64,000 nucleotides of DNA from Candidatus Falkowbacteria bacterium (GTDB lineage Bacteria > Patescibacteriota > Patescibacteriia > UBA11705 > JABHMO01): NCBI GenBank assembly GCA_018674305.1, contig JABHAL010000004.1:128446-192445 (forward strand). Reading direction: 5' to 3'. The notes beneath the pieces were generated by a model. The model saw only the letters and a list, made by a program, of their open reading frames with translations, was not told the origin of the DNA and made no database searches. Of this stretch, positions 1-64,000 are shown piece by piece (within the stretch, counting starts at the first letter, position 1; every line of letters starts with the position of its first letter). The translations under genes were made by a program, and so were the position numbers.

Positions 1-1258
1 TTTTATCAAACACTACAACCTGAACCTTATTTGCAATTTCCAAATACTCACCACCTTTAATTAAAATCCCACTTTCTGCGCCTTTACCAGTACCAACCAT
101 AATCGCAGTAGGCGTAGCTAATCCCAGAGCACACGGACAGGCAATAACAAGGACAGCAGTAAAAATCATTAAAGCCTTTACAAAAACCACTCCAATTAAA
201 AAGTACCAAATTAGAAATGTAATTATTGCAATCACAACTACGGTCGGCACAAAATAACTTGAAACCATATCTGCAAATTTTTGAATAGGCGCTTTTGACC
301 CTTGAGCATTTTGCACAAATTGAATAATTTGCGATAGCATAGTATCCGCCCCGACTTTTGTAGCCTTGAACTTGAAGCTACCAGTTTTATTTATGGTTGC
401 ACCAATAACCAAGTCTCCTGCTTTTTTTTCTACTGGGATGCTTTCGCCAGTGACCATCGCTTCATCAATACTTGAATGCCCATCTATTATTTCACCGTCA
501 ACAGGAATTTTTTCACCAGGACGAACTAAAATAATATCTCCAACTTTAACTTGTTCAATTGGAACATCTTTTTCTTGACCATCAACAATTATTCTAGCTG
601 TTTTTGCACCAAGTTCCATTAATTTTTTAATAGCCTCACCGGTTTTTCCTTTGGCCCGTGACTCTAACCACTTACCAAGTAAAATAAAAGTAATTAAAAG
701 TGCTGAAGTTTCGAAAAAAACATCTCCGGCAATGAAAAAAGTAGTAGCAATACTATAAAAATAGGCAGCACTTGTTCCAAGCGCAACCAAAGTATCCATA
801 TTTGCCGTTTTATTTTTTAAAGCATAAAACGCACCACGATAAAACCGAGCACCAAGCACAAACTGAACAATTCCAGCCAAAACTAATTGCGCAATTTTGT
901 TTTCAATGCCTTTGCTCATCATTACCATGCTTAAAATAAAAACCGGTATTGCAATTACCAAACTTACAAGAAAATAATTTCGATCTCTATTGGCTTCTCG
1001 AGCACCGGGTGCTTTACTATGCTGATGACCAGCATTATTCTTTGTGTTATTATACTCATCCACTCCATAACCTGATTGCTTAATAGAATCTTCCAATTCA
1101 CCTTTCTTCACCTCTTCCGAATATTCAACAACAGCTTTTTCATTAGCATAATTAACCACGGCAGACTTTACTCCGGGGATTTTTTTTAATTTTTTTTCTA
1201 TAATCAAAGCGCAAGACGAACAATGCATTCCCGAAATTCTAAGCTCTTTTTTGGACAT
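1..1258 (-). CDS. copA: Copper-translocating P-type ATPase, N-terminal ~419 aa; the gene continues beyond the window start
   Basis: Reverse translation from ATG (complement of 1256-1258) gives [17 protein letters not shown] (HMA motif GMHCSSC), then TM segments, a TGES-like 'MVTGESIPV' actuator motif and the Cu-ATPase signature [10 protein letters not shown] just before position 1. This frame is not in the ORF track because the track starts inside the window. Confidence 0.85.
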
Positions 1259-1269
1259 ATTCAATTATA

Positions 1270-1845
1270 TTATTTTCTAATTATTAAATTATAAAATGAA
1301 TGTTGACAACCAACGATTTCAACCTTGAATCCATTTTTTTCAAATATTTCCTTAAATCGTTTCGGTGAATGAAACCTACTCCCCATCAATAAAATCTTTT
1401 CAGCAATTTTCAAAATAAATCCACCAAAACTTCTAGGATTTACTTCTTCCACAAAAATACTCCCGCCATCCTTCAAAACTCTCTTTATTTCCTTAATTGC
1501 TTGCGCTTGATCCTGAAAATGATGAAAAGCATCAATTATAAGCATTTTGTCGAATGAATTATCTGGAAAAGGAATCTTTTCTGCTACGCCAAACTTACAC
1601 TTTATTCCTTTTTTTCTACATTGTTTTAACATCTCTTCTGATGCATCGAGCACTATCATTTCATCTACCTGCCAAGAAAGTATCTTAGCAATTCTCCCAG
1701 TTCCACCAGCCAAATCCAGTACCCTATCTTTCTGATTGAAGAACTTTTCTTTTTTGACTGATTTAATTATCTTCTTCTTGCCTGAAAAATGAATCATTTC
1801 GTAAAACGGTGCAGTTATTTCAAAAAATTTTATTTTTATTGACAT
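1270..1845 (-). CDS. Class I SAM-dependent methyltransferase (UbiE/COQ5-like)
   Basis: 191-aa ORF with SAM-binding motif VLDLAGGTGRIAKIL and an acidic residue after beta-2 (IVLDASEEM). Confidence 0.7.
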   Translation of the reverse strand: MSIKIKFFEITAPFYEMIHFSGKKKIIKSVKKEKFFNQKDRVLDLAGGTGRIAKILSWQVDEMIVLDASEEMLKQCRKKGIKCKFGVAEKIPFPDNSFDKMLIIDAFHHFQDQAQAIKEIKRVLKDGGSIFVEEVNPRSFGGFILKIAEKILLMGSRFHSPKRFKEIFEKNGFKVEIVGCQHSFYNLIIRK

Positions 1846-1856
1846 ATTTATTCAAC

Positions 1857-3359
1857 TTAACCACCACAACCACAGGATGGCTGGCCACAAGAACCACCAC
1901 ACGCACCACCACCGTCACATGTTGTGTTCAAGCTATTATCTTGAATTGCCTTAACTTTATAAGGAGCTCCACCGCTTGCCGGTTTCTTCACCGAGCTTGA
2001 GCTATCTGTTACTATAAACTTACCTCTAACCATCCCCATCCAACAACTGAATGATAAATCTCCAACTTTTGTGGGAGTAAATTGGATTACATTTTTGCCA
2101 TACTGTAATTTCTTTTTAATTCCTAATTCAGGAACAATAATTTCGTTGGTGCAACCAGTCATTTGTTTCACATCGACAACCCATTTAACAGGTATTCCTT
2201 TTTCTATTGTAAAAACATTTGGAGAATAACCGCGATAATCTACATTCATAATAACTTCCTGAATATTTTCTTTAGTGATGGTCGATCCATAATCTTTATC
2301 CCAGCCAAGGTCTAAATTGATCCCTGCAATTGTTAGTCCAGTCAAAAGCGTATAAAAAGCAAAAATTAAGACAACAAAACCCATCACTTTTTGGAAAACA
2401 ATCATTTTTTTATTCTGGAATCTAGAAGCTGCGATTCCAACTCCAATTAAAATTGGAGCGGTGCCAAGAGCAAACAAGAATAAACTCAATCCACCCAGCC
2501 AAAAACTTCCGACTGTGATTGCAAAAAGCTGCATACTTTGAGTAAATCCACATGGAAGAAAAAAGGTAAAGGCACCAAGTAAAAATGGAGCAGATTTATG
2601 TTCTGATGTTTTTAATTTATTCCAATACTGCATTGATTTTTTAGGCAGCCTAACTCCGAACGAACTTGGAGACGGCAAAAAACCAAGGATATTAAGGCCA
2701 AGCAAAAACATTACAACTGCCACAAGCGCTGTTAACCAACCATTAAAGGCAGAGGACATATCGAACCAACTACCTATTACTCCTAATAATCCGCCAAGAA
2801 CAAAGAAACAAGTTAGTCGACCAATATGAAAATGTAAATGTGGCTTAACGTTTTTTTGATAAAAGTTGCCTTTTGCTTGATACTTGGAAGCAAAAGAAAC
2901 TACCACTCCGCCAACAACTGCCAAACAAGAAGACAAAGATGCAACTATTCCGATCAAAAAGGCAATTCCCAAGCTAACATCCGTTGTGTCAAACCCAACT
3001 AACCCCCAAACATCAAATAAACTAAGAACTTTATAGGCTAATACAATAAAACCAACTGTAAGTAACGAACAAAACCATTGCAATGGTGTCGCCCTGTTTT
3101 TACTGAAGAATTTTTTTTCTAAATTCTCACCAATTTCATATCCTAGCTTCTTAATTTCTTCGTTTACTCTATTTTCATCTGGCTCAACATCTTCAAAATG
3201 AAGCTCGATGTGCCTTTTCTTGTGACTAGCTTTAACTAATTTCACACCTTCAATTTTTTGCAATTCTTCTTCTAGTAAATTTTCACAAGAAACACAAGTC
3301 ATCCCATGAACTTTTATAATTTTGCATTTTTGATTTTTCTCACTTTTTTTTGTTTTCAT
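1857..3359 (-). CDS. Heavy-metal-associated (HMA) domain polytopic membrane protein (DsbD_2/TauE-like core) with C-terminal cupredoxin-like domain and Cys/Gly-rich tail
   Basis: N-terminal GMTCVSCENLL HMA motif; ~8 hydrophobic helices with conserved Cys (SSCLAVVGG, FFLPCGF); C-terminal beta-rich domain (FSCWMGMVRGKF); terminal tail CDGGGACGGSCGQPSCGCGG. Confidence 0.6.
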   Translation of the reverse strand: MKTKKSEKNQKCKIIKVHGMTCVSCENLLEEELQKIEGVKLVKASHKKRHIELHFEDVEPDENRVNEEIKKLGYEIGENLEKKFFSKNRATPLQWFCSLLTVGFIVLAYKVLSLFDVWGLVGFDTTDVSLGIAFLIGIVASLSSCLAVVGGVVVSFASKYQAKGNFYQKNVKPHLHFHIGRLTCFFVLGGLLGVIGSWFDMSSAFNGWLTALVAVVMFLLGLNILGFLPSPSSFGVRLPKKSMQYWNKLKTSEHKSAPFLLGAFTFFLPCGFTQSMQLFAITVGSFWLGGLSLFLFALGTAPILIGVGIAASRFQNKKMIVFQKVMGFVVLIFAFYTLLTGLTIAGINLDLGWDKDYGSTITKENIQEVIMNVDYRGYSPNVFTIEKGIPVKWVVDVKQMTGCTNEIIVPELGIKKKLQYGKNVIQFTPTKVGDLSFSCWMGMVRGKFIVTDSSSSVKKPASGGAPYKVKAIQDNSLNTTCDGGGACGGSCGQPSCGCGG

Positions 3360-3360
3360 A

Positions 3361-3915
3361 TTAGAAATGACCTTTTAAATCTTTTAAATCAAGTTTCTCA
3401 ATGATTAAATCATTACCAATGACTTTTAAATTTGGATTGACCGGCACAGGGTTACAACCACCTTTTTCGGTGGCTATTTTTTCCAAAGGATACTTATTAC
3501 CGCAAGTGTTGCACACCATATTATTTCCTTCCTGACGGAACCCCATTTTCGCATCAGCACAAACCTGGCAGGCATTCCCCGCAGCACGATATATTCCGTT
3601 TTTGTCTTTAACTACAAAAAAGTAAACCATGTCACCATCTAATTCCACATTATAATAATGAGCCTTACCATCATCAAAAATCGCTTTACTTAATTTAATC
3701 TGATCATTTTCGAAAATAACTGGATCTCCGGCCTCTCCAGTAAAGGTCGCTTCTTGGGGCTTGACTGTAGGTTTTGGTTGAATTGACTTTTGAAAAGAAC
3801 TTGCACTGGAGGTTTTACTTTCAGAGCTTGATTTGGCAGCTGGCTTCTCAGTACAACCACTTACAACTCCAGCGACCAACAGCACTAATACAAAAATCCA
3901 TACTTTGTTTTTCAT
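3361..3915 (-). CDS. Lipoprotein with C-terminal Cys-rich (zinc-ribbon-like) putative metal-binding domain
   Basis: Signal peptide plus lipobox LVAGVVSG|C; C-terminal CQVCADAK...CNTCGNKY...GGCNP motif cluster; adjacent to csoR and HMA genes. Confidence 0.5.
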   Translation of the reverse strand: MKNKVWIFVLVLLVAGVVSGCTEKPAAKSSSESKTSSASSFQKSIQPKPTVKPQEATFTGEAGDPVIFENDQIKLSKAIFDDGKAHYYNVELDGDMVYFFVVKDKNGIYRAAGNACQVCADAKMGFRQEGNNMVCNTCGNKYPLEKIATEKGGCNPVPVNPNLKVIGNDLIIEKLDLKDLKGHF

Positions 3916-3928
3916 ATTTACAATGGTA

Positions 3929-4267
3929 TTATTTATTGGTTAATTTACTTACTCTTAAAATTTCATCAATCATTTGCTGTTTTTGTTTACTATTTTTTGT
4001 AGACATAGCCTTTTTAAAACAGCTATTTAAATGCCCCTCCATTAAAAGATGGTGAGCTGACTTCAAAAGACCAATAGCTGCTAAATTTTGTTGCATAATA
4101 TCTACGCAATACTTATCCTCCTCTGTCATCTTGGAAATTTTCGCCAAAAGACTTTTCGCTTTTTTAAAATTAATCAACGCTTTTTCTTTTTTACTCATAA
4201 TTTTTATTGTATATTGATTATTAGGTCTTTGATATTCACGACACCCCCACCCCAGGTGTGGGTACAT
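3929..4267 (-). CDS. csoR: CsoR/RcnR-family metal-sensing transcriptional repressor
   Basis: EEDKYCVDIMQQNLAAIGLLKSAHHLLMEGHLNSC matches the CsoR 'DRYCVDIL...LLEDH..HC' Cu-ligand signature (Cys, His, Cys). The true start may be an internal Met (MSKKEK). Confidence 0.7.
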   Translation of the reverse strand: MYPHLGWGCREYQRPNNQYTIKIMSKKEKALINFKKAKSLLAKISKMTEEDKYCVDIMQQNLAAIGLLKSAHHLLMEGHLNSCFKKAMSTKNSKQKQQMIDEILRVSKLTNK

Positions 4268-4312
4268 AATACTCCATTAAAAAATTACTGTCAACTACTA
4301 TTGGGGATAACC

Positions 4313-4342
4313 AAAAAAGAGGCCTTTCAGCCTCTTTTTTTA
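4313..4342. terminator. Bidirectional rho-independent terminator (AGAGGC-loop-GCCTCT, flanked by A-run and T-run)
   Basis: Hairpin read at 4318-4335 with T6 following and A6 preceding; lies between csoR and the small membrane ORF. Confidence 0.6.
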
Positions 4343-4350
4343 TCTACCTT

Positions 4351-4626
4351 TTATTTTTTACACTTATCGTCTTTACAGTGACATCCGACTAGCACCCAAA
4401 CTCCTGATACAATATATCCCCAAACATAGGCCTGGATCGCGCCCAAAATGAAACTGAGAGTATTCATTCCTTCAAAGCCGAAAAAGGACATCCTTAGCAT
4501 ACTTAAATGCATTGACTGTTCAACTGGTCGAATATAATACCAAAGAAAACACAACACGAACATTACTAGAAAAAATAAGCCAATATGGTTAGCACGTTTC
4601 CAATAAGAACATTTTCCACCCTTCAT
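4351..4626 (-). CDS. Small membrane protein, hypothetical
   Basis: 91 aa with two or three hydrophobic helices and a C-terminal HCKDDKCKK; no recognisable family. Confidence 0.4.
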   Translation of the reverse strand: MKGGKCSYWKRANHIGLFFLVMFVLCFLWYYIRPVEQSMHLSMLRMSFFGFEGMNTLSFILGAIQAYVWGYIVSGVWVLVGCHCKDDKCKK

Positions 4627-4650
4627 AAAGTTATATATTAATAATTAAAT

Positions 4651-7600
4651 TTACTTAACTGTTTTCTCCGCCGCCTGCAGATCCAAAGATAAAGTCTTGG
4701 ATACCCCATCATCTCCCATGGCTACGCCATAAAGTGCATCTGCTACGTGCATAGTAACGCGATTGTGGGTAATGATGATAAACTGAGCCTTATACGACAA
4801 CTCTTGCAATATGGCACTGAACTTATGTGAATTAGACTCATCTAAGGCAGCTTCAACTTCATCCATTACAATAAATGGTGAAGGGTTGCTATCAATAATA
4901 GCGCAGATCAAAGCCAATGAGGTCATAGTTCTTTCCCCACCAGACAACACAGCAATATTACTTATCTTTTTGTTTGGGGGTGCAACCATAATTTCAATTC
5001 CAGTGTTTAATAGCTTGGACTGTTCTTCTGGCAAAAGCTCCTCGACCTCTGCATCGGTATCATCAGAAGAATCGTGAAGATTCAAAGTTAGATTTTCGCC
5101 AACTTCATTTTTTTCTTTTCGTTCTTTTTGAATTAACTCCAACTTGGCCTTCCCTCCATCAAAGATTTTCGTAAAATATTTTTCAAATGCTTTGTTTATT
5201 TTTTTGAATGAAGCATTGAACTGTTTATTAATAATAACATCCAACTCTTTAACAATCTTCTCTAGATCGTTGATCGCTTTTTCTAAATCTTGCGCTTGCA
5301 CGCTTAAAAACTCGTACCTTTCTGCAACTTCCTTGTGTTCCGCAATTATTTCAGGATCAATCCCTCCAATTTGCTCCAAATTATGTTTTAGTTTACTTAT
5401 TTCAAACCAAAGCTGGTCAAGATTAAGAATCTGCTCATCAGCCTTCAATGTTTCTAATTTAAAATCTGGTCCCAGTTCCTGAACAATTTCTTTATCAAGC
5501 TCTTCTTTCTTGGTTTCTAGTTTGGCAAGGGAAATGTTGACATCATTGACCTCTCGGTTAACATCATTCAATTTCATCTGGTATTTTTGCATTTGGCCTT
5601 GCAATTCAAAAACTTCATTTTTTTTCTTTTCTTCATCTAAATTGAATTGGTCAAGTTTTTTTCTAACTTCCGCAACTTTTTCTTCAATTTTTTCCAATTG
5701 CCTTTCAAGTTCCTGCTTCTTACTTGTTAGATTTTTTAACAACACTGCCTGATCTTTTGGCGCTACCTGATTTTCTGAAATCTCATCACTGATTTTTTCT
5801 TTTTCCTTAGTTAGGTCAGCAAAATCATGATCCAATCCCTTTTTCTTGGTTGAACCAACCTCTACCTCAACTCTCAGATCATTTACCTGTAGTAGCAAAC
5901 TCTGCTTTTGTTTAACGAAGTCTTCAATCTTCTGCTTTAATAATGCAATTTCTTTTAATTTTCCTTCCTGAGAAACCAAACGTTGTTCTTGACTAGCAAT
6001 TTGCCAAGTTATAGCAGAACCCTTGTTGTAACCCCCACGCATTGCTCCAGATTTTTCAAGAATATCGCCATCCTGGGTAACCATTCTGGCCCGGCCTACT
6101 CCAATTTGCTTAGCATGTTCTACATTATCAACAACAACTGTGGTGCCAAACACAAACTGGAATGCCTTTTTGTATTTTGGATCAAAACCAATCAAATCAA
6201 CCGCAAATCCAATAGCTCCCGTCTCCTCTAAAACTCTTTTTGCTTCCGTATTTGGCGAATATACCTGTAATTTATTTAACGGCAAGAAAGTAACTGTTCC
6301 CAATCTATTTTCTCTTAAATAATTTATACACTTAACGGCAACTTCGTCGCTTTGGACCACAACGGCCGACAAGCGATTGCCAGCAGCTACAGCCAACGCT
6401 GTTTCATAAGCTTTGTCTACATTAGCTAAGTCACTAATAGTCCCATATATCCCCTTAATAGAATCTTTTTGTCTCATAACAGCCTTAACCGCTTCCATCC
6501 CAACCGAATATCTACCACCACTTCGTATTTTCGATAAATCATTCTCAGCAGCTCGTAAATTATTGTTCAAAACAGTTAACTGACCACTTAGCTCATGAAT
6601 TTTAACTTCACTCTTTTCCAGCTCTTGTTTTTTATGTTCTAGTTTGGTTTCTAAATTATTCAGACTTTCTTTTATCTCATTTACACGTTTGCCTATTTCC
6701 TCTTTCTTGTTTTCCAACCAAGATAAATTTTGTTTTCCAACTTTTACATACTCCAAACTCATCTTCCCCTTGATCGTTGATAAATCTTTTTGAATTTCGT
6801 TCTTATCAGCCTGTAGTCGGTTGTAATCTTTTTGTAAATTATTGAAAATATCTTTACGTGACTCTGCTTTAGCAAGTTTTGCCAAGTTAGCCTGAACTTG
6901 TTCTAGTCTTTGCTCCAGATCCTGTTTCAAGGCATCTTTTATACTGAATTTCTCTTCAAATTGCTGGCGATCACGTTGCATGTTTTTCCAAATATAACCA
7001 TAATATTTTTTCTGTTGCTGACGGAGTAATGTTTCAACCTCTTTTCGTTTTTCTAATTTTTTAATTTGTCTGGTTAGGAGTCGGAGTCGTGGCTCTAACT
7101 CAGCTAAAATTTTATTTGTCTGATCCAGATTTGTCCTCGACCGGCGTAAACGATTTACTGACTGATCACGTTTAATCTGATATTGTTTAACTCCGGTAGC
7201 TTCATCAAAAAAATCTTTTCTTTCAAACGCTGAAACATTAATAATATGATCTACCATACCCTGACCGATAATACTATAACTTCTTTGTCCAAAATTCGCC
7301 TTGGCCAACAAAATTAAAATATCATAAAGACGAACCTTGCTTTTGTTTAATAAATATTCTGTTTCTCCATTACGATAAACTCTACGAGTCAACACTACTT
7401 CTGTATAATCAATAGGCAGTTCATTATCTTCATTATTCATAATCAGAGATGCCTCTGCAAAGCCTTGCCGGGCCCTTGTTTCACTACCACCAAAAATAAC
7501 ATCATCCGACTTCTTACAACGAATCAACTTTAAGCTCTGCTCGCCCAAAACCCACCTAATTGCATCTGCTACATTAGATTTCCCAGATCCATTGGGCCCA

Positions 7601-7716
7601 ACAATAGCTACAATACTTTTGGCAGCAGAGTCATGATTTGATTTTGCGGAAAACTCAAAAGTAGTCTTCTTCGCAAAAGACTTAAATCCTTGAATTTCTA
7701 ATCGTTGTAAATACAT
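4651..7716 (-). CDS. smc: Chromosome segregation protein SMC
   Basis: Walker A GPNGSGKSN; long coiled-coil arms; hinge region; ABC signature LSGGERTMTSLALI; Walker B FIVMDEVEAALD; 1021 aa. Confidence 0.9.
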   Translation of the reverse strand: MYLQRLEIQGFKSFAKKTTFEFSAKSNHDSAAKSIVAIVGPNGSGKSNVADAIRWVLGEQSLKLIRCKKSDDVIFGGSETRARQGFAEASLIMNNEDNELPIDYTEVVLTRRVYRNGETEYLLNKSKVRLYDILILLAKANFGQRSYSIIGQGMVDHIINVSAFERKDFFDEATGVKQYQIKRDQSVNRLRRSRTNLDQTNKILAELEPRLRLLTRQIKKLEKRKEVETLLRQQQKKYYGYIWKNMQRDRQQFEEKFSIKDALKQDLEQRLEQVQANLAKLAKAESRKDIFNNLQKDYNRLQADKNEIQKDLSTIKGKMSLEYVKVGKQNLSWLENKKEEIGKRVNEIKESLNNLETKLEHKKQELEKSEVKIHELSGQLTVLNNNLRAAENDLSKIRSGGRYSVGMEAVKAVMRQKDSIKGIYGTISDLANVDKAYETALAVAAGNRLSAVVVQSDEVAVKCINYLRENRLGTVTFLPLNKLQVYSPNTEAKRVLEETGAIGFAVDLIGFDPKYKKAFQFVFGTTVVVDNVEHAKQIGVGRARMVTQDGDILEKSGAMRGGYNKGSAITWQIASQEQRLVSQEGKLKEIALLKQKIEDFVKQKQSLLLQVNDLRVEVEVGSTKKKGLDHDFADLTKEKEKISDEISENQVAPKDQAVLLKNLTSKKQELERQLEKIEEKVAEVRKKLDQFNLDEEKKKNEVFELQGQMQKYQMKLNDVNREVNDVNISLAKLETKKEELDKEIVQELGPDFKLETLKADEQILNLDQLWFEISKLKHNLEQIGGIDPEIIAEHKEVAERYEFLSVQAQDLEKAINDLEKIVKELDVIINKQFNASFKKINKAFEKYFTKIFDGGKAKLELIQKERKEKNEVGENLTLNLHDSSDDTDAEVEELLPEEQSKLLNTGIEIMVAPPNKKISNIAVLSGGERTMTSLALICAIIDSNPSPFIVMDEVEAALDESNSHKFSAILQELSYKAQFIIITHNRVTMHVADALYGVAMGDDGVSKTLSLDLQAAEKTVK

Positions 7717-7926
7717 ACTCTGATAAAATTCTAAATCCTAAATTCTAAGCACTAAACAAATACAAAACTTTAAAATCCAAATTTTTGAATTTATTTAGAA
7801 TTTAAATATCGGGAAGTTCGAATATTCATCAAAAGGTATGCTGTTATTATAGCAAAAAAATAAACCAAATCAAAGGCTAGCTGTTGACAAATTATCATAA
7901 CTGCCAAGGCTTACACAATATATAAA

Positions 7927-7962
7927 AACAAAGAACCTTCATCACGTGAAGGTTCTTTTCAT
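7927..7962. terminator. Bidirectional intrinsic terminator downstream of the PBP gene
   Basis: AAAGAACCTTCA-tcacg-TGAAGGTTCTTT hairpin flanked by T-runs on both strands. Confidence 0.65.
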
Positions 7963-7975
7963 TATACAATCTTTT

Positions 7976-10840
7976 TTATTCAACAGTCACTCCAACTGAA
8001 CTAGATTTGAAATGTTTACCTCCCGGATCAACAATATCTACATAAAGTTGGTATTCACCTTGTTCAAAAACTGCTGGCCATTCAAACACAATATTACTTT
8101 GCTTTGGTAAAATAACTGTTGACAATAAATTAATCTGACCAGTGTCCATTTTTCTTTGATAAAAATCAACCTTTTTACTTGAGACAAGGTCAGTTAACTT
8201 CATATTGACTTGGACTGGAAATTGACTCTGCTTTATTATTTCGCCACTGCTAATTGATGTCCAGATAACACTAGGCTCTGGTAATTCCACGGTAATATTT
8301 AAATCAATTTGTGTTTCATTACTATTATCAACATCATCATAGGCGATAACCCTCAACTTATGATAGCCTTTGCTAAAATAGCTACTAAGTAAATAATGAA
8401 GATTAAAGGGTGCGTTGGTTTTAGTAGCGATTAGAATGTTGTCAATATAATATTCAACTCGATGAACACCACGTGGAGCTGACGCATTAATTGACGCACT
8501 TAAAGTTGTATCTGAAATTGTTTGGTTATTTTTAGGATTAACAATAAAAATCGTTGGTTTGTTTTCCTCTGTATGCACATTATCATATTCCGTTGGTGGA
8601 GTTTCAAAAATAAATTCACTATCTTCACCGCCTTCTTCGTCTGTACGTTTTATCCAATCTTGAACTCCAGCCTCCCATTGTTCATATGCTGAATCCGTGC
8701 TTGCAGGATTTTCTGGGGCACCACCTTGCGGATCATCTTTGTAAACATAATGCAAAATGCTATGAGCATCACGGAATTTTTTCTCTTCAATTGAACTTTC
8801 TGGTGTAAACTCGTTGGCTAATTTACCTGAATGCTTGTCAATTTTGACTACTATTTCTGGAGATACTTCACCATCAAGAATTGGTTTACCGGTTTTTTCA
8901 ATTTCCACTTCAGGAAAACTATCAACTGGTGAACCTTCAAGAGCTTTGGCCATAAAGTTATGCCAGATTGGCGCTGCTACCACTCCACCAGCTGCACCTT
9001 TTTTCATTTCTGAATTATCATTATTACCTACCCATACTCCAGCGACTAAAGACGGCGTATAACCAACAGTCCAAGCATCACGATAATCATTAGTGGTACC
9101 TGTTTTAGCGGCCGCTGGTCGACCAGGTAAAGTCAAATAACTCCCAGCACCAAACACATAGGCGCGTGCTGCATCATCAGACAACATATTTGTTAAAATA
9201 TTGATATTATCTTTGTTCATTACTTTACGTTTTTTCTCTTTATACTCAATTAAAACATTTCCTTTACTGTCCTCAACTTTTAATATTGCTACTGGCTGAT
9301 GGTAGACACCTTGATTAGACAAAGTACCAAAAGCTGCTGTATGTTCTAATAATTTCACTTCTCCACCACCTAAAACTAGAGATAAACCAAAGCGAGATCT
9401 ATCTTCAAAGGTGGTGTAACCAAATAATTCCAACATATCAATCACCTTTTGCACCCCTACTAAGTAAATTGCTTTTACCGCTGGAATATTCAAAGAACCT
9501 TGCAAAGCTTTGCGCATTGCCACAGGTCCATGTTCCATTAAATCATAATTTAGTGGGTGATAATCCTTGGTATCTGTCTTAAATGTTGTTTCTACATCAT
9601 ACAAAATAGTATCCGGAGTATATCCTTTTTGCAATGCCGCTAAATAAACTAGGGGTTTCATTGATGAACCAGGTTGTCTTAAACTCAAAGTCACATTTAC
9701 ATTACCATCATTTTCTAAATCAAAATAATCCTTTGAACCAACCATGGATAATATCTGACCTGAGCTCGGGTCAAGAGCTACTAAAGCAGCATTATGAAAA
9801 CCATATTGAGCTCCTTTAAGTTCCACTCCATCTATAACTGCCTGCTCGCCTTTTTCTTGTTTATCCAAATCAAGAGTAGTAGTGACTTTCAGTCCACCAT
9901 TTTCAACTAATTCATCTCCCAATTCTTCACTTAATAATTCTTTTACGTACATCACAAAATGAGGTGCAATAATTGACTGTTTCTTCAAGGCAAATTCTAT
10001 TTCTTCATTACCAGCTTCCTCAGCTTGCTGTTCAGTAATGTAGCCACCTTTTACCATTTGATCTAAAACATACTTTTGTCGGTTGAATAAATCATCGGTA
10101 TGTGAACCATATGGAGAATAATAGGTCGGAGCTTGTGGCAACGCTACTAAAACAGCAGCTTCTCCTAAGGTTAATTCTTGCACATCCTTATTATAAAATG
10201 TTTGACTGGCCGATTGAACACCGTAAGCAACAGAGCCGTAAGGAATCTCATTTAGATACATTTGTAAAATTTCATCCTTGTCAAAAGCTTTTTCAATTTT
10301 ATAAGATAATATAAATTCTTTTATTTTTCTAGATATTTTTCTTTCATTAGTTAAAATTGCATTTTTTACAAACTGTTGAGTTAAAGTTGAGCCACCGCGC
10401 ACCCTTTTTCCCATTAACGGATCAATAATTACCCCCTTAAACATAGCCAGTAAATTAAATCCTTTGTGTTCATAAAAATGCTTATCTTCAGCTGAAATAG
10501 TTGCCCATTTAACAAATTCGGGAATATCTTCAAGTTTAACTAAAGTTCTTTTTTCTGCTCCATGAATATCATACAAAACCATTTCCTCATCACGATCATA
10601 AATCTTTGTACTTTGTGAAATATTACGTTCCAAAATCTTATTCGGATCCGGCAAGCTCCTAGAATACCAAGCTACTGCGCCAATTAAATATATTCCAATC
10701 AAACAAACCAAAACAATACTAATATAAACTCCCTTGCTAATCCAATAGCGAATTTTTTTTCTTAGTTTCTGTTTGAAAAATTTTCTTTTTCGTGGTCGCC
10801 GAGGTCCATTACGAACTACACGAAGTTGAGGAATTGGCAT
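7976..10840 (-). CDS. Class A penicillin-binding protein (GT51 transglycosylase plus transpeptidase) with C-terminal Ig-like extension
   Basis: N-terminal TM; GT51 motifs (EDKHFYEHKGFN, RKIKE); transpeptidase SxxK (SGSSMKP), SLN and KTGT(T); ~250-aa beta-rich C-terminal extension. Confidence 0.9.
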   Translation of the reverse strand: MPIPQLRVVRNGPRRPRKRKFFKQKLRKKIRYWISKGVYISIVLVCLIGIYLIGAVAWYSRSLPDPNKILERNISQSTKIYDRDEEMVLYDIHGAEKRTLVKLEDIPEFVKWATISAEDKHFYEHKGFNLLAMFKGVIIDPLMGKRVRGGSTLTQQFVKNAILTNERKISRKIKEFILSYKIEKAFDKDEILQMYLNEIPYGSVAYGVQSASQTFYNKDVQELTLGEAAVLVALPQAPTYYSPYGSHTDDLFNRQKYVLDQMVKGGYITEQQAEEAGNEEIEFALKKQSIIAPHFVMYVKELLSEELGDELVENGGLKVTTTLDLDKQEKGEQAVIDGVELKGAQYGFHNAALVALDPSSGQILSMVGSKDYFDLENDGNVNVTLSLRQPGSSMKPLVYLAALQKGYTPDTILYDVETTFKTDTKDYHPLNYDLMEHGPVAMRKALQGSLNIPAVKAIYLVGVQKVIDMLELFGYTTFEDRSRFGLSLVLGGGEVKLLEHTAAFGTLSNQGVYHQPVAILKVEDSKGNVLIEYKEKKRKVMNKDNINILTNMLSDDAARAYVFGAGSYLTLPGRPAAAKTGTTNDYRDAWTVGYTPSLVAGVWVGNNDNSEMKKGAAGGVVAAPIWHNFMAKALEGSPVDSFPEVEIEKTGKPILDGEVSPEIVVKIDKHSGKLANEFTPESSIEEKKFRDAHSILHYVYKDDPQGGAPENPASTDSAYEQWEAGVQDWIKRTDEEGGEDSEFIFETPPTEYDNVHTEENKPTIFIVNPKNNQTISDTTLSASINASAPRGVHRVEYYIDNILIATKTNAPFNLHYLLSSYFSKGYHKLRVIAYDDVDNSNETQIDLNITVELPEPSVIWTSISSGEIIKQSQFPVQVNMKLTDLVSSKKVDFYQRKMDTGQINLLSTVILPKQSNIVFEWPAVFEQGEYQLYVDIVDPGGKHFKSSSVGVTVE

Positions 10841-10859
10841 AAGCTTGAAAAACTCGAAA

Positions 10860-11786
10860 TTACTTAAATAACATTCTAATTATATCACGTCCAGGAAATC
10901 TTGACTTACCCAAATGAGGATAATGATGCAAAACAACATGTGGTCGTGGATTTACTTCAATAATAACGCCTTTGTCGCTGGAAATGTCTTCAGTTAAAAC
11001 ATCAACTCCAGCGCTAGCTAACTTCAAAGCTCGACAAGCTTCAATAGCAACGCTTTTTAATTTATCTGAAATTTGCTCTGTACAATCAATACTTGTACCA
11101 CCTTCTGCAACATTAGCTGCATTTCTTAAAAAAACTTTTTCACCTCTTGCAGGAATACTATCAAAAGTATACCCCCTAGACGCTAAAATCTTTTCAGATT
11201 TTTCGTCCAACTTGATATCTTTTTTGTATTTCTTCTTTATCTTATTTTTCTTTTTTACTAACCATTCAACATCATGCTTGCCGTCACCTTCCACAAAAGC
11301 TGGTACTCGCTTTACTACATACACATGTTTATAATCAATCACCGTAACCCTATAATCATCCCCTGGAACAAACTCTTCTATTAATACTTTCTTACCATAC
11401 TTTTTCGCAAATTTAAAAGCTTTTTTCAGGTTTTTTAATGTTGTTACTCCAACTGTCACTCCTTTTCCCAAAGAAGATTTATTAGGCTTAACAACCACCC
11501 GTTTATGTCTTCGATAAAACGCCAAGAGTTCACTATAATTAGTTACTAGTTTTTGTTTTGGGACCGGCAATCCGAAAGTTTTTAAAACATCAACTGTCAT
11601 CATCTTATTATCTGCCAAAAGATAACTAAGTCTACTGGTAAACTCGGTGGCAGATCGATTAATCAATCTAGTTTGCCTTCCCTTGCTCACGACATGTAGA
11701 GCACCTTCTGGATCAAATTTAGCAAAACGAAGACCCAGGCTTCGAGCTGAATTTCTTAGCACCTTAACGTGAGCTGGTTCTCTCAT
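10860..11786 (-). CDS. ATP-grasp ligase paralog D (cyanophycin-synthetase-N-terminal / RimK-like fold)
   Basis: KPNKSSLGKGVTVGV, EEFVPGDDYRVTVIDYKHV and GVIIEVNPRPHVVLHHYPHLG ATP-grasp motifs; start overlaps the stop of paralog C by 4 nt. Confidence 0.6.
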   Translation of the reverse strand: MREPAHVKVLRNSARSLGLRFAKFDPEGALHVVSKGRQTRLINRSATEFTSRLSYLLADNKMMTVDVLKTFGLPVPKQKLVTNYSELLAFYRRHKRVVVKPNKSSLGKGVTVGVTTLKNLKKAFKFAKKYGKKVLIEEFVPGDDYRVTVIDYKHVYVVKRVPAFVEGDGKHDVEWLVKKKNKIKKKYKKDIKLDEKSEKILASRGYTFDSIPARGEKVFLRNAANVAEGGTSIDCTEQISDKLKSVAIEACRALKLASAGVDVLTEDISSDKGVIIEVNPRPHVVLHHYPHLGKSRFPGRDIIRMLFK

Positions 11787-12751
11787 ATCTTGTGATGTTT
11801 AATTAACATTTGAATTAGTTTTTTTGCTGGATTTCTTTTCCTGCCTTGATGAGGATAATGATGCATCATAAATCCAGGAATTGGATTAACTTCAATAAAA
11901 AACCCCTTATCCTTGGTATAATCACGACACATAAAATCAAAGCCAGCAACTGTCATCTGCAATGCTTTGGCAGCATCAATGGCCATTTTTTTTATGTTAG
12001 GATTCACTTTATCAGTAATATCAATAGTTTCACCACCAGTTGCCAAATTTGCAGTTCGCCGCACAAAAACTCGGTCATCCATAATCGGAACATCTTGTAA
12101 ATTTAAATCCTGACGAGCCAATACATGCTCCAGTGATTCATCTATCACAATTTTTCGCTTGTGTTCTTTTTTCTCTCTGTTTTTTCTATTAATCAACTGA
12201 CGAATTGTATCTTTACCATTACCAATGACGTAAGCTGGTATTTTTTTTATTGCAAAAATATGTTTATAGTCAATAACCAAAATGCGGTGATCATCGCCAG
12301 GTACGGCCTTTTCCGCTAACACACACTTTGAATAAGTTTTTTGTAGTTTCTTCTTACTGGTATGTTTCAATGCAAAATTAACAGCTCGACGAAGATCCTC
12401 CTCGGTTTTAATACCAATTGTAATACCTTTTCCTCGGTTGGCAGACAAAGGCTTGATAACTATTTTCTTGTGTCTTTTTAGAAAATTTATCGCTTCACTA
12501 TAATCCTTGATTAATTTGAATTCAGGAACCGGAAAACCAGCTTTTTTAAGAGTATAACTGGTCAAAAACTTATTTGCAGCAATTGTATAATAAGGATCAC
12601 TAACCAATTCAGTTAATGTTTGATAAACATAAGTAAATTTATTTTTTCTTTGCAACGCAAAAATACTCTTACTATTGCCAATACGTCTAGCTTTAATGCC
12701 AAACTTCTCAGCCTCATTTAATACTACTTTTACGTAAGGAGATGTTTTCAT
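11783..12751 (-). CDS. ATP-grasp ligase paralog C
   Basis: KPLSANRGKGITIGIK, PGDDHRILVIDYKHIFAI and GFFIEVNPIPGFMMHHYPHQG; paralogous to D. Confidence 0.6.
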   Translation of the reverse strand: MKTSPYVKVVLNEAEKFGIKARRIGNSKSIFALQRKNKFTYVYQTLTELVSDPYYTIAANKFLTSYTLKKAGFPVPEFKLIKDYSEAINFLKRHKKIVIKPLSANRGKGITIGIKTEEDLRRAVNFALKHTSKKKLQKTYSKCVLAEKAVPGDDHRILVIDYKHIFAIKKIPAYVIGNGKDTIRQLINRKNREKKEHKRKIVIDESLEHVLARQDLNLQDVPIMDDRVFVRRTANLATGGETIDITDKVNPNIKKMAIDAAKALQMTVAGFDFMCRDYTKDKGFFIEVNPIPGFMMHHYPHQGRKRNPAKKLIQMLIKHHKI

Positions 12752-12772
12752 AAATATAATTTTTACCTTATG

Positions 12773-13639
12773 TTAGCAATTTTCAAGATATTTAACGATT
12801 TGCTCAGCAACATTAATTTTGGTAATCTTGGTAAAACGTTTAAATTTAGGTGAACGATTTACTTCCAAAAGTTTCAAGTCATCACCATCTTTTATTATAT
12901 CAACTCCAGCAATATCTGTATTCGTTGCTTTAGCTGCTTTCAGTGCTAATATCTTCAGGTCCTTGGTCAATTCTGCAAAAACTGATCGTTTGGCCAACGG
13001 AATGTTTTTTCTTTCCAAATTGAAATAACTCATTCTTTTCATTGCGCCTAAAACTTCATTACCAACCACAACCACGCGATAGTAAAAATTACTGTTTAGT
13101 CTTTTCTGAATTAGAAATTGTTTAACTTTATTTTTTCTTTTCTGAAAAAACTGCTCTAAGCCTTTTTTTGTTTTGAATGAATAAATATTACGGCTTTGCA
13201 TACCAGCAATATCCTTGATGACAACCGGTCTAGGGATTTTAGCCATATAGCGAGATAATTCCTCATAAGTCGAAAAGTGAAATGTATCAATACAAGGTAA
13301 TCCCTTCTGAAAAAACTCAAAAGACATAAACATTTTATCAAACTCATAAGCCTTATTATACAACTCCCGATCAATCACTTCTGTGCCAGAAAATTTCAGA
13401 AAGCGTGCCAAGGTTTTAGCTTTAGCAAAGTGTGGTGAAATCCCTCGGAACAAACAAACACCAAAACCATCCAGTTTTTTACCGCGCCAATATGCTTCCA
13501 TTTTATTACCTCTTACTAATAAGGATATTTTACTCAGAGAAGTATGTACCACATGGTGATGACGCTTTTTCGCCTCTTGAGCAATGCTGATATTTTCTTT
13601 TGACTTCGGTCCAATTATTAATAACTTCATAATAAACAA
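12773..13639 (-). CDS. RimK-family ATP-grasp ligase paralog B (alpha-L-glutamate-ligase-like)
   Basis: Collinear with E. coli RimK: YRVVVVGNEVLGAMKRM ~ IRCLVVGDEVVAAIERR; IAGVDIIKDGDDLKLLEVNRSP ~ [22 protein letters not shown]. Confidence 0.7.
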   Translation of the reverse strand: MFIMKLLIIGPKSKENISIAQEAKKRHHHVVHTSLSKISLLVRGNKMEAYWRGKKLDGFGVCLFRGISPHFAKAKTLARFLKFSGTEVIDRELYNKAYEFDKMFMSFEFFQKGLPCIDTFHFSTYEELSRYMAKIPRPVVIKDIAGMQSRNIYSFKTKKGLEQFFQKRKNKVKQFLIQKRLNSNFYYRVVVVGNEVLGAMKRMSYFNLERKNIPLAKRSVFAELTKDLKILALKAAKATNTDIAGVDIIKDGDDLKLLEVNRSPKFKRFTKITKINVAEQIVKYLENC

Positions 13640-13677
13640 AAATAAACTTTATAAATTTTTTCCTTCACGAACCTTTA

Positions 13678-15078
13678 TTACCCTTTTGTTGGATCAATTA
13701 AAAACTTGCGTAAATCTCGCCTTCCTATTATAACAGGATATTTCATATTCTCCCTCATGATAACAGAGGCATTCGAGTTAATTGACGTTCCTGCTAATTC
13801 TATTTTCAAAGGGATTTCCATTCGATAAGATGCGCCATGACTACTATAAGTTTTGGCAACCGCTACAATGTCTTCATGCTTTTCCAATTCTTTCCAAACT
13901 TTACGACTGCTCAAATCATCCAATTCCTGTTTTGTTAATACTCGTTTAATATCAAAAGTTTGATAATACTCAATAGCTTCACCATATCCCAACTGACGAG
14001 AGAAATTTTCATCTATAGAAGTAATTCCTGCTCCGGTATCCAACTTCGCTGAACACTCAATCCACTCGCCTTTTTTATTCTTTATTTTTATATCATTTAT
14101 TATACCTAAAATTTTCTTTCCTGTAATGCCTTCCACCTCATCTTCAATTTCACCACCAAACAATTCTTTAGCAACTTTGATCCCCTTGCTTACTGTTTTG
14201 ATTTTTAAACCTTCAACGCGGAGTAACCGATCTTTGAGTGATGCCAAATTAGCAATTTGAATTGACAGACCTGGGTGCGCATTTAATTCTAGAATAATAG
14301 GGCCCTTTTCTCTGTCAATGGCAATATCTACACCTGAATACCCCAATCCACAAACCATTGCAGCCTTGACTGACAATGCTAAAATTTCATCCCAATAAGG
14401 AATTTTTATTCCTCTCAAGGGTATTTTAATATCTGGCAAAGTCTCAATTAACCTGTCCGACTGGATAGCATTGGTGGTTACTCCAGTAGAAATATCAATT
14501 CCTACACAAATTCCACCTTGATGAAGATTGGCTTTGCCACGAGACGCCTTGGTCGGAAGTCTAAGCATCGCCATAACCGGAACTTTATTATAAATAATCA
14601 CTCTCACATCTGGAACCCCCTTATAACTATATAATTTAAATGCTGGATGAATTTTTAACCGCTCTTCAAAAAAAGCGGTGTCTGGTACATTAGTCTTAGA
14701 ATAATTACCGTCCAAAATGTTAGAAACTCTTGAAACAATATCTCGCAGACTAGCATCCTTATTGTTTGGCAAAACCCAATTACCATTTTTCTTTTTCCCA
14801 AAAGTTACTACTATCCCTTCACCACCTAATCCTCTATTGGGCTTCAAAACAAAACTTTTTGGTAGACTTGTCCAGTCAAACTTATAAAACTGTTTTCTGT
14901 TTTGTATCTTGGCAATAATTTTACAAACTGGTAATTCATGTTTTTCCAACAACTTTTTGGTCCTTAATTTATCATCAACCAAGGCCACCCGGTTTTTGGT
15001 GGCTGTAGGTCTTATAAATTTCAAATTCCTGGCGTTCATGCCAAGAATTAGTTTACTTTTTTGTAGCCAACTCAACAT
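13678..15078 (-). CDS. RimK-related ATP-grasp ligase fused to a C-terminal retropepsin-like (DTGA) aspartyl-protease-like domain
   Basis: N-terminal ~300 aa carry ATP-grasp motifs (GGEGIVV, ILELNAHPGL); C-terminal ~150 aa carry CSAKLDTGAGITSID (clan AA D-T-G-A). Overlaps the upstream 7TM gene by 26 nt. Confidence 0.65.
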   Translation of the reverse strand: MLSWLQKSKLILGMNARNLKFIRPTATKNRVALVDDKLRTKKLLEKHELPVCKIIAKIQNRKQFYKFDWTSLPKSFVLKPNRGLGGEGIVVTFGKKKNGNWVLPNNKDASLRDIVSRVSNILDGNYSKTNVPDTAFFEERLKIHPAFKLYSYKGVPDVRVIIYNKVPVMAMLRLPTKASRGKANLHQGGICVGIDISTGVTTNAIQSDRLIETLPDIKIPLRGIKIPYWDEILALSVKAAMVCGLGYSGVDIAIDREKGPIILELNAHPGLSIQIANLASLKDRLLRVEGLKIKTVSKGIKVAKELFGGEIEDEVEGITGKKILGIINDIKIKNKKGEWIECSAKLDTGAGITSIDENFSRQLGYGEAIEYYQTFDIKRVLTKQELDDLSSRKVWKELEKHEDIVAVAKTYSSHGASYRMEIPLKIELAGTSINSNASVIMRENMKYPVIIGRRDLRKFLIDPTKG

Positions 15079-16606
15079 TTTTTATAACCTTTCTAAAACG
15101 ATAATATTCAGTTAAACGTAAGCCAGTCCATTTTCCAATCAAAACATTCAAAATTATGGTACCTAAAATAAACTCTGGGTAACCAAGAATAAACGTTCTC
15201 ATAAACTGCCAACTGACCAGCCAATAACATATAATTGATAAAAATAAAGTCTCTATAACTAAAACAATTGCGCTTTTGTGACCTCTTTCAATTTGTACTG
15301 AAATAAACTTTTCAGTCAAGAGCACCATCACCAAAATAGGGAATATAGAAATTTCCAAAAGTCCCGTTTTGTTCATCGAGGCACCTAATAAAAACGCCAA
15401 GAAAATCGAAAAACTTACCATAGTCAAAACAATCGCCATTCTCGGTAAGTAAGACAACCGAACTTTGCGTGCCAACAAACGACTCACCGTTCCTACAATT
15501 AGTGTCATTAGAAACAATGCTAAACCATATTTTAAGCCTGTGACCAAAAAAGAAACTGCCACAATAGAAGGCATGTAAATACCCATAGCCTTGACTCCGA
15601 TAATTTGACGAAAAAAAGCAATCACCGTAGCGATGATTGGCAAAACTAAAATTAAATAAATTGTATTCAAGGCTACACCGTTATCAACCATGTAACTAAC
15701 AAAATACGAAACAAAATTTGACCACTTTAAACGATTAACATCCCGCTGAGTATGTAGGCCAACTAGCCGGTAATCAGTTTGTCCATATTTTAATCGATTT
15801 AGAAGGCCAGGAAAATCAGTCGTGGAAAATACTTCATTCATAGCGTCCGCCCGAGTCAAAACAATAAATTGTGGTGAAATTAAATTATAAACGCTCTGTC
15901 CCAAGCGAGCTGTAGCTGAAAAATTTTGATCAGTAATGACCACAAAGTATTTATTTGCAAAACCAAAACTATCTAGGTTACTTCCATTCTCGTCCGATGC
16001 CTTGGTCAAGTCTTGCGCGACTTCCAATAACGCATTAAGCCCAACATTGTTTTTTGTCCAAACTACAATTGAACTAGCTTGTCTGATGTCCTCTTTACTT
16101 TTTAATATTTTTTGAGCTAATTCTTTTTCTGCAATATAATCAACTTCATCTTTGACTTGAAAATCAACAACAAGAGTACCCTGTGCAGAAGCAATCGTTT
16201 GTACCGCTTGTAATTTTTCTGGCTCAAGATTTACGTCACTAATAAGAATCATTACATCCTTATCAACATTAACAATAATCTCATCCACTCCAGTCAATTG
16301 ATCTTCTCCTGCTACTGCCTTGAGCTCCAGCTTGACTCTATAAACACCGGAGTTGTCATAGGTATGTGTGACCTCTTTGCCATTTGCCCAATAACCATCA
16401 CCAAAATCCCAACGATATTCAACTTGGTCTACATTATTAGTAATTGAACCCAAAGCTGAGAAAATAACTTGGTGGTAAACAACTACGTTTCTATCCTGCC
16501 CAGCCACCGCTTTCAACAATGGAGTAGTATCAATTTCGTCTTGTGCCAACGCAAAACCTGGACAAAGTAGAATTGTTAATACCATTAATATAATAATTTT
16601 CTTCAT
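15053..16606 (-). CDS. Signal-peptide / PKD-like extracellular domain / C-terminal 7-TM membrane protein. Candidate '7TM plus inactive transglutaminase-like' partner of RimK-type ligases; that family assignment is recalled from the literature and not verified here.
   Basis: Sec signal MKKIIILMVLTILLCPGFALA; PKD motif YRWDFGDGYWANGKEVTHTYDNSGVYRV; ~290-aa extracellular region followed by seven hydrophobic helices (residues ~300-500). Confidence 0.55.
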   Translation of the reverse strand: MKKIIILMVLTILLCPGFALAQDEIDTTPLLKAVAGQDRNVVVYHQVIFSALGSITNNVDQVEYRWDFGDGYWANGKEVTHTYDNSGVYRVKLELKAVAGEDQLTGVDEIIVNVDKDVMILISDVNLEPEKLQAVQTIASAQGTLVVDFQVKDEVDYIAEKELAQKILKSKEDIRQASSIVVWTKNNVGLNALLEVAQDLTKASDENGSNLDSFGFANKYFVVITDQNFSATARLGQSVYNLISPQFIVLTRADAMNEVFSTTDFPGLLNRLKYGQTDYRLVGLHTQRDVNRLKWSNFVSYFVSYMVDNGVALNTIYLILVLPIIATVIAFFRQIIGVKAMGIYMPSIVAVSFLVTGLKYGLALFLMTLIVGTVSRLLARKVRLSYLPRMAIVLTMVSFSIFLAFLLGASMNKTGLLEISIFPILVMVLLTEKFISVQIERGHKSAIVLVIETLFLSIICYWLVSWQFMRTFILGYPEFILGTIILNVLIGKWTGLRLTEYYRFRKVIKNVELATKK

Positions 16607-16619
16607 ACTTTATAAACTT

Positions 16620-17111
16620 TTAACTTTTTAACTTATCTGAATTAGCTGCGCAGATAGCCACCGCTAAAGCATCGGCTGCGTCATCTGGCTTTGGAATCTT
16701 TTCTAAATTCAAAAACACTTTAACCATCTGCTGAACTTGCGCCTTTTCAGCTCGGCCATAACTAGTTATGGCTTGTTTAACCTGAAGAGGTGTAAACTCA
16801 ACAATAGGCTTGCCAGCTTCGACCGCTGTTAGCAAAATCACGCCTCGTGCCTGACCAACCTTAATCGCAGTTTTTACATTTTTAAAAAAGAAAAGTTCTT
16901 CAACTGCCACCAAATCTGGATTATATTTTTTAATTATTGATTTTAAATCTTTACTCAAGTATTTTAAACGCTGAACAAACTCCTCATCTTTATGGGTTTT
17001 GATAACTCCATAATCAACACATTCAAACACAGATCCTTTAACTTTAATCACGCCAAAACCAGTGAGGCCATAGCCTGGGTCGATTCCGAGAATTACTTTT
17101 TGTTTAGACAT
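16620..17111 (-). CDS. ruvC: Crossover junction endodeoxyribonuclease RuvC
   Basis: ILGIDPGYGLTGFGVI...VEELFF...GQARGV...ADALAVAICAA is collinear with E. coli RuvC including the catalytic acidic residues. Confidence 0.9.
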   Translation of the reverse strand: MSKQKVILGIDPGYGLTGFGVIKVKGSVFECVDYGVIKTHKDEEFVQRLKYLSKDLKSIIKKYNPDLVAVEELFFFKNVKTAIKVGQARGVILLTAVEAGKPIVEFTPLQVKQAITSYGRAEKAQVQQMVKVFLNLEKIPKPDDAADALAVAICAANSDKLKS

Positions 17112-17116
17112 AAGTT

Positions 17117-17145
17117 AAAAAAGAAAGAAAGAAATAAAGAAAAAA
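17117..17145. repeat. Left arm of ~29-bp inverted repeat, (AAGA)n-rich: aaaaaagaaagaaagaaataaagaaaaaa
   Basis: Near-perfect reverse complement of 17504-17536; the two arms exactly bracket the four-helix-bundle gene. Confidence 0.7.
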
Positions 17146-17511
17146 TCACTTTTTGCGAATACTCTTCTCTAAATTAGTAAGCTCGGTCCATAACATAGCT
17201 CCGATCTCTTTTTCCAGCTTAGTTCCCTCTTCATACTCCTCTTTCGAAATAAACTCTTCAACTAATGAGAATTCCAAAAGATAACTTGACTCCTTAAATG
17301 ACCCTAAACTGATTTCCAAATGATTAAGTCTTACCAATGTCTTTCTTCTGGCATAGCCTTCAATATAATTTAGTATTATTGACAAAGCTGCTCTTCGAAA
17401 CTGTGATACTGAGCTATACATTTCTTGCTTTGGAAAGTTTCTTGTTATCCTATAAACAAAATGAACATAATCATTCATCAATTTCTTCAGTTTTTCTTGA
17501 TATGCATTCAT
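17146..17511 (-). CDS. Four-helix-bundle protein (TIGR02436-like, the family first seen in 23S rRNA intervening sequences)
   Basis: 121 aa, all-helical, with the family hallmark NYIEGYARR (cf. NIAEGxGR) and an LEFSLVEE...EY tail. Confidence 0.6.
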   Translation of the reverse strand: MNAYQEKLKKLMNDYVHFVYRITRNFPKQEMYSSVSQFRRAALSIILNYIEGYARRKTLVRLNHLEISLGSFKESSYLLEFSLVEEFISKEEYEEGTKLEKEIGAMLWTELTNLEKSIRKK

Positions 17512-17536
17512 GTTTTTTTCTTTCTTTCTTTCTTTC
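17504..17536. repeat. Right arm of inverted repeat: tttttttctttctttctttctttctttctttttt
   Basis: Reverse complement of 17117-17145 (GAAA/TTTC tetranucleotide tracts). Confidence 0.7.
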
Positions 17537-17544
17537 TTTCTTTT

Positions 17545-18261
17545 TTACTCGATATTAGTATAAACGCCATTCACATCATCGTGAGCTTCAAGCAAATCCA
17601 TGATCCTCTCAATCTTCTCAGCCGATTGTTCATTAACTTCCTGCTTATCTTTAGCTACCCATTCCATTTCCGCATAATCAAGTTTAATGCTTTTATTTTC
17701 CAATTCTTTTCTTACCTTTTCAAAATTAGAAAAACTAGTCTCAATTGTTAGACCACCTTCTTCTTCCTCCACATCATCAGCGCCTAAATCAATCACTTCC
17801 ATCATTAATTCATCTTTATCTTCCAGTTTAGCTAAATCGACACGAATAACTCCTTTGTGTTCAAACATCCATTTAACAGAGTTTTGAGCTCCCAGTGAAC
17901 CTCCGTTTTTGGTAAGAATAGCTTTCACTTCTGGCGTAGTTCGATTTTTATTATCGGTCACTCCTTCAATCAATAAAGGCATTCCCCCTGGACCATAAGC
18001 TTCATACAAAACCTCCTCAATAACCGCACCACCAAGTTCACCGGTCCCACGTTTGATTGCATTTTCAATTTTGTCCTTGGGCATGTTGCTAGCCTTGGCC
18101 TTGTCAATTGCTATCTTTAAGGAAAAATTCATATCTGGATCGCCACCACCCCGAGCCGCGACCGAAATATTTCTTGAAAGTTTTGTAAATAAATTACCGC
18201 GAGCTGCATCAGTTGCTCCTTTTTGACGATGAATTTTGTCCCACTTAGAATGTCCGCTCAT
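17545..18261 (-). CDS. yebC: YebC/PmpR-family DNA-binding transcriptional regulator
   Basis: MSGHSKWDKIHRQKGATDAARGNLFTKL...NMPKDKIENAIKRG is the canonical YebC N-terminus. Confidence 0.9.
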   Translation of the reverse strand: MSGHSKWDKIHRQKGATDAARGNLFTKLSRNISVAARGGGDPDMNFSLKIAIDKAKASNMPKDKIENAIKRGTGELGGAVIEEVLYEAYGPGGMPLLIEGVTDNKNRTTPEVKAILTKNGGSLGAQNSVKWMFEHKGVIRVDLAKLEDKDELMMEVIDLGADDVEEEEGGLTIETSFSNFEKVRKELENKSIKLDYAEMEWVAKDKQEVNEQSAEKIERIMDLLEAHDDVNGVYTNIE

Positions 18262-18483
18262 AAATGAAAGAAGGCTAAATAGGGCGAAACAAGATTATAT
18301 GGTAATAAGATCGTCATTAATATCATTACCCTGTAAACCTGCTCCCTTATCTAGCCTCGTATAGCCTTATTCTACAATAATTTTCGCATTTTGAGCATAT
18401 CAAATCTGAAAGAAAAAATCAAGGGTTTTTGTTATTTCCAAAACCTAAAAATCCTTTTAATATTTTTACAACCAAAATTCTTT

Positions 18484-18512
18484 TTGACATTTTTATTGAA
18501 AAATGTGCATAA
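18484..18512 (+). promoter_or_regulatory. Candidate sigma70-like promoter for the PGI/PMI gene: TTGACA, 17 nt, GCATAA (weak -10)
   Basis: -35 consensus hexamer read at 18484-18489; the -10 is poor, so low confidence. Confidence 0.25.
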
Positions 18513-18636
18513 CTTAGTTGCAACATTAAATCACATTTGCTAAGTTAGTAATAAGTTAACTGAAATTAAACTACGAACAAAAAAACAAAAGAACACCACG
18601 CTGTTCACTGTTCATTTCTTCGTTAGTTATTCTTTT

Positions 18637-19641
18637 ATGCAGGCACTTCGTGAACAATTTGATTCACAAAATCTTTATCAAGTGATTGCCGACTTACCAA
18701 AGCAGTTTACAACTGCCTTTACTGAAACAGATCTTAGCATTGACAAGAAAACCACCAAAATAGTTTTTTGTGGTATGGGAGGCTCTGCCTTACCAGCCAA
18801 TCTTTTGAAAACTTTTTTAGCAACAGCTAAAACAAATTTTAATATTCCTTTTAAGATCAACCGCGACTATTCTCTACCACAGGTGGTAGATGAAAACTGG
18901 TGCGGTTTTTTTGATTCTTATTCAGGAAATACAGAAGAGACCTTATCTGCAATAGAAGAAGCAGAAACCAAAGGCCTAAAACAAATTGTAGTTCTGGCAC
19001 ATGGCGGAAAGCTAGAAAAAATAGCTCAAGAAAAAGGATATAAGTTCATTAAAATTCCGGACACCAAACAACCACGTATGGCCTACGGCTACGTAATGGG
19101 CGCTCTACTGAAAGTTTTAGCCAATTCCGAGCTGGTAGACCTTAATTTCGCAGAATTAACCTCTGACGTGGAAAAAGCTTTATCTTCTGAGAAAGAAATG
19201 CAACTTCAGGCTGAGAAGTTAGCAAAATCTTTGCAAAATAAAATTCCAGTTATCTACACTTCCAACATCTGGAAGTATGTGGCGATGGTCTGGAAAATTA
19301 ATTTCAACGAAAATACCAAGACCCAAAGTTTTTGGAATGCTTTTCCAGAATTAAACCACAATGAAATGGTAGGCTACACCAATATTATTGGCAACTACAA
19401 GATAATTATATTAAAAGATCTAGAAGAACATGCTCACATTCAAAAAAGAATGGATGTTTTCCAGAAAGTACTTGCTGACAAGCTGGACATTGAAATAATC
19501 GATATGCAATCTGGCTCAGCTTTTTACAAACTGTTAAGTACTTTACTACTTGGCCAATGGACTTCCTACTATTTAGCCCTAATCAATAAAGTTGATCCTA
19601 CGCCTGTTGATTTAGTCGAAGAGTTCAAGAAACTGATTTAA
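18637..19641 (+). CDS. Bifunctional phosphoglucose/phosphomannose isomerase (archaeal-type SIS-domain PGI/PMI)
   Basis: SIS-domain motif CGMGGSALPANLL; ~330-aa two-SIS architecture typical of the TIGR02128-like family. Confidence 0.7.
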   Translation: MQALREQFDSQNLYQVIADLPKQFTTAFTETDLSIDKKTTKIVFCGMGGSALPANLLKTFLATAKTNFNIPFKINRDYSLPQVVDENWCGFFDSYSGNTEETLSAIEEAETKGLKQIVVLAHGGKLEKIAQEKGYKFIKIPDTKQPRMAYGYVMGALLKVLANSELVDLNFAELTSDVEKALSSEKEMQLQAEKLAKSLQNKIPVIYTSNIWKYVAMVWKINFNENTKTQSFWNAFPELNHNEMVGYTNIIGNYKIIILKDLEEHAHIQKRMDVFQKVLADKLDIEIIDMQSGSAFYKLLSTLLLGQWTSYYLALINKVDPTPVDLVEEFKKLI

Positions 19642-19784
19642 TAATTGTTTTCTTGCTTTCTTGCTTTTTTTCTTTTTTTCCAATCTAAGTAATTTATTCA
19701 CTCAAAAGTATCTAACCAAGCCGCTCTTTAATATAACCTTTGTGTCGGCTACGGGGATAAATGTCCCTTGATGTGCTGGCAAAC

Positions 19785-19826
19785 AAAAAAGCTGCCCTTT
19801 CCCATGCTTGGAGGGCAGCTTTTTTA
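19785..19826. terminator. Bidirectional intrinsic terminator between the PGI/PMI gene and the pilin-like array
   Basis: GCTGCCCT-tcccatgcttgg-AGGGCAGC followed by TTTTTT, with an A-run upstream. Confidence 0.7.
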
Positions 19827-19837
19827 TTGTCTGAAAA

Positions 19838-20242
19838 TTAATTTGCGACTGTAGTAGCTGACGACAAATTGGTCACTACAAAACTGGAGATTGCGTAAGC
19901 AGATAAGACCAACGCTAAACCAATAATAGCATTAATCAACCACTGTTTAGCTTTTTTCACTTGATCTTCATTTCCACCAGCGGTCATCCATAGAAATCCA
20001 GCATAAACAATAATCACTAGAACAATCACTCCAAGTAAGGTCAAAACGATCTTAACAATGTTACCGATTATACCAACCAAGTCTGTTCCGTCTTTGTCTT
20101 GACCAAAGTCTTTAGCAAAAAACTCCATATTTCCTTCAGCATCCATAGGAGTTAAGCCTTGATCTAATATGTCTTGAGCTCCAATAGCTCCTGGTAATAG
20201 CAATAAAGATAATATTGCTAAAATTGGCATTACTTTTTTCAT
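19838..20242 (-). CDS. Secreted two-helix membrane protein, VirB2/TrbC-pilin-like topology, paralog 1 of 9
   Basis: Sec signal (AIGA|QD); variable ~40-aa region; conserved core IVKIVLTLLGVIVLVIIVYAGFLWMTAGGNEDQVKKAKQWLINAIIGLALVLSAYAI. Confidence 0.5.
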   Translation of the reverse strand: MKKVMPILAILSLLLLPGAIGAQDILDQGLTPMDAEGNMEFFAKDFGQDKDGTDLVGIIGNIVKIVLTLLGVIVLVIIVYAGFLWMTAGGNEDQVKKAKQWLINAIIGLALVLSAYAISSFVVTNLSSATTVAN

Positions 20243-20274
20243 AAGTTTTCTATATTTAATTATTTATTATCTTA

Positions 20275-20661
20275 TTATTTAGTTGTTGCTGATGCAAGAT
20301 TTTGCACTACGAAACTGGAGATTGCATAAGCTGCTAAAATCAAGGCCAGGCCTATTACCGCATTTATTAACCATTGTTTCGATTTTTTTACTTGGTCCTC
20401 ATTACCGCCGGCCGTCATCCAGAGAAAACCTGCGTAAATGATTATTACTAGCACTACGACTCCCAGTAATGTTAGCACAATTTTGACGACATTACCAACA
20501 ATCTCAACTAAGTTTTTATCACTACTTGCATACCCCGCTTGAGTTTGAAAGTCGGTTAAACCCTTTGCTGTAGTTTTAGTTAAATCAACATCCATTGCCA
20601 TAGTCATTGTTGGCATAACCAATAAAGAACATAGCGTTAATATCACAAACAATTTTTTCAT
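20275..20661 (-). CDS. Pilin-like paralog 2 of 9
   Basis: Signal peptide plus core YAGFLWMTAGGNEDQVKKSKQWLINAVIGLALILAAYAI. Confidence 0.5.
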   Translation of the reverse strand: MKKLFVILTLCSLLVMPTMTMAMDVDLTKTTAKGLTDFQTQAGYASSDKNLVEIVGNVVKIVLTLLGVVVLVIIIYAGFLWMTAGGNEDQVKKSKQWLINAVIGLALILAAYAISSFVVQNLASATTK

Positions 20662-20687
20662 ACTAATTTTAATTATTTAAAATCTCC

Positions 20688-21065
20688 TTAAGTTGTAGTC
20701 GCTGCGAATAGATAACTAACTGCGAAATCAGCAATTGCATAGGCTGCTAAAATTAACGCCAGACCAATTACTGCATTTTTTAACCACTGTTTAGCTTTTT
20801 TCACTTGATCTTCATTTCCACCAGCACTCATCCACAAAAATCCAGCATAAACAATAATTACAACAGTTATTATGCCGACCAATGTTAATACTATCTTGAT
20901 GATATTACCAACGATATCTACTAAAGTTCCCTTACCTGTATATCCAGTTTTGTCTTTGAATGTTTCCATTTCCTTGACAGGATCACCACCAATTGTTGCT
21001 GCTGTAGCTACCAGGGGCATAGCAAACAGAGAACACAAAGTTAAAATTACAATTAAATTTTTCAT
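20688..21065 (-). CDS. Pilin-like paralog 3 of 9
   Basis: Signal peptide plus YAGFLWMSAGGNEDQVKKAKQWLKNAVIGLALILAAYAI. Confidence 0.5.
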   Translation of the reverse strand: MKNLIVILTLCSLFAMPLVATAATIGGDPVKEMETFKDKTGYTGKGTLVDIVGNIIKIVLTLVGIITVVIIVYAGFLWMSAGGNEDQVKKAKQWLKNAVIGLALILAAYAIADFAVSYLFAATTT

Positions 21066-21081
21066 ATTGATTTGATTTATT

Positions 21082-21489
21082 TTAGGTGGTTGTTGCTGTA
21101 ACTAAATAATCAACCGCAAAGTAGGCGATCGCATAAGCTGCCAAAGTTATAGCTAAACCAATTACAGCATTAGTCAACATTTGCTTTGCTTTTTTTACCT
21201 GGTCTTCGTTGCCACCTGCGGTCATCCACTGTACACCGCCCCAAACAACTAATATTACCATGATAATACCAAGTAAAGTTAAAATAATTTTAATTATACT
21301 ACCAACAATTGTAGGTAAATCTGCTTTTGGTTTATCTGCACCGTGTAAACCTTTACCTACATTACCCAATTCACCAAGTGGTCCATCCGCAGCCAAAGCA
21401 ATTCCACCACACAGAACAAAACTGAAACAGATTACTAACAAAAATGTTACTACTTTTAATGTAAATGGATTTTGACGTAAAAAATTCAT
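21082..21489 (-). CDS. Pilin-like paralog 4 of 9
   Basis: Signal peptide plus WGGVQWMTAGGNEDQVKKAKQMLTNAVIGLAITLAAYAI. Confidence 0.5.
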   Translation of the reverse strand: MNFLRQNPFTLKVVTFLLVICFSFVLCGGIALAADGPLGELGNVGKGLHGADKPKADLPTIVGSIIKIILTLLGIIMVILVVWGGVQWMTAGGNEDQVKKAKQMLTNAVIGLAITLAAYAIAYFAVDYLVTATTT

Positions 21490-21531
21490 AATTTTTTTGT
21501 ATAGAGTAATAAGTAAAGAGTAACAAGTGAT

Positions 21532-21568
21532 TACCTTTTACTTTTTACCTTTTACTTTTTACTTTATT
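21532..21568. repeat. 14-bp tandem repeat (taccttttactttt) x ~2.6 in the 77-bp gap upstream of paralog 4
   Basis: Read directly: taccttttactttt taccttttactttt tactttatt. Confidence 0.6.
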
Positions 21569-21971
21569 AAACTCCAGCTGCTGTACTAAGCTTCTCCACA
21601 AAATAATAAGCAATTGCATAAGCACCCATAGTTACGGCCATACCTAGCACACCTTCAATCAGCATACTTCGAGCTTTTTTCACCTGATCAGCATTTCCAC
21701 CAGCGGTCATCCAGGTGATTCCACCATAAACAACTATGATCACAAAAATAATTCCTAAAATTGAAGTTACAACTTTCAAAGCTTTACCAATTACACCCGC
21801 TGGATCAGCGGCTGTAGTACTAAATCCGGCGCCAGGCGCAGCAGCATCAAGACCTGCCTTGGCTTTGTCAGTAGCACCACTAGCAAAAACATTATTGGTG
21901 ATTATAGTTAAATTAAAAACCAATAAACTGATAATGATTGAAAATAATACTAATTTTTTAAGCATATTCAA
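21567..21971 (-). CDS. Pilin-like paralog 5 of 9
   Basis: Signal peptide plus YGGITWMTAGGNADQVKKARSMLIEGVLGMAVTMGAYAI. Confidence 0.5.
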   Translation of the reverse strand: MNMLKKLVLFSIIISLLVFNLTIITNNVFASGATDKAKAGLDAAAPGAGFSTTAADPAGVIGKALKVVTSILGIIFVIIVVYGGITWMTAGGNADQVKKARSMLIEGVLGMAVTMGAYAIAYYFVEKLSTAAGV

Positions 21972-21994
21972 TATAAATTAAAACCTCTAATAAA

Positions 21995-22378
21995 CTAAAG
22001 AGTCCCGGAAATCTTAGCAATTACATATGCAGTTAATTGGTATGCCATTAAGGTAACAACTAAACCAATCGCCGCATGGATCAAAGTTTTTCTTGCCTTT
22101 TCTACATTTTGCGGAGTACCTCCAGCGGTCATCCACATAATTCCGCCGTAAACAATCATAATTAGGAAAGCAATACTAACGTAGCCAAAAAAAACTCCAA
22201 TGTACTGACCAATAACCTTTTCAATTGTATTATCAGCTTTAGGCAATAAGCCCGGTTTTTCAGCTGCTCCTTTTAAACCATCCGCAAAATCGCCAGCTAT
22301 AGCTAAATTAGGAATAGCTAAAAAACAAATTCCGATCAATAATATAAAAACAATTAAAAAATATGAGTTTTTTTTCAT
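21995..22378 (-). CDS. Pilin-like paralog 6 of 9
   Basis: Signal peptide plus YGGIMWMTAGGTPQNVEKARKTLIHAAIGLVVTLMAY. Confidence 0.45.
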   Translation of the reverse strand: MKKNSYFLIVFILLIGICFLAIPNLAIAGDFADGLKGAAEKPGLLPKADNTIEKVIGQYIGVFFGYVSIAFLIMIVYGGIMWMTAGGTPQNVEKARKTLIHAAIGLVVTLMAYQLTAYVIAKISGTL

Positions 22379-22472
22379 AGAATCTTATTTCTAAAAAGCT
22401 TTCTTCTCATTAATTAACAATGTGTATTATTAACTAATGAGAAGGGCAGATAAATCTGCCCTTTAAACTTTT

Positions 22473-22877
22473 TTATTCGGTTGTTGCAGTAACTAGATTA
22501 GTGATTACAAAACTGGTAATCGCGTATGCGCTTAGAATAATTGCTACGCCTATTATACCAGAAACAATGTATTTCCTCGCTTCTTGTACTTTCTCATCGC
22601 TACCACCAGCTGTCATATATTTAAAGCCTCCGATCAAAACAATTACGATCGCGATCACACCCAAAAATCCAAGTGCAACTTTAATTATAGCTCCAATAGT
22701 TTCCTTCAAATCTTTATTTCCTAAATTTGTGTTGTCACCAACTGCGCCAATCCCAAATGGGTCTGGTGCTGGATCCTCAAGCGCCACGGCTGGTAAAGCA
22801 AATGTTGCAAGCATGAAAATTACTAGGAAAAGTCCCGCGAACATTTTGATTTTGTTTGTGTCTACGTACATGTGCAT
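22473..22877 (-). CDS. Pilin-like paralog 7 of 9
   Basis: Signal peptide plus IGGFKYMTAGGSDEKVQEARKYIVSGIIGVAIILSAYAI. Confidence 0.45.
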   Translation of the reverse strand: MHMYVDTNKIKMFAGLFLVIFMLATFALPAVALEDPAPDPFGIGAVGDNTNLGNKDLKETIGAIIKVALGFLGVIAIVIVLIGGFKYMTAGGSDEKVQEARKYIVSGIIGVAIILSAYAITSFVITNLVTATTE

Positions 22878-22913
22878 TTTCTTAATTATTAATTTTTTAT
22901 ATATATTAAATTA

Positions 22914-23285
22914 TTAAACTCCGAATTTAGAAATTATTGTACTTACTAGTATATAACTCATAAAAATGATAAATAACCCCAAAGCCGCCCAAATCATTGA
23001 ATGCTCGGCTGTCTTAATTCTTTTTTCATTACCGCCTGAGGTCATCCATATTATACCACTATAGATAAAAATCACCAAAGCAACTGTCCCGATTATCCCC
23101 AATGCCATACCAATAGCTTTTCCAATTAATGCATTAAAATCATCACTTTTAACAATTTCGTCACCAAACGTTGAATTAATCTTACTGGTAGCATCAGAAA
23201 TAGCATCCGCGTGAACAACAGCAATTGACACTACGAAAAAGAAAAAACATGAAAGCAATAAAACACCTACTATTTTTTTATACAT
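22914..23285 (-). CDS. Pilin-like paralog 8 of 9
   Basis: Signal peptide plus YSGIIWMTSGGNEKRIKTAEHSMIWAALGLFIIFMSY. Confidence 0.45.
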   Translation of the reverse strand: MYKKIVGVLLLSCFFFFVVSIAVVHADAISDATSKINSTFGDEIVKSDDFNALIGKAIGMALGIIGTVALVIFIYSGIIWMTSGGNEKRIKTAEHSMIWAALGLFIIFMSYILVSTIISKFGV

Positions 23286-23295
23286 ATTAAATAAT

Positions 23296-23661
23296 TTAGG
23301 AACCTGCTAAAACTTTTAATAAAGTCTTTATAAGAGCCCCTGATAAAAATATTATAACTAGACCAATAAAAGCATTTTTTAACATAGTTGTTGCCTTACC
23401 TATTCTTTCTTTGTTCCCACCAGAGAGCATATACATGATACCGCCAACTACAAAAACCAGAAGAGTAACTGATCCTGAAATTCCCAAAATGATCTGGGCA
23501 ACATTCGCAATAGTTTGTTCTACACTTCCTAGGTTGCATTTATCAACAGGAGCATCTCCTAAACATTCGCCGGGAACAATTGAAGGAAAGGCCAGTGTTG
23601 ATTGTCCAACCAGCAAACCAAAACTAATTAAAATAATTACAAATATAATTTGTTTTTTCAT
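23296..23661 (-). CDS. Pilin-like paralog 9 of 9 (most divergent)
   Basis: Signal peptide plus VGGIMYMLSGGNKERIGKATTMLKNAFIGLVIIFLSG. Confidence 0.4.
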   Translation of the reverse strand: MKKQIIFVIILISFGLLVGQSTLAFPSIVPGECLGDAPVDKCNLGSVEQTIANVAQIILGISGSVTLLVFVVGGIMYMLSGGNKERIGKATTMLKNAFIGLVIIFLSGALIKTLLKVLAGS

Positions 23662-25085
23662 AACTTCTTTTTTATCGAGTAATTTATTTGACTGGCAGCA
23701 TTCTCTATTGCTTCATCAATTTCCAAAGTTCCTTCTAAAATATAGTTTATCATTGAATTAAAAATTCCCTCAGCTGCAATTGGACTTTCTCCCCGATACC
23801 AACTCTTGGCCGTTAATAATTGATCAGCCTTTGCCGATAATAATTCATTTGCTAAATGTTCATTAATCAACTTAGTTGAACGCAAAGCAGTGGTCTGCTG
23901 AGTTTCATTCAAATACTCAACAACATTTTTTTCACTAGTAATAAAATTAACAAAATCCCAAGCATAATCCTTAATCTCAGTTTTCTTAGACACGCCCTGC
24001 ACCCAGTAACTCGCATAATTAACTCTCTGATTATCTCCGACCTGCGGAACTGGTGCAACATTGAAATCCAATTGTGGTGCCTCTGCTCTAATTCGTTCAC
24101 GATGATGCGCATAACCAAATACATATGCTACTTTGCCATCAATAAAGGCATCTATTGAATTAGGCATCTGCTTATTCCAAGTATAAACCTCGTGTAGTGG
24201 TGAAGCAAACTGAGTATAGTATTCAACTGCTCCTATAGCTGGTGGAGCAGACACTCCTGTTACGCCTTCTGGTTTTTCAGTAAACGTAGCCTGACCATAA
24301 GCATTAGTCATTGGAGTTAAATTCTGCATCATTAAAAGTGATAAAATATCAAAGTTTCTTTCTACATTGTCAGCCGTGCCCATCGCAGTTCCAGACAATA
24401 GTATTTGCCCTGAATCTTTACTTATTTGGGTAATTCTCTTCACGTGCTCTTGAAAGTCATTCCAATTACTTGCTGGCTCAACAATCCCGGCATTATTCAA
24501 AATATCTTTATTATAATACATTACCAGAGAATCCATACTCATGGGCAATCCCCAAACCCTCTCTATTTGCTCACTCTTTTTGTTACTTGTATCGTTAACA
24601 ACAACTGTATCTAAAGAAACGGCATCTAAATATTTTTTTCTAACTTCAGCTGGGGTAGGTAATTTTGTTGTTCTAAATTCTACAATTTCTTCTTTTTTGA
24701 TTGAACCTTTAATATATTTAATTGGAGTTACCACTTTGTCTGGTGCTGGCAGTAACTTGGTCATATAGCGCTTTACCCAAGTATTCTGCATGGTAAAAAC
24801 ATCTGGTCCTCGATCTTCCGCCAAAGCCTCTACTAATTCTTGTTCGTACTCATCATATCGAAGCTTGTGATAATCAATCCTTACATTCGGATGTAATTGT
24901 TTGTATGCTGCTATAAGACCCTGTACATCTGCCGAGTTATCCCACAAATTCCACCAAACTAAAGTTTCCTTTTTATAAGCTTTTTGCGCATTTCCATCGC
25001 CCCCTTTGGTACAAGCAGAAACAGAAAAACTCACAGCCACCAACAACAAAATTGATACTATTTTGTATGTTTTTGTTTTTGTCAT
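23658..25085 (-). CDS. ABC-transporter substrate-binding lipoprotein (family 1, sugar/MalE-like). Orphan: no permease or ATPase gene nearby.
   Basis: Signal peptide plus lipobox VSFSVSA|C; ~450-aa periplasmic-binding-protein-like sequence; its stop overlaps the start of paralog 9 (ATGA). Confidence 0.7.
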   Translation of the reverse strand: MTKTKTYKIVSILLLVAVSFSVSACTKGGDGNAQKAYKKETLVWWNLWDNSADVQGLIAAYKQLHPNVRIDYHKLRYDEYEQELVEALAEDRGPDVFTMQNTWVKRYMTKLLPAPDKVVTPIKYIKGSIKKEEIVEFRTTKLPTPAEVRKKYLDAVSLDTVVVNDTSNKKSEQIERVWGLPMSMDSLVMYYNKDILNNAGIVEPASNWNDFQEHVKRITQISKDSGQILLSGTAMGTADNVERNFDILSLLMMQNLTPMTNAYGQATFTEKPEGVTGVSAPPAIGAVEYYTQFASPLHEVYTWNKQMPNSIDAFIDGKVAYVFGYAHHRERIRAEAPQLDFNVAPVPQVGDNQRVNYASYWVQGVSKKTEIKDYAWDFVNFITSEKNVVEYLNETQQTTALRSTKLINEHLANELLSAKADQLLTAKSWYRGESPIAAEGIFNSMINYILEGTLEIDEAIENAASQINYSIKKKL

Positions 25086-25093
25086 ATTTATTT

Positions 25094-25963
25094 TTATATT
25101 TTTAAACTTTTCAAATACTTTCTAAAGTCAGCTCTCAGGTCCGGCCTAGTTAGTGCCAATTCAACGTTCGCACGTAAATAACCAAGCTTTGAACCTGTAT
25201 CATAATAAATACCATCAATCTTCTTGGCATAAATTGGTCGCTTCTTGGATAATTTAAAAATAGCATCAACCAACCACAATTCCCCGCCTTTTCCTAATTT
25301 GGTTTTTTCTAATTCTTCAAAAATATCTGGTGTCAAAACAAAACCACCAAGAGAAGCTAATAATGAAGGTGCCTTTTCTGGTCCTGGTTTTTCTACTATT
25401 GTATTAACTTGTAAAACATCTTTTTCAACTTCCAGCCCATCAATAATGCCATATTTATTTGTGTCCTTTTTGGATACGCCATAGGCAGTCAAAACAGGAT
25501 CTCCATATTTTTCATAAACTTCCGTTAATTGTTTGAGTTGTGGTTTTTTCTTGGTATAAAAAAATTCATCTCCCCACATTACAGCAAACGGCTCATCTCC
25601 AATCAAATGCTTGCAACACAGAACTGGTGTACCATTGCCATATGGACCTTTCTGCCGTATATAAATAAAATTGGCCATGTCCGCAATTTTTTTAATCTCT
25701 TTTCGCATTTCTTCTTTTCCCGCTTTTCTTAGAAAATTCTGCAATTCATAATTGTAACCAAAATGATCTTCCACGGCTCGTTTACCACTACCGGTAACTA
25801 AAATTATTGTTTCAATACCAGACCTTACTGCATCCTCAACCACATACTGAACAATCGGCTTATCAACTACTGGCAACATTTCTTTTGGTTGCGCCTTTGT
25901 AGCTGGCAAAAATCTAGTTCCGTACCCAGCCACTGGAATAATTAATTTTTTGACTTTAACCAT
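25094..25963 (-). CDS. galU: UTP--glucose-1-phosphate uridylyltransferase
   Basis: IIPVAGYGTRFLPATKAQPKEMLPVVDKP is the canonical GalU N-terminus. Confidence 0.85.
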   Translation of the reverse strand: MVKVKKLIIPVAGYGTRFLPATKAQPKEMLPVVDKPIVQYVVEDAVRSGIETIILVTGSGKRAVEDHFGYNYELQNFLRKAGKEEMRKEIKKIADMANFIYIRQKGPYGNGTPVLCCKHLIGDEPFAVMWGDEFFYTKKKPQLKQLTEVYEKYGDPVLTAYGVSKKDTNKYGIIDGLEVEKDVLQVNTIVEKPGPEKAPSLLASLGGFVLTPDIFEELEKTKLGKGGELWLVDAIFKLSKKRPIYAKKIDGIYYDTGSKLGYLRANVELALTRPDLRADFRKYLKSLKI

Positions 25964-25975
25964 ATATTCAAATCA

Positions 25976-26227
25976 TTAACCAATTTTTAAAGTGTCTTTC
26001 AATTTCTTTAGTTTTGTAAAATAATGAATAAACAGAATTGCAAAATAAACGTTCACTGCTGCTATCAAGACAAAAAATAGGGCGAACAAAATAAACAAAG
26101 TTTGAGGATAAACCAAAACCAAAACACCCAAGGCAATCCAGATAACAGTTTGCAAAACAAAATACACAATGAACCACATTAATGTATTTCTAGTGTGCTG
26201 ATAAAATTTCTCTAGAAAATGTAACAT
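25976..26227 (-). CDS. Small two-helix membrane protein, hypothetical
   Basis: 83 aa, two long hydrophobic segments; an alternative overlapping frame (25968..26177) is less protein-like. Confidence 0.35.
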   Translation of the reverse strand: MLHFLEKFYQHTRNTLMWFIVYFVLQTVIWIALGVLVLVYPQTLFILFALFFVLIAAVNVYFAILFIHYFTKLKKLKDTLKIG

Positions 26228-26344
26228 AATTTTAAGTTAAATATTAAAAATTTTCGAATTGAATTATTCGAGCTTATATTTTGTCTTGTTTATTATAACA
26301 TTTTTTACAAAATTTAACCAAAATTTAATCAACAGACCTTCCTA

Positions 26345-26373
26345 TTGACAAAATGTTTAATTTACACTATAAT
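26345..26373 (+). promoter_or_regulatory. Consensus sigma70 promoter: TTGACA, 17 nt, TATAAT
   Basis: TTGACA at 26345-26350, 17-nt spacer, TATAAT at 26368-26373; SD GAGGGG and start ATG at 26417 follow. Confidence 0.65.
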
Positions 26374-26416
26374 AAACTGTCATTCGTTCTTTAAACTTTT
26401 ATACTCGAGGGGAAAT

Positions 26417-27145
26417 ATGGCGTATAAAGGCAAAAAATCAGTTCTAGCAGTAGATCTCCTTCCGGTAATTGGTTGGAAAAGGGTGGCCCTAATCAAGCGA
26501 GCCAAGTGGCCGTGCTTGGAAAAATTATGTATCGTTGGTGGTCATTTTGACGCAGATAATGAGCACAATGAAAACTTGCCTGAGCATGAGCGTAACTTGC
26601 CAGACATCAGTGTTCCACACGCTGCGCTACGCGAAGCCAACGAAGAAATTCATCTGGAAACAGTAACGCTTGAAGACCTGGTTGAGTGGTGTTGGCTTGA
26701 CGAGATTGGCCGTGATCCACGAGAAGAACAACCTGACGAAGATCGCCGAGTTTCCAAATGTTTCTTGGTTCACCTCGAATCAGAAGAAGCTCTTAAAGAT
26801 TGTTTTGCGGACTCAGACGCACTGGAACTGGTTATCTGCGACATTGATTCTTTGACCGAAGATGACATGGGATTTGACCACTGGATTGCAATCAAGAAAC
26901 TCCAGGCTGAAAAACAGCGACTTTGGGAGTTCTGGACCCAATTAAGTAGTCACTGTTTTACTCACAGGTGTGATGCTCTTATTACAGAAGAAAAGCTTCT
27001 GCAAGACGAATGCACTGCCGATACTCTAGATATTGCTTGGCACACCTCAGAGGGCAGAGCACAGCTCATAACTATGGGGATTGAAATGTTTATTGTAGCT
27101 TGTCCCTTCTGCGGACACAAAATTACTCCTCCAATTTTCTATTAA
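26417..27145 (+). CDS. Divergent Nudix-like hydrolase with C-terminal CxxC zinc ribbon; GC-rich relative to host
   Basis: Start reassigned to MAYKGKK (26417) behind a good RBS. Nudix-box-like ...HAALREANEEIHLE (RE-xx-EE); C-terminal CPFCGHK. GC visibly higher than the flanks. Confidence 0.4.
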   Translation: MAYKGKKSVLAVDLLPVIGWKRVALIKRAKWPCLEKLCIVGGHFDADNEHNENLPEHERNLPDISVPHAALREANEEIHLETVTLEDLVEWCWLDEIGRDPREEQPDEDRRVSKCFLVHLESEEALKDCFADSDALELVICDIDSLTEDDMGFDHWIAIKKLQAEKQRLWEFWTQLSSHCFTHRCDALITEEKLLQDECTADTLDIAWHTSEGRAQLITMGIEMFIVACPFCGHKITPPIFY

Positions 27146-27157
27146 GGTTAATCAACA

Positions 27158-27195
27158 CACCTCCACTTTTCAAAGAAAAGTGGAGGTTTTTTATT
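27158..27195 (+). terminator. Strong intrinsic terminator
   Basis: CCTCCACTTTTC-aaag-GAAAAGTGGAGG followed by TTTTTTATTT. Confidence 0.75.
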
Positions 27196-27290
27196 TAAAA
27201 ATATAAAACCGCCTCAACTATGTGATGCGGGTTACCATGATTCATAACAATTTATTTTCTATTCCTATCAATCTCCCCTTAGTCCAAAAG

Positions 27291-27377
27291 CGGAGGGCGT
27301 GAGATTTGAACTCACGGAACCTTTTCAGGCTCAACGCTTTTCGAGAGCGTCCCATTCAACCACTCTGGCAGCCCTCC
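27291..27377 (-). tRNA. tRNA-Ser (anticodon CGA), type II with long variable arm
   Basis: Minus-strand sequence GGAGGGCTGCCAGAGTGGTTGAATGGGACGCTCTCGAAAAGCGTTGAGCCTGAAAAGGTTCCGTGAGTTCAAATCTCACGCCCTCCG; anticodon loop CTCGAAA; CCA not encoded. Confidence 0.8.
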
Positions 27378-27456
27378 TTGATTGAAACGTCCACTGGAAT
27401 TAGCATGCCCCGTAATTACTGCGGGACAGCCCTCCACTTTTGGGCCAAGTAATAAT

Positions 27457-28860
27457 CTAAATTTTACAAAATTCAATTTTTGTTTTGCTACGAGAAACCA
27501 GCCAACCAACTGCAAACAAGAGCCACCAAAAAACACTTAAATCATTTTTAAAATACGGCACGTCAACCAAACCATGAACTAGAATTGCAACCATGACTGC
27601 AATTAGAACTAAGTATATTTTCTGATTTTCTCTATTTTTAACCTTCCAATAATTCATCAAAAATTTCATTCCCAAAACCAACACCACCAACATGCCAAAC
27701 AAACCTATCTCACTCCAGAAGTTTAAAATAATATTATGTGGATACATATAGATCTCAGTTGGCTGCCAAGCTTGCTTTTTGAATTCTTCATTATACAAAA
27801 CCTTTCTTAGCCACTCAGGATCTTGTTTATCTTCAATCCAAATCCCCTCTGCGTGATAAGGTTCGATAGTAGTTTGATAGCCAGCTAATCCTGCACCAAA
27901 AACTTCTCTCCCGTCCGTTAACATAGTCCACGTTTCTTTCCATTGCTGAACGCGAATTTGACCTGAATGATCAGACAGAGAAATTTTATCAACAGCGTAA
28001 GTTCGTGCTTGAGGAATAAAAGAGACGAGCAAGACGAGCGAAACAAGCGAAACGAGCGAAATAAGTCGCAATCTTTTATTTGGGTAAAATAATCCTAGAA
28101 AAATAACTGCTGCCAAGATTCCGAACAACGCTCCTTCGGAGCGAGCGAAGATAATCGCGGATAATGGCACTAAAACACAAAAGCACGAAAGCACAAAAAC
28201 CCAACTGTACAGACGCGATTTATCGCGTCTCCCTTTTCCAAAAAAAACAATAATCAAACCTAAAAACAAAATAACAATCGGAGCTAAATACAAACCAACC
28301 GCATTTGGAAATCCATACCACGAAACAACTCGACGCGTAGCTTCAGCTGCCCAGAATGAGTTTTCAATTCCAATTGGCCAGAACTTCTGAATAATTGCCG
28401 GGATAGCAACCACCAAAGCGGAAGCACCAAGAGCCCCAGTAATTAATGAAACCAACTTTACCCCTGACTTTAGTCGGGGAATATTTATTAATACTACAAA
28501 AAATAAAATTGGTTCGATAAAATAAGCTTTCCAAATTCCAAGCGCTACCGTTCTATCTGGTGAAACAAAAACACTAACTGTCGCAAAAAACAAAAATATC
28601 AAAATCCACCACTTGTAATTACTTAAAGTTACGGATTTGTAATATTTGTAAAAATTTGCAGCATTTGTAACTTTCTTAATCAACCAAACAACAAACAGTA
28701 ACAAAATCATCACTTCCAGCAAAGTCATTGGTAAACCAAAAACCGAAAATCGAATCAAATATGTTGGTAAACAAAATATAACGAAGGCCACTGCCCAGTC
28801 AATTCGTTTCCATGCCAATATGGCAAATAACACACAATAAATTGTCAGCAAATAAATCAT
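27457..28860 (-). CDS. O-antigen ligase / Wzy-like polytopic membrane protein
   Basis: 467 aa, ~12 TM helices with a large external loop; sits beside GT4 and flippase genes; contains an internal GC-rich short tandem repeat (28015-28065). Confidence 0.55.
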   Translation of the reverse strand: MIYLLTIYCVLFAILAWKRIDWAVAFVIFCLPTYLIRFSVFGLPMTLLEVMILLLFVVWLIKKVTNAANFYKYYKSVTLSNYKWWILIFLFFATVSVFVSPDRTVALGIWKAYFIEPILFFVVLINIPRLKSGVKLVSLITGALGASALVVAIPAIIQKFWPIGIENSFWAAEATRRVVSWYGFPNAVGLYLAPIVILFLGLIIVFFGKGRRDKSRLYSWVFVLSCFCVLVPLSAIIFARSEGALFGILAAVIFLGLFYPNKRLRLISLVSLVSLVLLVSFIPQARTYAVDKISLSDHSGQIRVQQWKETWTMLTDGREVFGAGLAGYQTTIEPYHAEGIWIEDKQDPEWLRKVLYNEEFKKQAWQPTEIYMYPHNIILNFWSEIGLFGMLVVLVLGMKFLMNYWKVKNRENQKIYLVLIAVMVAILVHGLVDVPYFKNDLSVFWWLLFAVGWLVSRSKTKIEFCKI

Positions 28861-28870
28861 ATATTTATAA

Positions 28871-30022
28871 TTAACTCAACAAAACCTTTTTGTATTCATC
28901 TAACATTTCACTGAGTAAAAACTTACTTTTTACCTTGCGTAGCCCTGCCTCTACAAATTGCTGAGCGATATCCTTTTCTTTATACAACAACAAAATTGCT
29001 TTGGCTAATGCCTGAGGACTACCGACTTCAACCAAGATGCCGTTTTTACCATGTTCTACAACTTCCGGAATACCACCGGTCAAAGTTGAAATCACAGGTT
29101 TTGAACAGGCCATTGCTTGGATTAAAGTAATTCCCAATGACTCCTTGAGCGACGGTAAAACAAAAACATCAAAATCATAAATCCAATCCAAAAAATTATC
29201 TTTGTACCCAACTAATTTAACTTTATTTCCCATCCTGAACGTTTCAGTTAGCCATTGTAAATTTTTTCTTTGTGGTCCTTCCCCAACAATTATTAAATCT
29301 ATGTTTGGAATTTTATCTTTTAAAATATCAACAGCTTTAATCAAATATTCCAACCCCTTTATTTCATCTAGTCTTGCCACGCAACCAACTGTAAAATTTC
29401 TTTTTTCATAGTTTACAGATCTTTTCTCGGCCATCATTTCAAACAAATCCTCTTGCTTTTTGAATATTGTTGGCTCTACTCCATGACGAATAACAATTAC
29501 ATCTTTTACTCCCAAATTTTCTAATTCTTGTTTAACGAAATGGGAAATTGCCACAACATCAACTTTTGAGCTCCACCACTTATATAAAAAGCGATATATG
29601 TTATTGCTTAATGTCGGATCTATTGACAAAGCTTCTGGCCATATAACTTTATAACCCAAAAGTAATGCCACTGGTGTCATAATTAATTTATCAGTTAATC
29701 CCAGGCAATATAGTTTTTCAATTTTAAATTTATATCGACAATACACCAATCCGATCAACGAACTCAAAACTAATAATGGCCAACTAAATAAAAAAGTAAC
29801 TTTTGAACCACGAGTTTCTGGTGCTAAACCTAGCCACCATCGTTGATTTGGCCAACCTTGTTTTTTGAACTCACTAAGCATCACAGGACAAGAGGCCAAC
29901 AAAAAAAAGCGCACCCCTTTGCCCTCTAAATTTTTCACTAAACTAAATGTATGCTTTTCCACTCCGCTCAAACTGGCCTTAAATGGAAACTTAGTTATCA
30001 GAATTCTAGTTTCTGGTATCAT
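28871..30022 (-). CDS. Glycosyltransferase family 4 (GT-B, group 1)
   Basis: C-terminal LPSLKESLGITLIQAMACSKPVISTLTGGIPEVVEHGKNG (EX7E-like GT4 motif region). Confidence 0.8.
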   Translation of the reverse strand: MIPETRILITKFPFKASLSGVEKHTFSLVKNLEGKGVRFFLLASCPVMLSEFKKQGWPNQRWWLGLAPETRGSKVTFLFSWPLLVLSSLIGLVYCRYKFKIEKLYCLGLTDKLIMTPVALLLGYKVIWPEALSIDPTLSNNIYRFLYKWWSSKVDVVAISHFVKQELENLGVKDVIVIRHGVEPTIFKKQEDLFEMMAEKRSVNYEKRNFTVGCVARLDEIKGLEYLIKAVDILKDKIPNIDLIIVGEGPQRKNLQWLTETFRMGNKVKLVGYKDNFLDWIYDFDVFVLPSLKESLGITLIQAMACSKPVISTLTGGIPEVVEHGKNGILVEVGSPQALAKAILLLYKEKDIAQQFVEAGLRKVKSKFLLSEMLDEYKKVLLS

Positions 30023-30023
30023 A

Positions 30024-31442
30024 TTATTTCAGTTTTACAAATTCCTGAATCGTTTCTTTTCTGATCCCGCCAAACAAATACAAAAACCCGAAGTAAACCA
30101 CTCCGGCAATCATTAACAAAATAAGAACATGCCAACTTCTCACAGAATACAAAACTCCAGACATAATTATAGCTGCTGGGATTGTCTTTAGAAATGTTTT
30201 TAGACTTGGGAAAAATTTTATTGCTCTATAGATAAGAACTGCGGTCCATATCATTATCAATGCTTCACTAAAAACGGTCATCCAGGCTGCACCCCAATAT
30301 CCATACTTTGGAATGAAAATAAAATAACCAACCAACGTCAATACTGCCACAGTTAAATATCCCCACATCATTGTTTTTTGTCGATTTACTGCTACTACCG
30401 CATAAGCAAATAAACTTGTCGCAAAAATTGCACATGACGCAAGGATCAAAACTTTCAAAATTTCACCTGATGGTATAAACTCCGCTCCGGCAATGAAAAT
30501 CATTATTTTTTCAGCAATCACAAAAGTTCCTATCGTTATTGGTACCGCAAAAATCATTAATGCGTCAAATGATTTCTGCAAAATCGCACGTAATTCTTTT
30601 TTATTCTTTTCTAAATAATATTTTGTGGCAATTGGTAAAACAATCCCCATAAATACAGCGGGGAGCATTGTCAAAATATCCACCACGCGATAGGTTGCGC
30701 CATACAAACCTACTTCCCCCTGACTTCTGAATAAAGATAATATAATAATATCCATTTTTAAATAAATCAGATTAAAAGAAATTGATAATGCAATCGGCCA
30801 AGTTTTACTGATCAATTCTTTCCAGATGGTAAAATCAAATTCCAGTCTCCATTTAATATATTTTTTCGAATACAAAAATACAATTACCAAATTAACAATA
30901 CTTCCAATTGACATTGCCCCAAATATCCAATAAATGTTCTTTCCTAACCAGGCAGCAAGAACAACTAAAGCAACAAAAACAACTCGACCAATAACTTCCG
31001 CTAATGTTAATTTGAACATTTTTAGTTTTTGCTGAAAGACTCCCGTTAAGGTTTGGATTATTGTAATACAAAAAAACGAAGCCACCGTTATAATTACGCC
31101 AAGCTTTATAAAAATATTATACGGGAAAAACCAAATTAAAATGGGCGCTAAAAGTAAAAAACAAAAAGCAGTAATAACTCTGAATGAAATAATGGAATTC
31201 ATAGTCCGGCTAATATTTACTCCGGGCTTAGAAATCATTTGTACTGTTGTTAATGTTAATCCGAAATCAACTAAAATTCCAAAAAACTGTAAAAATGCAG
31301 TTACCGTAATATAATAACCAAAACCTTCTTGCCCTAGATATCTCGCCATTACAGCTATAGCAACCAATCCTAAAATTAGGCTGATTAATTTACCAGCCAA
31401 GTGAATAACTGTATTTTTTGCAATTTGTTTATCAAGACTCAT
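30024..31442 (-). CDS. Polysaccharide biosynthesis / oligosaccharide flippase (Wzx/MOP superfamily)
   Basis: 472 aa, ~12-14 TM helices; N-terminal KNTVIHLAGKLISLILGL motif region typical of MOP flippases. Confidence 0.7.
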   Translation of the reverse strand: MSLDKQIAKNTVIHLAGKLISLILGLVAIAVMARYLGQEGFGYYITVTAFLQFFGILVDFGLTLTTVQMISKPGVNISRTMNSIISFRVITAFCFLLLAPILIWFFPYNIFIKLGVIITVASFFCITIIQTLTGVFQQKLKMFKLTLAEVIGRVVFVALVVLAAWLGKNIYWIFGAMSIGSIVNLVIVFLYSKKYIKWRLEFDFTIWKELISKTWPIALSISFNLIYLKMDIIILSLFRSQGEVGLYGATYRVVDILTMLPAVFMGIVLPIATKYYLEKNKKELRAILQKSFDALMIFAVPITIGTFVIAEKIMIFIAGAEFIPSGEILKVLILASCAIFATSLFAYAVVAVNRQKTMMWGYLTVAVLTLVGYFIFIPKYGYWGAAWMTVFSEALIMIWTAVLIYRAIKFFPSLKTFLKTIPAAIIMSGVLYSVRSWHVLILLMIAGVVYFGFLYLFGGIRKETIQEFVKLK

Positions 31443-31701
31443 AAAGAATAAGGAACAATAAAATTATAAATACCTACTATCTAAAATCTACCGCTTATAA
31501 CCTAATTCTACCATTAATCTATTTAATTTGAAATGCTCCAAGATTCCCGATGTCTTAATTTTGTCTAAAATTAAACAAAAAGTACTCTTTAACATTGACA
31601 AATAAAATATAATGTGTAAGATGTAGTGTCCTTTACATAAGGATTTTATTTATAGAAGGATCGTTAACAATGATGATTTCAAACTAAAAAGGAGGAACCC
31701 A

Positions 31702-32601
31702 ATGGCTAGAAAGAAGAGAGGTCGAGGTTTGTTTCGTAAAATTTGGGACAACATTATCAACGGCATCTTTGGCGAGGAAAACGTCAATGAGGCCACACTG
31801 GAAGAAGATTCCAGGGAAATGCTCGTTCAACTGGAAGCTAACCGAAGCTCAGTTTCCCAGACAATGGCTCTGTCTCTAGAGACTAGGGCTCGACTGGAAA
31901 CTGACGTTGCTCAGCTGGACGAACTCAAGAAGGCCATTAAGGTCTTTTTAGGTGCTGGCAAAACTACAGAGGCACAGCGACTTGCCCAGCAAGTTCTTAG
32001 CTTGCAAGGTAAGCTCGCGACGACTGCGACGCTGTATGAGAGCCAAAAGTCGGCAGCTGACAATGCTATTGTCACCTTCCGGACCAATGAGCAACAGGTA
32101 AAAACACGCTTGGAGAAACTGGAAAACCTCAAAGCTCTCCAGCAGATCAACAAGATCCGAGAACAAGTTCAAGCGGAACTGGTTGGCTTTAACATTGATG
32201 GCGCAGCACAGAGGTTTGACCAAATCGCTGGCAAAATCGAGCGTAAAGCTCTTCAGCTGACAGCTGGAGATGCTCTTGCTGATGTATCTGGCCAGCGGGC
32301 TGATCTTTCAATCAACAAACAGCTGGAAACTCAGAAAGTAGCTGGACTATTAGAAGGATTCAAGGCTGAGATGGCTTTGAGTGCTGCTACCGGTGAAACG
32401 CAAGTGATCGAAGGGCCTGCGAGCAAAGCGACTATGCTTCTGTCCTCGCCAGCTTTCGACTCCCTGGCTTTGGGTGATTTGACCCCGGCAAATGAACCAG
32501 AAACAATAGTTGCTCAAGCAGTTGAAGTTGAGGTGGTAGACACCAAGGCTGCTGATATTGATTCAACTATTGAAAATGCGGGTGAAAATACCCAAGAGTA
32601 A
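31702..32601 (+). CDS. pspA: PspA/IM30 (Vipp1) family membrane-stress protein
   Basis: Strong RBS AAAGGAGGAAcccaATG; coiled-coil protein collinear with PspA (ILG.F..L...IN.....ED.....L....E....V.....A.); GC ~48-50%. Confidence 0.7.
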   Translation: MARKKRGRGLFRKIWDNIINGIFGEENVNEATLEEDSREMLVQLEANRSSVSQTMALSLETRARLETDVAQLDELKKAIKVFLGAGKTTEAQRLAQQVLSLQGKLATTATLYESQKSAADNAIVTFRTNEQQVKTRLEKLENLKALQQINKIREQVQAELVGFNIDGAAQRFDQIAGKIERKALQLTAGDALADVSGQRADLSINKQLETQKVAGLLEGFKAEMALSAATGETQVIEGPASKATMLLSSPAFDSLALGDLTPANEPETIVAQAVEVEVVDTKAADIDSTIENAGENTQE

Positions 32602-32621
32602 AACCAAAGGGAGGCGTTGAT

Positions 32622-33377
32622 ATGAATTTTTCTAGGCTTCTACCATTTTTACCGGTAGCTGCCCTTACTCTCCCTGACTTCATTGCCTGGTACGGTGCAG
32701 GATATTTAGCCACGTTCATTCTTGGCTTGATGTTCCTAGTCCTGGCGGTAATGGGTGTCGGAGAGCATGACGCAGCAGCTGAACATGACCTTGATCACGA
32801 TATTGATCATGACATTGACGTGGAACACGACGTTGAAACTGATCATGACGTTGGTCACGAAAGTGAACATGACCACGAAGTCGAACAGGCTCACGGACTA
32901 ATGCACTCAATTCTCAATCTTTTGGGAATTGGTCGTTGTCCACTGTCCATCATTATGATGACGTTCCTTTTCCTTTTTACAGGGATTGGAATTGGTAGTC
33001 TATTGATTCTCAAGCCGATCACTTTCACGTCTGTCATTTTTGGAACAGTTTCCTATTCAGTAGCCTTCCTAGGTGCATTATTCTTGACTGGTTCAATTGC
33101 TCGATTAATCGGACGATATTTGCCAACCAAGGAAACCTATGTAAAAGGCACTGCCTCATTACACGGAAAAATCGGTAAAGCAAACTATGATTTTAGCGAC
33201 AACACTGGATTTTTCCAAGTCGTTGACGACAATCATACCATGCTGGAAAAAAAGGGTATTAACATTGACCCTGATAATCCAATCAAAGCTCGAGATTCTG
33301 TTCTGATTGTTACCTACAATAAAGAAAAGGGCTGTTTCTTGGTAAAGAAAGCACCCCCAGAACTAGTAAAATCATAA
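32622..33377 (+). CDS. NfeD-like membrane protein (flotillin partner) with His/Asp-rich insert
   Basis: TM helices; low-complexity EHDLDHDIDHDIDVEHDVETDHDVGHESEHDHE; C-terminal beta-rich OB-like GKIGKANYDF...IKARDSVLIVTYNKEKGCFLVKK; immediately upstream of the flotillin gene, as in yuaF-floT. Confidence 0.5.
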   Translation: MNFSRLLPFLPVAALTLPDFIAWYGAGYLATFILGLMFLVLAVMGVGEHDAAAEHDLDHDIDHDIDVEHDVETDHDVGHESEHDHEVEQAHGLMHSILNLLGIGRCPLSIIMMTFLFLFTGIGIGSLLILKPITFTSVIFGTVSYSVAFLGALFLTGSIARLIGRYLPTKETYVKGTASLHGKIGKANYDFSDNTGFFQVVDDNHTMLEKKGINIDPDNPIKARDSVLIVTYNKEKGCFLVKKAPPELVKS

Positions 33378-33445
33378 ATTACTGCTATTAATTTATAGTG
33401 GTCGTTTCTTTGTAGAGCCCATTCACTCAAATAGGGAGGAAAAAC

Positions 33446-35485
33446 ATGGGTTACATTCTTTGGTTGGTGGTATCACTGATTCTGGCAATTGGGCCGTTTT
33501 TGGCCCCAGCACTGATTCCCAAATTCGAGATGGGAGGCCTGGCGCAATTCATTATGATGGCCTTTGGGATTGTTTCCCTTCTCATTCTGGCGATTGTGGT
33601 AGTTATTACAAAACTCTACCGCAAAACGTCAGCCGACATGGCCTTTGTGCGAACAGGCATGGGCGGGAAAAAGATTATCCTCGATGGAGGTATCTTGGTT
33701 ATTCCCGTCATCCACAAAGTCATCGAGGTCTCTTTGCAGACCATGCGGCTAGACGTTAAACGTGCAGGCAGAGAAGCTCTCATTACCGAGGACTATCTGC
33801 GTGGCAATCTTGAGGCAGAATTCTATATCAAGGTTCAGCCTGCAGACGAGGACATCGTCAGTGCCGCTCGTTCACTTGGTGATCGCTCGGTTGATCCGGG
33901 AACCATCAAGGACCTGGTATTTGAGAAGCTGGTATCTGCACTACGAACCGTGGCTGCGAAGTCTACGCTTTTCGCACTCAACTCTGAACGTGAAAAGTTT
34001 GCGGACGACGTGAAGAAAGCCGTAACCGAGGACTTGACGCACAACGGTCTGACGCTGGAAACAGTTACTGTTTCTCAGTTGGACCAGGCTGACATCAAGG
34101 ACTTTGATGAATCCAACGTGTTCGACGCCCAGGGTCGCAAGCGCGTAGCTGAGATTACTCAGGCTGCCCGTGTCGTTACCAATAAACTGGAGCGTGACGC
34201 TGAGCGCGACATCAAGGACAAGGACGTTGAGACTCGCAAAAAGGTCCTGACTCTCGAACTCGACCAGAAAAGGGCCGAGGCAGAGCAGGGACGTGACGTA
34301 GAAATGGCCAACTCCGAAGCCAAGCGTAAGGCCGATGAATTCGAGATCGAGCAGCAGGAAATTGTTGCCAAGCGTGAGATCGGCAAGGATCGAGCAGTTG
34401 AGCTCGAGAACGTGGACAAGGCTCGGAAGGTTGAGATCGCTGAACGCGACAAGGAAGCCGCGATTATCGATGCCGAGAAGAAGAAGGAACTGGCTGACAA
34501 GGCCCGTGAGCAGGCTGTCCGTGTAGCCGAGGTTGGACGTGACAAGGCACAGGCTCTGGCTGACCGTGACAAGGAAATTGAAATCGCGGCCAAGGAAGAA
34601 GAGCGCGCCAAGGCTGAGTCTGCCCGACTGGCCGCTGAGGCTCTCCGTGAAACCAATGAGCAGGCTGTGAAGACCGTCGAGGTCGTCGAGGCTGCTAAGC
34701 GTGACAAAGAGCAGCAGATCATTGCTGCCGAAGCCGACGCAGAGAAGAACTACGTAACCCTTCAGCGTAAGGCTGATGCTTCTGCCTATGAAGTCAAGAA
34801 GGATGCTGAAGCTCGTAAGGAAGCTGCAGAAGCTGACTTCTCCGCCAAGGTCAAGGCAGCTCAGGCCGTAGAGGAGACTCTGAAACGTGAGGCAGCTGGT
34901 AAGCAAGCTGCGGACATGGTGCCTGTACAGGTCGGATCCAAGCAGGTCGAAGTTGATCGCGCAAGTCAGATGATTGTGGTCGACGTGGCTGCCAAGCAGG
35001 TCGAAGTTGACCGCGCATCCGTGACAGTGAAGGACGCTGAAGTTGCTGTGGAGCGTAAGGCTTTGGAGCAGAAGGAAGAGTTCGGCCGTGCTGGTATCGA
35101 CTTGCAGATCACTCTGGCCAAGATCGAGGCCATGAAGGAAGTGGAAATCGCCAAGGCCACGGCGCTCGGTACGATGCTGAGCAATGCGGAAATGACGCTG
35201 TTTGGGGATCCCACCTCTGCTGCGGACATCGTTGGTAAGTACAACAACGCCATGGGAATTGGGAAGTCTCTCGAAGGCTTTATGGCCAGCATGCCCGAGG
35301 GTAGCGCTGCTCGTAAACTGGTCGATGGTGTCGTTGAAAAGGTTGGTGGACTGGCCGAAGCAGTATCTGATCGGCTGACTCAGGATGCACCGGCTGATGA
35401 TGCTCCTGCAACGACCGCTGCTCCGACTCCGCCCCCGACACCTGCCAAGAAGGCTCCGGTACCGCCAGTTGATCCTGCAAAGTAG
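33446..35485 (+). CDS. floT: Flotillin-like SPFH/band-7 protein (FloT-like)
   Basis: N-terminal TM, SPFH domain (FVRTGMGGKKII...), then ~350 aa of EA-rich coiled coil and a C-terminal flotillin-type tail; GC ~55-58% versus ~33% flanks. Confidence 0.8.
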   Translation: MGYILWLVVSLILAIGPFLAPALIPKFEMGGLAQFIMMAFGIVSLLILAIVVVITKLYRKTSADMAFVRTGMGGKKIILDGGILVIPVIHKVIEVSLQTMRLDVKRAGREALITEDYLRGNLEAEFYIKVQPADEDIVSAARSLGDRSVDPGTIKDLVFEKLVSALRTVAAKSTLFALNSEREKFADDVKKAVTEDLTHNGLTLETVTVSQLDQADIKDFDESNVFDAQGRKRVAEITQAARVVTNKLERDAERDIKDKDVETRKKVLTLELDQKRAEAEQGRDVEMANSEAKRKADEFEIEQQEIVAKREIGKDRAVELENVDKARKVEIAERDKEAAIIDAEKKKELADKAREQAVRVAEVGRDKAQALADRDKEIEIAAKEEERAKAESARLAAEALRETNEQAVKTVEVVEAAKRDKEQQIIAAEADAEKNYVTLQRKADASAYEVKKDAEARKEAAEADFSAKVKAAQAVEETLKREAAGKQAADMVPVQVGSKQVEVDRASQMIVVDVAAKQVEVDRASVTVKDAEVAVERKALEQKEEFGRAGIDLQITLAKIEAMKEVEIAKATALGTMLSNAEMTLFGDPTSAADIVGKYNNAMGIGKSLEGFMASMPEGSAARKLVDGVVEKVGGLAEAVSDRLTQDAPADDAPATTAAPTPPPTPAKKAPVPPVDPAK

Positions 35486-35519
35486 TAGTAAGTACTACTA
35501 ATTACTAAGTAAAACCACA

Positions 35520-35556
35520 AGCTCCTGTTTGTAACTACAAACAGGAGCTTTTTTAT
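35520..35556 (+). terminator. Intrinsic terminator after the flotillin gene
   Basis: AGCTCCTGTTTG-taacta-CAAACAGGAGCT followed by TTTTTT. Confidence 0.8.
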
Positions 35557-35604
35557 TATAAAAATCCACTTCAACCCTTATGTATTTTACGACAAATAGC
35601 AACC

Positions 35605-35633
35605 TTGACAAAGCTTAATCTCTATGTTAATAT
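35605..35633 (+). promoter_or_regulatory. Sigma70-like promoter: TTGACA, 17 nt, TAATAT
   Basis: TTGACA at 35605-35610; TAATAT at 35628-35633; RBS AGGAGA and start ATG at 35670. Confidence 0.55.
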
Positions 35634-35669
35634 AACAAGTTCCTTAAAATCAATTAGAAGGAGATAACC

Positions 35670-36068
35670 ATGGCTGAAATAATTACTATTAGTGCTGTTT
35701 TAATTCTTGGAACTCTGCTTTATTGGCTTTCAACCAGAAAGTCCAGTTCACAAGCAAAAATCGGCCTAGAAATGATTGGTAATGAGGCGCTTAAAACCAA
35801 AGACCAGGTTCACGTTGATCTTAAAATTAGTTTGAGTATGTCTTTTTCTGCTACTACTATTAAATATGGATTAGTACGTCTATTGCAAGAAGTTCAAAAT
35901 AATACTAAAACAAGGATTATTAAACTACTTCAGCAATTATCTTTTGTTGAAGTAGATAATAATTTCGTTTTCACTGATAAAGTACGAACTGGCCTAAAAC
36001 CATTGTTTGACAGTTATGGACTTGAGATTACTAAGATCAAGGTTCATTTTGTCCGACAATCTAAGTAG
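35670..36068 (+). CDS. Hypothetical membrane-anchored protein
   Basis: 132 aa; N-terminal TM (ITISAVLILGTLLYWL) plus a soluble domain; no family recognised. Confidence 0.4.
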   Translation: MAEIITISAVLILGTLLYWLSTRKSSSQAKIGLEMIGNEALKTKDQVHVDLKISLSMSFSATTIKYGLVRLLQEVQNNTKTRIIKLLQQLSFVEVDNNFVFTDKVRTGLKPLFDSYGLEITKIKVHFVRQSK

Positions 36069-36077
36069 GGAGTCTCC

Positions 36078-36326
36078 ATGAAAATGTACTTTTTCATTTT
36101 TATAATAGTACTCATTGTAACTTTTGTTCAAGGAAGGTTTTTTAAAGGATCCACCCGCCCGCTTCTCCGAGCATTGATTTATGCTGGTCTTGCTTGCCTA
36201 GGAACATTTCTTTTTATAATTGGAATACAGTGGCTTTTGGGTCTACTACTAGTGGTAATTGCCATTATTGGTATATACTTTCTAATCAAGTTGAAATCTT
36301 CTATTAATGAAGAAAACGAAGAATAG
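36078..36326 (+). CDS. Small two-helix membrane protein, hypothetical
   Basis: 82 aa, two hydrophobic helices and an acidic C-terminus. Confidence 0.4.
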   Translation: MKMYFFIFIIVLIVTFVQGRFFKGSTRPLLRALIYAGLACLGTFLFIIGIQWLLGLLLVVIAIIGIYFLIKLKSSINEENEE

Positions 36327-36337
36327 TCTGTCAAAAA

Positions 36338-36372
36338 CAAAAGAGCGTTGATATCATCAACGCTCTTTTTCA
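36338..36372. terminator. Bidirectional terminator between the 36326 '+' gene and yidD
   Basis: AGAGCGTTGAT-atc-ATCAACGCTCT followed by TTTTT. Confidence 0.75.
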
Positions 36373-36385
36373 TTTTCTCAAAAAA

Positions 36386-36649
36386 TTATTTCATTGGATC
36401 ATGACCACCTTTGGACCAGGGATTACAACGAAGCACTCTATAAGCTGCCTTTGCCCCACCAACAAATACTCCATATTTTTCAATTGCCTGATAGCCATAT
36501 TCTGAACAAGATGGTTTATATTTACAATAGCCTCCCGGAAAATTATCCTTCAATGGGCCATGATCAAAAGACAGTGTACTTTGATAAATTTTTATCAACT
36601 TTAGAACAAAAATCCTAGGAAAATATTTTAAGTGATGGTTTAATTTCAT
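36386..36649 (-). CDS. yidD: Membrane protein insertion efficiency factor YidD
   Basis: GGYCKYKPSCSEYGYQAIEKYG...RCNPWSKGGHDP matches YidD; located in the rnpA-yidD position. Confidence 0.8.
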   Translation of the reverse strand: MKLNHHLKYFPRIFVLKLIKIYQSTLSFDHGPLKDNFPGGYCKYKPSCSEYGYQAIEKYGVFVGGAKAAYRVLRCNPWSKGGHDPMK

Positions 36650-37020
36650 AAAAGATTCAATTTTTTAAGAAGTCCAATTAGCTCAGTTTTAATTTCCCCA
36701 AGTTCTTTATGCTTTATACTTGGTTTAGTAATTATTAAACAATCATAATTTCCCTTGATCTGACTTTGCTCTCTTTGAACTATATTCCTAAGTCGCCTTT
36801 TTATTTTATTTCGCTCAGTAGCTCTTTTATCTATTTTATTATTTACAATAAATCCAAATCTATTATATTTAAGGCTATTATTAAATATTTTAACAATCAA
36901 AAATTTTCCAGCTATATTCAACCCTTTTTTTTGTTTAAAATCTTTGCCCCAAAAGGCATCAAATTCATTTTGCTTAGTTATTCTGTTTTCCTTTTTCAAC
37001 ATAATAGACTTTTTAAGCAT
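36646..37020 (-). CDS. rnpA: Ribonuclease P protein component
   Basis: Basic ~120-aa protein with an RnpA-like KRATERNKIKRRLRNIV region; follows rpmH and overlaps yidD (ATGA). Confidence 0.8.
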   Translation of the reverse strand: MLKKSIMLKKENRITKQNEFDAFWGKDFKQKKGLNIAGKFLIVKIFNNSLKYNRFGFIVNNKIDKRATERNKIKRRLRNIVQREQSQIKGNYDCLIITKPSIKHKELGEIKTELIGLLKKLNLL

Positions 37021-37097
37021 TACTAAATTTCTGGTTTCTTTTATTCAAAAAAGAAACCACTTATAGTGTAGCTTCTTTTCTATATTTGTTCCAGTTA

Positions 37098-37244
37098 TCA
37101 ACGGTCAGAAGAACTTAAGCTTGTTCTAGCTTTATCTCGTCTTCTCTTTAAAATTGATCGGCCGTTTTTAGTTTGCATTCTGGATCGAAATCCATGCTTT
37201 TTCAGCTTTTTCCGAATATTCGGTTGAAATGTTCTTTTTGGCAT
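37098..37244 (-). CDS. rpmH: 50S ribosomal protein L34
   Basis: Not in the ORF track (48 aa). Minus-strand translation [48 protein letters not shown] matches L34 (MKRTFQP...HGFR.RM.T..GR.VL..RR.KGR). Confidence 0.85.
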
Positions 37245-37367
37245 ATTTTTGTGCTAGATATTAACTTTCAAAAGTATACTTCTTTATTTTGTTTTTGTCA
37301 ATAGGCTAATATAGCTTGCTTTTTTTTTCAGACTATTATAAAATTTTCTCTAGAGCTACCTTCCACG

Positions 37368-37417
37368 TTATCAACATGATATTAACAGTTTAGTAACTTT
37401 TCAACAGCTTGTCCACA
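37368..37417. promoter_or_regulatory. DnaA-box pair upstream of dnaA (TTATCAACA at 37368-76; TTGTCCACA at 37409-17), the left part of oriC
   Basis: Each is 8/9 to TTATCCACA; lies in the rpmH-dnaA intergenic region. Confidence 0.5.
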
Positions 37418-37484
37418 TGTTAGTTGAGTGCTAAAATAAAAACAGTCCTCTACTATAAGTAATCTCTAATAAAAATAAAAAGCT

Positions 37485-38870
37485 ATGGAAGATCAAAATG
37501 AGCAACTTTGGTTAGCTGTTCTTGGTGAACTTGAACTCTCCTTAAGTAAAGCCAGTTTTACCACCTGGTTAAAAAATACTTTTATTATAAAAAATGATGA
37601 AGGATGTATTGAGGTTGGTGTGCCTAATACTTTTTCACAAGCCTGGTTAAAACAAAAATACCACCAACAGATATACAAGATTATTCAAACAAAAAGCAAA
37701 GAGAGAATTAAAGAAATAAACTATAAAGTTCAAAGCTTAAAATCTTACAACAAACAAATAGATGAATTAAAGAAAACTGTTTCTACTCAAGAACAAATCC
37801 CAGAAGCTACCCAAAATGAAGTTCTCGCTAAGCAAACAAAAAAACAAGGACTCAATGTTAAATATCTTTTCGACTCCTTTATTGTTGGTAAAGCTAATGA
37901 ACTAGCTCACGCTGCAGCTTTAGCTGTGGCTGAAAAACCAGGATTAACTTATAACCCTCTTTTTATTTATGGTGGTGTTGGATTAGGAAAAACTCACCTA
38001 CTACAATCCGTTGGGCATGCCGTTTCACAAAAAAATCCTGAAAAAAAGATCGTTTATGTAACTTGTGAACAATTTACCAATGACTTTATAAGTTCAATTT
38101 CTTCTGGCCAGGCTGTTCGTTTTAATAATACTTACCGTACTGCTGATGTTCTACTAATTGATGATATTCAATTTTTAACTGGCAAAGAAGGAACTCAAGA
38201 AGCTTTTTTTCATACTTTCAATGATCTTCATCAGAGAGATAAACAGATTGTTATAACTTCTGATCGTCCACCAAAAGCTATTTCTACCCTAGAAGATCGT
38301 TTATTATCTCGTTTTGAATGGGGAATGATTGCTGATATTTCTCAACCTGATCTTGAAACCAGAATTGCCATTTTGGAAACTAAATGCCAAGAAAAAGAAT
38401 TTTTATTAGAAAGAGACATTATTCAGTACATCACCTTGAATATTCAAAATAATATTCGTGAACTCGAAGGTGCCCTAAATAAGATTATTGCTTACCATCA
38501 ATTAAATAAACTTGAACCTACTCTAGAAAATATCAAAAAGATACTATTTTCAATTTCTGAATCAAGTAAAAAGGGTGGTGCTGTTTCTGCAAAACAGCTA
38601 ATTGATTTGGTTAGTGGTTTTTATGAACTATCACTGGACGATATTCTAGGTAAAAGTAGAGAAAAAAGATTAGCTTTTCCTCGCCAAATCATAATGTATC
38701 TCCTTCGTGAAGAATTAAGCTGTTCATATCCAATGATAGGAAGTGAACTAGGTGGTCGAGATCACACAACTGCTATGCATGCTTACGATAAAATTTCTAG
38801 ATTAATTGCTGAAGATGAAAAATTGCGTCAAGAAATAAATTTAATCAAACAAAAGGTATATTCATCTTGA
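37485..38870 (+). CDS. dnaA: Chromosomal replication initiator protein DnaA
   Basis: AAA+ Walker A GGVGLGKTHL; Walker B LLIDDIQFL; sensor and DnaA signature regions; C-terminal HTH domain. Confidence 0.95.
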   Translation: MEDQNEQLWLAVLGELELSLSKASFTTWLKNTFIIKNDEGCIEVGVPNTFSQAWLKQKYHQQIYKIIQTKSKERIKEINYKVQSLKSYNKQIDELKKTVSTQEQIPEATQNEVLAKQTKKQGLNVKYLFDSFIVGKANELAHAAALAVAEKPGLTYNPLFIYGGVGLGKTHLLQSVGHAVSQKNPEKKIVYVTCEQFTNDFISSISSGQAVRFNNTYRTADVLLIDDIQFLTGKEGTQEAFFHTFNDLHQRDKQIVITSDRPPKAISTLEDRLLSRFEWGMIADISQPDLETRIAILETKCQEKEFLLERDIIQYITLNIQNNIRELEGALNKIIAYHQLNKLEPTLENIKKILFSISESSKKGGAVSAKQLIDLVSGFYELSLDDILGKSREKRLAFPRQIIMYLLREELSCSYPMIGSELGGRDHTTAMHAYDKISRLIAEDEKLRQEINLIKQKVYSS

Positions 38871-38889
38871 TAAGTTGTGCATAACCATA

Positions 38890-39126
38890 TAAAAAAATGT
38901 CCACATTCTTGTTTATAACTTTTAGTCATTTCTGTTCATAAGTATTTCGAAATCACCAAAAGACCACTTATAAACATTTAAGGACTGTTCATCTACACCC
39001 ATGTCAACAGGGTTACGCAATGATTTTTTCAATAAACTAATTACAAAAAAGCACTTATCCACCCGTATCCACAGCCTTATTATTATTATTGTTTTTATAT
39101 ATATAGAATTATAAAAAAGAGAATCT
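38890..39126. promoter_or_regulatory. oriC core: DnaA boxes (aTGTCCACA at 38898; TTATCCACC at 39055; GTATCCACA at 39065) followed by an AT-rich unwinding element (39077-39125)
   Basis: Boxes read directly; (tta)n/(ta)n-rich tract lies immediately before dnaN; dnaA-dnaN intergenic position is typical of Firmicute-like oriC. Confidence 0.6.
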
Positions 39127-40254
39127 ATGAAAATCACATGTCTTCAAGAGAACTTAAACTTCGGGTTACAAACTACAGGACACCTTGTAAATAAAAATAT
39201 CAACTTACCTATCTTAAACAATGTACTGCTTGAAGCCAAGGAAGGAAGCTTGAAACTTTCTAGTACAAATTTAGAAATAGGGATTAGTAGTGTTGTTAGA
39301 TGTAAAGTTGAAAAAGAAGGAAGCTTCACAGTGGACGCAAGACTTCTGGCTGATTATGTTAATCTTTTAGCCAAAGACCAAGTTAATATGGAATTATTAG
39401 CAGATGATTTTATGAAGATAGCCTGTCTATCCTCTGAAACTAAAATGAAAGGAATTGTTGCTGATGATTTCCCAGTTATTCCTCAAATTGAAAAGAAAGA
39501 TCCGTTTACTATTAAAATCAGTGATTTTAAAAAAGCTCTATCGCAGGTTATATTTTCAGTAGCAAGTTCAGAAACAAGACCTGAAATAAGTGGTATTTTA
39601 ATGAACTTTAATAAACTTAGTAAAAACAAATTAGTAATGGTCGGAACTGATAGTTATAGGTTAGCTGAAAAATTTGTGGAATTAGAAAAGAATGAACAAG
39701 AACAAGAAGTTATAGTACCACTAAAAACTTTACAAGAATTACTTAGAATCCTTGGTAACTTAAAGGACAAGGCTGATACTCCAGAAAATTTGGAAATTTA
39801 TATTACCGAAAATCAAGTTCTATTTACTTGTGCTAATATTGAATTAATATCTAGACTACTTGAAGGACAGTATCCAGATTATAAACAGATTATTCCACAA
39901 GAAACAAAAACTAAGATTATTACCTCAACTTCAGAATTAGTTAAAGCTATAAAAAAAGTTGCCCTATTTTCCAAGACAGGAATATTTGATATTAATTTAG
40001 TGTTTGAAGCTCAAAAAGGATTAACTGTACAAGCTACAAACTCTCAACTTGGTGAAAGTAAAGCTGATATTGATGTTGAATTCACTGGTGAAACAAATGA
40101 TACAACTTTGAACTATAGATATTTACTTGATGGATTAAATAATGTTGATGCTAGCGAAGTTGAAATAAGTTTAGTCGATAATAATCTCCCCTGTTTAATT
40201 AGACCAAAAGGAACAACTGATTATTTGTATATTGTGATGCCTATTAAGCAGTAA
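39127..40254 (+). CDS. dnaN: DNA polymerase III beta subunit (sliding clamp)
   Basis: 375 aa beginning MKITCLQENLNFGLQ...; three-domain beta-clamp length and position after dnaA. Confidence 0.9.
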   Translation: MKITCLQENLNFGLQTTGHLVNKNINLPILNNVLLEAKEGSLKLSSTNLEIGISSVVRCKVEKEGSFTVDARLLADYVNLLAKDQVNMELLADDFMKIACLSSETKMKGIVADDFPVIPQIEKKDPFTIKISDFKKALSQVIFSVASSETRPEISGILMNFNKLSKNKLVMVGTDSYRLAEKFVELEKNEQEQEVIVPLKTLQELLRILGNLKDKADTPENLEIYITENQVLFTCANIELISRLLEGQYPDYKQIIPQETKTKIITSTSELVKAIKKVALFSKTGIFDINLVFEAQKGLTVQATNSQLGESKADIDVEFTGETNDTTLNYRYLLDGLNNVDASEVEISLVDNNLPCLIRPKGTTDYLYIVMPIKQ

Positions 40255-40438
40255 AAAGTTGAAAGTTTGTAAAGTTCATAAAGTAAAACATAAAATAAAA
40301 AACGCTCCGATGGTTATCGTGGGCGTTTTTGAATTATTGGTTTTCTGGGATCTGTTCGATCAGATTTATATCTTAGAGAATATTATTAATGGAAATATTA
40401 TTTGTCAATAAAAAATGCGGTAAGATACCGTATTTTTT

Positions 40439-40482
40439 ATGGCCGCGCCATTCGTAGCTCTGATGAAATACAGAGCGAAGAA
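40439..40482 (-). repeat. Conserved structured tRNA 3'-trailer element, copy a (two hairpins directly after the CCA of tRNA-Leu)
   Basis: Minus sense CCA-TTCTTCGCTCTGTATTTCATCAGAGCTACGAATGGCGCGGCCAT; ~95% identical to copy b at 40603-40645. Confidence 0.6.
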
Positions 40483-40570
40483 TGGTGCCTCGGGCCGGAA
40501 TCGAACCGGCACGGTTTATACAACCACTGGATTTTAAGTCCAGCGCGTCTACCAATTCCGCCACCGAGGC
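40483..40570 (-). tRNA. tRNA-Leu (anticodon TAA), CCA encoded
   Basis: GCCTCGGTGGCGGAATTGGTAGACGCGCTGGACTTAAAATCCAGTGGTTGTATAAACCGTGCCGGTTCGATTCCGGCCCGAGGCACCA; long variable arm; A73. Confidence 0.85.
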
Positions 40571-40602
40571 TTATTTAATGTAATGGATTGTCATGACTTG
40601 TT

Positions 40603-40645
40603 ATGGCTTGCCATTCGAAGCTCTGATGAAATACAGAGCGAAGAA
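40603..40645 (-). repeat. Conserved tRNA 3'-trailer element, copy b (after tRNA-Gly)
   Basis: CCA-TTCTTCGCTCTGTATTTCATCAGAGCTTCGAATGGCAAGCCAT. Confidence 0.6.
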
Positions 40646-40721
40646 TGGAGCGGGAGACGAGACTCGAACTCGCGACCTCAACCTTGGCAAGGTTGCGCTC
40701 TACCAACTAAGCTACTCCCGC
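40646..40721 (-). tRNA. tRNA-Gly (anticodon GCC), CCA encoded
   Basis: GCGGGAGTAGCTTAGTTGGTAGAGCGCAACCTTGCCAAGGTTGAGGTCGCGAGTTCGAGTCTCGTCTCCCGCTCCA. Confidence 0.85.
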
Positions 40722-40736
40722 ATAAATTTTTAATTT

Positions 40737-40984
40737 GATCGCAACCTTTTTAAATTCATTTGCGCTCTAACCAATCCCGATGATTTAGCAAAGCTAAATT
40801 TCGGGATCCCGACGAACAATGTGACGTCGGGACTAAGCTACTCCCGCATAATATTTTAAAAATCGCGCAACCTTTAAAAATTAATTTTTGTTTATTTGCG
40901 CTCTAACCAATCCCGATGATTTAGCAAAGCTAAATTTCGGGATCCCGACGAACAACGTGACGTCGGGACTAAGCTACTCCCGCA
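40737..40984 (-). repeat. Two tandem ~136-bp units (core 40758-40848 and 40894-40984, 1 mismatch). Each is a degenerate tRNA-Gly 5' half (GCGGGAGTAGCTTAGT...TTGGTTAGAGCGC) interrupted in the D-loop by a ~57-nt double-hairpin insert.
   Basis: Minus sense GCGGGAGTAGCTTAGT[CCCGACGTCACATTGTTCGTCGGG ATCCCGAAATTTAGCTTTGCTAAATCATCGGGA]TTGGTTAGAGCGC; lacks anticodon arm, T-arm and acceptor 3' end. Confidence 0.65.
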
Positions 40985-41030
40985 ATCAAATGTAAGGTCA
41001 TTATAGCAAAATTATTATGAATGTCAATAT

Positions 41031-41069
41031 AAAAAAAAGCCCCAGTAAGAGCTTTGTGTAAACTGGGAG
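41031..41069 (-). terminator. Intrinsic terminator for the minus-strand small ORF 41097-41291
   Basis: CCCAGT-loop-ACTGGG with T-run on the minus strand. Confidence 0.5.
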
Positions 41070-41096
41070 CTTTGTGATTTAATGTGGTAATGTAGG

Positions 41097-41291
41097 CTAC
41101 TTAAGCCAAGGGAAAGGATCCTTTTCCTTGGGTTCAATGAACGTCGTAAGAGGCTGAAAATCCGGCTTTATTTCCGGCGTCTGAATTCGTGCGAACTTTT
41201 TCCGTTCCATCTCCTCATGGACCAATGTCCTTCGCATGGTAGCAAGACCAACTCCAGTAAATTCGTTGTTTCCAAATTCATCTGCCATCAT
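41097..41291 (-). CDS. Hypothetical small protein (64 aa)
   Basis: ORF with its own terminator; no family recognised. Confidence 0.3.
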   Translation of the reverse strand: MMADEFGNNEFTGVGLATMRRTLVHEEMERKKFARIQTPEIKPDFQPLTTFIEPKEKDPFPWLK

Positions 41292-41353
41292 CCACCTCCT
41301 ATTATGTGAAAGTATTAAAATTATATAGAATAATTAATGTTTTGTCAAGGGCT

Positions 41354-41390
41354 AATAAAAAAGCTTCAAGTGGTGTGCTTGAAGCTTGGT
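41354..41390 (-). terminator. Intrinsic terminator for ORF 41403-41648
   Basis: AAGCTTCAAG-tggtgtg-CTTGAAGCTT with minus-strand T-run. Confidence 0.55.
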
Positions 41391-41402
41391 TTGTTGTTTG
41401 TT

Positions 41403-41648
41403 CTATAGTTCTCTCAGAAACTCGTTTTCTGTTATTTCTGCTCTTACCGCTAATGGCTTTTTATCAAAGGGAAGTTTTTCTTTGGCAACCTTTGCCGGTG
41501 CACTCAAGTGATCTGCCCTTTTTACAGCCATTGCTTTGGTGGTTGGATCAATAGGATCTTCTCTGAATGTATTCAGAACCAGATCTTCTGCTCGGTCTTT
41601 CATCCTTTGATCATGGTGTCTACGAAAGGTTTTGTCTCTCATACTCAC
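41403..41648 (-). CDS. Hypothetical small basic protein (81 aa)
   Basis: ORF with terminator; basic; no family recognised. Confidence 0.3.
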   Translation of the reverse strand: MSMRDKTFRRHHDQRMKDRAEDLVLNTFREDPIDPTTKAMAVKRADHLSAPAKVAKEKLPFDKKPLAVRAEITENEFLREL

Positions 41649-41764
41649 TCCTCCCCAAGGTTTCCAGCGATTGTACTTCAGAGTATATCAGAAGAAATAT
41701 AGGTTGTAAATATTAGAAAAAGAAAAAGCTCCAGTCGTGAGAGACTAGAACTTTTTGTGTTCAT

Positions 41765-42016
41765 TTAAGGAGAAGACATTGTAGCCAGAACTGCTTCATC
41801 ACGGGCTTGTCTGACATCAAAGGGAATAACTTCCAGTCCCTTCTCAATGTCCAATTCAGAGCCTGTTCCGCAGTGGAATACATGTATTCTTGAAGCTATA
41901 TTTGATTTTTCAAGAATTCCTATCAGGTCATAAACAGCTTCAGTTTTAGTAATAATCACTTCTCTACTTCCTCTGCCTTCGATATAAAATCTAATGCAGT
42001 ACATGAGTACCTCCAT
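41765..42016 (-). CDS. Hypothetical small protein (83 aa)
   Basis: ORF directly upstream of the second tRNA-Leu; no family recognised. Confidence 0.3.
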   Translation of the reverse strand: MEVLMYCIRFYIEGRGSREVIITKTEAVYDLIGILEKSNIASRIHVFHCGTGSELDIEKGLEVIPFDVRQARDEAVLATMSSP

Positions 42017-42036
42017 TTAAAGTTTGAGACAATTAG

Positions 42037-42120
42037 TGCCGGATGCGGGATTTGAACCCGCACGGGAATTACCCCAAGGGATTTTAAGTCCCCAGTGTCT
42101 ACCAGTTCCACCAACCCGGC
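42037..42120 (-). tRNA. tRNA-Leu (anticodon TAA), second divergent copy; no CCA encoded
   Basis: GCCGGGTTGGTGGAACTGGTAGACACTGGGGACTTAAAATCCCTTGGGGTAATTCCCGTGCGGGTTCAAATCCCGCATCCGGCA; long variable arm; A73. Confidence 0.75.
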
Positions 42121-42128
42121 ATTGAGAT

Positions 42129-42401
42129 CTATATTCGTTTCTTGTAGTAAAACCACTGAATAATAGTAATTGCCGAAAGACAAATGCCAATGGTGTCAGG
42201 AATCAAGATGTAGAAAGAATCAATTGTTATAGCATAACCAGCTCGAGAAAGATAAACTGCACAAGCTAAGACCGCTAATGTTAAAGGATTTCCACTTCTT
42301 TTTTCCTTGAAGTTTTTTAGCACTTGAGCTGAAAGCCCAAGAATAACCATGGCAATTCCAAATACCATGGTCATTGTTCCAAATATATTGGACCAATTCA
42401 T
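42129..42401 (-). CDS. Small membrane protein, hypothetical
   Basis: 90 aa, three hydrophobic helices. Confidence 0.4.
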   Translation of the reverse strand: MNWSNIFGTMTMVFGIAMVILGLSAQVLKNFKEKRSGNPLTLAVLACAVYLSRAGYAITIDSFYILIPDTIGICLSAITIIQWFYYKKRI

Positions 42402-42510
42402 GATATGCTCCTACATGGCTAGATGAAGTAAAATGAACATAGAACTAGCCACTATAGCATGAAAGGTATTTAATGTCAATATTTCTTACTTAATTTTAGC
42501 CCCGAAGGGG

Positions 42511-42981
42511 TCACTTAGTGGCTAAAATATAATACAATAAGCCACCTAAAGCTACAGTTACATTAAGGCTTTTCTTTATGCCTAACATTGGGAGTGAAAT
42601 GATTTTATCACATTGTTTTTGAATATTTGAAGGAATACCGGTTACTTCATTGCCAAGAATAATAACCACTTTATTTTTTGGTTGCCATTTTCTGTAATCC
42701 AAACTTTTGTTTTTAACTTCTTCCAGTCCAATAATTTCATAACCCAAAGATTTATATTTTTTGATGGTTGGTGCCAAGGTCTTGATCTTTTCCCAGGGGA
42801 CAGTTAAATCAGCACCAAGAGCAGTCTTGGCTAATTGAATTGGTTTTTCATTTGGTGAAGCAGTATAACCAGCTAAATATAATTTTTCAGCACCAATGGC
42901 ATCGCAGGTTCGGAAAATTGATCCTACGTTATAAAGGCTCCTAATTTTGTTGGCAATAACAATAATACTTGGTTTTTGCAT
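42511..42981 (-). CDS. SpoU/TrmH-family RNA 2'-O-methyltransferase
   Basis: Start reassigned to MQKPSIIVIANKIRSLYNVGSIFRTCDAIGAEKLYLAG (SPOUT motifs); the 5' extension in the ORF track overlaps an intergenic hairpin. Confidence 0.7.
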   Translation of the reverse strand: MQKPSIIVIANKIRSLYNVGSIFRTCDAIGAEKLYLAGYTASPNEKPIQLAKTALGADLTVPWEKIKTLAPTIKKYKSLGYEIIGLEEVKNKSLDYRKWQPKNKVVIILGNEVTGIPSNIQKQCDKIISLPMLGIKKSLNVTVALGGLLYYILATK

Positions 42982-43053
42982 AAATTTGATGTAAAATAAT
43001 GTGTAGAGGCAGGGAATTGTCGCGACTATTCCCTTTCCTACACACCATATCAA

Positions 43054-44091
43054 ATGTCGCTGCAAAAACCAAATATGATTGATTCTAACAACGACCGAAT
43101 TGTTTCAGCCAACTTAGACTCCAATGAAAATGAGTTTGATCAGAATTTGCGTCCAAAAGATTTGAAGAATTTCATTGGTCAAAATAAGATAAAAAATAAT
43201 TTGAATATATTCATGGAGGCAGCCAAGCTTCGAGGCGAACCCATTGAACATGTGCTTTTATTTGGACCACCCGGATTGGGAAAAACAACTTTGGCTCATA
43301 TTATTGCTGGTGAAATGGGAGCTAATATGAGAGTTACAACCGGACCAGCAATTGAGAAAAGTGGCGACTTGGCAGCTATTTTAACTAATCTTGAGGATGG
43401 TGATATTTTATTTATTGATGAAATTCATCGTTTGAATAGAATTGTGGAGGAAATTTTATATTCAGCTATGGAAGATTTTGTTTTGGATATTGTAATTGGT
43501 AAAGGTCCCTCAGCAAAAACTTTAAGAATTGATTTACCGAAATTTACTTTGATTGGTGCAACTACAAAATTATCTAAATTGTCCTCCCCTCTTCGTGACC
43601 GCTTTGGTAATAGTTTTGCTTTGGAATTTTATGAGCATGAAGACATTGATGAAATAATAAAAAGATCAGCAAATATTCTAAAGGTTAATTTTATTGAGGA
43701 TTGTTCCTTGTCTATTGCTGAGCGGGCTCGTAAAACTCCACGTATTGCCAATCGACTATTAAAAAGAATAAGAGATTATGCTGAAGTAAAAAATAGTGGC
43801 CAGATTGATTCACAAATTGTAGATAAAACTTTACAAATGTTGGATGTTGACGAATATGGATTAGATCAAATTGATCGCAAAATTTTATTAACGATTATAG
43901 AAAAATTTAACGGTGGCCCCGTCGGTTTAAATACTATTTCTGCCGCGACCTCTGAAGAAATGGAAGCTATTGAAGATGTTTATGAACCATATTTATTACA
44001 GTTGGGTTTTATTAATCGAACAAATCGTGGTAGAATAGTTACAGCAGATGCTTACAAACATTTGAATAAAAAACAAACTAATATTAAATAG
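43054..44091 (+). CDS. ruvB: Holliday junction branch-migration helicase RuvB
   Basis: [24 protein letters not shown] (Walker A); [10 protein letters not shown] (Walker B); RuvB C-terminal winged helix. The true start may be an internal Met (MIDSN, ~43075). Confidence 0.9.
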
Positions 44092-44149
44092 ATATTACAC
44101 AGATATTAAACAAATATTTAGTGATTAGGTTATAATATTGGTATAATAT

Positions 44150-44440
44150 TTGTACAATATTCGAATAATATTTTTTTGGGTCGCTATGGAAATTCCAATT
44201 ACAATTTTTCTTTTCATTTATTTATTATACATTCTGATATTTTTGTTTTTTAGTTTTTTCAATTTATATCACATGTTGCGATTTGGTTTCGTGAGTTTTG
44301 GGGCATATGTTATTACGATTGGCTATATTGTTGTTACGCTTTTGGCTTTATTTATTTCATATTATTATATTGCTCAGATTGATTGGGAAAATACTTTTAT
44401 TAAATTATATGGAGTCACCTCTTCTGGACAAGTGTATTAA
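44150..44440 (+). CDS. Small membrane protein, hypothetical
   Basis: 96 aa, three TM helices. Confidence 0.4.
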   Translation: MYNIRIIFFWVAMEIPITIFLFIYLLYILIFLFFSFFNLYHMLRFGFVSFGAYVITIGYIVVTLLALFISYYYIAQIDWENTFIKLYGVTSSGQVY

Positions 44441-44455
44441 TTAAATTATTTTATT

Positions 44456-45001
44456 ATGTATAGTCATAGACATTTTCCAAATCAAAAACCGAATGAACAT
44501 ATTTTAATGTTCTTGCGTAGGCATTGGCTTGAAGTGTTAAAAATAGCTTTGACTAATATTTGTTTAGCCGCTATTCCTATTATCTTTTTTGTGATTATTT
44601 ATAATTATACAAATTATTTTGAATCTGATATTATTGCAGCTTTAATAGTTTTACTTGGTAGCGCGTTTTACTTGTTTGTGATTTTATATGCATTTACAAA
44701 TTTTGTTGATTATTATTTAGATGTTTGGATTGTAACTAATCAAAGGATAATTAACATTGAACAAAAAGGATTGTTTTCTAGAATCGTTTCAGAAAAAGAT
44801 CTAGGTCAAATGCAGGATATCACTTCAGAGGTTGATGGTTTTTGGGCAACTCTTTTAAATTTTGGAAACGTACATATTCAGACTGCAGGTGAAAAAGAAA
44901 GGTTTGTTTTTAAACAAGTTCCTTTTGCTAGTGAAGTTTCTCGGCGGATAAGTAATTTGGTAGCTGAGTATAATAAAATGGAAAAAACCAAGGAAGTGTA
45001 A
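44456..45001 (+). CDS. Membrane protein with bacterial PH (bPH_2/YdbT-like) domain
   Basis: Two TM helices followed by VWIVTNQRIINIEQKGLFSRIVSEKDLGQMQDI...FGNVHIQTAGEKERFVFKQVPFASEV. Confidence 0.6.
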   Translation: MYSHRHFPNQKPNEHILMFLRRHWLEVLKIALTNICLAAIPIIFFVIIYNYTNYFESDIIAALIVLLGSAFYLFVILYAFTNFVDYYLDVWIVTNQRIINIEQKGLFSRIVSEKDLGQMQDITSEVDGFWATLLNFGNVHIQTAGEKERFVFKQVPFASEVSRRISNLVAEYNKMEKTKEV

Positions 45002-45031
45002 AATATTTAGTAACAATATATTTAAAATAAA

Positions 45032-45070
45032 AATAGGGCATACAAAGCCCTACTTTTATTTTTGTTTTTT
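45032..45070 (+). terminator. Intrinsic terminator
   Basis: TAGGGC-atacaaa-GCCCTA followed by CTTTTATTTTTGTTTTTT. Confidence 0.7.
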
Positions 45071-45600
45071 CTGAAAGTGAAGAAAGACCTTAGAGTGCAG
45101 ACTGTGAGCCATCATCAAGTTTAGAAGCTAAAAAATAGATGATTTCAAGAAACGACGATGCAGGAGTAGTTGAAAAATACTTCAATGAGGAGTGACAAAG
45201 AAATCAGTAATTTTTTTGCTTCCCTTTGGGCGGTTCAATTTGATTCCTTTTCTGCGTTGCGCGTCGCTCACGATGCATTTAGCATCACTTCACTCCTTGC
45301 GTCTTGAAAAGAAACAAAATTGGTTCCGCTAAATTGATGTTGGTTCAAAGCCTGCACTCTGAGCTGTGGAGAAAATTTTTAATTGTTAAATTAAATAAGG
45401 AACAAGAAAATTTTTAGCTGTTCTTTTGGAATCTCTCCAAAAGTGTTGATAAACGGTTTTTGCAACCGAGTTAGTTTGAACGTTTAATTGTGGGTGCCCC
45501 TCTGGGGCGTTGTTATTTATATCAGTTCAACTTTGTTTAATTAGTTGACTGGTTTATCAGTTGAGTTTTTTCAACCACTAAACCAGTGAACCAAACGAGG

Positions 45601-47229
45601 TTAATATATTTTTTCAATATCAATATTTTTGTAATAATAATTTAGAATTTCATCATAGGTCCAGTTTAATTGTTTTGCTCTTGCTTTTGCGTCGACCTGA
45701 TCAATGCCGTAGCCATGCCCCCATTTGCCATATTTTGCGCTGTACGGCGTTTTTACTGTGTTTAGATATGGAAGGTTGTTTATGTTAGTTGTCTGCCCTC
45801 CGCTCTGCGCAGAGTAATAAGCAATTATGACTTCACTATTATGAGTTAATACCACCCCCTCAGTTTCTTTTACTGCTTTCATTTGATTGGGCATTATGGA
45901 TTCAATAACATAACCTTTGTAAACTTGATCTCTTTCATCTGGGTATACATCAAAAAAACTGTCTTCTACTTCAAATTTATTTAAATGATAAAGCGCATAA
46001 GTTCGAGCAGCAATTATCATTGCTTTTTGATATTCGATAGGATCAGAGTTAGAAGTTTCCTTAATACCTTTTAAGTAACTTTCCAGAGGTAAAATTTCAA
46101 TTAACCAAGTTCTGTCCTTTGGTTCATAATAATTTAAATGTAAATCACCTGTGAATTGATTATAGTTGAGTGTTTTGTTCCAAGTCGGAATATCATCAAG
46201 GCTGGTAATCGTAAATATTCCATGATTAGAATTTCTTAAGTATAAATTAGTTTTTGTTCTTACAGTTTTATTAATAAAATCAAAAACATACTCACCTTTC
46301 GCATTTATATAATTGAATTGTAAAATAGTATCAGCTGGCACAGAGGCTAATAAAATATCATTTTCATCATAGACTTGCCAGGCTTTACTGTTTTTTATTC
46401 TAATGAAATTATCTGTATTTAAAATACCAACTTCAATGTTTGGCCCTTTTTCTTCAATATCAAATTGTTCTGCGCAGGTAACATTATCCAAACCAGCGTC
46501 TACACTAGCAATATTTAGCTTGAGTGTACAAACAGCTTTTAGTTTAGTTTCTACTGTTTCTGGTTCAGTCTGTGCTACTTCTTCTTGGGTAGTATTTTTG
46601 GCGGTTGAATAGTCTTCCGGATTGTTAACAACGTTCATAGAGATTTCTACAGTACCGCCACTGATCATTATATTATCTCTAACTAAAACAAACTTACCCA
46701 CATATTCATTTATATTTTTTGGAGCTTGTAGCGCAAATTTAAATGTTCCAGTTTCACCTGGGTTAACTTCTTCTTCTTGAAGTTGCGCGGGGTGAAAGGC
46801 GTCTGGCCAAAAGTTATGCCGAAATTTTAGGGCAGTGGACATTGATTTTAAGTAAACAGATTCTTTTGTCCAGGTAGATGTGCCCTCGTTTTTGTAACTT
46901 AAATTAAAAGTAAAAGCTTGATTGGGTTTAATATTTACCGTGTCAAGTGATTGATAAAAAAGGTTTGCTTGATTCGATAACTCTGCTGCCATAACAATTT
47001 TCAAAGCAAGCGGGTTATTGGGATTAGTAGTTGGTGTAAATAAATTTTTTTCTATTAAACGTAGACCAGAGGCCGTCGTAACTACAAGAATAAATGATAT
47101 AAAAACATAACTAAAAACATTAAGCCAGGATTTTTCATCTTGAGCTTTTTTGTATAGCTTGTTGTTTTTTATTTTTGCCTTAGCCTGGGCGTTCCAGGAA
47201 TAAGACAAGTACTTAGTATGGCAGTGCAT
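45601..47229 (-). CDS. SpoIID/LytB-domain protein (putative peptidoglycan lytic-transglycosylase / amidase enhancer) with N-terminal TM and Ig-like region
   Basis: C-terminal AYYSAQSGGQTTN...GHGYGIDQVDAKARAKQLNWTYDEILNYYYKNIDI matches SpoIID motifs. Confidence 0.7.
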   Translation of the reverse strand: MHCHTKYLSYSWNAQAKAKIKNNKLYKKAQDEKSWLNVFSYVFISFILVVTTASGLRLIEKNLFTPTTNPNNPLALKIVMAAELSNQANLFYQSLDTVNIKPNQAFTFNLSYKNEGTSTWTKESVYLKSMSTALKFRHNFWPDAFHPAQLQEEEVNPGETGTFKFALQAPKNINEYVGKFVLVRDNIMISGGTVEISMNVVNNPEDYSTAKNTTQEEVAQTEPETVETKLKAVCTLKLNIASVDAGLDNVTCAEQFDIEEKGPNIEVGILNTDNFIRIKNSKAWQVYDENDILLASVPADTILQFNYINAKGEYVFDFINKTVRTKTNLYLRNSNHGIFTITSLDDIPTWNKTLNYNQFTGDLHLNYYEPKDRTWLIEILPLESYLKGIKETSNSDPIEYQKAMIIAARTYALYHLNKFEVEDSFFDVYPDERDQVYKGYVIESIMPNQMKAVKETEGVVLTHNSEVIIAYYSAQSGGQTTNINNLPYLNTVKTPYSAKYGKWGHGYGIDQVDAKARAKQLNWTYDEILNYYYKNIDIEKIY

Positions 47230-47272
47230 ATTTATTTTTATATCTTAGCAAAAAACTTTTGTCTGGCAAAAC

Positions 47273-47416
47273 TTATCTGGCAACATTAAAAGTTTTACGG
47301 TCTAAAAACTCTGATTTTTTACCCTTGTTCCAGCGATGAACAGGACTTAAGTAGCCGACAACTCGGGTATAAACCTCACATTTTTGTCGTTTTTGTTGTT
47401 GTTTGAGTGGTGTCAT
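47273..47416 (-). pseudogene. 47-aa orphan ORF resembling the extreme C-terminus (glycyl-radical motif) of anaerobic ribonucleotide reductase NrdD; probable gene remnant
   Basis: MTPLKQQQKRQKCEVYTRVVGYLSPVHRWNKGKKSEFLDRKTF; compare E. coli NrdD ...VTRRVCGYLGSPDARPFNAGKQEEVKRR. Only one Cys and no upstream nrdD body (stops in frame upstream). Confidence 0.4.
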
Positions 47417-47683
47417 ATTTATTTTATTAATTAGTGATTAATAAGTGATAGTGGTGGGTAAAGAGTTAAATTACTCAACACTTTTAGCTTATCAATAAAA
47501 AGGAGCGCCATTCCTTTGTGGAAAGACACTCCTTGAATTCTCCTACTACTAGTATAGCAAAGATCTATTGATTTGTCAAGCTAACTTTATTGGCTAAAAT
47601 TAGTTTAATGTGTGGACTATTGAACACAAAATTTATTTACATTTTTGCCAAAAAATTAATTATTGTCTAAAATTACAACAAAG

Positions 47684-47724
47684 TGGTCCCTTCGGGACGA
47701 AAAAACCAGCGCTTTGAGCTGGTT
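47684..47724 (-). terminator. Terminator for the 47733-48047 minus-strand gene (two GC hairpins plus T-run)
   Basis: Minus sense CCAGCtcaaagcGCTGG followed by TTTTTT, then GTCCCGAAGGGAC. Confidence 0.6.
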
Positions 47725-47732
47725 GTAACTAT

Positions 47733-48047
47733 TTATTCTTTAAGCATGGTAACTTTGCCAATAAAACCGTAATTATTGGATCCAATCCAGTGGACGCGGA
47801 CTGAATTCTGGGTATCACTGTGATTAATAATATTTACATGGGAAGGCTCGATATATGCGGCCATAGCTTGTAAATTAATGCAGCAAATCGCTTCACCTAG
47901 AATCAAAGGACCCTTTTTACCACGCGGTTTGGAAATTAGCCAAAGACCGCGATTGGAACGGTCTCCCCTTTTGTGAAAAGTCTTTTCATTTTCACCTGTA
48001 GAGTAAAAACAGATTTTTTGTGAATTAACTTCAACTGTGATTTCCAT
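47733..48047 (-). CDS. Hypothetical protein (104 aa)
   Basis: ORF with its own terminator; beta-rich; no family recognised. Confidence 0.35.
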   Translation of the reverse strand: MEITVEVNSQKICFYSTGENEKTFHKRGDRSNRGLWLISKPRGKKGPLILGEAICCINLQAMAAYIEPSHVNIINHSDTQNSVRVHWIGSNNYGFIGKVTMLKE

Positions 48048-48115
48048 CTCAACCTCCTTAGAAAATGAACATTGGAATATGTTAATTTACTAAAGTTTTA
48101 ACTGATTGTCAAGTC

Positions 48116-48150
48116 GAAATAAAAACCCCGCTGTTCGCGAACAGCGGGGT
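48116..48150 (-). terminator. Strong terminator after the VIT-vWA gene
   Basis: CCCCGCTGTTCG/CGAACAGCGGGG palindrome followed by TTTTTATTT on the minus strand. Confidence 0.8.
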
Positions 48151-48157
48151 GTGTTGT

Positions 48158-50512
48158 TTATGTAGATATTGCTGTAGCCTTACCCAAGCCTTGCTCCGCT
48201 AGTGTCCATAGAGCTAAAGCCATTTCTTCAGTTGGTTGTTGAATGAGCTCACTTGGAATAGTCGTAGTGTAACCATAAGCTCGCAGTTCAACCAGTAGGT
48301 TGTACAAACTGGAAAGTTGTATTTCTGGCCAATCTGTGAATTTTTCTGTTGTTAATCCCATCTGTAAGACTATCCATAGTTTGTCAGTAACAGATCTGTC
48401 TGTGTGTTTTTCCAGTTTGGCCTTCAGGTCTTCAGCTTGTTGCAAAAGAGTGGGCTTGTCGGTTAGTTGCTGAGGTGGGGAGGGCAATTGAAGGGGATCT
48501 TCGTACTCATCCGGTAATCTCAGCTCACCACTTAAATATCGGATGTCATCGCAAAAGCTTTCAGATGCATCATCAATGGAATCAAGGGAGTGCATCTCAC
48601 CGCCACTGGGCGTAAGACCTTGTCTCTGAAGATTGACTCCACCAGAAAAGAATTTCATGTTATCAACTGTGGAGCGTCGGCTACTTAACATGCCGATCAT
48701 AGCGGCACCAGCCATACTGCGGCTACCAAAAGTAGCATCGTAATCCCAAGTATGGGGCAGTAGTACGGGAATATCAACCTTTTCCGGTTTTTCACCGGGA
48801 ATGTCTTTGTAGGACACTGCCACAAATGAGGTTGTCGGACCAATAATGCCGTAACGCAATGACAGTTCAGTTTTTGCTTTGTCATCCGTAAGTTCGCGCA
48901 TTTTCATTTTGGCCCACATCCAGGAGCCCATATCAGAAGTTGATTCTTCCGGCACAGCTAGCGGCCATTCGTGGGTTTGTCCATCAACTCCTTGACCTTG
49001 AACAATCAACCGGCGAGGTTCGAATTTTTTGCTGCGAATAGCAATTGTGGCCGGTCGGTTGCTGAATAAGCTGGTAGACCCAATCATTTCTGCGTCATCA
49101 GGTAGTTCAAGAATGCTGATGTTCTGGATCACCGGACCTGAGGCCAGGTTAGCCATTTGGTTAGCCACGGCTGTGTAGTCTTCACCGGGCAGAACACATT
49201 CATTTTGACCGTCAGATTCTTTGGCAAAGCTTTTTAAGGTATCATTATTGACGGCGCTGTCAATGCCAATAGTGTGAACGCGCACTCCAGCCTTTTTGAC
49301 GTAGGAATCATCATGAGTTTGACCATCTGAAACAGCAATGACACAGCGTTCGATATTATCGCCTCTAGCTGGAATATCAAACTGTTTCATGCATTGGGTT
49401 AGAGCTTGGCCAAGGTAAGTACTTCCACGGCTATTGAAATTTTTTAAACAAGAAAAATGTTCTTCAGTGACTTCACTTAAACGAACAAGTAGCTCAAATT
49501 GATCTTCATAATCAAAGATCATAATACCAACTTTGGTTGGCCGAGTGGAAGCTCTGAATTTTTCTAGCAGTTTTCTGGTAATGACTTTGAGACCTTCTAT
49601 TTTAGGTCCGCTCATACTACCGGAGCGATCCAGGCAAAGCATAACTTCGATTGGTGAAGTAGCAGTTTGATCCAGTCCTGCAGTTAACTGCAGCAGGGTA
49701 AACTCTTCTGTTTCCCCTTCTCCAACAGTAACGATCGTGTTATCAACTTTCAGATTGGGCTGCTTGGCCGTGGTCTTGTAAGTAATAACAATATCCCGAT
49801 CCATGCGCAGATTTTCTGCCTTGATCAGATGTGTGCCATTGCCTTCAAGTTGAGTGGCTTCAATCAGTTCTTGATGGGAAGGAGATTCAATGGTTGCCGG
49901 AAAGCCGGGAGTGAGAAAGATTTCAAGCGAAGCTTTGTAGCTGACTTCTTCAACAACCTGCGGGGTGATTTTACTGGCATCAGGAACTAAATTAGTATCC
50001 GGAGCCCAGCCGTCGCCTTGAGGTTCGCCATCTTTAGGAACTCCGGGAATAAAACGTGGCGCCACAACCAGAGGAGCACTGAATCGACCGCCATCATCCT
50101 GCCAGGAAACCGGCGCAAAATAGCGCGCAGTCACACTGATAGTTTCACCTGGTTCAATTCCTGCCACAGACATGGTAAAAATGTTCGGTCTTTCCTGCTC
50201 TAATAGAGCAGCATGATGTCCATCGTCGCGCGCTTCTTCGTATTCATCGCGTGCTTCTTGTTTGGTTCGAAGTTCAGACTCAATACGCTTGTCACCGATT
50301 TGCATGGTGACGCCAAGTACGCTGGCTTCGTCTACCAATGGAAATACATAGATTGCTTCTACTGGTTTGTCTAATTCATTGCCGTACGTTTGGCACACTT
50401 CCATTTCAGATTCTGTGCCATTGACCACACCACGAATTTCCATTTCCTTCAATGGTAGAGCGGGAATGGGTTTTCCCATTGCTTCTTCTTGCTGTTGAGT
50501 GTTTTCACTCAT
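48158..50512 (-). CDS. Cytoplasmic VIT (vault/inter-alpha-trypsin) plus von Willebrand A (vWA, MIDAS DRSGSMSG) domain protein, 784 aa; GC-rich
   Basis: N-terminal VIT-like beta region (EIRGVVNGTESEMEVCQTY...IYVFPL); vWA MIDAS motif MLCLDRSGSMSG...T..G; no signal peptide; GC ~46-48%. Confidence 0.7.
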   Translation of the reverse strand: MSENTQQQEEAMGKPIPALPLKEMEIRGVVNGTESEMEVCQTYGNELDKPVEAIYVFPLVDEASVLGVTMQIGDKRIESELRTKQEARDEYEEARDDGHHAALLEQERPNIFTMSVAGIEPGETISVTARYFAPVSWQDDGGRFSAPLVVAPRFIPGVPKDGEPQGDGWAPDTNLVPDASKITPQVVEEVSYKASLEIFLTPGFPATIESPSHQELIEATQLEGNGTHLIKAENLRMDRDIVITYKTTAKQPNLKVDNTIVTVGEGETEEFTLLQLTAGLDQTATSPIEVMLCLDRSGSMSGPKIEGLKVITRKLLEKFRASTRPTKVGIMIFDYEDQFELLVRLSEVTEEHFSCLKNFNSRGSTYLGQALTQCMKQFDIPARGDNIERCVIAVSDGQTHDDSYVKKAGVRVHTIGIDSAVNNDTLKSFAKESDGQNECVLPGEDYTAVANQMANLASGPVIQNISILELPDDAEMIGSTSLFSNRPATIAIRSKKFEPRRLIVQGQGVDGQTHEWPLAVPEESTSDMGSWMWAKMKMRELTDDKAKTELSLRYGIIGPTTSFVAVSYKDIPGEKPEKVDIPVLLPHTWDYDATFGSRSMAGAAMIGMLSSRRSTVDNMKFFSGGVNLQRQGLTPSGGEMHSLDSIDDASESFCDDIRYLSGELRLPDEYEDPLQLPSPPQQLTDKPTLLQQAEDLKAKLEKHTDRSVTDKLWIVLQMGLTTEKFTDWPEIQLSSLYNLLVELRAYGYTTTIPSELIQQPTEEMALALWTLAEQGLGKATAIST

Positions 50513-50583
50513 ATGAAACCTCCTAAATTAGGTTAAAAAGGTACAATAGCTATTGATTAGCTATATATAAACTTAGAATATTA

Positions 50584-51201
50584 TTACTCAGTTGTCAATA
50601 CTGTCTGAATCTGATTTGCTAATGCTAAAAAGTCTTGATCACTATACTTAAATTCATTATTGTCACCATCAGCAATTAAAATTGGGCAAATATCAAAATT
50701 TTCGATCCATTTTTCGTAAAGTTTGTTTAAATTAGAAATATAATCACTATTCATATGAAATTCCACATTTCGGTTTCTTTTATTAATGTTTTTTAGACAG
50801 CGTTCTGTGGAAGATTTCACATAAACGACTAGCGTTGGCGGAGTTATTGTTTTTTTAATAGCTTGATAAAGATTATTGTAATTTTGCCAATCGGTTTCAT
50901 TCAAGTGACCACTCAAATAAAGATTTTTAACAAAAATTTCAGCACCTTCATAAATACAACGATCTTGAATAGTGGAATTTTTGTTATTTAATATATTAAT
51001 ATGATCTTCTAATCTTCTACCAAGAAAAAAAGTTTCACATTTAAATGCCCACTTGGTCATGTCATTATAATAATCTTGTAAGTATGGATTTTCCTGAAAA
51101 GGCTCTTGATATAGTTCCCAATCAAAATGTTGAGCTAGTTTTTTAGAAACTGCAGTTTTGCCGGCGCCAATGTTCCCTACGATTGCAATAAAGTGTTTCA
51201 T
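50584..51201 (-). CDS. Deoxynucleoside kinase (dNK/dGK/dAK family)
   Basis: IAIVGNIGAGKTAVSKKLAQHFDW (P-loop) and ...FLGRRLEDH. Confidence 0.8.
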   Translation of the reverse strand: MKHFIAIVGNIGAGKTAVSKKLAQHFDWELYQEPFQENPYLQDYYNDMTKWAFKCETFFLGRRLEDHINILNNKNSTIQDRCIYEGAEIFVKNLYLSGHLNETDWQNYNNLYQAIKKTITPPTLVVYVKSSTERCLKNINKRNRNVEFHMNSDYISNLNKLYEKWIENFDICPILIADGDNNEFKYSDQDFLALANQIQTVLTTE

Positions 51202-51275
51202 AATATTGTCTATAGTTTAACATGTTTTCGTCGTAATAAAAAATTACATTACTAAAGTCGATTTTGTGAAAATAG

Positions 51276-52046
51276 CTATCCCTTGATTGATTTAGATTGA
51301 TTCCAAATAACCTTGAATTGAGCTTTCATCAGTTCAGCTAGTTCATGACTTTCTACCAAAAATCCAAAGTGATCTTTAGTTAAGGAAATAAATCGAACGG
51401 TATCTTTGTAAACTGCATAGCCAAATTTAAAATCCATTTCCTTCGGGGCAATTTTGACTTCACGTAAGTAATTTTCTCCCACATTAAGAAATTCGTACTG
51501 CTGAGCATCTTTTATTTCTGATTCTGGACGTAAAACTTCAACTTTTATATTGCGAGCAATTCGTTCTTTATGATACTTTTCCATAAATTCAATTTCAAAC
51601 ATTTCTATTACTTCTTTATCTGGCCAGTAAATTTGGACTGAGATGTCTCGGTATAAAAGAACATCTTTAATCATTTGTTGCATTTCTCTTTGACCTTCAA
51701 ACATTAGCAAAGAAGGTTTTTTTTGTTTACCTTTTTCTTGGTAGCTTTTTTTAAATTCAGTTAAATTTGATTGTGCCAATTCAAGCTGCTCTTTTTTTTC
51801 TTGCAAAAGGAGTTCAACTTTTTCTGGGGGCTCAACAGCAAACATTTTTACACCTAAATGTCTGGTTTCGTTGATTAAGCCAGTTTCAATCAGCTTTTTT
51901 AATAAGTCATAAACGGCCGTTCGACTAAATTTGGCTTTATTGGCCAATTGACTGGCACTAAGAGTTCCGCCATGGAGAAGTGTTTCGTACAGATGAAGTT
52001 CAACATCACGCAGATTAAAGAGAGAGAAAAGTTGTTTTAATTTCAT
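51276..52046 (-). CDS. TrmB-family transcriptional regulator (N-terminal wHTH)
   Basis: LHLYETLLHGGTLSASQLANKAKFSRTAVYDLLKKLIETGLINE. Confidence 0.6.
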   Translation of the reverse strand: MKLKQLFSLFNLRDVELHLYETLLHGGTLSASQLANKAKFSRTAVYDLLKKLIETGLINETRHLGVKMFAVEPPEKVELLLQEKKEQLELAQSNLTEFKKSYQEKGKQKKPSLLMFEGQREMQQMIKDVLLYRDISVQIYWPDKEVIEMFEIEFMEKYHKERIARNIKVEVLRPESEIKDAQQYEFLNVGENYLREVKIAPKEMDFKFGYAVYKDTVRFISLTKDHFGFLVESHELAELMKAQFKVIWNQSKSIKG

Positions 52047-52240
52047 ATTTTTTAATTTAATTATGAATATTTGACGTAGGGACTGGATATTATTCAGTCC
52101 TTAACATAATAATTTTACATGAAATGTAAACATTTGTCAAATATTCACGACAGTATTAACAGGCGAGATAACTAGGCGTACAATGAAATTACAATCGAAA
52201 AGATTGAACATTAACAATCAAAAATATTGAGGAGATAATC

Positions 52241-52570
52241 ATGAGTGATAATAATATCATTGAATTCCCTAGTCAAGAAGAGGAAGCGCCGTTTGCGGTT
52301 TGTACAGATTGTAAGCATTTTCAGAATGCCGAGTTTCATTCACCAAGAAGAGATTGTTGGTACAATCATTTTTGTCTGGTACAGGATTTGCCTACCGCCA
52401 GAGATCCGTATGATGGTAAAGTTAAGTCATATAAAGTTGGATTTGGTGGGCAGAAAGTATTTTCATATCAGCAACATCCAAATTGTCATGACGTAAATAA
52501 TGATGGGCGTTGCGAATATTTTGAATCACGTCAAAACTTTTGGCGATGGTTGTACGCTGATGCTGAGTAG
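52241..52570 (+). CDS. Cys/His-rich small protein, putative metal-binding, hypothetical
   Basis: CTDCKHF...RRDCWYNHFC...HPNCHDVNNDGRCEYF; RBS GAGGAGATAAtcATG. Confidence 0.45.
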   Translation: MSDNNIIEFPSQEEEAPFAVCTDCKHFQNAEFHSPRRDCWYNHFCLVQDLPTARDPYDGKVKSYKVGFGGQKVFSYQQHPNCHDVNNDGRCEYFESRQNFWRWLYADAE

Positions 52571-52580
52571 GGAGGGTTTT

Positions 52581-52646
52581 ATGAAGGAATTTATATTGCT
52601 AGTTCTCGGCTTGTTGTTTTGCTATGGATGCATGTATAAAATTTGA
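52581..52646 (+). CDS. Candidate 21-aa micro-ORF with lipoprotein-like signal (MKEFILLVLGLLFCYGCMYKI)
   Basis: Strong SD GGGAGGG 6 nt upstream; hydrophobic peptide with Cys; lies between the Cys-rich gene and flotillin-2. Speculative. Confidence 0.25.
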   Translation: MKEFILLVLGLLFCYGCMYKI

Positions 52647-52668
52647 ACTTTGCTGAAAGGAGAAGGTT

Positions 52669-54720
52669 ATGTTATCTATTGGAATGATTTTTTTAATCGT
52701 AGTGAGTGTTTTTCTTTTGATGGTTGCATTTGTTGTTTTTCGTTCGGTGCACTTTATTGAGCCAAATGAAATTGGATTGGTGACTAAAAACTTTAGTTTG
52801 ACCGGTCGTAAAACCGAGGATGATTGTCCGGTAGCTTTTCTCGGTGAGGCTGGTTTTCAAGCGAAACTACTGATGCCAGGTTGGCGATTTAAGTTCTGGC
52901 CGGTATTTACAGTTGAAAAGCATCCTTGGGTGCAGGTTCCAGCTGGTGAAGTTGGTGTAGTTATTTCTCAAGTGGGAAAACCTTTGCCTCTCGATGCAAA
53001 ATCAGGTATTTACAAAGAGGTATTTGGTAACTTTAGTAATTTGAAAGGGTTTGTTGAAAATGGTGGTGAAAAAGGTGTTCAGCGTCCCGTACTCCCGCCA
53101 GGTACTTTGGCCCCGGTTCATCCGTTAGGATTTCTAGTTCTTACTAAGTGTCGTGTTTACGGTGTTCCAGTTGATACAGCAATGCAAAATAAAAAGAACC
53201 TTAAGGTTGAGGATTTTGGACTGGAGCCGGATCAGTTGAACGTTGTGCTTATTCGGCCGAAAAAAATTGAGGTTGGTCCTCGTAATGAAATGGATCATCA
53301 CAATCATATTGAACAGAACCGAAAAGTAGTTGATATGGTTGGCGTTATTACCACTTATGAAGGAAAACCACTGTCCGCTGGTGACATTGCTGGTCGGATT
53401 GGTGATTTTTCTGAGATTGATTATAGTGATGCAGAATTGGATGATAAAGAAATTATTGAGAAGGTTCTGGGTACGCAGAATGAGCAACATGATAACTATC
53501 AAAATTTCCAAAAGTTTTTAGATCTTGGTGGTAGAATTGGTCTTCAGCATGATCCAATTCTGTACGGTGCGTACAACTTTAATCCGTTCTTGATTAGTGT
53601 AGAAAGGGTTCCCATGTTGGTTGTTCAGCAGGGTGAAGTTGCTGTTATCAAAGCTTATGTTGGTCGCCCCAGCAAGGATATTTCTGGTCATGAGTTCAAG
53701 TTTGGATCTTTGGTACGTCCAGGCTGTCAGGGTATTTGGAGTTATCCGCTTCGGACAGGTAAGTATCCGATCAATCCACGTTGCTATGAAGCTGAGGTTG
53801 TGAAGACTTACATTCTTACTTTGAACTGGGCTAATGCTACTTCTGATGCTCATGATCTTGATTCTAGGTTGTGTCAGATTGAAGCCAAGAGTCGTGAAGG
53901 ATTTATATTTAAACTGGATCTGCAAGTTCAGATTCATGTGCCTGACACCAAGGCTCCGAAAGTTATTTCAATTGTGGGAACGATTCAGAATTTGGTTAAT
54001 GAAGTTTTGCAGGCGGCCGTGGGTAACCATTTTCGTGATAAATTGCAAAGTATTCCAGCGATTAAGTTCATTGAGACTCGTCAGCAAGTGCAGGAAGAAG
54101 CTTTTGAACATATCAAAACGCAACTTGCTCAATATGAAATTGAAACTAAGGGAGTGTTTATTCAGGACGTGGTATTACCCGCTGATATGGTTAAAGTTTT
54201 GACTCAGCGTGAGATTGCTCATCAGGAAATTGAGACGTTCAAAAAGCAAACCGAAGCTCAGGTCCAGAGAATTGAAACTGAGCGACAGCGAGGAATTGCT
54301 GATCAGCAGGCTGAACTGGCTCGTTCCAAAGTTAGTATTAACATTAAGGAGAATGAAGCCAGCGCTAGAAAGAAGCAGGCCGATGGTGAGGCGACGTTCA
54401 TTAGTGAGGTTGGTGCAGCTGAAGCTTCAAAGACCAGAGATATTGGTCTAGCGAAGGGTGAGTCTTATCAGAAGCAGGTTGAGGCTTTGGGGCAGATGGA
54501 AACTGCTATGGTTAATGCAGTTCAGGCTTTGGCTGAAGCTGGAACTAAGATTGTACCTGATACCTTGGTTGTTTCAGGTGGAGGTTCTAGCGGCAGTTTT
54601 GAGGGACTAGCAGCTACGTTAATGAAGTATGTTGGTAGTTTAAAAACACAACCGAGTGGAGGTTCGATTGTGGCTCCGAAAAAGGAAAAGAAGACTACTT
54701 CGCGGAAAAAGGCCGCATAA
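52669..54720 (+). CDS. Second flotillin-like SPFH-domain protein (683 aa)
   Basis: N-terminal TM; FVVFRSVHFIEPNEIGLVTKNF SPFH start; C-terminal flotillin-type coiled coil (QEIETFKKQTEAQVQRIETERQRG...) ending in Gly/Ser/basic residues. Confidence 0.7.
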   Translation: MLSIGMIFLIVVSVFLLMVAFVVFRSVHFIEPNEIGLVTKNFSLTGRKTEDDCPVAFLGEAGFQAKLLMPGWRFKFWPVFTVEKHPWVQVPAGEVGVVISQVGKPLPLDAKSGIYKEVFGNFSNLKGFVENGGEKGVQRPVLPPGTLAPVHPLGFLVLTKCRVYGVPVDTAMQNKKNLKVEDFGLEPDQLNVVLIRPKKIEVGPRNEMDHHNHIEQNRKVVDMVGVITTYEGKPLSAGDIAGRIGDFSEIDYSDAELDDKEIIEKVLGTQNEQHDNYQNFQKFLDLGGRIGLQHDPILYGAYNFNPFLISVERVPMLVVQQGEVAVIKAYVGRPSKDISGHEFKFGSLVRPGCQGIWSYPLRTGKYPINPRCYEAEVVKTYILTLNWANATSDAHDLDSRLCQIEAKSREGFIFKLDLQVQIHVPDTKAPKVISIVGTIQNLVNEVLQAAVGNHFRDKLQSIPAIKFIETRQQVQEEAFEHIKTQLAQYEIETKGVFIQDVVLPADMVKVLTQREIAHQEIETFKKQTEAQVQRIETERQRGIADQQAELARSKVSINIKENEASARKKQADGEATFISEVGAAEASKTRDIGLAKGESYQKQVEALGQMETAMVNAVQALAEAGTKIVPDTLVVSGGGSSGSFEGLAATLMKYVGSLKTQPSGGSIVAPKKEKKTTSRKKAA

Positions 54721-54728
54721 TTTAACAC

Positions 54729-54768
54729 AAAGATCTCTGTGTAATAGCACAGAGATCTTTTCTATTTT
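54729..54768 (+). terminator. Intrinsic terminator
   Basis: AAAGATCTCTGTG-taatag-CACAGAGATCTTT followed by TCTATTTT. Confidence 0.75.
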
Positions 54769-54801
54769 AAACAAAAAAAATTGACTTACGTCAATTTCTT
54801 T

Positions 54802-54877
54802 TGGTGGGCGCAGGAGGACTCGAACCTCCGACCATTTGGTTAAGAGCCAAGTGCTCTACCAACTGAGCTATGCGCCC
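54802..54877 (-). tRNA. tRNA-Lys (anticodon CTT), CCA encoded
   Basis: GGGCGCATAGCTCAGTTGGTAGAGCACTTGGCTCTTAACCAAATGGTCGGAGGTTCGAGTCCTCCTGCGCCCACCA. Confidence 0.85.
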
Positions 54878-54944
54878 TGAAGTACATAGAAAAAGATACA
54901 AATTATTTATTGATATATTTTTCTATGACTTCAGGGTAAACCCT
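54877..54944. repeat. 17-bp-stem inverted repeat (CTGAAGTaCATAGAAAAA ... TTTTTCTATGACTTCAG) abutting the tRNA-Lys 5' end
   Basis: Arms read at 54877-54894 and 54928-54944 around a 33-nt AT-rich loop. Confidence 0.55.
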
Positions 54945-54998
54945 ATTTTAAGTAAATTCTTTAATATATATTTTTATGACTTTAGAGTAATCTTTGTT

Positions 54999-55262
54999 TT
55001 AATTATTAGACTGAAGCGTTTTTCTTAGCATATGTTTTAAGGCTCTTTTTCCGGCTGTAGTTTTCAAATAGTTTTCTCTTCTAGTTGCATCTTGTTCATT
55101 AGTATAGGCTTCAAAATATATTAAATCAAGAGGAATCCTGGGTTTTGTTGATTGAACTAAGCCATTGTTATGTCTTCGTGTTCGTTCATGTGGATCATTA
55201 GGAGTAAAACCTGTATACAACAAGGAATCTTTTTGACTTTTTAGGACATATACAAAAAACAT
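54999..55262 (-). CDS. GIY-YIG nuclease-superfamily protein (YhbQ/COG2827-like), located among the tRNA genes
   Basis: MFFVYVLKSQKDSLLYTGFT...RRHNNG...LIYFEAYTNEQDATRRENYLKTTAGKRAL; start reassigned to the internal Met (track 54999..55301). Confidence 0.7.
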   Translation of the reverse strand: MFFVYVLKSQKDSLLYTGFTPNDPHERTRRHNNGLVQSTKPRIPLDLIYFEAYTNEQDATRRENYLKTTAGKRALKHMLRKTLQSNN

Positions 55263-55312
55263 AGGAATGTTTAATAATGAAAAATCCTCATGGCAAACCA
55301 TAATTAAGTTGA

Positions 55313-55359
55313 TTATGGTTTACCATGAAGTCATGACGTAAGGTCATGTACTTCATGGT
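55313..55359 (-). repeat. Conserved tRNA 3'-trailer palindromic hairpin (GGTTTACCATGAAGTCATGACGTAAGGTCATGTACTTCATGG), copy after tRNA-Arg; overlaps the encoded CCA
   Basis: ~16-bp stem; paralogous element at 55483-55531 after tRNA-Ala. Confidence 0.6.
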
Positions 55360-55431
55360 GCAGCTGGCAGGAGTCGAACCTGCAACCCCTTGGTCCGAAG
55401 CCAAGTGCTCTATCCATTGAGCTACAACTGC
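55356..55431 (-). tRNA. tRNA-Arg (anticodon TCG), CCA encoded
   Basis: GCAGTTGTAGCTCAATGGATAGAGCACTTGGCTTCGGACCAAGGGGTTGCAGGTTCGACTCCTGCCAGCTGCACCA. Confidence 0.8.
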
Positions 55432-55482
55432 ATAATATGTTTTTGTTTTTAAAAGAGCGGAGTAATCCTTTTGCTAAGGGAG

Positions 55483-55531
55483 TGGTTTACCATGTAGTCA
55501 TGCGTGGCATGTACTACATGGTGGACCCGAC
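55483..55531 (-). repeat. Conserved tRNA 3'-trailer palindromic hairpin, copy after tRNA-Ala
   Basis: GGTTTACCATGTAGTCATGCGTGGCATGTACTACATGG. Confidence 0.6.
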
Positions 55532-55605
55532 TGGGGTCGAACCAGCGACCTCTTGCATGCCATGCAAGCGCTCTAACCAACTGAGCTACGGGCCCTCAAG
55601 GTGTA
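55529..55605 (-). tRNA. tRNA-Ala (anticodon GGC), G3:U70 present, CCA encoded
   Basis: GGGCCCGTAGCTCAGTTGGTTAGAGCGCTTGCATGGCATGCAAGAGGTCGCTGGTTCGACCCCAGTCGGGTCCACCA. Confidence 0.8.
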
Positions 55606-55700
55606 CCGGATTTTAATTTGAGATCTTACCGATGGCTATCAGGACGTTCTGACCAACCCCGAAGGGGCCCCTTTGGGGCTGAGCTACGGGCCGAAAATGT
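55606..55700 (-). repeat. Degenerate tRNA-Ala 5'-half copy (GGCCCGTAGCTCAG) interrupted by a GC hairpin insert (CCCCAAAGGGGCCCCTTCGGGG) before TTGGTCAGAACG, directly upstream of tRNA-Ala
   Basis: Minus sense ...TTTTCGGCCCGTAGCTCAG[CCCCAAAGGGGCCCCTTCGGGG]TTGGTCAGAACG...; same architecture as the tRNA-Gly-derived repeats. Confidence 0.55.
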
Positions 55701-55753
55701 TCAATAATTAAAAACTAGTATTATTTATTGGGCATTGTGTATTGGGTATTGTT

Positions 55754-56446
55754 TTAACCCCAACCCTTCTCTGTTAAGGCATTGCGAGCGGCATCTTCTT
55801 GCGCTTCCTGTTTACTTAATCCAGTCCCACTGGAGACTAATTCATTTTTCAAATATGCGCCAACTTCAAATGTTTTTGAATGGTCAGGTCCAGTTTCTGA
55901 TAGTACTTTATAGTTCGGAGTAATACCAACTTTTTCTTGAGCAAGTTCTTGAAAATTACTTTTTGGGTCAAGGTACAATTTTTTGTCTAATATCTCAGGT
56001 AGTTTTGAAAGAATAAATCTTTCTATGAAAATTTTTGCCTGATCCCAACCTTGATCAAGATAAATCGCTCCGATTATAGATTCCATAGCATTCGCTAAAA
56101 TATATTGTCGAGCTTTGCCAGTATCTTTTTGTTCACCTCGACTCAGAAACATGCAACTTTCAAAATCAATTTCATTGGCGATAGTGGATAGCATTTTACT
56201 ATTGACCAAGCTAGCGCGCCAATTGGTTAGCTCTCCTTCTGGATTGGGATAATTATTATATAGGTTTTCAGTTACAACTAATTCCAAAACTGCATCACCT
56301 AAAAACTCTAATCTTTCGTTATGGTCCAACTCAAAACTTTTGTGTTCATTTAGATATGACCGGTGGACAAAAGCTTGTTTTAACAAGTCCTTGTTTTTGA
56401 ACTTGGTTCCAATCTTTTTCTCGATTTTAGAAAGTTTTTTTTCCAT
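55754..56446 (-). CDS. rnc: Ribonuclease III
   Basis: RNase III signature ERLEFLGDAVLELVV; C-terminal dsRBD. Confidence 0.9.
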   Translation of the reverse strand: MEKKLSKIEKKIGTKFKNKDLLKQAFVHRSYLNEHKSFELDHNERLEFLGDAVLELVVTENLYNNYPNPEGELTNWRASLVNSKMLSTIANEIDFESCMFLSRGEQKDTGKARQYILANAMESIIGAIYLDQGWDQAKIFIERFILSKLPEILDKKLYLDPKSNFQELAQEKVGITPNYKVLSETGPDHSKTFEVGAYLKNELVSSGTGLSKQEAQEDAARNALTEKGWG

Positions 56447-56525
56447 ATGTTTAAAAGAACAGAAAACAGTAATTAGAAAACATAAGTAAGTGTTTACTAA
56501 TTACTGCTTTCTGTTAAAGCATAAT

Positions 56526-57089
56526 TTATTTTTCAGGATCAGATTTTTTTATTTTCTTTGGGGCTTCTTTTTCGTCTGGTAATATTTCTTTGTCTTCTGT
56601 TTTATCCATTGGTCCGAGGTCATTATAAATTGAACCCAAGACTCCATTAACAAATTTTCCTGATGATTCACCGCCAAAAGCTTTTGCAGTTTCAATTGCT
56701 TCATTAATAGCTACTTTGGCAGGGATGTCTGGATCCATTACTAATTCATAAATACCAATACGTAAAATGTTACGATCAACATTAGTGATTTGGTCCAGTG
56801 GCCACTCGGGGGCGTATTTGGCAATATACCCATCAATGCTTTTTTGATTTCCAGTTACGCCTTTAATAATTTTGTCAGTAAATGAATGGTCGTTAAATTC
56901 TGGGGCAAAGGCTTTATAATTGTATTGGATAATTTCATCCAATAGTTTTTTTTCCTGGCCCTTAAAGTCCCATTCAAATAAAGTTTGAAGCGCGATTGTG
57001 CGCGCTAGGTGTCTATTAGACATACAAAGAACAAGTTTTATTTTTGATTTTATAATTAAATAATTAAATCTAACAATATCATACCTCAT
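56526..57089 (-). CDS. nusB: Transcription antitermination factor NusB with C-terminal extension
   Basis: [18 protein letters not shown]...; probable true start at MSNRH (~57023). Confidence 0.7.
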
Positions 57090-57209
57090 TCTACATTATT
57101 TTTCCATACAATGCAATAGTAATTATCACTATTTAGCTTATTTTTAGCAAAAAAAGTGACAAATGCCTATATTTATAAGTAAATAATTCATTGACTGAAT
57201 AGAGAATAT

Positions 57210-58604
57210 TTGCTATTTTGGAAAGGTCAATATATGCAAATAAAAAGAATTTTTATAAAAATATTAGCTGGATTTTTTAGAGGATTTGCTACTTTAAGCA
57301 GAAGTGTTTTTGCTAGGTGCAAATTTATAACTCGTTTTTTTGAAACGATCGGTAAGGGTGTTTTTAGGTATTTATTTTTTCCTGTTTACAGATTGTTTTA
57401 TATTTTCAAATACAAAGTTCTAAATATATATGCACCAGCTCATAGCAAGGTGTATTATATTTTAAACAAGACTTATTTGGTTCATGTTGTAATTGTGGTA
57501 ATTGGCCTTGCGGTAGTTGTTAACAGCATTAATGCTCAAGAATTAAGAGAAGGTAATTTTGGTGAAAGGACAATTATATATTCGGTTGTGACCAAAGAAT
57601 TGATGGAAGAGCTAACAGAAGAAACTCAGATTGTCGAGACAAGTGATCAAGTTTTAAGTTATTTAGATAATACTGCATCTGTTGGCAGTTCTGGCGGTTC
57701 AGAATCAGATATTTTGGCGAGTGATCAGTTAGTTACAGAGTTTTCAACCATAACGGAAGGTGGTGCCGCAGTTGTTAAACCGAATATTATCGAACCAATA
57801 AAAATTGAAGATTTACCACAAGTAACAACGCCATCACGATCCAGAATAATAGAATACACCGTGTTGCCTGGAGAAACCGTTTCTGCAATTGCTGAAAAAT
57901 TTAATATAAGCGTGGAGACTATTCTATGGCAAAATAATTTAGGGGTACGGAGTTTAATTAGACCAGGGGATGACTTGGAAATTTTACCAACAAGTGGAAT
58001 CGCTCACAAGGTATCAAGGGGTGAAAATATTGGGTCAATTGCTAAAAAATATAATGTTGAGTCGGAAAAGATTGTTAGCTATAATAATTTATTTGATGTA
58101 AATGATATCAAGATTGGACAGTATCTCATTATTGCAGGTGGGAAGAAAATCTCACCTTATATTAGTAAGCCATCTTATGCAGGTTCTGTTCCATCAGTTT
58201 CGCCAATTAGTAAATTGTTTATTCCTCCGTCGCAGAACGTTGTCAGTTCTGGTATGCTTTGGCCAACATCAGTTCGTCGTATTTCCCAATATTATAGTTG
58301 GCGTCATACCGGATTGGATATTGCTGGCCCCAAGGGGACTCCACTTTATGCGTCAGAGTCTGGTAAGGTGACTTATTCTGGTTGGTCTAATGGTTATGGA
58401 TATAATGTCATGATTGATCATGGAAATGGTACTAAAACTCGTTATGCTCATGCTAGTAAATTATATGTTAGCAAGGGAGATTCCGTAGTAAAGGGACAAA
58501 CCATAGCAGCGATGGGATCTACTGGTTGGTCTACCGGTTCGCATATCCATTTTGAAGTAATTGTTAGTGGTGGGAAAAAGAACCCGTTGTCGTATGTTAA
58601 GTAG
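57210..58604 (+). CDS. Peptidoglycan endopeptidase: two LysM domains plus M23 (LytM) peptidase
   Basis: LysM (YTVLPGETVSAIAEKFN; HKVSRGENIGSIAKKYN); M23 motifs HTGLDIA...HxH (GSHIHFEV). Confidence 0.85.
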   Translation: MLFWKGQYMQIKRIFIKILAGFFRGFATLSRSVFARCKFITRFFETIGKGVFRYLFFPVYRLFYIFKYKVLNIYAPAHSKVYYILNKTYLVHVVIVVIGLAVVVNSINAQELREGNFGERTIIYSVVTKELMEELTEETQIVETSDQVLSYLDNTASVGSSGGSESDILASDQLVTEFSTITEGGAAVVKPNIIEPIKIEDLPQVTTPSRSRIIEYTVLPGETVSAIAEKFNISVETILWQNNLGVRSLIRPGDDLEILPTSGIAHKVSRGENIGSIAKKYNVESEKIVSYNNLFDVNDIKIGQYLIIAGGKKISPYISKPSYAGSVPSVSPISKLFIPPSQNVVSSGMLWPTSVRRISQYYSWRHTGLDIAGPKGTPLYASESGKVTYSGWSNGYGYNVMIDHGNGTKTRYAHASKLYVSKGDSVVKGQTIAAMGSTGWSTGSHIHFEVIVSGGKKNPLSYVK

Positions 58605-58650
58605 TTGAAAGTTTTAAAGTTAAAAGTTCATAAAGTACAATTCAAAAAAT

Positions 58651-58681
58651 AAAAAAAAACGAGCAATGGTGCTCGTTTTTG
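58651..58681. terminator. Bidirectional intrinsic terminator
   Basis: A9-CGAGCA-atgg-TGCTCG-T5. Confidence 0.75.
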
Positions 58682-58693
58682 GTTTGCATAATT

Positions 58694-58951
58694 TTAAAGG
58701 ATTTCTAGCACATCATCTTTTTCCCAGGGTTCGATCGTTCCACCAACAGACTTGAAGAGTCTAACAAAACCACCTTTATCAAGTGTGATGGTGGTAAGAT
58801 TGTTACTTGCTTTGGTAATGGTTCCAGTATCATTTTCACTGGCGAGTGATGGAATATCTGGTTCTTCGATTGCAAAAGAGGCTCTGTCAAAATAATCTTT
58901 TTTGAAACGAACTTTTGCCCCATTTTTAAAATCCTGATACTTTATTGTCAT
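58694..58951 (-). CDS. Hypothetical small protein (85 aa)
   Basis: ORF between two terminators; no family recognised. The overlapping alternative frame 58705..58923 is less likely. Confidence 0.35.
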   Translation of the reverse strand: MTIKYQDFKNGAKVRFKKDYFDRASFAIEEPDIPSLASENDTGTITKASNNLTTITLDKGGFVRLFKSVGGTIEPWEKDDVLEIL

Positions 58952-58999
58952 GAATCCTCCTCGTATATTTTGAGCAAATACAAAAACTTAGTTTTACTT

Positions 59000-60517
59000 T
59001 TAACTTAAAGAACGATATTGTAAAGCTTCAGCAATATGTTTGGAGCTTATTTTTTCAGCTTGTTCAAGGTCAGCAATAGTGCGACTGACTTTTAGGATGC
59101 GATGATAAGCTCTTGCCGATAAATGTAGTTGGTTCATAGCTGACCTTAGCAAATCAATGGAGGGTTGGTCAAGGGGGCAATATTTTTTTACATCTTGTGC
59201 ACGCATTTCATTGTTATATTTTAAATCTGTTTGCATAAATCTTTGAGCCTGTATTTCCAAGGCTTTTTCTATCCGTTGGCGAATTGTGGCGGACGATTCA
59301 TTTTGTGCAGTGCTTTGCATTTTTTCAAAATTGATTCTAGGGACTTCTATGTGTAGATCAATGCGATCTAAAATTGGACCGGAGATCTTTTTTTGATAAT
59401 TTAGAATTTGATTTGTTGTACAGGTACAATTTTTTTCTGGGTCTGAAGCATAGCCACAGGGGCAAGGGTTTTGACTGGCAATTAACGTGAAGTTCGCTGG
59501 GAAACTTAAGGTTCCATGAGCTCGGGAAATAGAAACAGTTCCGTCCTCAAGTGGTTGTCGTAAATTTTCTAATACTTGCCGAGTAAATTCAGGAAATTCA
59601 TCTAAAAATAGAATACCACGATGGGCCAGGCTGATTTCACCAGGACTTGGGATTCTGCCGCCGCCGACCAGGGCAACCCCTGAACTTGTGTGATGTGGAG
59701 ATCTGAACGGTCGGCGGCGAATGATTGCTTTGTCTTTTGGCAATAATCCCGCCACTGAATATATCTTGGTAACTTCTATAATTTCTTCTTCGCTCATCGC
59801 TGGTAAAATTGAGGCCAGAGATCTGGCAAGCAGGGTTTTGCCTGAACCTGGAGGTCCACTCATCAAAACATTATGTGCTCCGGAGGCGGCAATTTCCAGA
59901 GCCCTTTTAGCTTGCTCTTGGCCATGGACAAAAGACATGTCTATTTCTGAAGGAGCTTCTATTTCTAGATTTATGTTTAACCTTGGTTTTACAGTGGTCA
60001 ATGGTTTAGTTCCTTGTAAATGTAACACAACGTCGGACAATGATTCTACAGCATAAATATTTAAGCCGGAAATTAAGCTGGCTTCATCTGCATTATCTTT
60101 GGGAATGAATAAATTTTTTATACCTTTTTCCTTGGCAAAAATAGTAATTGGCAAAATTCCATTTGTCTGACGTACATTTCCGTTCAAGGCCAGCTCCCCC
60201 ACAAAAATACTACTTTCGATTTGGCAAACAATTTGATTAGTGGCTATTAGAACTGACAGAGCAATGCCTAAATCGTAAGCTGGTCCTTCTTTGCGTAGAT
60301 CTGCTGGTGCTAAATTGACAATTGTTTTGTAGCGTGGAGTTTTGAACCCACTATTTTTTATAGCTAAGCGGACCCTCTCCCTTGCTTCTTGAATAGCTGT
60401 GTCAGGTAATCCAACAATTACAAACTTAGTCTGATCAGTTCTTATTTGATCAGTTTCAATTTCAATTAATTCGCAGTTGAGGCCAGTATTGGCGCAGGAG
60501 TTTACTTTAGTAAACAT
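59000..60517 (-). CDS. comM: YifB/ComM-family Mg-chelatase-like AAA+ ATPase
   Basis: N-terminal Lon-protease-like domain; Walker A MSGPPGSGKT; Walker B ILFLDEFPEF; C-terminal ChlI-like domain. Confidence 0.85.
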   Translation of the reverse strand: MFTKVNSCANTGLNCELIEIETDQIRTDQTKFVIVGLPDTAIQEARERVRLAIKNSGFKTPRYKTIVNLAPADLRKEGPAYDLGIALSVLIATNQIVCQIESSIFVGELALNGNVRQTNGILPITIFAKEKGIKNLFIPKDNADEASLISGLNIYAVESLSDVVLHLQGTKPLTTVKPRLNINLEIEAPSEIDMSFVHGQEQAKRALEIAASGAHNVLMSGPPGSGKTLLARSLASILPAMSEEEIIEVTKIYSVAGLLPKDKAIIRRRPFRSPHHTSSGVALVGGGRIPSPGEISLAHRGILFLDEFPEFTRQVLENLRQPLEDGTVSISRAHGTLSFPANFTLIASQNPCPCGYASDPEKNCTCTTNQILNYQKKISGPILDRIDLHIEVPRINFEKMQSTAQNESSATIRQRIEKALEIQAQRFMQTDLKYNNEMRAQDVKKYCPLDQPSIDLLRSAMNQLHLSARAYHRILKVSRTIADLEQAEKISSKHIAEALQYRSLS

Positions 60518-60721
60518 AATATTAATAATTAACTAATGGATCAATTTCTAAATTCTAAATAAACTTAAAGGCTACAAGTTCAAAAAGCTAAAGTAAATTT
60601 TAACTATTTATAGATTTGTAGTTGCTTAGGGTTTAGGATTTGAGTAATTGATAATTGTGATGTTATAGTAGTTTACTAATTAAGCTTGACAAAGTCAAAA
60701 TTTTTCATTAATATATTTTAA

Positions 60722-61042
60722 TTGAACCGTAACTTTTTGGAGGAGGAAAACATGGCTAGAGTACCACTGAGCGAGATTGACAAAGCGAAAGAGAAGGCTG
60801 CAGAGTATGTGGGGCAAGTCAGGAAAAAACGTCTTAAGCGAATCACTAGCGATGGTTGGATTGCGGGAATTTGCGCTGGATTGGCTTATTTTCTAGGACT
60901 AAGAACCTGGATGGTTCGGTTGATTGTCGTTGGTTTGGCTTTAGCCTATGGAACCGGCGTAGTCGCCTATATTGTACTTTGGATTTTTATGCCTGAATGG
61001 AGTAGCACTCCTTCAGATTACGGAAAAGTCTCTGGGGATTGA
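60722..61042 (+). CDS. PspC-domain membrane protein
   Basis: DGWIAGICAGLAYFLGLRTWMVRLIVV matches the PspC N-terminal domain. Confidence 0.7.
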   Translation: MNRNFLEEENMARVPLSEIDKAKEKAAEYVGQVRKKRLKRITSDGWIAGICAGLAYFLGLRTWMVRLIVVGLALAYGTGVVAYIVLWIFMPEWSSTPSDYGKVSGD

Positions 61043-61054
61043 ATTAAAGTAATC

Positions 61055-61088
61055 AAAAAAGCTCCGCCATGCGGAGCTTATTATTTTA
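61055..61088. terminator. Bidirectional intrinsic terminator
   Basis: AAGCTCCGC-cat-GCGGAGCTT flanked by A-run and T-run. Confidence 0.7.
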
Positions 61089-61093
61089 TCTGA

Positions 61094-61633
61094 TTATAGT
61101 ATTTTAATAACAAGTATAAATCCAAAGAAGACAACGAGTATAATGGCCACGACCCAGCCAAGAAGCGATTTGCCAGTAGAAGTGACTGGTGGGTTGTTCT
61201 TGTTGTTGTAGTAATCTCTAGTTTCTAGTTCTTTTTTTACAAACTGTTCTGGGTTAACACAATCATTTACTGGCAAGGAACAAAAGTCAATATTATTGCG
61301 AACATCATTTTCTCGATAACCTAAAATTGCCCGCTCTCCAATAAAAGTTGTAGGAACTGTGGAAATGCCTACTTCGTAAACAGATGCAAATTCCTGAAAT
61401 TTTGAAAAATATTCAGGATTTGATTTTAGATCAAACTCGTGAACTTTTATTTCTGGATACTCTTGTTTCAGGGTTTCCAATAGTGAAAGAATTTTAGCAC
61501 AGTATGGACAACTTTTCTGTGTGAAAGTATAAACATCTATTGTTTTTTCAGTATCAGCGGCGATGGTTGTGGATAAGGGCAAAAAAACAATAAAGAAAAA
61601 AAGCAATAAAGAAAACACTATTTTATTTTGCAT
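61094..61633 (-). CDS. Secreted, membrane-anchored thioredoxin-fold (glutaredoxin-like CPYC) protein
   Basis: Signal peptide; CPYC active-site motif (KSCPYCAKIL); C-terminal TM anchor. Confidence 0.6.
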   Translation of the reverse strand: MQNKIVFSLLLFFFIVFLPLSTTIAADTEKTIDVYTFTQKSCPYCAKILSLLETLKQEYPEIKVHEFDLKSNPEYFSKFQEFASVYEVGISTVPTTFIGERAILGYRENDVRNNIDFCSLPVNDCVNPEQFVKKELETRDYYNNKNNPPVTSTGKSLLGWVVAIILVVFFGFILVIKIL

Positions 61634-62090
61634 AATTTTTAGATTTAAATTGATTTAAGATAAATATTATACAGGCCACAACAATTAAGCAGTCTGCGAG
61701 ATTGAAGGTCGGCCAAGTAAAATTATAAATGGTAATGGATAAATAATCAACCACTCCCCCTAAAAATATTCGGTCAATTAAATTTGAAACTGCTGCGTAA
61801 AACATTATTGATAAAAGAATTGAGTCAAAATATTGTTTTTGTTTTCTTGCTTGCATTAATAAACAACTAATTAAAACCAAGGCAACTAATATTAAAACAA
61901 AAACTAAAATTGTAGGTAGTGCAAAGCCAAAGGCAATATTTTGATTGAGCACATTTTCTATTTTAATCGTTGATCCTAATACAAAAATCCCTGAATCAGG
62001 GACTTTAGTTGACACTAGAAATTTAATTATCTGGTCAAAGCTAATAATGGCTATTCCGATTATTAAGCTACAAACTTTTATAGCGCGCAT
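61623..62090 (-). CDS. lspA: Lipoprotein signal peptidase (signal peptidase II)
   Basis: Four TM helices; conserved NxxAFG (NQNIAFGFA) and FNLAD (FNLADCLIV) motifs. Confidence 0.75.
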   Translation of the reverse strand: MRAIKVCSLIIGIAIISFDQIIKFLVSTKVPDSGIFVLGSTIKIENVLNQNIAFGFALPTILVFVLILVALVLISCLLMQARKQKQYFDSILLSIMFYAAVSNLIDRIFLGGVVDYLSITIYNFTWPTFNLADCLIVVACIIFILNQFKSKNYAK

Positions 62091-62091
62091 T

Positions 62092-62460
62092 TTATAGAGA
62101 TTTTAATTTTGTTTTGCAAGAAATACAAGCTCCGGAAGTTGGTCTCGCCATAAGTCGTTTAAAGTTGATTTCGTTTTGACAATATTTGCAAGTTCCATAA
62201 TCACCACCATTAACTCTGGCCAATGATTTATTTACATCACGCAGTGATTTTTCCAGAGTTTTTTCCAATGTTAAATTAAGTCCAAACTTCGCTACTTCTG
62301 AAGTGTTATCAGTCTCATCATCGCCAATATCTTCAAATTGAGTTTCGTAATCTTCTGGATTATTGGGGTTTTGTTTAGCAAATTTAGATAATTCCGATTC
62401 GAGATTAGCTTTCTGTTCAAGCAGGTTTTGTTTGATTTGTTCTAGTTCTTTTTTCTTCAT
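62092..62460 (-). CDS. DksA/TraR-family C4 zinc-finger protein
   Basis: N-terminal coiled coil; C-terminal CKYCQNEI...CISCK. Confidence 0.7.
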   Translation of the reverse strand: MKKKELEQIKQNLLEQKANLESELSKFAKQNPNNPEDYETQFEDIGDDETDNTSEVAKFGLNLTLEKTLEKSLRDVNKSLARVNGGDYGTCKYCQNEINFKRLMARPTSGACISCKTKLKSL

Positions 62461-62575
62461 ATGATTTTAATTGATTTATAAAGGAAGTATAACTCATTTC
62501 CGAGCTAATTACAAGGGGTAATAAGGCTTTTTCATTATTGAATATAATTTATATTTTGTCAATCGCTTAATTCAC

Positions 62576-62821
62576 TTGAATGATGTATTTGAGTATGATA
62601 AGCTAGATTCGTTAGGAGGTGGGCGTATGGTGAAGGACCAAGTGGAAGAGAAAATTTCGGAATTCAAAGAAGGTAGTGAGCTACTTTTCTTTGAGAAGTA
62701 TGTGAGGCCACTAAGTCGAAGCGAGCAATATAGTTTAATTAAAGCACGCGCTGTACAAAATGCCCAAAAAAGATTCACAAGGTTTAGCTTCTGGAGAGTA
62801 TTTAGCAGAAAGTCAAGATAA
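62576..62821 (+). CDS. Hypothetical protein (81 aa)
   Basis: ORF with RBS-like GGAGGTGGG upstream; no family recognised. Confidence 0.3.
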   Translation: MNDVFEYDKLDSLGGGRMVKDQVEEKISEFKEGSELLFFEKYVRPLSRSEQYSLIKARAVQNAQKRFTRFSFWRVFSRKSR

Positions 62822-62943
62822 ACTGCTCTGTCATATTAGAGCAGTTTTTTTATTTGGTGTTGACAGACATCAAATATTTAGTTAAGGTAAGCTATTGACC
62901 TAAGGCATTAGCCAAGGTTGGTAATTATGATAAGGAGGGAAAA

Positions 62944-63672
62944 ATGATCATTACTGGTGAATATTGGATCCGAACTTTACGGGAAAATGAGTGTGAAATC
63001 CTAAATCAAAGTTTTGATGTCATGATGCTGGAAGAGGTTTTGGGCGAAATTGTAGCAGATCCTGAGCAAAAGAAATTGAGTGTGAGTAAAGTCTTTTCTG
63101 CAGTATATACTATGGTTGAGCGGAAAAAGTGTCGTTTTTTTTCTTTAACTAAATCCGGTACCATGGTTTTGAGCCCTGTTCAGCTCAATTATCAATCTGT
63201 TGCTTCTTATTTAGTTATGACAGATCACGATGCTGTTTTTTTGCAGCAGATTATGATCAGGGTTTTGCAGTTAGAAGAAGCAAAATGTAGGAACGGGCTG
63301 GACCTTCTTCAAAGGATGGTTGCTCGAATGCCTGATCTCCAAGAAGAAGGAAAGGAAGAGCCAGCGCAAGCAGAATCACAGACCGATTTGTCAGAAGGAG
63401 CGTTTGCTCTATTAGCTCAGTATGTTCGACCAATTGAAGAGTTGGAGCTTTCTCAGCGAACTTACAATTGTTTGAGGAATGGTAATATTCGTTACGTAGG
63501 CGATTTAGTTACTAAAAACGATAGGGATTTATTGAAAATCAAGAATTTAGGCCGGGGGAGTCTCGGGGAATGCAAAAATGTTTTGGTACCTTTGGGGCTT
63601 TCCTTGGAAACTGTGATGTCTGTTGAAGTGCAACAGGCGTTTGAAAAGGCACTTCAACCACCTTCAATATAA
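62944..63672 (+). CDS. Protein with C-terminal RNA polymerase alpha-subunit CTD-like (HhH) domain, N-terminal domain unknown
   Basis: IEELELSQRTYNCLRNGNIRYVGDLVTKNDRDLLKIKNLGRGSLGECKNVLVPLGLSL versus E. coli alpha-CTD [55 protein letters not shown]. Confidence 0.5.
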   Translation: MIITGEYWIRTLRENECEILNQSFDVMMLEEVLGEIVADPEQKKLSVSKVFSAVYTMVERKKCRFFSLTKSGTMVLSPVQLNYQSVASYLVMTDHDAVFLQQIMIRVLQLEEAKCRNGLDLLQRMVARMPDLQEEGKEEPAQAESQTDLSEGAFALLAQYVRPIEELELSQRTYNCLRNGNIRYVGDLVTKNDRDLLKIKNLGRGSLGECKNVLVPLGLSLETVMSVEVQQAFEKALQPPSI

Positions 63673-63675
63673 AAA

Positions 63676-63714
63676 CCAAAACCGCCTCTCGACAAAGCTC
63701 GAGGCGGTTTTTTA
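63676..63714. terminator. Bidirectional intrinsic terminator
   Basis: CCGCCTCGA-caaag-cTCGAGGCGG followed by TTTTTT; A-run upstream. Confidence 0.75.
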
Positions 63715-63754
63715 ATATGTGGAGTAAGCTTAATTTACTAATCAATTAGTTTGT

Positions 63755-64000
63755 TTATTTTTTCCAAAGTCCATGTAAATTGCAATACTCTCTCACTTCA
63801 AACTGCTCAGCTTGAATACAAAATTCAGCTTCAGGTTGATCACCTGGATTTAAGAATTGCCGGTAAGCTTTTCCGTCAGCTAAAACTTCAATCCATTCAA
63901 TATAATGATCAGCTTCCATTGGGTGAGGAACTTCTCCGATTTTGACTTTTAAACCGGTGTCAGTTTTTTCAACAACTGGAACATGTTTTTCTTCAGCTGC
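63755..64000 (-). CDS. Superoxide reductase (desulfoferrodoxin/neelaredoxin family), C-terminal part; the gene continues beyond the window end
   Basis: Minus-strand translation [85 protein letters not shown] and CNLHGLW are SOR hallmarks. Not in the ORF track. Confidence 0.8.

Follow-up and report, generated by a model that had tools for sequence, protein, structure and literature searches.

A compositionally distinct PspA, YqiJ-like and flotillin gene trio at a conserved, origin-proximal locus in Candidatus Falkowbacteria

Is a GC-rich block of genes in an AT-rich bacterial genome an import from elsewhere, or can a resident operon keep such a composition over long periods? The question is raised by three consecutive plus-strand genes (31702-35485) in a marine, AT-rich Candidatus Falkowbacteria genome. 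All coordinates given here are positions in the whole 64,000-nt stretch that was analysed, hereafter the window. The original prediction had considered these genes a horizontally acquired cassette. Their sequence signals indicate that the trio is a single operon with promoter, Shine-Dalgarno sites and terminator. A sigma-70-like promoter candidate (TTGACA-16-TAAGAT, 31595-31622, plus strand), proposed solely from 10 of 12 consensus matches, lies in AT-rich upstream DNA. As predicted, each of the three starts is preceded by a Shine-Dalgarno site, AGGAGG or GGGAGG located 7-8 nt upstream (AGGAGG at 7 nt for pspA), and a strong intrinsic terminator follows the flotillin gene on the plus strand, with a 15-bp perfect stem, a 2-nt gap and a T-run (35519-35550). 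The left flank is a Wzx-type polysaccharide flippase gene on the minus strand (30024-31442), and the immediate neighbours are wzx and two small ORFs belonging to no family. The right flank comprises yidD (minus), rnpA (minus) and dnaA (plus) at 36386-38870, i.e. the origin region, with DnaA-box-like sites at 37368-37417 and 38876-39073 and a minimum of the cumulative GC skew at about 31-39 kb of the window.

The predicted identities of the three products agree with their Pfam profile matches. The first gene (31702-32601, plus strand) encodes a 299-aa PspA/IM30 protein of the ESCRT-III-like type (PspA_IM30, PF04012, E 2e-10; 41.1 bits for a cutoff of 33.9), residues 32-208 aligning with profile positions 27-197 of 220. 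Its N-terminus is basic and amphipathic and its C-terminal tail is acidic. Among solved structures, only Synechocystis Vipp1 sll0617 (8qfv) was matched, weakly (E 0.0098); the NCBIfam profile search gave no match for this protein, and a word-indexed search retrieved no relatives of it. The second gene (32622-33377, plus strand) encodes a polytopic membrane protein of 251 aa that is YqiJ-like (DUF1449, an NfeD-like partner), as judged from the match with Pfam YqiJ_N (PF21001, E 4e-8; 33.9 bits, cutoff 23). This N-terminal domain was also detected in the proteins of relatives. Pairwise BLASTP with E. coli YqiJ gave a weak match (E 0.033), and alignment of a 9-sequence profile using hhalign paired residues 94-229 with residues 55-191 of E. 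coli YqiJ (E 2.4e-5, probability 75%), indicating colinear homology that includes the C-terminal soluble domain. The Pfam NfeD profile (PF01957) did not match the window protein and reached E 0.13 in one relative, and no NfeD structure was matched when the YqiJ-like profile was compared with the PDB. For the C-terminal region, a single-sequence AF2 model had a pLDDT of about 35. The NfeD-like OB tail announced earlier for this protein thus received no confirmation from profiles or from structure prediction. The His/Asp-rich stretch noticed earlier in this protein is real: TRF reports degenerate 12/18/30-nt repeats at 32783-32895 (plus strand) encoding a loop (HDxDHDIDHD...). It had been described as an insert, but all relatives carry the loop, which is therefore a feature of the family.

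The third gene (33446-35485, plus strand) encodes a YqiK-type flotillin of 679 aa (Pfam Band_7, PF01145, E 1.6e-20, 74.4 bits), with an N-terminal hydrophobic hairpin, an SPFH domain (residues 66-247), a long Ala/Glu-rich coiled coil and a Pro/Ala-rich tail. It shares 34% identity with E. coli YqiK over 452 aa (E 1e-66), its profile matches human Flotillin-1 within the SPFH domain (E 8e-8), and its homologs are annotated at source as YqiK or flotillin. Assignment as an ortholog of the B. subtilis-type FloT was rejected, the NCBIfam FloT equivalog scoring 47 bits versus a cutoff of 700; judged by profile scores, the window protein is flotillin-like and not a FloT ortholog. A tandem duplication of about 57 bp encoding KQVEVDRAS twice had been announced in this gene. 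The in-frame direct repeat exists (34938-35017, plus strand) and encodes KQVEVDRA twice, but its 26-nt copies (34938-34963 and 34992-35017, 25/26 identical) are spaced by 54 nt and TRF did not call it. Since the QVEVDR pair is conserved in relatives P0001 and P0002, this is an old structural repeat.

Computation of GC content and codon usage bore out the compositional contrast. Using 200-nt windows, GC is 0.47-0.61 across 31700-35500 versus 0.23-0.39 in the flanks, with lower values of 0.36-0.40 in the 3' half of yqiJ (32900-33400). The step begins exactly at the start codon of pspA and ends exactly at the stop codon of the flotillin gene, the 68-nt spacer inside the operon has 35% GC, and the non-coding flanks are likewise AT-rich. 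The trio genes have 42-54% GC versus about 34% around them: 0.485 for pspA, 0.424 for yqiJ and 0.544 for the flotillin gene. The corresponding GC3 values are 0.455, 0.386 and 0.580, for an expectation of 0.28-0.29 in each case when the host codon table is applied to the gene's own amino acids. The 56 other ORFs of the window have a GC3 of 0.283 (sd 0.051), the lowest values being those of the adjacent rnpA and dnaA. When summed by codon position, the GC excess amounts to 0.27 from positions 1 and 2 and 0.30 from position 3. About half of it is due to amino-acid composition, GC1 being raised because the coiled coils are rich in Ala, Glu, Asp, Arg and Val. The other half is due to GC-ending synonymous codons, set at a gene-specific level that does not appear to decay. 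In this lineage the synonymous excess is found mainly in two-fold families, where the GC-ending fraction is 0.65 for flotillin, 0.46 for PspA and 0.42 for YqiJ (background 0.236±0.061, n=72). Ribosomal protein S15, the one host ribosomal gene available for this comparison, shows the same pattern and ranks next after the trio (0.40). In four-fold families PspA (0.31) and YqiJ (0.32) are host-like (host 0.274), and the Ala, Gly and Arg codons of the trio follow the T-ending choice of the host. GC-rich ORFs on the opposite strand had been noted only in this region; antisense ORFs occur elsewhere in the window too. Those of the trio are long and in register with the sense codons, as expected since TTA, CTA and TCA codons are rare.

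Four diverged Candidatus Falkowbacteria lineages carry the same trio, each time placed between wzx and yidD-rnpA-dnaA. Relatives L008, L010/L011 and L096 agree fully with the window in gene order, orientation and flanks, the Wzx neighbour is kept in all four, the distance to dnaA is 1-8 kb in every case, and transcription runs toward the origin. Between these lineages DnaA shares 77-80% identity and Wzx 56-68%, and four-fold sites of host genes differ by 0.50-0.70, full randomisation being 0.62-0.73. Such near saturation means that ancestral composition should have been mostly erased. The trio is nevertheless GC-rich in all four lineages, so its GC-ending codons appear to be maintained rather than to be those of a fading import. 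The GC3 order flotillin > PspA > YqiJ holds in 4/4 lineages, and the four-fold GC of flotillin is 0.49, 0.71, 0.87 and 0.78 versus 0.13-0.35 for host genes. In L096, with a genome of about 32% GC, flotillin GC3 reaches 0.89; enrichment of its trio covers four-fold families too and resembles the usage of a high-GC organism. Relative L014 (36% GC genome) has a host-like GC3 of 0.30, indicating that GC-rich codons are not intrinsic to the family. Compared with a sister strain, dS is 0.66 for flotillin, 0.66 for dnaA, 0.69 for dnaN and 0.62 for wzx (dN/dS 0.10). This sister strain is the only relative without pspA and yqiJ, and it lost them by a secondary 2.1-kb deletion (31537-33668) that takes the promoter, both genes and roughly the first 75 flotillin codons. 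The junction, at an AAGATT microhomology, is the same in three independent contigs (L005, L006 and L007).

These data bear on the proposal of a recent island from a high-GC donor, for which Actinobacteria or Chloroflexi had been suggested, with amelioration under way. The composition and codon usage of the trio are indeed atypical, and a 71% GC MAG and a 61% GC phage-like contig are among the sources of the nearest homologs beyond the clade, which share 53-54% identity. However, the block is not missing from the locus in L008, L010/L011 or L096 as a recent arrival would suggest: the locus is shared by lineages with nearly saturated synonymous sites, the trio's dS equals that of core genes, its Ala, Gly and Arg codons are host-like, and the lone relative without pspA and yqiJ is explained by the deletion. 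Database searches with the proteins also gave no close donor. Among 5.8 billion proteins no homolog above 60% identity was found outside the sister strain, the best matches outside the clade being at 53-56%. No integrase or other mobility gene, att or flanking direct repeat, or tRNA was found at the trio edges. Transfer of this recent kind is thus very improbable, and together these observations make slow amelioration unlikely as well. The original prediction had named, as evidence against an import, the block at this locus in all relatives with host-like composition: the relatives share the locus, but their copies are GC-rich too. An alternative, which we regard as doubtful, is that the wzx/yidD junction is a hotspot where lineages independently and fairly recently received cassettes from unsampled high-GC bacteria or via phages. 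It would account for a trio GC3 that varies from 0.58 to 0.89 across lineages with different codon flavours, for an L096 usage similar to that of the 65% GC L098, and for the yqiJ-yqiK pair carried at 53% identity by the phage-like contig. Next to the locus is a cluster of polysaccharide genes, and such clusters are often recombinogenic. Flotillin identity inside the clade (49-60%) barely exceeds that with outside homologs (48-54%). In a neighbour-joining tree the window sequence groups with P0002, then that pair with P0005 and P0009, but P0004 groups with P0013, a non-CPR sequence; with such close identities, this placement means that a single origin is not cleanly proven by the gene tree. 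Identity of the YqiJ-like NfeD partner is clearly higher inside the clade (47-53% versus 35-42% outside). Moreover, an import recent enough to retain a GC3 of 0.89 should have a near-identical source, yet none of the same 5.8 billion proteins is related to the L096 copy at more than 56% identity. The outside high-GC homologs are devoid of pspA, and the constant order, orientation and flanks, the flank-like dS in the one close pair and the clean edges also argue against repeated acquisition. Genes may still have been exchanged long ago between Patescibacteria (CPR) and bacteria or phages of high GC.

The explanation towards which we lean is that of an old resident operon, a vertically inherited membrane-maintenance module that would have resided for long in this Candidatus Falkowbacteria (Patescibacteria) clade, fixed between wzx and yidD-rnpA-dnaA by the origin, and whose GC-ending codons are maintained, probably by translational selection. 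The most likely cause that we can infer, in line with the family-specific excess shared with S15, is codon selection for efficient or accurate translation of scaffold proteins that would be abundant and stoichiometric. Several points stand against it: flotillin far exceeds S15, the sole ribosomal gene examined, a GC3 of 0.89 in the L096 genome is beyond the usual effect of codon selection, and the L014 relative has a host-like GC3. A cause at the nucleotide or RNA level could be proposed instead, such as selection on the mRNA of a stress operon to be stable, structured or resistant to nucleases, a role of GC-rich DNA beside oriC, a repair bias limited to these genes, or biased gene conversion. 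The enrichment of all codon families with any G or C in L096, L010 and L008 would fit, as would the constant proximity to dnaA with transcription toward the origin. YqiK-family genes also out-rank their neighbours in GC3 at almost all of the 35 loci compared, which span many phyla, with backgrounds that derive from crude ORF calling in high-GC genomes. However, the GC rise is confined to coding frames, with AT-rich non-coding DNA inside and around the operon, and rnpA and dnaA next door have the lowest GC3 of the window, which speaks against both gene conversion and an effect of the DNA region. The excess in the window lineage is also specific to certain codon families. We consider such a cause improbable.

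In the resident module, the flotillin scaffold would be held in the membrane by its own N-terminal hairpin, the YqiJ/YuaF-type membrane protein would be its usual partner, and PspA/IM30 would form an ESCRT-III-like polymer. Flotillin and YqiJ probably act as a platform that recruits PspA to the stressed membrane or organises it there, by analogy only with B. subtilis, in which PspA needs an SPFH protein and membrane partners to reach the membrane. In the pspA-ydjGHI (samGHI) operon of that species, PspA is co-transcribed with SPFH and membrane proteins, and the formation of PspA foci at the membrane depends on YdjI (PMC8581546). This system offers the best mechanistic analogy for the trio, although YdjI is a soluble SPFH protein whereas the window flotillin has its own membrane anchor, and YdjG and YdjH are of zinc-ribbon and TPM type, unrelated to YqiJ. 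E. coli yqiJ-yqiK and B. subtilis yuaF-floT have the same order as the window pair, partner then flotillin; in the window, however, the pair is preceded by pspA, and the flotillin is longer (679 aa versus 553) with its Pro/Ala-rich tail. Linkage of PspA, flotillin and YqiJ, and neighbourhoods of PspA with band-7/flotillin and YqiJ/YuaF/NfeD, are already in the literature (PMC11237479, PMC9239133), including an Acidobacteriota case in which PspA neighbours band-7/FloT and NfeD (Popp et al. 2022, PMC9239133). The CesT/Tir-PspA-flotillin-AAA+-YqiJ operon (Ravi et al. 2024, PMC11237479) has the same three protein types in one operon. In contrast, the window holds a minimal trio without CesT/Tir chaperone, AAA+ ATPase and phospholipase D genes; its host belongs to the Patescibacteria, its place near the origin is fixed, and its gene-specific GC3 excess is strong. 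The gene combination is thus already described, and the unusual part is the persistent compositional island, with a cause that is a matter of interpretation. Its sharp break and atypical codon usage resemble those of classical genomic islands and ameliorating genes. Unlike in these, the locus is kept over deep divergence with a dS equal to that of host genes and shows no mobility machinery or donor, and its GC3 is not relaxing toward host values.

Two further genes had been cited in support of an envelope-stress theme, and both exist. The second SPFH protein (52669-54720) is not a paralog of the trio flotillin (E 0.11), and the PspC-domain gene is located at 60722-61042 (E 5.5e-18).

The GC-rich block recognised in the original prediction is real and coincides with a three-gene plus-strand operon. 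The window has a GC content of about 34%, against 0.47-0.61 in 200-nt windows across 31700-35500, with a drop to 0.36-0.40 at 32900-33400. GC is elevated from the start codon of pspA to the stop codon of the flotillin gene, and the non-coding DNA is AT-rich (27% GC in the 200 nt upstream, 29% in the 150 nt downstream and 35% in the 68-nt yqiJ-flotillin spacer). GC at the third codon position (GC3) is 0.455 in pspA (31702-32601), 0.386 in the yqiJ-like gene (32622-33377) and 0.580 in the flotillin gene (33446-35485), versus 0.283±0.051 in the remaining 56 window ORFs, and the host codon table would give the trio's amino-acid sequences only 0.28-0.29. Amino-acid composition explains roughly half of the GC excess, since 0.27 of the summed flotillin excess comes from codon positions 1 and 2 and 0.30 from position 3; Ala reaches 13.4% versus 6.7%, and the shares of Glu, Asp and Arg are likewise higher. 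Antisense ORFs had been taken as a special sign of this block. They are Leu/Ser-rich by-products in register with the sense codons, and an overlapping antisense gene was therefore rejected. Moderately raised GC3 (0.39-0.45) is also seen in a PspC-domain gene, in genes for a NUDIX and a VIT-VWA protein, and in a 199-aa hypothetical (window 60722-61042, 26345-27145 and 48158-50512; 19846-20445 in locus L095).

All three genes are preceded by an AGGAGG or GGGAGG site, and the operon is framed by a promoter-like consensus match (TTGACA-16-TAAGAT, 31595-31622) and a perfect 15-bp hairpin with a T-run (35519-35550). The products match the Pfam families PspA_IM30 (E 2e-10, above threshold, with a weak match to Vipp1), YqiJ_N (E 4e-8) and Band_7 (E 1.6e-20). 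Judged by sequence comparison, the flotillin is a clear homolog of E. coli YqiK (34% identity over 452 aa, E 1e-66), and its partner aligns with E. coli YqiJ at the profile level (E 2.4e-5). The OB/NfeD domain predicted for this partner was not found by Pfam at E values up to 10 or by PDB profile search, and single-sequence AF2 likewise left it without support. Its supposed His/Asp insert is a loop that is a feature of the family, and the internal repeat of the flotillin gene has a period of 54 nt rather than 57 nt. Linkage of PspA to band-7/flotillin and YqiJ/YuaF/NfeD proteins has been described previously (PMC11237479, PMC9239133), and in B. subtilis membrane recruitment of PspA needs an SPFH protein and membrane partners (PMC8581546). 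By analogy, a flotillin-YqiJ platform may recruit or organise PspA polymers at the stressed membrane. The module is a minimal PspA-YqiJ-flotillin operon, to be added to this already known class, which it extends to the Patescibacteria (CPR). It suggests that small-genome Patescibacteria invest in ESCRT-III/flotillin-based membrane maintenance. The 52241-54720 region encodes a second, 683-aa SPFH protein, with Band_7 at residues 318-532, a long N-terminal region without family match and a 109-aa ORF just before the gene; paralogy of the two SPFH genes was rejected (E 0.11).

The window proteins have exact sequence matches in Candidatus Falkowbacteria MAGs (MBT7348605.1 and others). A 22-kb stretch is identical across four independent assemblies of this population, so that there is no polymorphism to polarise. 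To the left lies a Wzy-GT4-Wzx polysaccharide cluster, and to the right two small ORFs are followed by yidD-rnpA and then dnaA-dnaN. Because the right flank carries DnaA-box-like sites and a GC-skew turn, the operon is considered origin-proximal. It is transcribed toward this region (dnaA at 37485), and thus probably meets the leftward replication fork head-on; nearly all genes in the first 31 kb are on the minus strand, unlike the trio. No tRNA, integrase or flanking repeat was found at the trio edges. The two small ORFs after the terminator (35670-36326) have their own promoter-like site and no family match; one product, of 132 aa, has a TM segment at its N-terminus, and the other is a membrane protein of 82 aa. 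Similar-sized ORFs occupy the same position in L005, a sister-strain contig, and in L008, a diverged Falkowbacteria lineage, and their divergence is rapid (76% and 51% identity with the sister strain).

It was originally predicted that the trio is a horizontally acquired cassette, and a check on whether relatives lack it at this position was suggested. As a recent transfer, the cassette is contradicted by its presence at the same locus, in the same order, in four lineages. The flotillin belongs to a subfamily of about 15 nearest homologs (49-60% identity among themselves; all else at most 46%), four of which share the context wzx / pspA-yqiJ-flotillin / yidD-rnpA ... dnaA. Between these four lineages, identity is 77-80% for DnaA, 56-68% for Wzx and 43-58% for RnpA, and it is 49-60% for flotillin, 39-53% for YqiJ and 36-51% for PspA. 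GC3 of pspA, yqiJ and flotillin is 0.45, 0.39 and 0.58 in the window (flank about 0.28), 0.70, 0.59 and 0.76 in L008 (flank 0.41-0.64), 0.67, 0.63 and 0.78 in L010/L011 (flank 0.27-0.39), and 0.75, 0.64 and 0.89 in L096 (flank 0.19-0.29), so that the order flotillin > PspA > YqiJ is repeated in all four. In L096 (4894-8504) the flotillin gene has 65% GC and strongly C-ending codons (GCC 0.71, ACC 0.84, ATC 0.91), and the closest relative in the databases reaches only 56% identity. A metagenome scan gave no additional syntenic lineage.

In a sister strain, wzx is directly followed by a flotillin gene lacking about its first 75-83 codons. The 2.1-kb deletion (window 31537-33668; L005 1-2212, L006 664-3999, and L007) is microhomology-mediated: window position 31536 is joined to about 33669 at AAGATT, with the same junction on three contigs from three samples, and the promoter, pspA and yqiJ are lost. 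The remnant is an intact 597-codon ORF with a dN/dS of 0.10 relative to the window copy. Its dS (0.66) is close to that of dnaA (0.66), dnaN (0.69) and wzx (0.62), so that flotillin gene and chromosome have diverged together. Third-position AT/GC changes between the two strains are symmetric (85 versus 72), as both have similar flotillin GC3 (0.58 in the window, 0.61 in the sister strain); taken alone, a pair this closely related still allows for slow GC3 decay.

Among the more distant lineages, host four-fold sites at conserved residues differ at 0.50-0.70, where full randomisation corresponds to 0.62-0.73, and an ancestral composition should therefore be largely erased. Yet four-fold GC stays at 0.49-0.87 in flotillin versus 0.13-0.35 in host genes, so plain amelioration of an old import fails. 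Recent independent imports into the locus of each lineage are a rival account, and high-GC relatives do exist outside the clade: homologs 53-54% identical occur in groundwater MAGs of 71% GC (L009) and on a phage-like contig of 61% GC (L012/L013). Such imports are nevertheless unlikely, given the identical locus and gene order in all four lineages and the absence of mobility signatures. The search for a donor also came back empty: sister strain aside, nothing among 5.8e9 proteins exceeds 56-60% identity to the window copy or to the extreme copy of L096. High-GC bacteria or phages may have taken part in an ancient exchange. The outside homologs (L009, L012/L013, and L014 from a MAG of 36% GC with a host-like GC3 of 0.30) are yqiJ-flotillin pairs without pspA, and locus L097 carries the trio with host-like composition in another genomic context. 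An IMG/VR scan returned flotillins only 35-40% identical, on seven contigs, and a PspA search by word index, which is too insensitive, returned only its own cluster. With amelioration and independent imports set aside, a maintained bias is the remaining option. We tentatively propose, giving it slightly less than an even chance, that an AT-rich Patescibacteria clade has kept one origin-proximal membrane-repair operon far above the genome's synonymous GC (GC3 up to 0.89 versus about 0.25), through synonymous saturation and without recent transfer.

The maintained bias appears codon-specific in the window lineage. In two-fold families the GC-ending fraction is 0.65 for flotillin, 0.46 for PspA and 0.42 for YqiJ (background 0.236±0.061), followed in rank by ribosomal protein S15 (0.40), the sole ribosomal gene examined. 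PspA and YqiJ resemble the host in four-fold families, and GCT, GGT and CGT are retained for Ala, Gly and Arg. This two-fold bias and the recurring rank order would fit selection on translation, by which GC-ending codons would be maintained in putatively abundant scaffold proteins. Against it, L096 is an extreme case in which every codon family is affected. Of candidate highly expressed host genes, the 10 kb past each window end hold one ribosomal protein gene (S15), rubrerythrin and SOR; raised GC3 was not seen in the latter two. The AT-rich adjacent genes and spacers led to the rejection of biased gene conversion and of a regional effect.

The surprising feature is this durable GC3 island, limited to coding sequences. 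Codon selection is generally considered weak in organisms such as these; the proposed retention, if true, would imply that synonymous sites are under a gene-specific force, selective or otherwise biased, of unusual strength, and a textbook compositional signature of HGT could be a stable, vertically inherited trait. The locus is a cautionary case: from so abrupt a change in GC and codon usage, with such clean edges, any compositional detector would call recent HGT, against which stand synteny, dS and donor searches. If selection maintains the GC-ending codons, the four lineages with graded GC3 would form a natural system for studying synonymous-site selection in the CPR.

Among 35 YqiK-family loci from many phyla (L014-L093), flotillin GC3 exceeds the neighbouring-ORF median almost everywhere (by 0.09 to 0.32 in other Patescibacteria), a survey that is only indicative because backgrounds came from crude ORF calling. 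Besides the yqiJ-yqiK pair (L012 5749-8476, L013 2466-5193; flotillin 53% identical to the window's), the phage-like contig has helicase, exonuclease, Sak4-like annealing protein and DNA methyltransferase genes by PHROGs, all on one strand, and the helicase includes a Hint/intein domain. The pair of L014/L099 (54% identical) is from a MAG labelled 'uncultured Gammaproteobacteria', a label that may be doubtful; DUF5656, SmpB, IF3 and an AI-2E transporter are among the products encoded next to the pair. Elsewhere in the window, a distance of 1.5 kb separates two tRNA-Leu(TAA) genes 3' of dnaN (40483-42120), with tRNA-Gly(GCC) beside the first and several 64-90-aa ORFs nearby. About ten small minus-strand genes of 121-135 aa stand in tandem at 19838-23661, and both members tested match T4SS_pilin/TrbC. 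Finally, four clustered ATP-grasp (RimK/YheCD-like) genes at 10860-16606, one fused to a Zn-protease-like domain, adjoin a gene for a PKD and 7TM_transglut membrane protein.

Follow-up and report, generated by a model that had tools for sequence, protein, structure and literature searches.

Hairpin-interrupted tRNA 5' copies upstream of intact genes

What are the broken tRNA copies that stand just upstream of intact tRNA genes in a Candidatus Falkowbacteria chromosome, and what produced them? The window (the whole stretch of DNA analysed here, 64,000 nt) covers the region around dnaA/dnaN in the tiny bacterial genome of this member of the Patescibacteria. Reading its minus strand directly, we found that three tRNA genes (Gly, Ala and Ser) are preceded by broken 5' partial copies of themselves that carry GC-rich hairpins, with two tandem units at tRNA-Gly, one copy at tRNA-Ala and a single, weaker copy at tRNA-Ser. 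All show collinear similarity to the cognate tRNA without a complete fold, which classes them as tRNA pseudogenes or gene remnants. The 64 kb contain no other tRNA fragments, and TCCCG...CGGGA hairpins occur within the window only at the pseudo-tRNA sites. The sequence of the units shows neither a T-arm nor a 3' acceptor strand, so that they lack a complete cloverleaf and do not qualify as functional tRNA genes. ARAGORN and Rfam recovered only the 7 (6) intact tRNAs of the window and called none of the relic units. Rfam returned nothing but tRNAs for the whole window at the gathering score and for the Gly region at E ≤ 10, and even at E ≤ 10 the Gly units had no RF00005 match. A T-box or riboswitch was rejected for want of any Rfam match.

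An earlier note on this DNA had described tRNA fragments with hairpins at all three genes, and had allowed that such short matches might be no better than chance. Gapped alignment against shuffled sequence gave z = 10.3 for Gly and 7.7 for Ala, confirming what direct reading had indicated at these two loci, but only 1.8 for Ser, where the exact 9-mer match has a chance of about 4e-4 (estimated from base composition). A GC-rich hairpin starts 0–3 nt from a random site with p of about 0.005; one is present at 3/3 fragment ends in the window, as the note had claimed.

The tRNA-Gly locus

At tRNA-Gly, unit 1 (40848–40983, minus strand, 136 nt) opens with GCGGGAGTAGCTTAGT, which is tRNA positions 1–16 (40968–40983). 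A perfect double hairpin of 57 nt follows (40911–40968), made of hairpin 1, TCCCGACG-10 nt-CGTCGGGA, and hairpin 2, TCCCGA-20 nt-TCGGGA, after which the unit resumes with TGGTTAGAGCGCAA (40896–40910), corresponding to positions 17–30 plus one extra T. The remainder consists of an AT-rich palindrome, a AAGGTTGCG remnant and a spacer. Unit 2 (40722–40847, minus strand, 126 nt) shares this anatomy, with hairpins at 40775–40832 and positions 17–30 at 40760–40774. Direct reading therefore bears out the note on the 16-nt opening and the ~57-nt insert with two perfect hairpins. Its two 136-bp units are indeed tandem, and unit 1 has that length but unit 2 does not. The units, which it saw decaying before the anticodon arm, do stop at position 30, but AAGGTTGCG, the 3' strand of the anticodon stem, persists as a trace after the AT-rich palindrome. 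Between the two units the core differs at 1 of 90 positions and the AT-rich spacers differ by 4 substitutions in 33 positions plus four indels. This contrast is weak (p = 0.018) and stems mainly from the indels, and selection on the core was rejected on that ground.

A sigma-70-type promoter of the Gly-Leu tRNA operon (41000–41027, minus strand; TTGACA, 16-nt spacer, TG-n-TATAAT, a 12/12 consensus match) stops 16 nt short of position 1 of unit 1; at 41036–41055 there is a terminator-like hairpin that belongs to the unit upstream. Because a perfect promoter consensus precedes unit 1, both units are probably co-transcribed as a pre-tRNA leader from this predicted promoter. Downstream on the same strand lie the intact tRNA-Gly(GCC) (40646–40721) and the rest of the operon (40447–40648): a trailer hairpin module that begins at the CCA of tRNA-Gly (40603–40648), tRNA-Leu(UAA) (40483–40570) and a second copy of the trailer module (family D2; 40447–40485), with a terminator-like hairpin after tRNA-Leu (40418–40430). 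The tRNA-Gly(GCC) gene is identical to that of a relative at 83% identity and is therefore a vertically inherited copy. As the live gene is a vertical orthologue, replacement by a foreign copy is not demonstrated at this locus, which fits partial tandem duplication followed by hairpin insertion equally well. Contigs of the same strain are identical to the window, and in a relative at 96% identity the contig ends at the 5' end of tRNA-Gly.

The tRNA-Ala and tRNA-Ser loci

The pseudo-tRNA-Ala (55622–55692, minus strand) reads GGCCCGTAGCTCAG + CCCCAAAGGGG + CCCCTTCGGGG + TTGGTCAGAACG over 55692–55645. Positions 2–15 (55679–55692) are followed by a double hairpin, CCCCaaaGGGG/CCCCttcgGGGG (55657–55678), and then by TTGGTCAGAACG (55645–55656), a decayed hairpin in place of the anticodon arm (TCCTGATAGCCATCGGTA, 55627–55644) and AGATC (55622–55626). 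Its intact partner, tRNA-Ala(GGC), lies at 55519–55595 on the minus strand, with a trailer hairpin module that begins at its CCA (about 55482–55521). The short pseudo-tRNA-Ser remnant (27388–27435, minus strand) comprises GGAGGGCTG (positions 1–9, 27427–27435), a weak hairpin, TCCCGCAGTAATTACGGGG (TCCCG..CGGGG, 27408–27426), and CCAGTGGACG (27388–27397), upstream of the intact tRNA-Ser(CGA) (27290–27377, minus strand); a fuller pseudo-Ser is found in the relative L224. The architecture seen at Gly thus recurs here as a 9-nt start, a hairpin and a second block, but in weaker form, with a poor hairpin and the low alignment score given above. As this remnant holds only positions 1–9, the break falls after position 9 and not, as had been proposed for all three loci, after positions ~14–16. 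Nor did a single insertion point emerge over the wider set of loci, in which breaks follow positions 9, 10, 13, 15/16, 17, 19, 21/22 and 23/24 or fall in the anticodon loop or T-loop.

Presence and polarity among relatives

We compared orthologous loci and found that both the Gly units and pseudo-Ala vary in presence among relatives. The Gly units are missing in relatives with 83%, 78% and 69% DnaN identity, all of which carry the same tRNA-Gly, and in L087 and L005 tRNA-Gly stands directly behind a TTGACA/TATAAT consensus. Pseudo-Ala is absent from a relative with 82% RNase III identity. The sister lineage L220 (RNase III identity 97% at the amino acid and 87% at the nucleotide level) carries a homologous, fresher pseudo-Ala with three perfect hairpins, one of which exactly replaces the anticodon arm; compared with it, the anticodon-arm hairpin and positions 16–27 of the window's copy have decayed by about 20%. 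The relics of the window appear young and are variable among lineages.

The same architecture is found at tRNA-Asp, Arg, Ala, Ser and Cys genes in other Patescibacteria. In about 85 related loci, a 5' remnant is always found upstream of the live tRNA and a 3' remnant always downstream of it, and GC-rich hairpins mark the break points. Recurrence of the 5'-end 12-mer was seen upstream of 5 of 98 tRNAs and never downstream or on the reverse strand, and the exact 9-mer gave counts of 3/0/0/0 for 5' ends and 0/4/0/0 for 3' ends. The shared architecture, the strict polarity and the hairpins at breaks support the earlier proposal of a recurrent process as opposed to the decay of random duplications.

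At four loci (L083, L055, L026 and L068) the genes are nested: the D-arm of an older copy contains a whole tRNA that is bracketed by GC-rich inverted repeats. In the first three the two outer halves complement each other exactly, and the outer 3' part is heavily decayed in L068. The outer tRNA of L083 is complete except for the insert, and the outer copies of L055 and L026 have acceptor sequences that match live tRNA-Arg genes of other genomes. A tandem array of three Lys copies was found in L007. No consistent target duplication was seen at the insert junctions.

Hairpins as dispersed elements

Some of the hairpins are dispersed. The double hairpin of L026 is found again in rpmH leaders, those of L038 and L067, the T-loop insert of L058 is 31/32 identical to the IMG/VR contigs L211 and L215, and the same 17-mer is present twice in L220, in opposite orientations. 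Double hairpins of similar type also precede GIY-YIG ORFs. The Gly, Ala and Ser inserts of the window are unique within the 64 kb and within 1.4 Mb of relatives, and they share nothing beyond TCCCG/CGGGA-type ends. These three inserts are not copies of one element, and nothing points to the tRNA-primed (reverse-transcription) process that had been suggested.

A metagenome scan for the Gly double hairpin (CGTCGGGATCCCGAN{15,30}TCGGGAT) gave at least 119 matches, in unrelated, GC-rich contigs (mean 65% GC among the matches listed). Viral contigs yielded 0 matches to the Gly hairpin; scanned for the CCTGCCCGCC..GGCAGGCGGG cassette, they gave nothing more than chance matches and, in two contigs of 53% GC, hairpins without cargo. 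Rfam at E ≤ 10 detected nothing but tRNAs in the L211 hairpins and the L038 leader. No consistent tetranucleotide of the REP-like GTAG kind precedes the hairpins, and a derivation of the hairpin arms from the tRNA's own acceptor stem was rejected as it fits Gly only.

Small GIY-YIG nuclease genes beside tRNAs

A further element of the window (54878–55358, minus strand) precisely fills the interval from the CCA of tRNA-Arg to G1 of tRNA-Lys. It holds an 87-aa GIY-YIG ORF (54999–55262, minus strand; PF01541 at E = 6e-14) and is flanked by inverted copies of a roughly 45-nt hairpin module (55314–55358 and 54878–54945). The junction is filled in the window and in L222 and empty (CCA-T-GGG) in L220; an ORF with a GIY-YIG catalytic domain that is polymorphic for presence at a precise site makes the element a putative homing-endonuclease cassette. 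All 6 of the GIY-YIG ORFs in 1.49 Mb screened lie 4–197 nt from a tRNA, as do, in being tRNA-adjacent, further ORFs in L224/L225; homologues beside tRNAs were found in L222, L220, L036, L054, L007 and L224/5. These proteins are 84–90 aa long and single-domain (PF01541 only), and those of 87 aa have no recognisable DNA-binding domain, unlike known homing endonucleases.

Several of these genes sit among tRNA remnants. L220 has a pseudo-Arg (positions 1–43) whose anticodon loop holds a double hairpin, then a GIY-YIG ORF interrupted by an in-frame stop, and then a live tRNA-Arg. In L224, a pseudo-Ser (1–43, double hairpin) is accompanied by an intact GIY-YIG ORF, a promoter and a live tRNA-Ser of a different allele. 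L036 combines a GIY-YIG ORF, tRNA-Cys, a double hairpin and an old 3' Cys fragment with compensatory differences. No nuclease gene adjoins any of the three relic loci of the window (Gly, Ala and Ser), and none lies within 500 nt of nine nested or fragment-bearing tRNAs elsewhere, except a DUF559 endonuclease 327 nt from the nested case of L026.

A possible origin by breakage and replacement

Our preferred reading, to which we give an even chance, is that the relics are non-functional remains of recurrent breakage of tRNA genes and their replacement by selfish cassettes and miniature palindromes. On this view the units are what is left, next to the promoter, of older and now dead copies of the tRNA genes that they precede. 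In Patescibacteria a DNA-level process would repeatedly break the resident gene at or near an arm loop and leave a complete tRNA copy just downstream. The GC-rich palindromes at the break points may be foldback ends that belonged to inserted cassettes, or else miniature palindromic elements that settled in the dead copy. Since the original promoter has not moved, the remnants probably form a structured 5' leader of the transcript, which RNase P would remove by cutting at +1 of the live tRNA. The small single-domain GIY-YIG nucleases, whose genes are always tRNA-adjacent in these genomes, are the best candidates for making the breaks. Several observations run counter to this reading. There is no nuclease gene at the window relics or near most nested cases, the three window inserts have no sequence in common beyond their ends, the live tRNA-Gly is of vertical descent, and the 87-aa nucleases lack the DNA-binding domain of known homing endonucleases. 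In addition, the hairpins stay perfect and the pseudo-Ala of L220 is pristine, which could reflect selection instead of youth or gene conversion.

More broadly, and as a tentative and somewhat doubtful proposal, Patescibacteria may harbour undescribed selfish DNA specialised for tRNA genes, in the form of cassettes that break a resident tRNA gene at an arm loop and supply a complete tRNA in its place, some of them with a single-domain GIY-YIG nuclease and some with conserved GC-rich foldback ends, alongside miniature palindromic derivatives. The 5' halves of the window would then be footprints of a horizontal turnover of tRNA genes by 'break-and-replace' homing.

Alternative explanations

Could the units instead serve the transcript in which they probably lie? 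A hairpin-decorated mimic of the tRNA 5' end might guide or time pre-tRNA processing, shield the 5' end of the transcript against 5'-dependent RNases, or divert a nuclease or a tRNA-binding enzyme as a decoy. Probable co-transcription from the consensus promoter accords with such a role, as do folding that is better than shuffled (z = -5.2 for Gly and -3.3 for Ala), the near-identity of the Gly cores beside more divergent spacers, a pristine pseudo-Ala in L220 although the flanking gene is only 87% identical in nucleotides, and the similar double hairpins in rpmH leaders and before GIY-YIG ORFs. Close relatives with an identical tRNA do without the units, however, the pseudo-Ala of the window is visibly decaying, and the hairpins vary in sequence, number and position between loci and sister lineages; the extra divergence of the spacers consists mostly of slippage-type indels in AT runs, and no Rfam match appears even at E = 10. 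We consider a functional leader unlikely. The earlier suggestion of a processed leader structure describes the probable fate of the units, given the promoter consensus upstream, but not their origin. A quite improbable account, to our mind, is that of plain partial tandem duplications that were kept with a surviving intact tRNA and decayed neutrally, hairpins having come later or by chance. Selection for one intact copy would by itself leave 5' pieces upstream and 3' pieces downstream, the two Gly units resemble a recent unequal crossover, and E. coli tyrT has tandem 178-bp repeats, each with the 3' end of the tRNA. Yet hairpins at every fragment end far exceed the chance rate per site; the spacer before the live tRNA, which should be homologous to the native leader, shows no such homology; duplication cannot yield nested tRNAs with exactly complementary outer halves and different alleles; and the GIY-YIG association stays unexplained.

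Site-specific recombination could in principle leave scars of a related kind: an element carrying a copy of the tRNA 5' end would produce direct repeats of positions 1–16, in tandem after repeated integration. Direct repeats of 9–16 nt of the tRNA do flank each inserted block, and tandem arrays exist (Gly x2 in the window, Lys x3 in L007). Known integrases, however, duplicate the 3' part of a tRNA, and the elements they leave are kilobases in size. In the window it is the 5' part that is duplicated, the 'element' would be just 54–120 nt without an ORF, positions 17–30 inside the block are unaccounted for, and the neighbouring ORFs scanned near the Gly, Ala and Ser loci include no integrase or recombinase. 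On these grounds we rejected integrase att-site duplication, and we regard recombinase scars as very improbable even though the integration of elements is known to leave tRNA fragments behind (PMC9897764). Hardly credible, finally, is a disrupted but functional tRNA of the archaeal kind, with the hairpins as introns or with 5' halves that are joined by trans-splicing to 3' halves encoded elsewhere. Short GC-rich structured inserts at D-loop and anticodon-loop positions are known from Thermoproteales and Nanoarchaeum (PMC4033280 and PMC3218864), and the outer tRNA of L083 is complete apart from its insert. Against this, the units lack the T-arm and 3' acceptor strand, an intact cognate tRNA lies 60–260 nt away, neither ARAGORN nor Rfam calls a tRNA in them, the L083 junctions show no bulge-helix-bulge geometry by eye, L220, L224 and L036 give no group I intron signal at E ≤ 1, and the host genome is bacterial. 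Three further candidates were dismissed: a group I intron (RF00028 matched neither the window at the gathering score nor the Gly region at E ≤ 10, and the 3' exon part is missing), a CRISPR-like array (only two units, no cas genes seen) and integron attC sites (no integrase, wrong context).

Relation to known systems

Several known systems resemble parts of the breakage-and-replacement reading. Phage T4 carries free-standing GIY-YIG homing endonucleases, notably SegB in its tRNA gene cluster. The likeness lies in GIY-YIG ORFs between tRNA genes, in presence/absence variation between relatives and in one degenerate copy; such variation and degeneration appear as expected for a selfish nuclease life cycle. 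The present proteins differ in being PF01541-only products of 84–90 aa on a bacterial chromosome, known from sequence, and the ends of the window's cassette are inverted hairpin modules. Bacterial miniature inverted-repeat elements, REP/REPIN palindromes among them, are short palindromic repeats of high GC content that can come as doublets. Like them, family members here occupy unrelated sites in both orientations, as the inverted 17-mer pair of L220 illustrates; but we identified no RAYT-type transposase among the ORFs scanned, the elements are as short as 17 nt, and it is the arms that are conserved, with a middle of anything from 3 nt to a whole tRNA.

AT-rich mitochondrial genomes contain GC clusters and double-hairpin and repetitive hairpin-forming elements (PMC4478555 and PMC2800124): short GC-rich palindromes, often double hairpins, that are mobile and can sit inside RNA genes. 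Those elements are organellar and high in copy number, whereas the ones described here are bacterial, low in copy (only the pseudo-tRNA sites in 64 kb) and tied to tRNA arm loops. Archaeal split, permuted and multi-intron tRNA genes (PMC4033280 and PMC3218864) resemble the relics in their non-canonical interruption by short GC-rich structured inserts and in 5' halves followed by GC-rich sequence; in our case the interrupted copy is a truncated one beside an intact gene, no bulge-helix-bulge motif is apparent by eye (L083) and the host is a bacterium. Group I introns occur in tRNA genes of Patescibacteria, occasionally with homing endonuclease genes (PMC13011429). They share the phylum and the interruption of tRNA genes, but are catalytic RNAs of hundreds of nucleotides in the anticodon loop of functional genes, unlike the 17–57-nt hairpins in dead copies described here, which have no match to the Rfam intron model. 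Partial tRNA copies at att sites likewise lie beside an intact gene as a by-product of DNA insertion, but in the known cases it is the 3' part that is duplicated, and the copies flank an integrase-bearing element of kilobase size (PMC9897764). The window relics are 5' parts that lie 60–260 nt upstream and have hairpins where they break; no integrase turned up among the ORFs scanned nearby, and the nested cases involve a whole replacement tRNA, not a fragment.

Implications

In our search of the literature, neither nested bacterial tRNA genes nor 5' tRNA remnants interrupted by hairpins had been described, and a process that would break and replace tRNA genes is apparently undescribed. tRNA genes are usually viewed as the most static of loci and Patescibacteria as streamlined, with little junk. 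On the breakage-and-replacement reading, relics and nested genes of this kind confuse tRNA annotation and break assemblies; the contig of one relative stops right at the repeat. If the hairpin-bearing leaders were functional instead, they would be a new kind of tRNA-derived cis-element. If breakage and replacement is the correct reading, tRNA loci in Patescibacteria would be hot spots of selfish-element activity, the elements surviving because they carry or regenerate the essential gene that they destroy. It would also provide a new route for the lateral replacement of tRNA alleles and would give the widespread small single-domain GIY-YIG proteins a testable function.

Partial tRNA copies near the replication origin

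The window encodes rnpA-yidD, dnaA (37485-38870) and dnaN (39127-40254) and has a GC skew switch near 36-38 kb, and therefore comes from around the replication origin of a bacterial chromosome, which has a GC content of about 35-36%. Public data contain an identical DnaN annotated as Candidatus Falkowbacteria (Patescibacteria), and the strain is present in many metagenomes. All seven tRNA genes in the window are on the minus strand. On that strand, the Gly locus begins with a terminator-like hairpin (41055-41036) and continues with a 12/12 match to the promoter consensus (TTGACA-16-TGnTATAAT, 41027-41000), a 16-nt leader, two partial tRNA copies (Gly unit 1, 40983-40848; Gly unit 2, 40847-40722), tRNA-Gly(GCC), a hairpin starting at CCA, tRNA-Leu(UAA), a second hairpin copy and a terminator. 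The units are tandem, as the earlier note had described, but only unit 1 has the 136 nt given for both; unit 2 is 126 nt long.

Both units open with exact tRNA positions 1-16 and carry an insert of two perfect hairpins (TCCCGACG-10-CGTCGGGA and TCCCGA-20-TCGGGA) that have the arms TCCCGA/TCGGGA in common. TGGTTAGAGCGCAA then corresponds to positions 17-30 plus one additional T, an AT-rich palindrome occupies the place of the anticodon loop, and AAGGTTGCG, which precedes an AT-rich spacer, is the 3' strand of the anticodon stem. The tRNA copy therefore reaches approximately position 43-51, rather than decaying before the anticodon arm as had been proposed. The copy upstream of tRNA-Ala (pseudo-Ala) comprises positions 2-15, CCCCaaaGGGG and CCCCttcgGGGG, then TTGGTCAGAACG. 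The copy upstream of tRNA-Ser (pseudo-Ser) is weak: 9 nucleotides match exactly, the hairpin is poor and the second block is short. It breaks after position 9, so the three loci do not have the common insertion point (around 14-16) previously claimed.

In gapped alignments against shuffled sequences, the similarity was well above chance for Gly (z = 10.3) and Ala (z = 7.7) and reached only z = 1.8 for Ser. The exact Ser 9-mer has an estimated probability of ~4e-4 given base composition. A GC-rich hairpin starting within 3 nt of a random site has a probability of ~0.005 and was observed at 3/3 fragment ends. With these corrections, the occurrence of partial 5' tRNA copies with hairpins upstream of intact tRNAs is real and statistically solid. 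No further tRNA fragments were found in the 64-kb window, in which TCCCG...CGGGA hairpins are confined to the Gly units. The inserts themselves had no other copies in the 64 kb or in related loci, and the matches listed in a metagenome scan were swamped by chance ones.

The dnaN-spoU interval is rearranged among close relatives (window 40400-42500 compared with 11100-12700 of the related locus L087 and with L005), and the tRNA-Gly/Leu operon, inverted between relatives, is in the window head-on to replication from the nearby origin. Three small ORFs in the interval have no Pfam match. Other features of the window are a second tRNA-Leu(UAA) (42036-42120), a 4-kb island of 46-50% GC (32000-36000) that overlaps an SPFH/Band-7 gene (33446-35485) and may have been acquired horizontally, and a second Band-7 gene (52669-54720).

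Origin and decay of the remnants

Comparison with orthologous loci, which the earlier note had suggested, revealed that the Gly units are lineage-specific. They are missing from three relatives that have the same tRNA-Gly, with DnaN identities of 83% (L087-89), 78% (L005) and 69% (L007). In L087 and L005, tRNA-Gly lies immediately behind a TTGACA/TATAAT consensus, and the L087 gene is sequence-identical to that of the window. The live gene of the window is therefore the vertical orthologue and the units were gained in the window lineage. In a 96% relative, the contig ends exactly at the 5' end of tRNA-Gly, as is usual for assemblies at repeats. Units 1 and 2 differ at 1/90 core positions, whereas their AT-rich spacers show 4/33 substitutions and also four indels (p = 0.018). 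The pattern is consistent with a recent unequal crossover and later slippage in AT runs; we did not adopt selection on the core as its cause.

A fresher form of pseudo-Ala exists in the sister lineage L220 (RNase III 97% identical in amino acids and 87% in nucleotides), which has GGGCCCGTAG[TCCCGCCgatGGCGGGA]CAAGCTCAGTTCA[TCCCGCCatcGGCGGGA]TTGGTTAGAGCG[TCCCGATGgaCATCGGGA]AGGTCAGTGGTTTCC... (hairpins in the additional brackets) followed by the live tRNA-Ala. Its hairpins 1 and 2 are one 17-mer in opposite orientations, and hairpin 3, with a loop resembling an anticodon loop, is exactly at the place of the anticodon arm. The window copy retains decayed homologues of hairpin 3 (TCCTGATAGCCATCGGTA) and of positions 16-27, and pseudo-Ala is absent from the next relative, L222 (82%); it therefore predates the split of window and L220. 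The D-loop hairpins differ between the two. Pseudo-Ala is decaying in the window, with hairpins gained, lost or replaced since the split. Hairpin arms of the TCCCG...CGGGA type are common to the Gly, Ala and Ser relics of the species group.

Remnants and nested tRNA genes across Patescibacteria

We surveyed 80 dnaN-centred loci from GTDB genomes (~1.4 Mb, 98 tRNAs counting the window). The first 12 nt of a tRNA were repeated upstream in 5/98 cases, with none downstream or on the other strand, and exact 3'-end 9-mers were repeated downstream in 4/98, with none upstream. The pattern noted in the window recurs across Patescibacteria loci, with hairpins at the breaks and polarity kept. The 5' remnants with hairpins included a tRNA-Asp copy (L077; positions 1-13, then a double hairpin), two of tRNA-Arg that break after position 13 (L072 and L026) and, in L061, a tRNA copy with its break after position 19. 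Among 3' remnants, L058 has a T-loop insert, L036 a tRNA-Cys copy with an anticodon-loop insert, and L007 a tandem array of three tRNA-Lys units plus a single tRNA-Gly copy, all with a conserved T-loop motif in common. The L007 units (18800-19046 and 11700-11764, minus strand) lie behind tRNA-Lys (80 nt each) and tRNA-Gly; each has an AT-rich spacer, GAGAAGCCnnCCCTGAGTCGC within the T-loop and the last 20 nt of the tRNA including CCA, and a GIY-YIG ORF follows the Lys array.

At four loci (L083 1908-2080, L055 4790-4990, L026 690-900 and L068 4740-4890, all minus strand), a complete tRNA-Ala(CGC) or tRNA-Arg(CCT) lies within the D-arm of an older gene copy for the same isoacceptor, inserted at 21/22 or 23/24 and flanked by GC-rich inverted repeats such as CCTGCCCGCC...GGCAGGCGGG. 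The outer pieces are exactly complementary in L083 (where the outer gene is otherwise intact), L055 and L026; L068 has a heavily decayed outer 3' part. Within each of L055 and L026, the two outer acceptor strands pair mutually and differ from those of the inner gene. Because the inner flanks of these two loci are nearly identical (36/38; inner tRNAs 65/73) at only 70% DnaN identity, and their outer halves correspond to acceptor sequences that live tRNA-Arg genes have in other genomes, we read the insert as a probable site-specific cassette with its own replacement tRNA. The palindrome CTAATATTAG (often GCTAATATTAGC), a sequence that may be a protein-binding site, is strongly over-represented in AT-rich spacers around tRNA-Arg(CCT)/tRNA-Ala at many Patescibacteria loci (24 matches in 19 loci, including L026 940-1070; ~0.09 expected per 64 kb); the window has none.

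Sequence matches show that some hairpins are dispersed elements. Hairpins of the form CCTGCCCGCC...GGCAGGCGGG occur without cargo in two 53%-GC IMG/VR contigs, and the L058 T-loop insert (265-300) is 31/32 identical to one IMG/VR hairpin (L211 1697-1728; also L215). This 32-nt GC-rich element (…ATGCTTCGCAACGCGAGGCAGGCGGG) is thus found in a 37%-GC Patescibacteria genome and in 53%-GC contigs, suggesting that the palindrome family may have spread horizontally. The L026 double hairpin TCCGCCnnnGGCGGA-T-CAGCCnnnGGCTG has a counterpart with 21/22 identity in the L038 rpmH leader, and variants of it occur in L067, L005 and the pseudo-Ser of L224. Tight double hairpins of this type (L038 5918-5947, L067 ~3799-3830, L005 14812-14841 and L073 9389-9417) lie immediately downstream of promoter-like -10 boxes; those of L038 and L067 are within the leader of rpmH (ribosomal protein L34). 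None matched Rfam.

GIY-YIG genes and hairpin modules

An 87-aa GIY-YIG ORF (54999-55262; PF01541, E = 6e-14) lies between inverted ~45-nt hairpin modules in a cassette (54878-55358, minus strand) placed exactly between the tRNA-Arg CCA and tRNA-Lys G1. This junction is empty in L220, a single T (CCA-T-GGG), and filled in L222. Solo modules follow tRNA-Ala and tRNA-Arg, with a second subfamily behind tRNA-Gly and tRNA-Leu (40603-40648, 40447-40485, 55482-55521 and 55315-55358, minus strand). In the Gly-Leu and Ala-Arg operons, such a hairpin stands behind each tRNA, and its 5' arm starts with the CCA of that tRNA; the two subfamilies are CCATTCTTCG...CGAATGGCAAGCCAT and CCATGAAGTACATG...CATGACTTCATGGTAAACCAT. 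These hairpins are absent behind tRNA-Gly and tRNA-Leu of the 83% relative L087, and the subfamily behind tRNA-Leu differs in the 96% relative L085.

Nuclease genes also accompany remnants. L220 has a pseudo-tRNA-Arg (1-36, an anticodon-loop double hairpin, 37-43), a GIY-YIG ORF with an in-frame stop and a live tRNA-Arg. L224/L225 have a pseudo-tRNA-Ser (1-43, with a D-loop insert and an anticodon-loop double hairpin). An intact GIY-YIG ORF comes next, and the promoter after it is followed by a live tRNA-Ser that has the acceptor and anticodon stems of a different allele. The order in L036 is GIY-YIG, tRNA-Cys, double hairpin and an old 3' Cys fragment, the last of which shows compensatory differences. 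Each of the six GIY-YIG ORFs detected in 1.49 Mb screened was 4-197 nt from a tRNA, against a roughly estimated chance expectation of ~5% of ORFs; additional GIY-YIG ORFs of L224/L225 were tRNA-adjacent as well. No nuclease ORF adjoins the Gly, Ala or Ser relics of the window or most nested cases. ORFs for DUF559, a Vsr-like endonuclease, occur in L026 (48-434, minus strand), 327 nt downstream of the nested tRNA-Arg, and in L227 (2035-2433), in the Ser-locus neighbourhood of a relative.

Interpretation

The units are truncated, collinear 5' copies of the cognate tRNA, placed between the live gene and its promoter region. Near relatives lack them, and in one of them decay is demonstrable. Remnants across the phylum follow a polarity rule with GC-rich palindromes at the break points, and several occur together with a cassette that contains a nuclease gene and/or a complete replacement tRNA. 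We put at roughly even odds that the window units are non-functional relics best explained by break-and-replace, whereby a resident tRNA gene would be broken at or near an arm loop and repaired by insertion or copying of DNA supplying an intact tRNA. Survivors would be only those outcomes that retained one working tRNA under the old promoter. The palindromes may be cassette ends or their miniature derivatives, subsequent loss of the nuclease genes would yield the state seen in the window, and the relics would be transcribed and cut off by RNase P.

A functional leader RNA would account for the promoter consensus upstream of the Gly units, their strong predicted folding, the pristine L220 copy and the similarity to double hairpins in the leaders of rpmH and GIY-YIG genes, but it is weakened by the absence of remnants from close relatives, by the decay seen in the window and by the fact that neither sequence nor position is conserved. 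Inert scars are the most likely state of the window features. Plain duplication followed by decay explains the polarity, leaving the hairpins, non-homologous spacers, nested alleles and nuclease link unaccounted for; at the Gly locus, partial tandem duplication, hairpin insertion and one unequal crossover fit as well as cassette insertion. Integrase scars would be expected to involve the 3' end and a recombinase. Disrupted tRNA genes of the archaeal type are very unlikely for the window, where the 3' half is missing and an intact gene is adjacent.

REP/MITE sequences are palindromic elements, and the T4 tRNA cluster contains free-standing GIY-YIG endonucleases. Both are among the closest known systems, as are mitochondrial GC clusters, double-hairpin and repetitive hairpin elements, archaeal disrupted tRNAs, att-site tRNA fragments (PMC9897764) and the group I introns of Patescibacteria tRNAs, for which a catalogue appeared recently (PMC13011429). 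Among the families compared, the window feature fits the definition of a tRNA pseudogene only; by analogy, it would work most like a homing-endonuclease footprint combined with colonization by palindromic elements. We found no description in the literature of hairpin-interrupted 5' remnants or tRNA-in-tRNA nested genes in bacteria, nor a published account of the process itself; the features of the window point to recurrent tRNA-gene break-and-replace in Patescibacteria.
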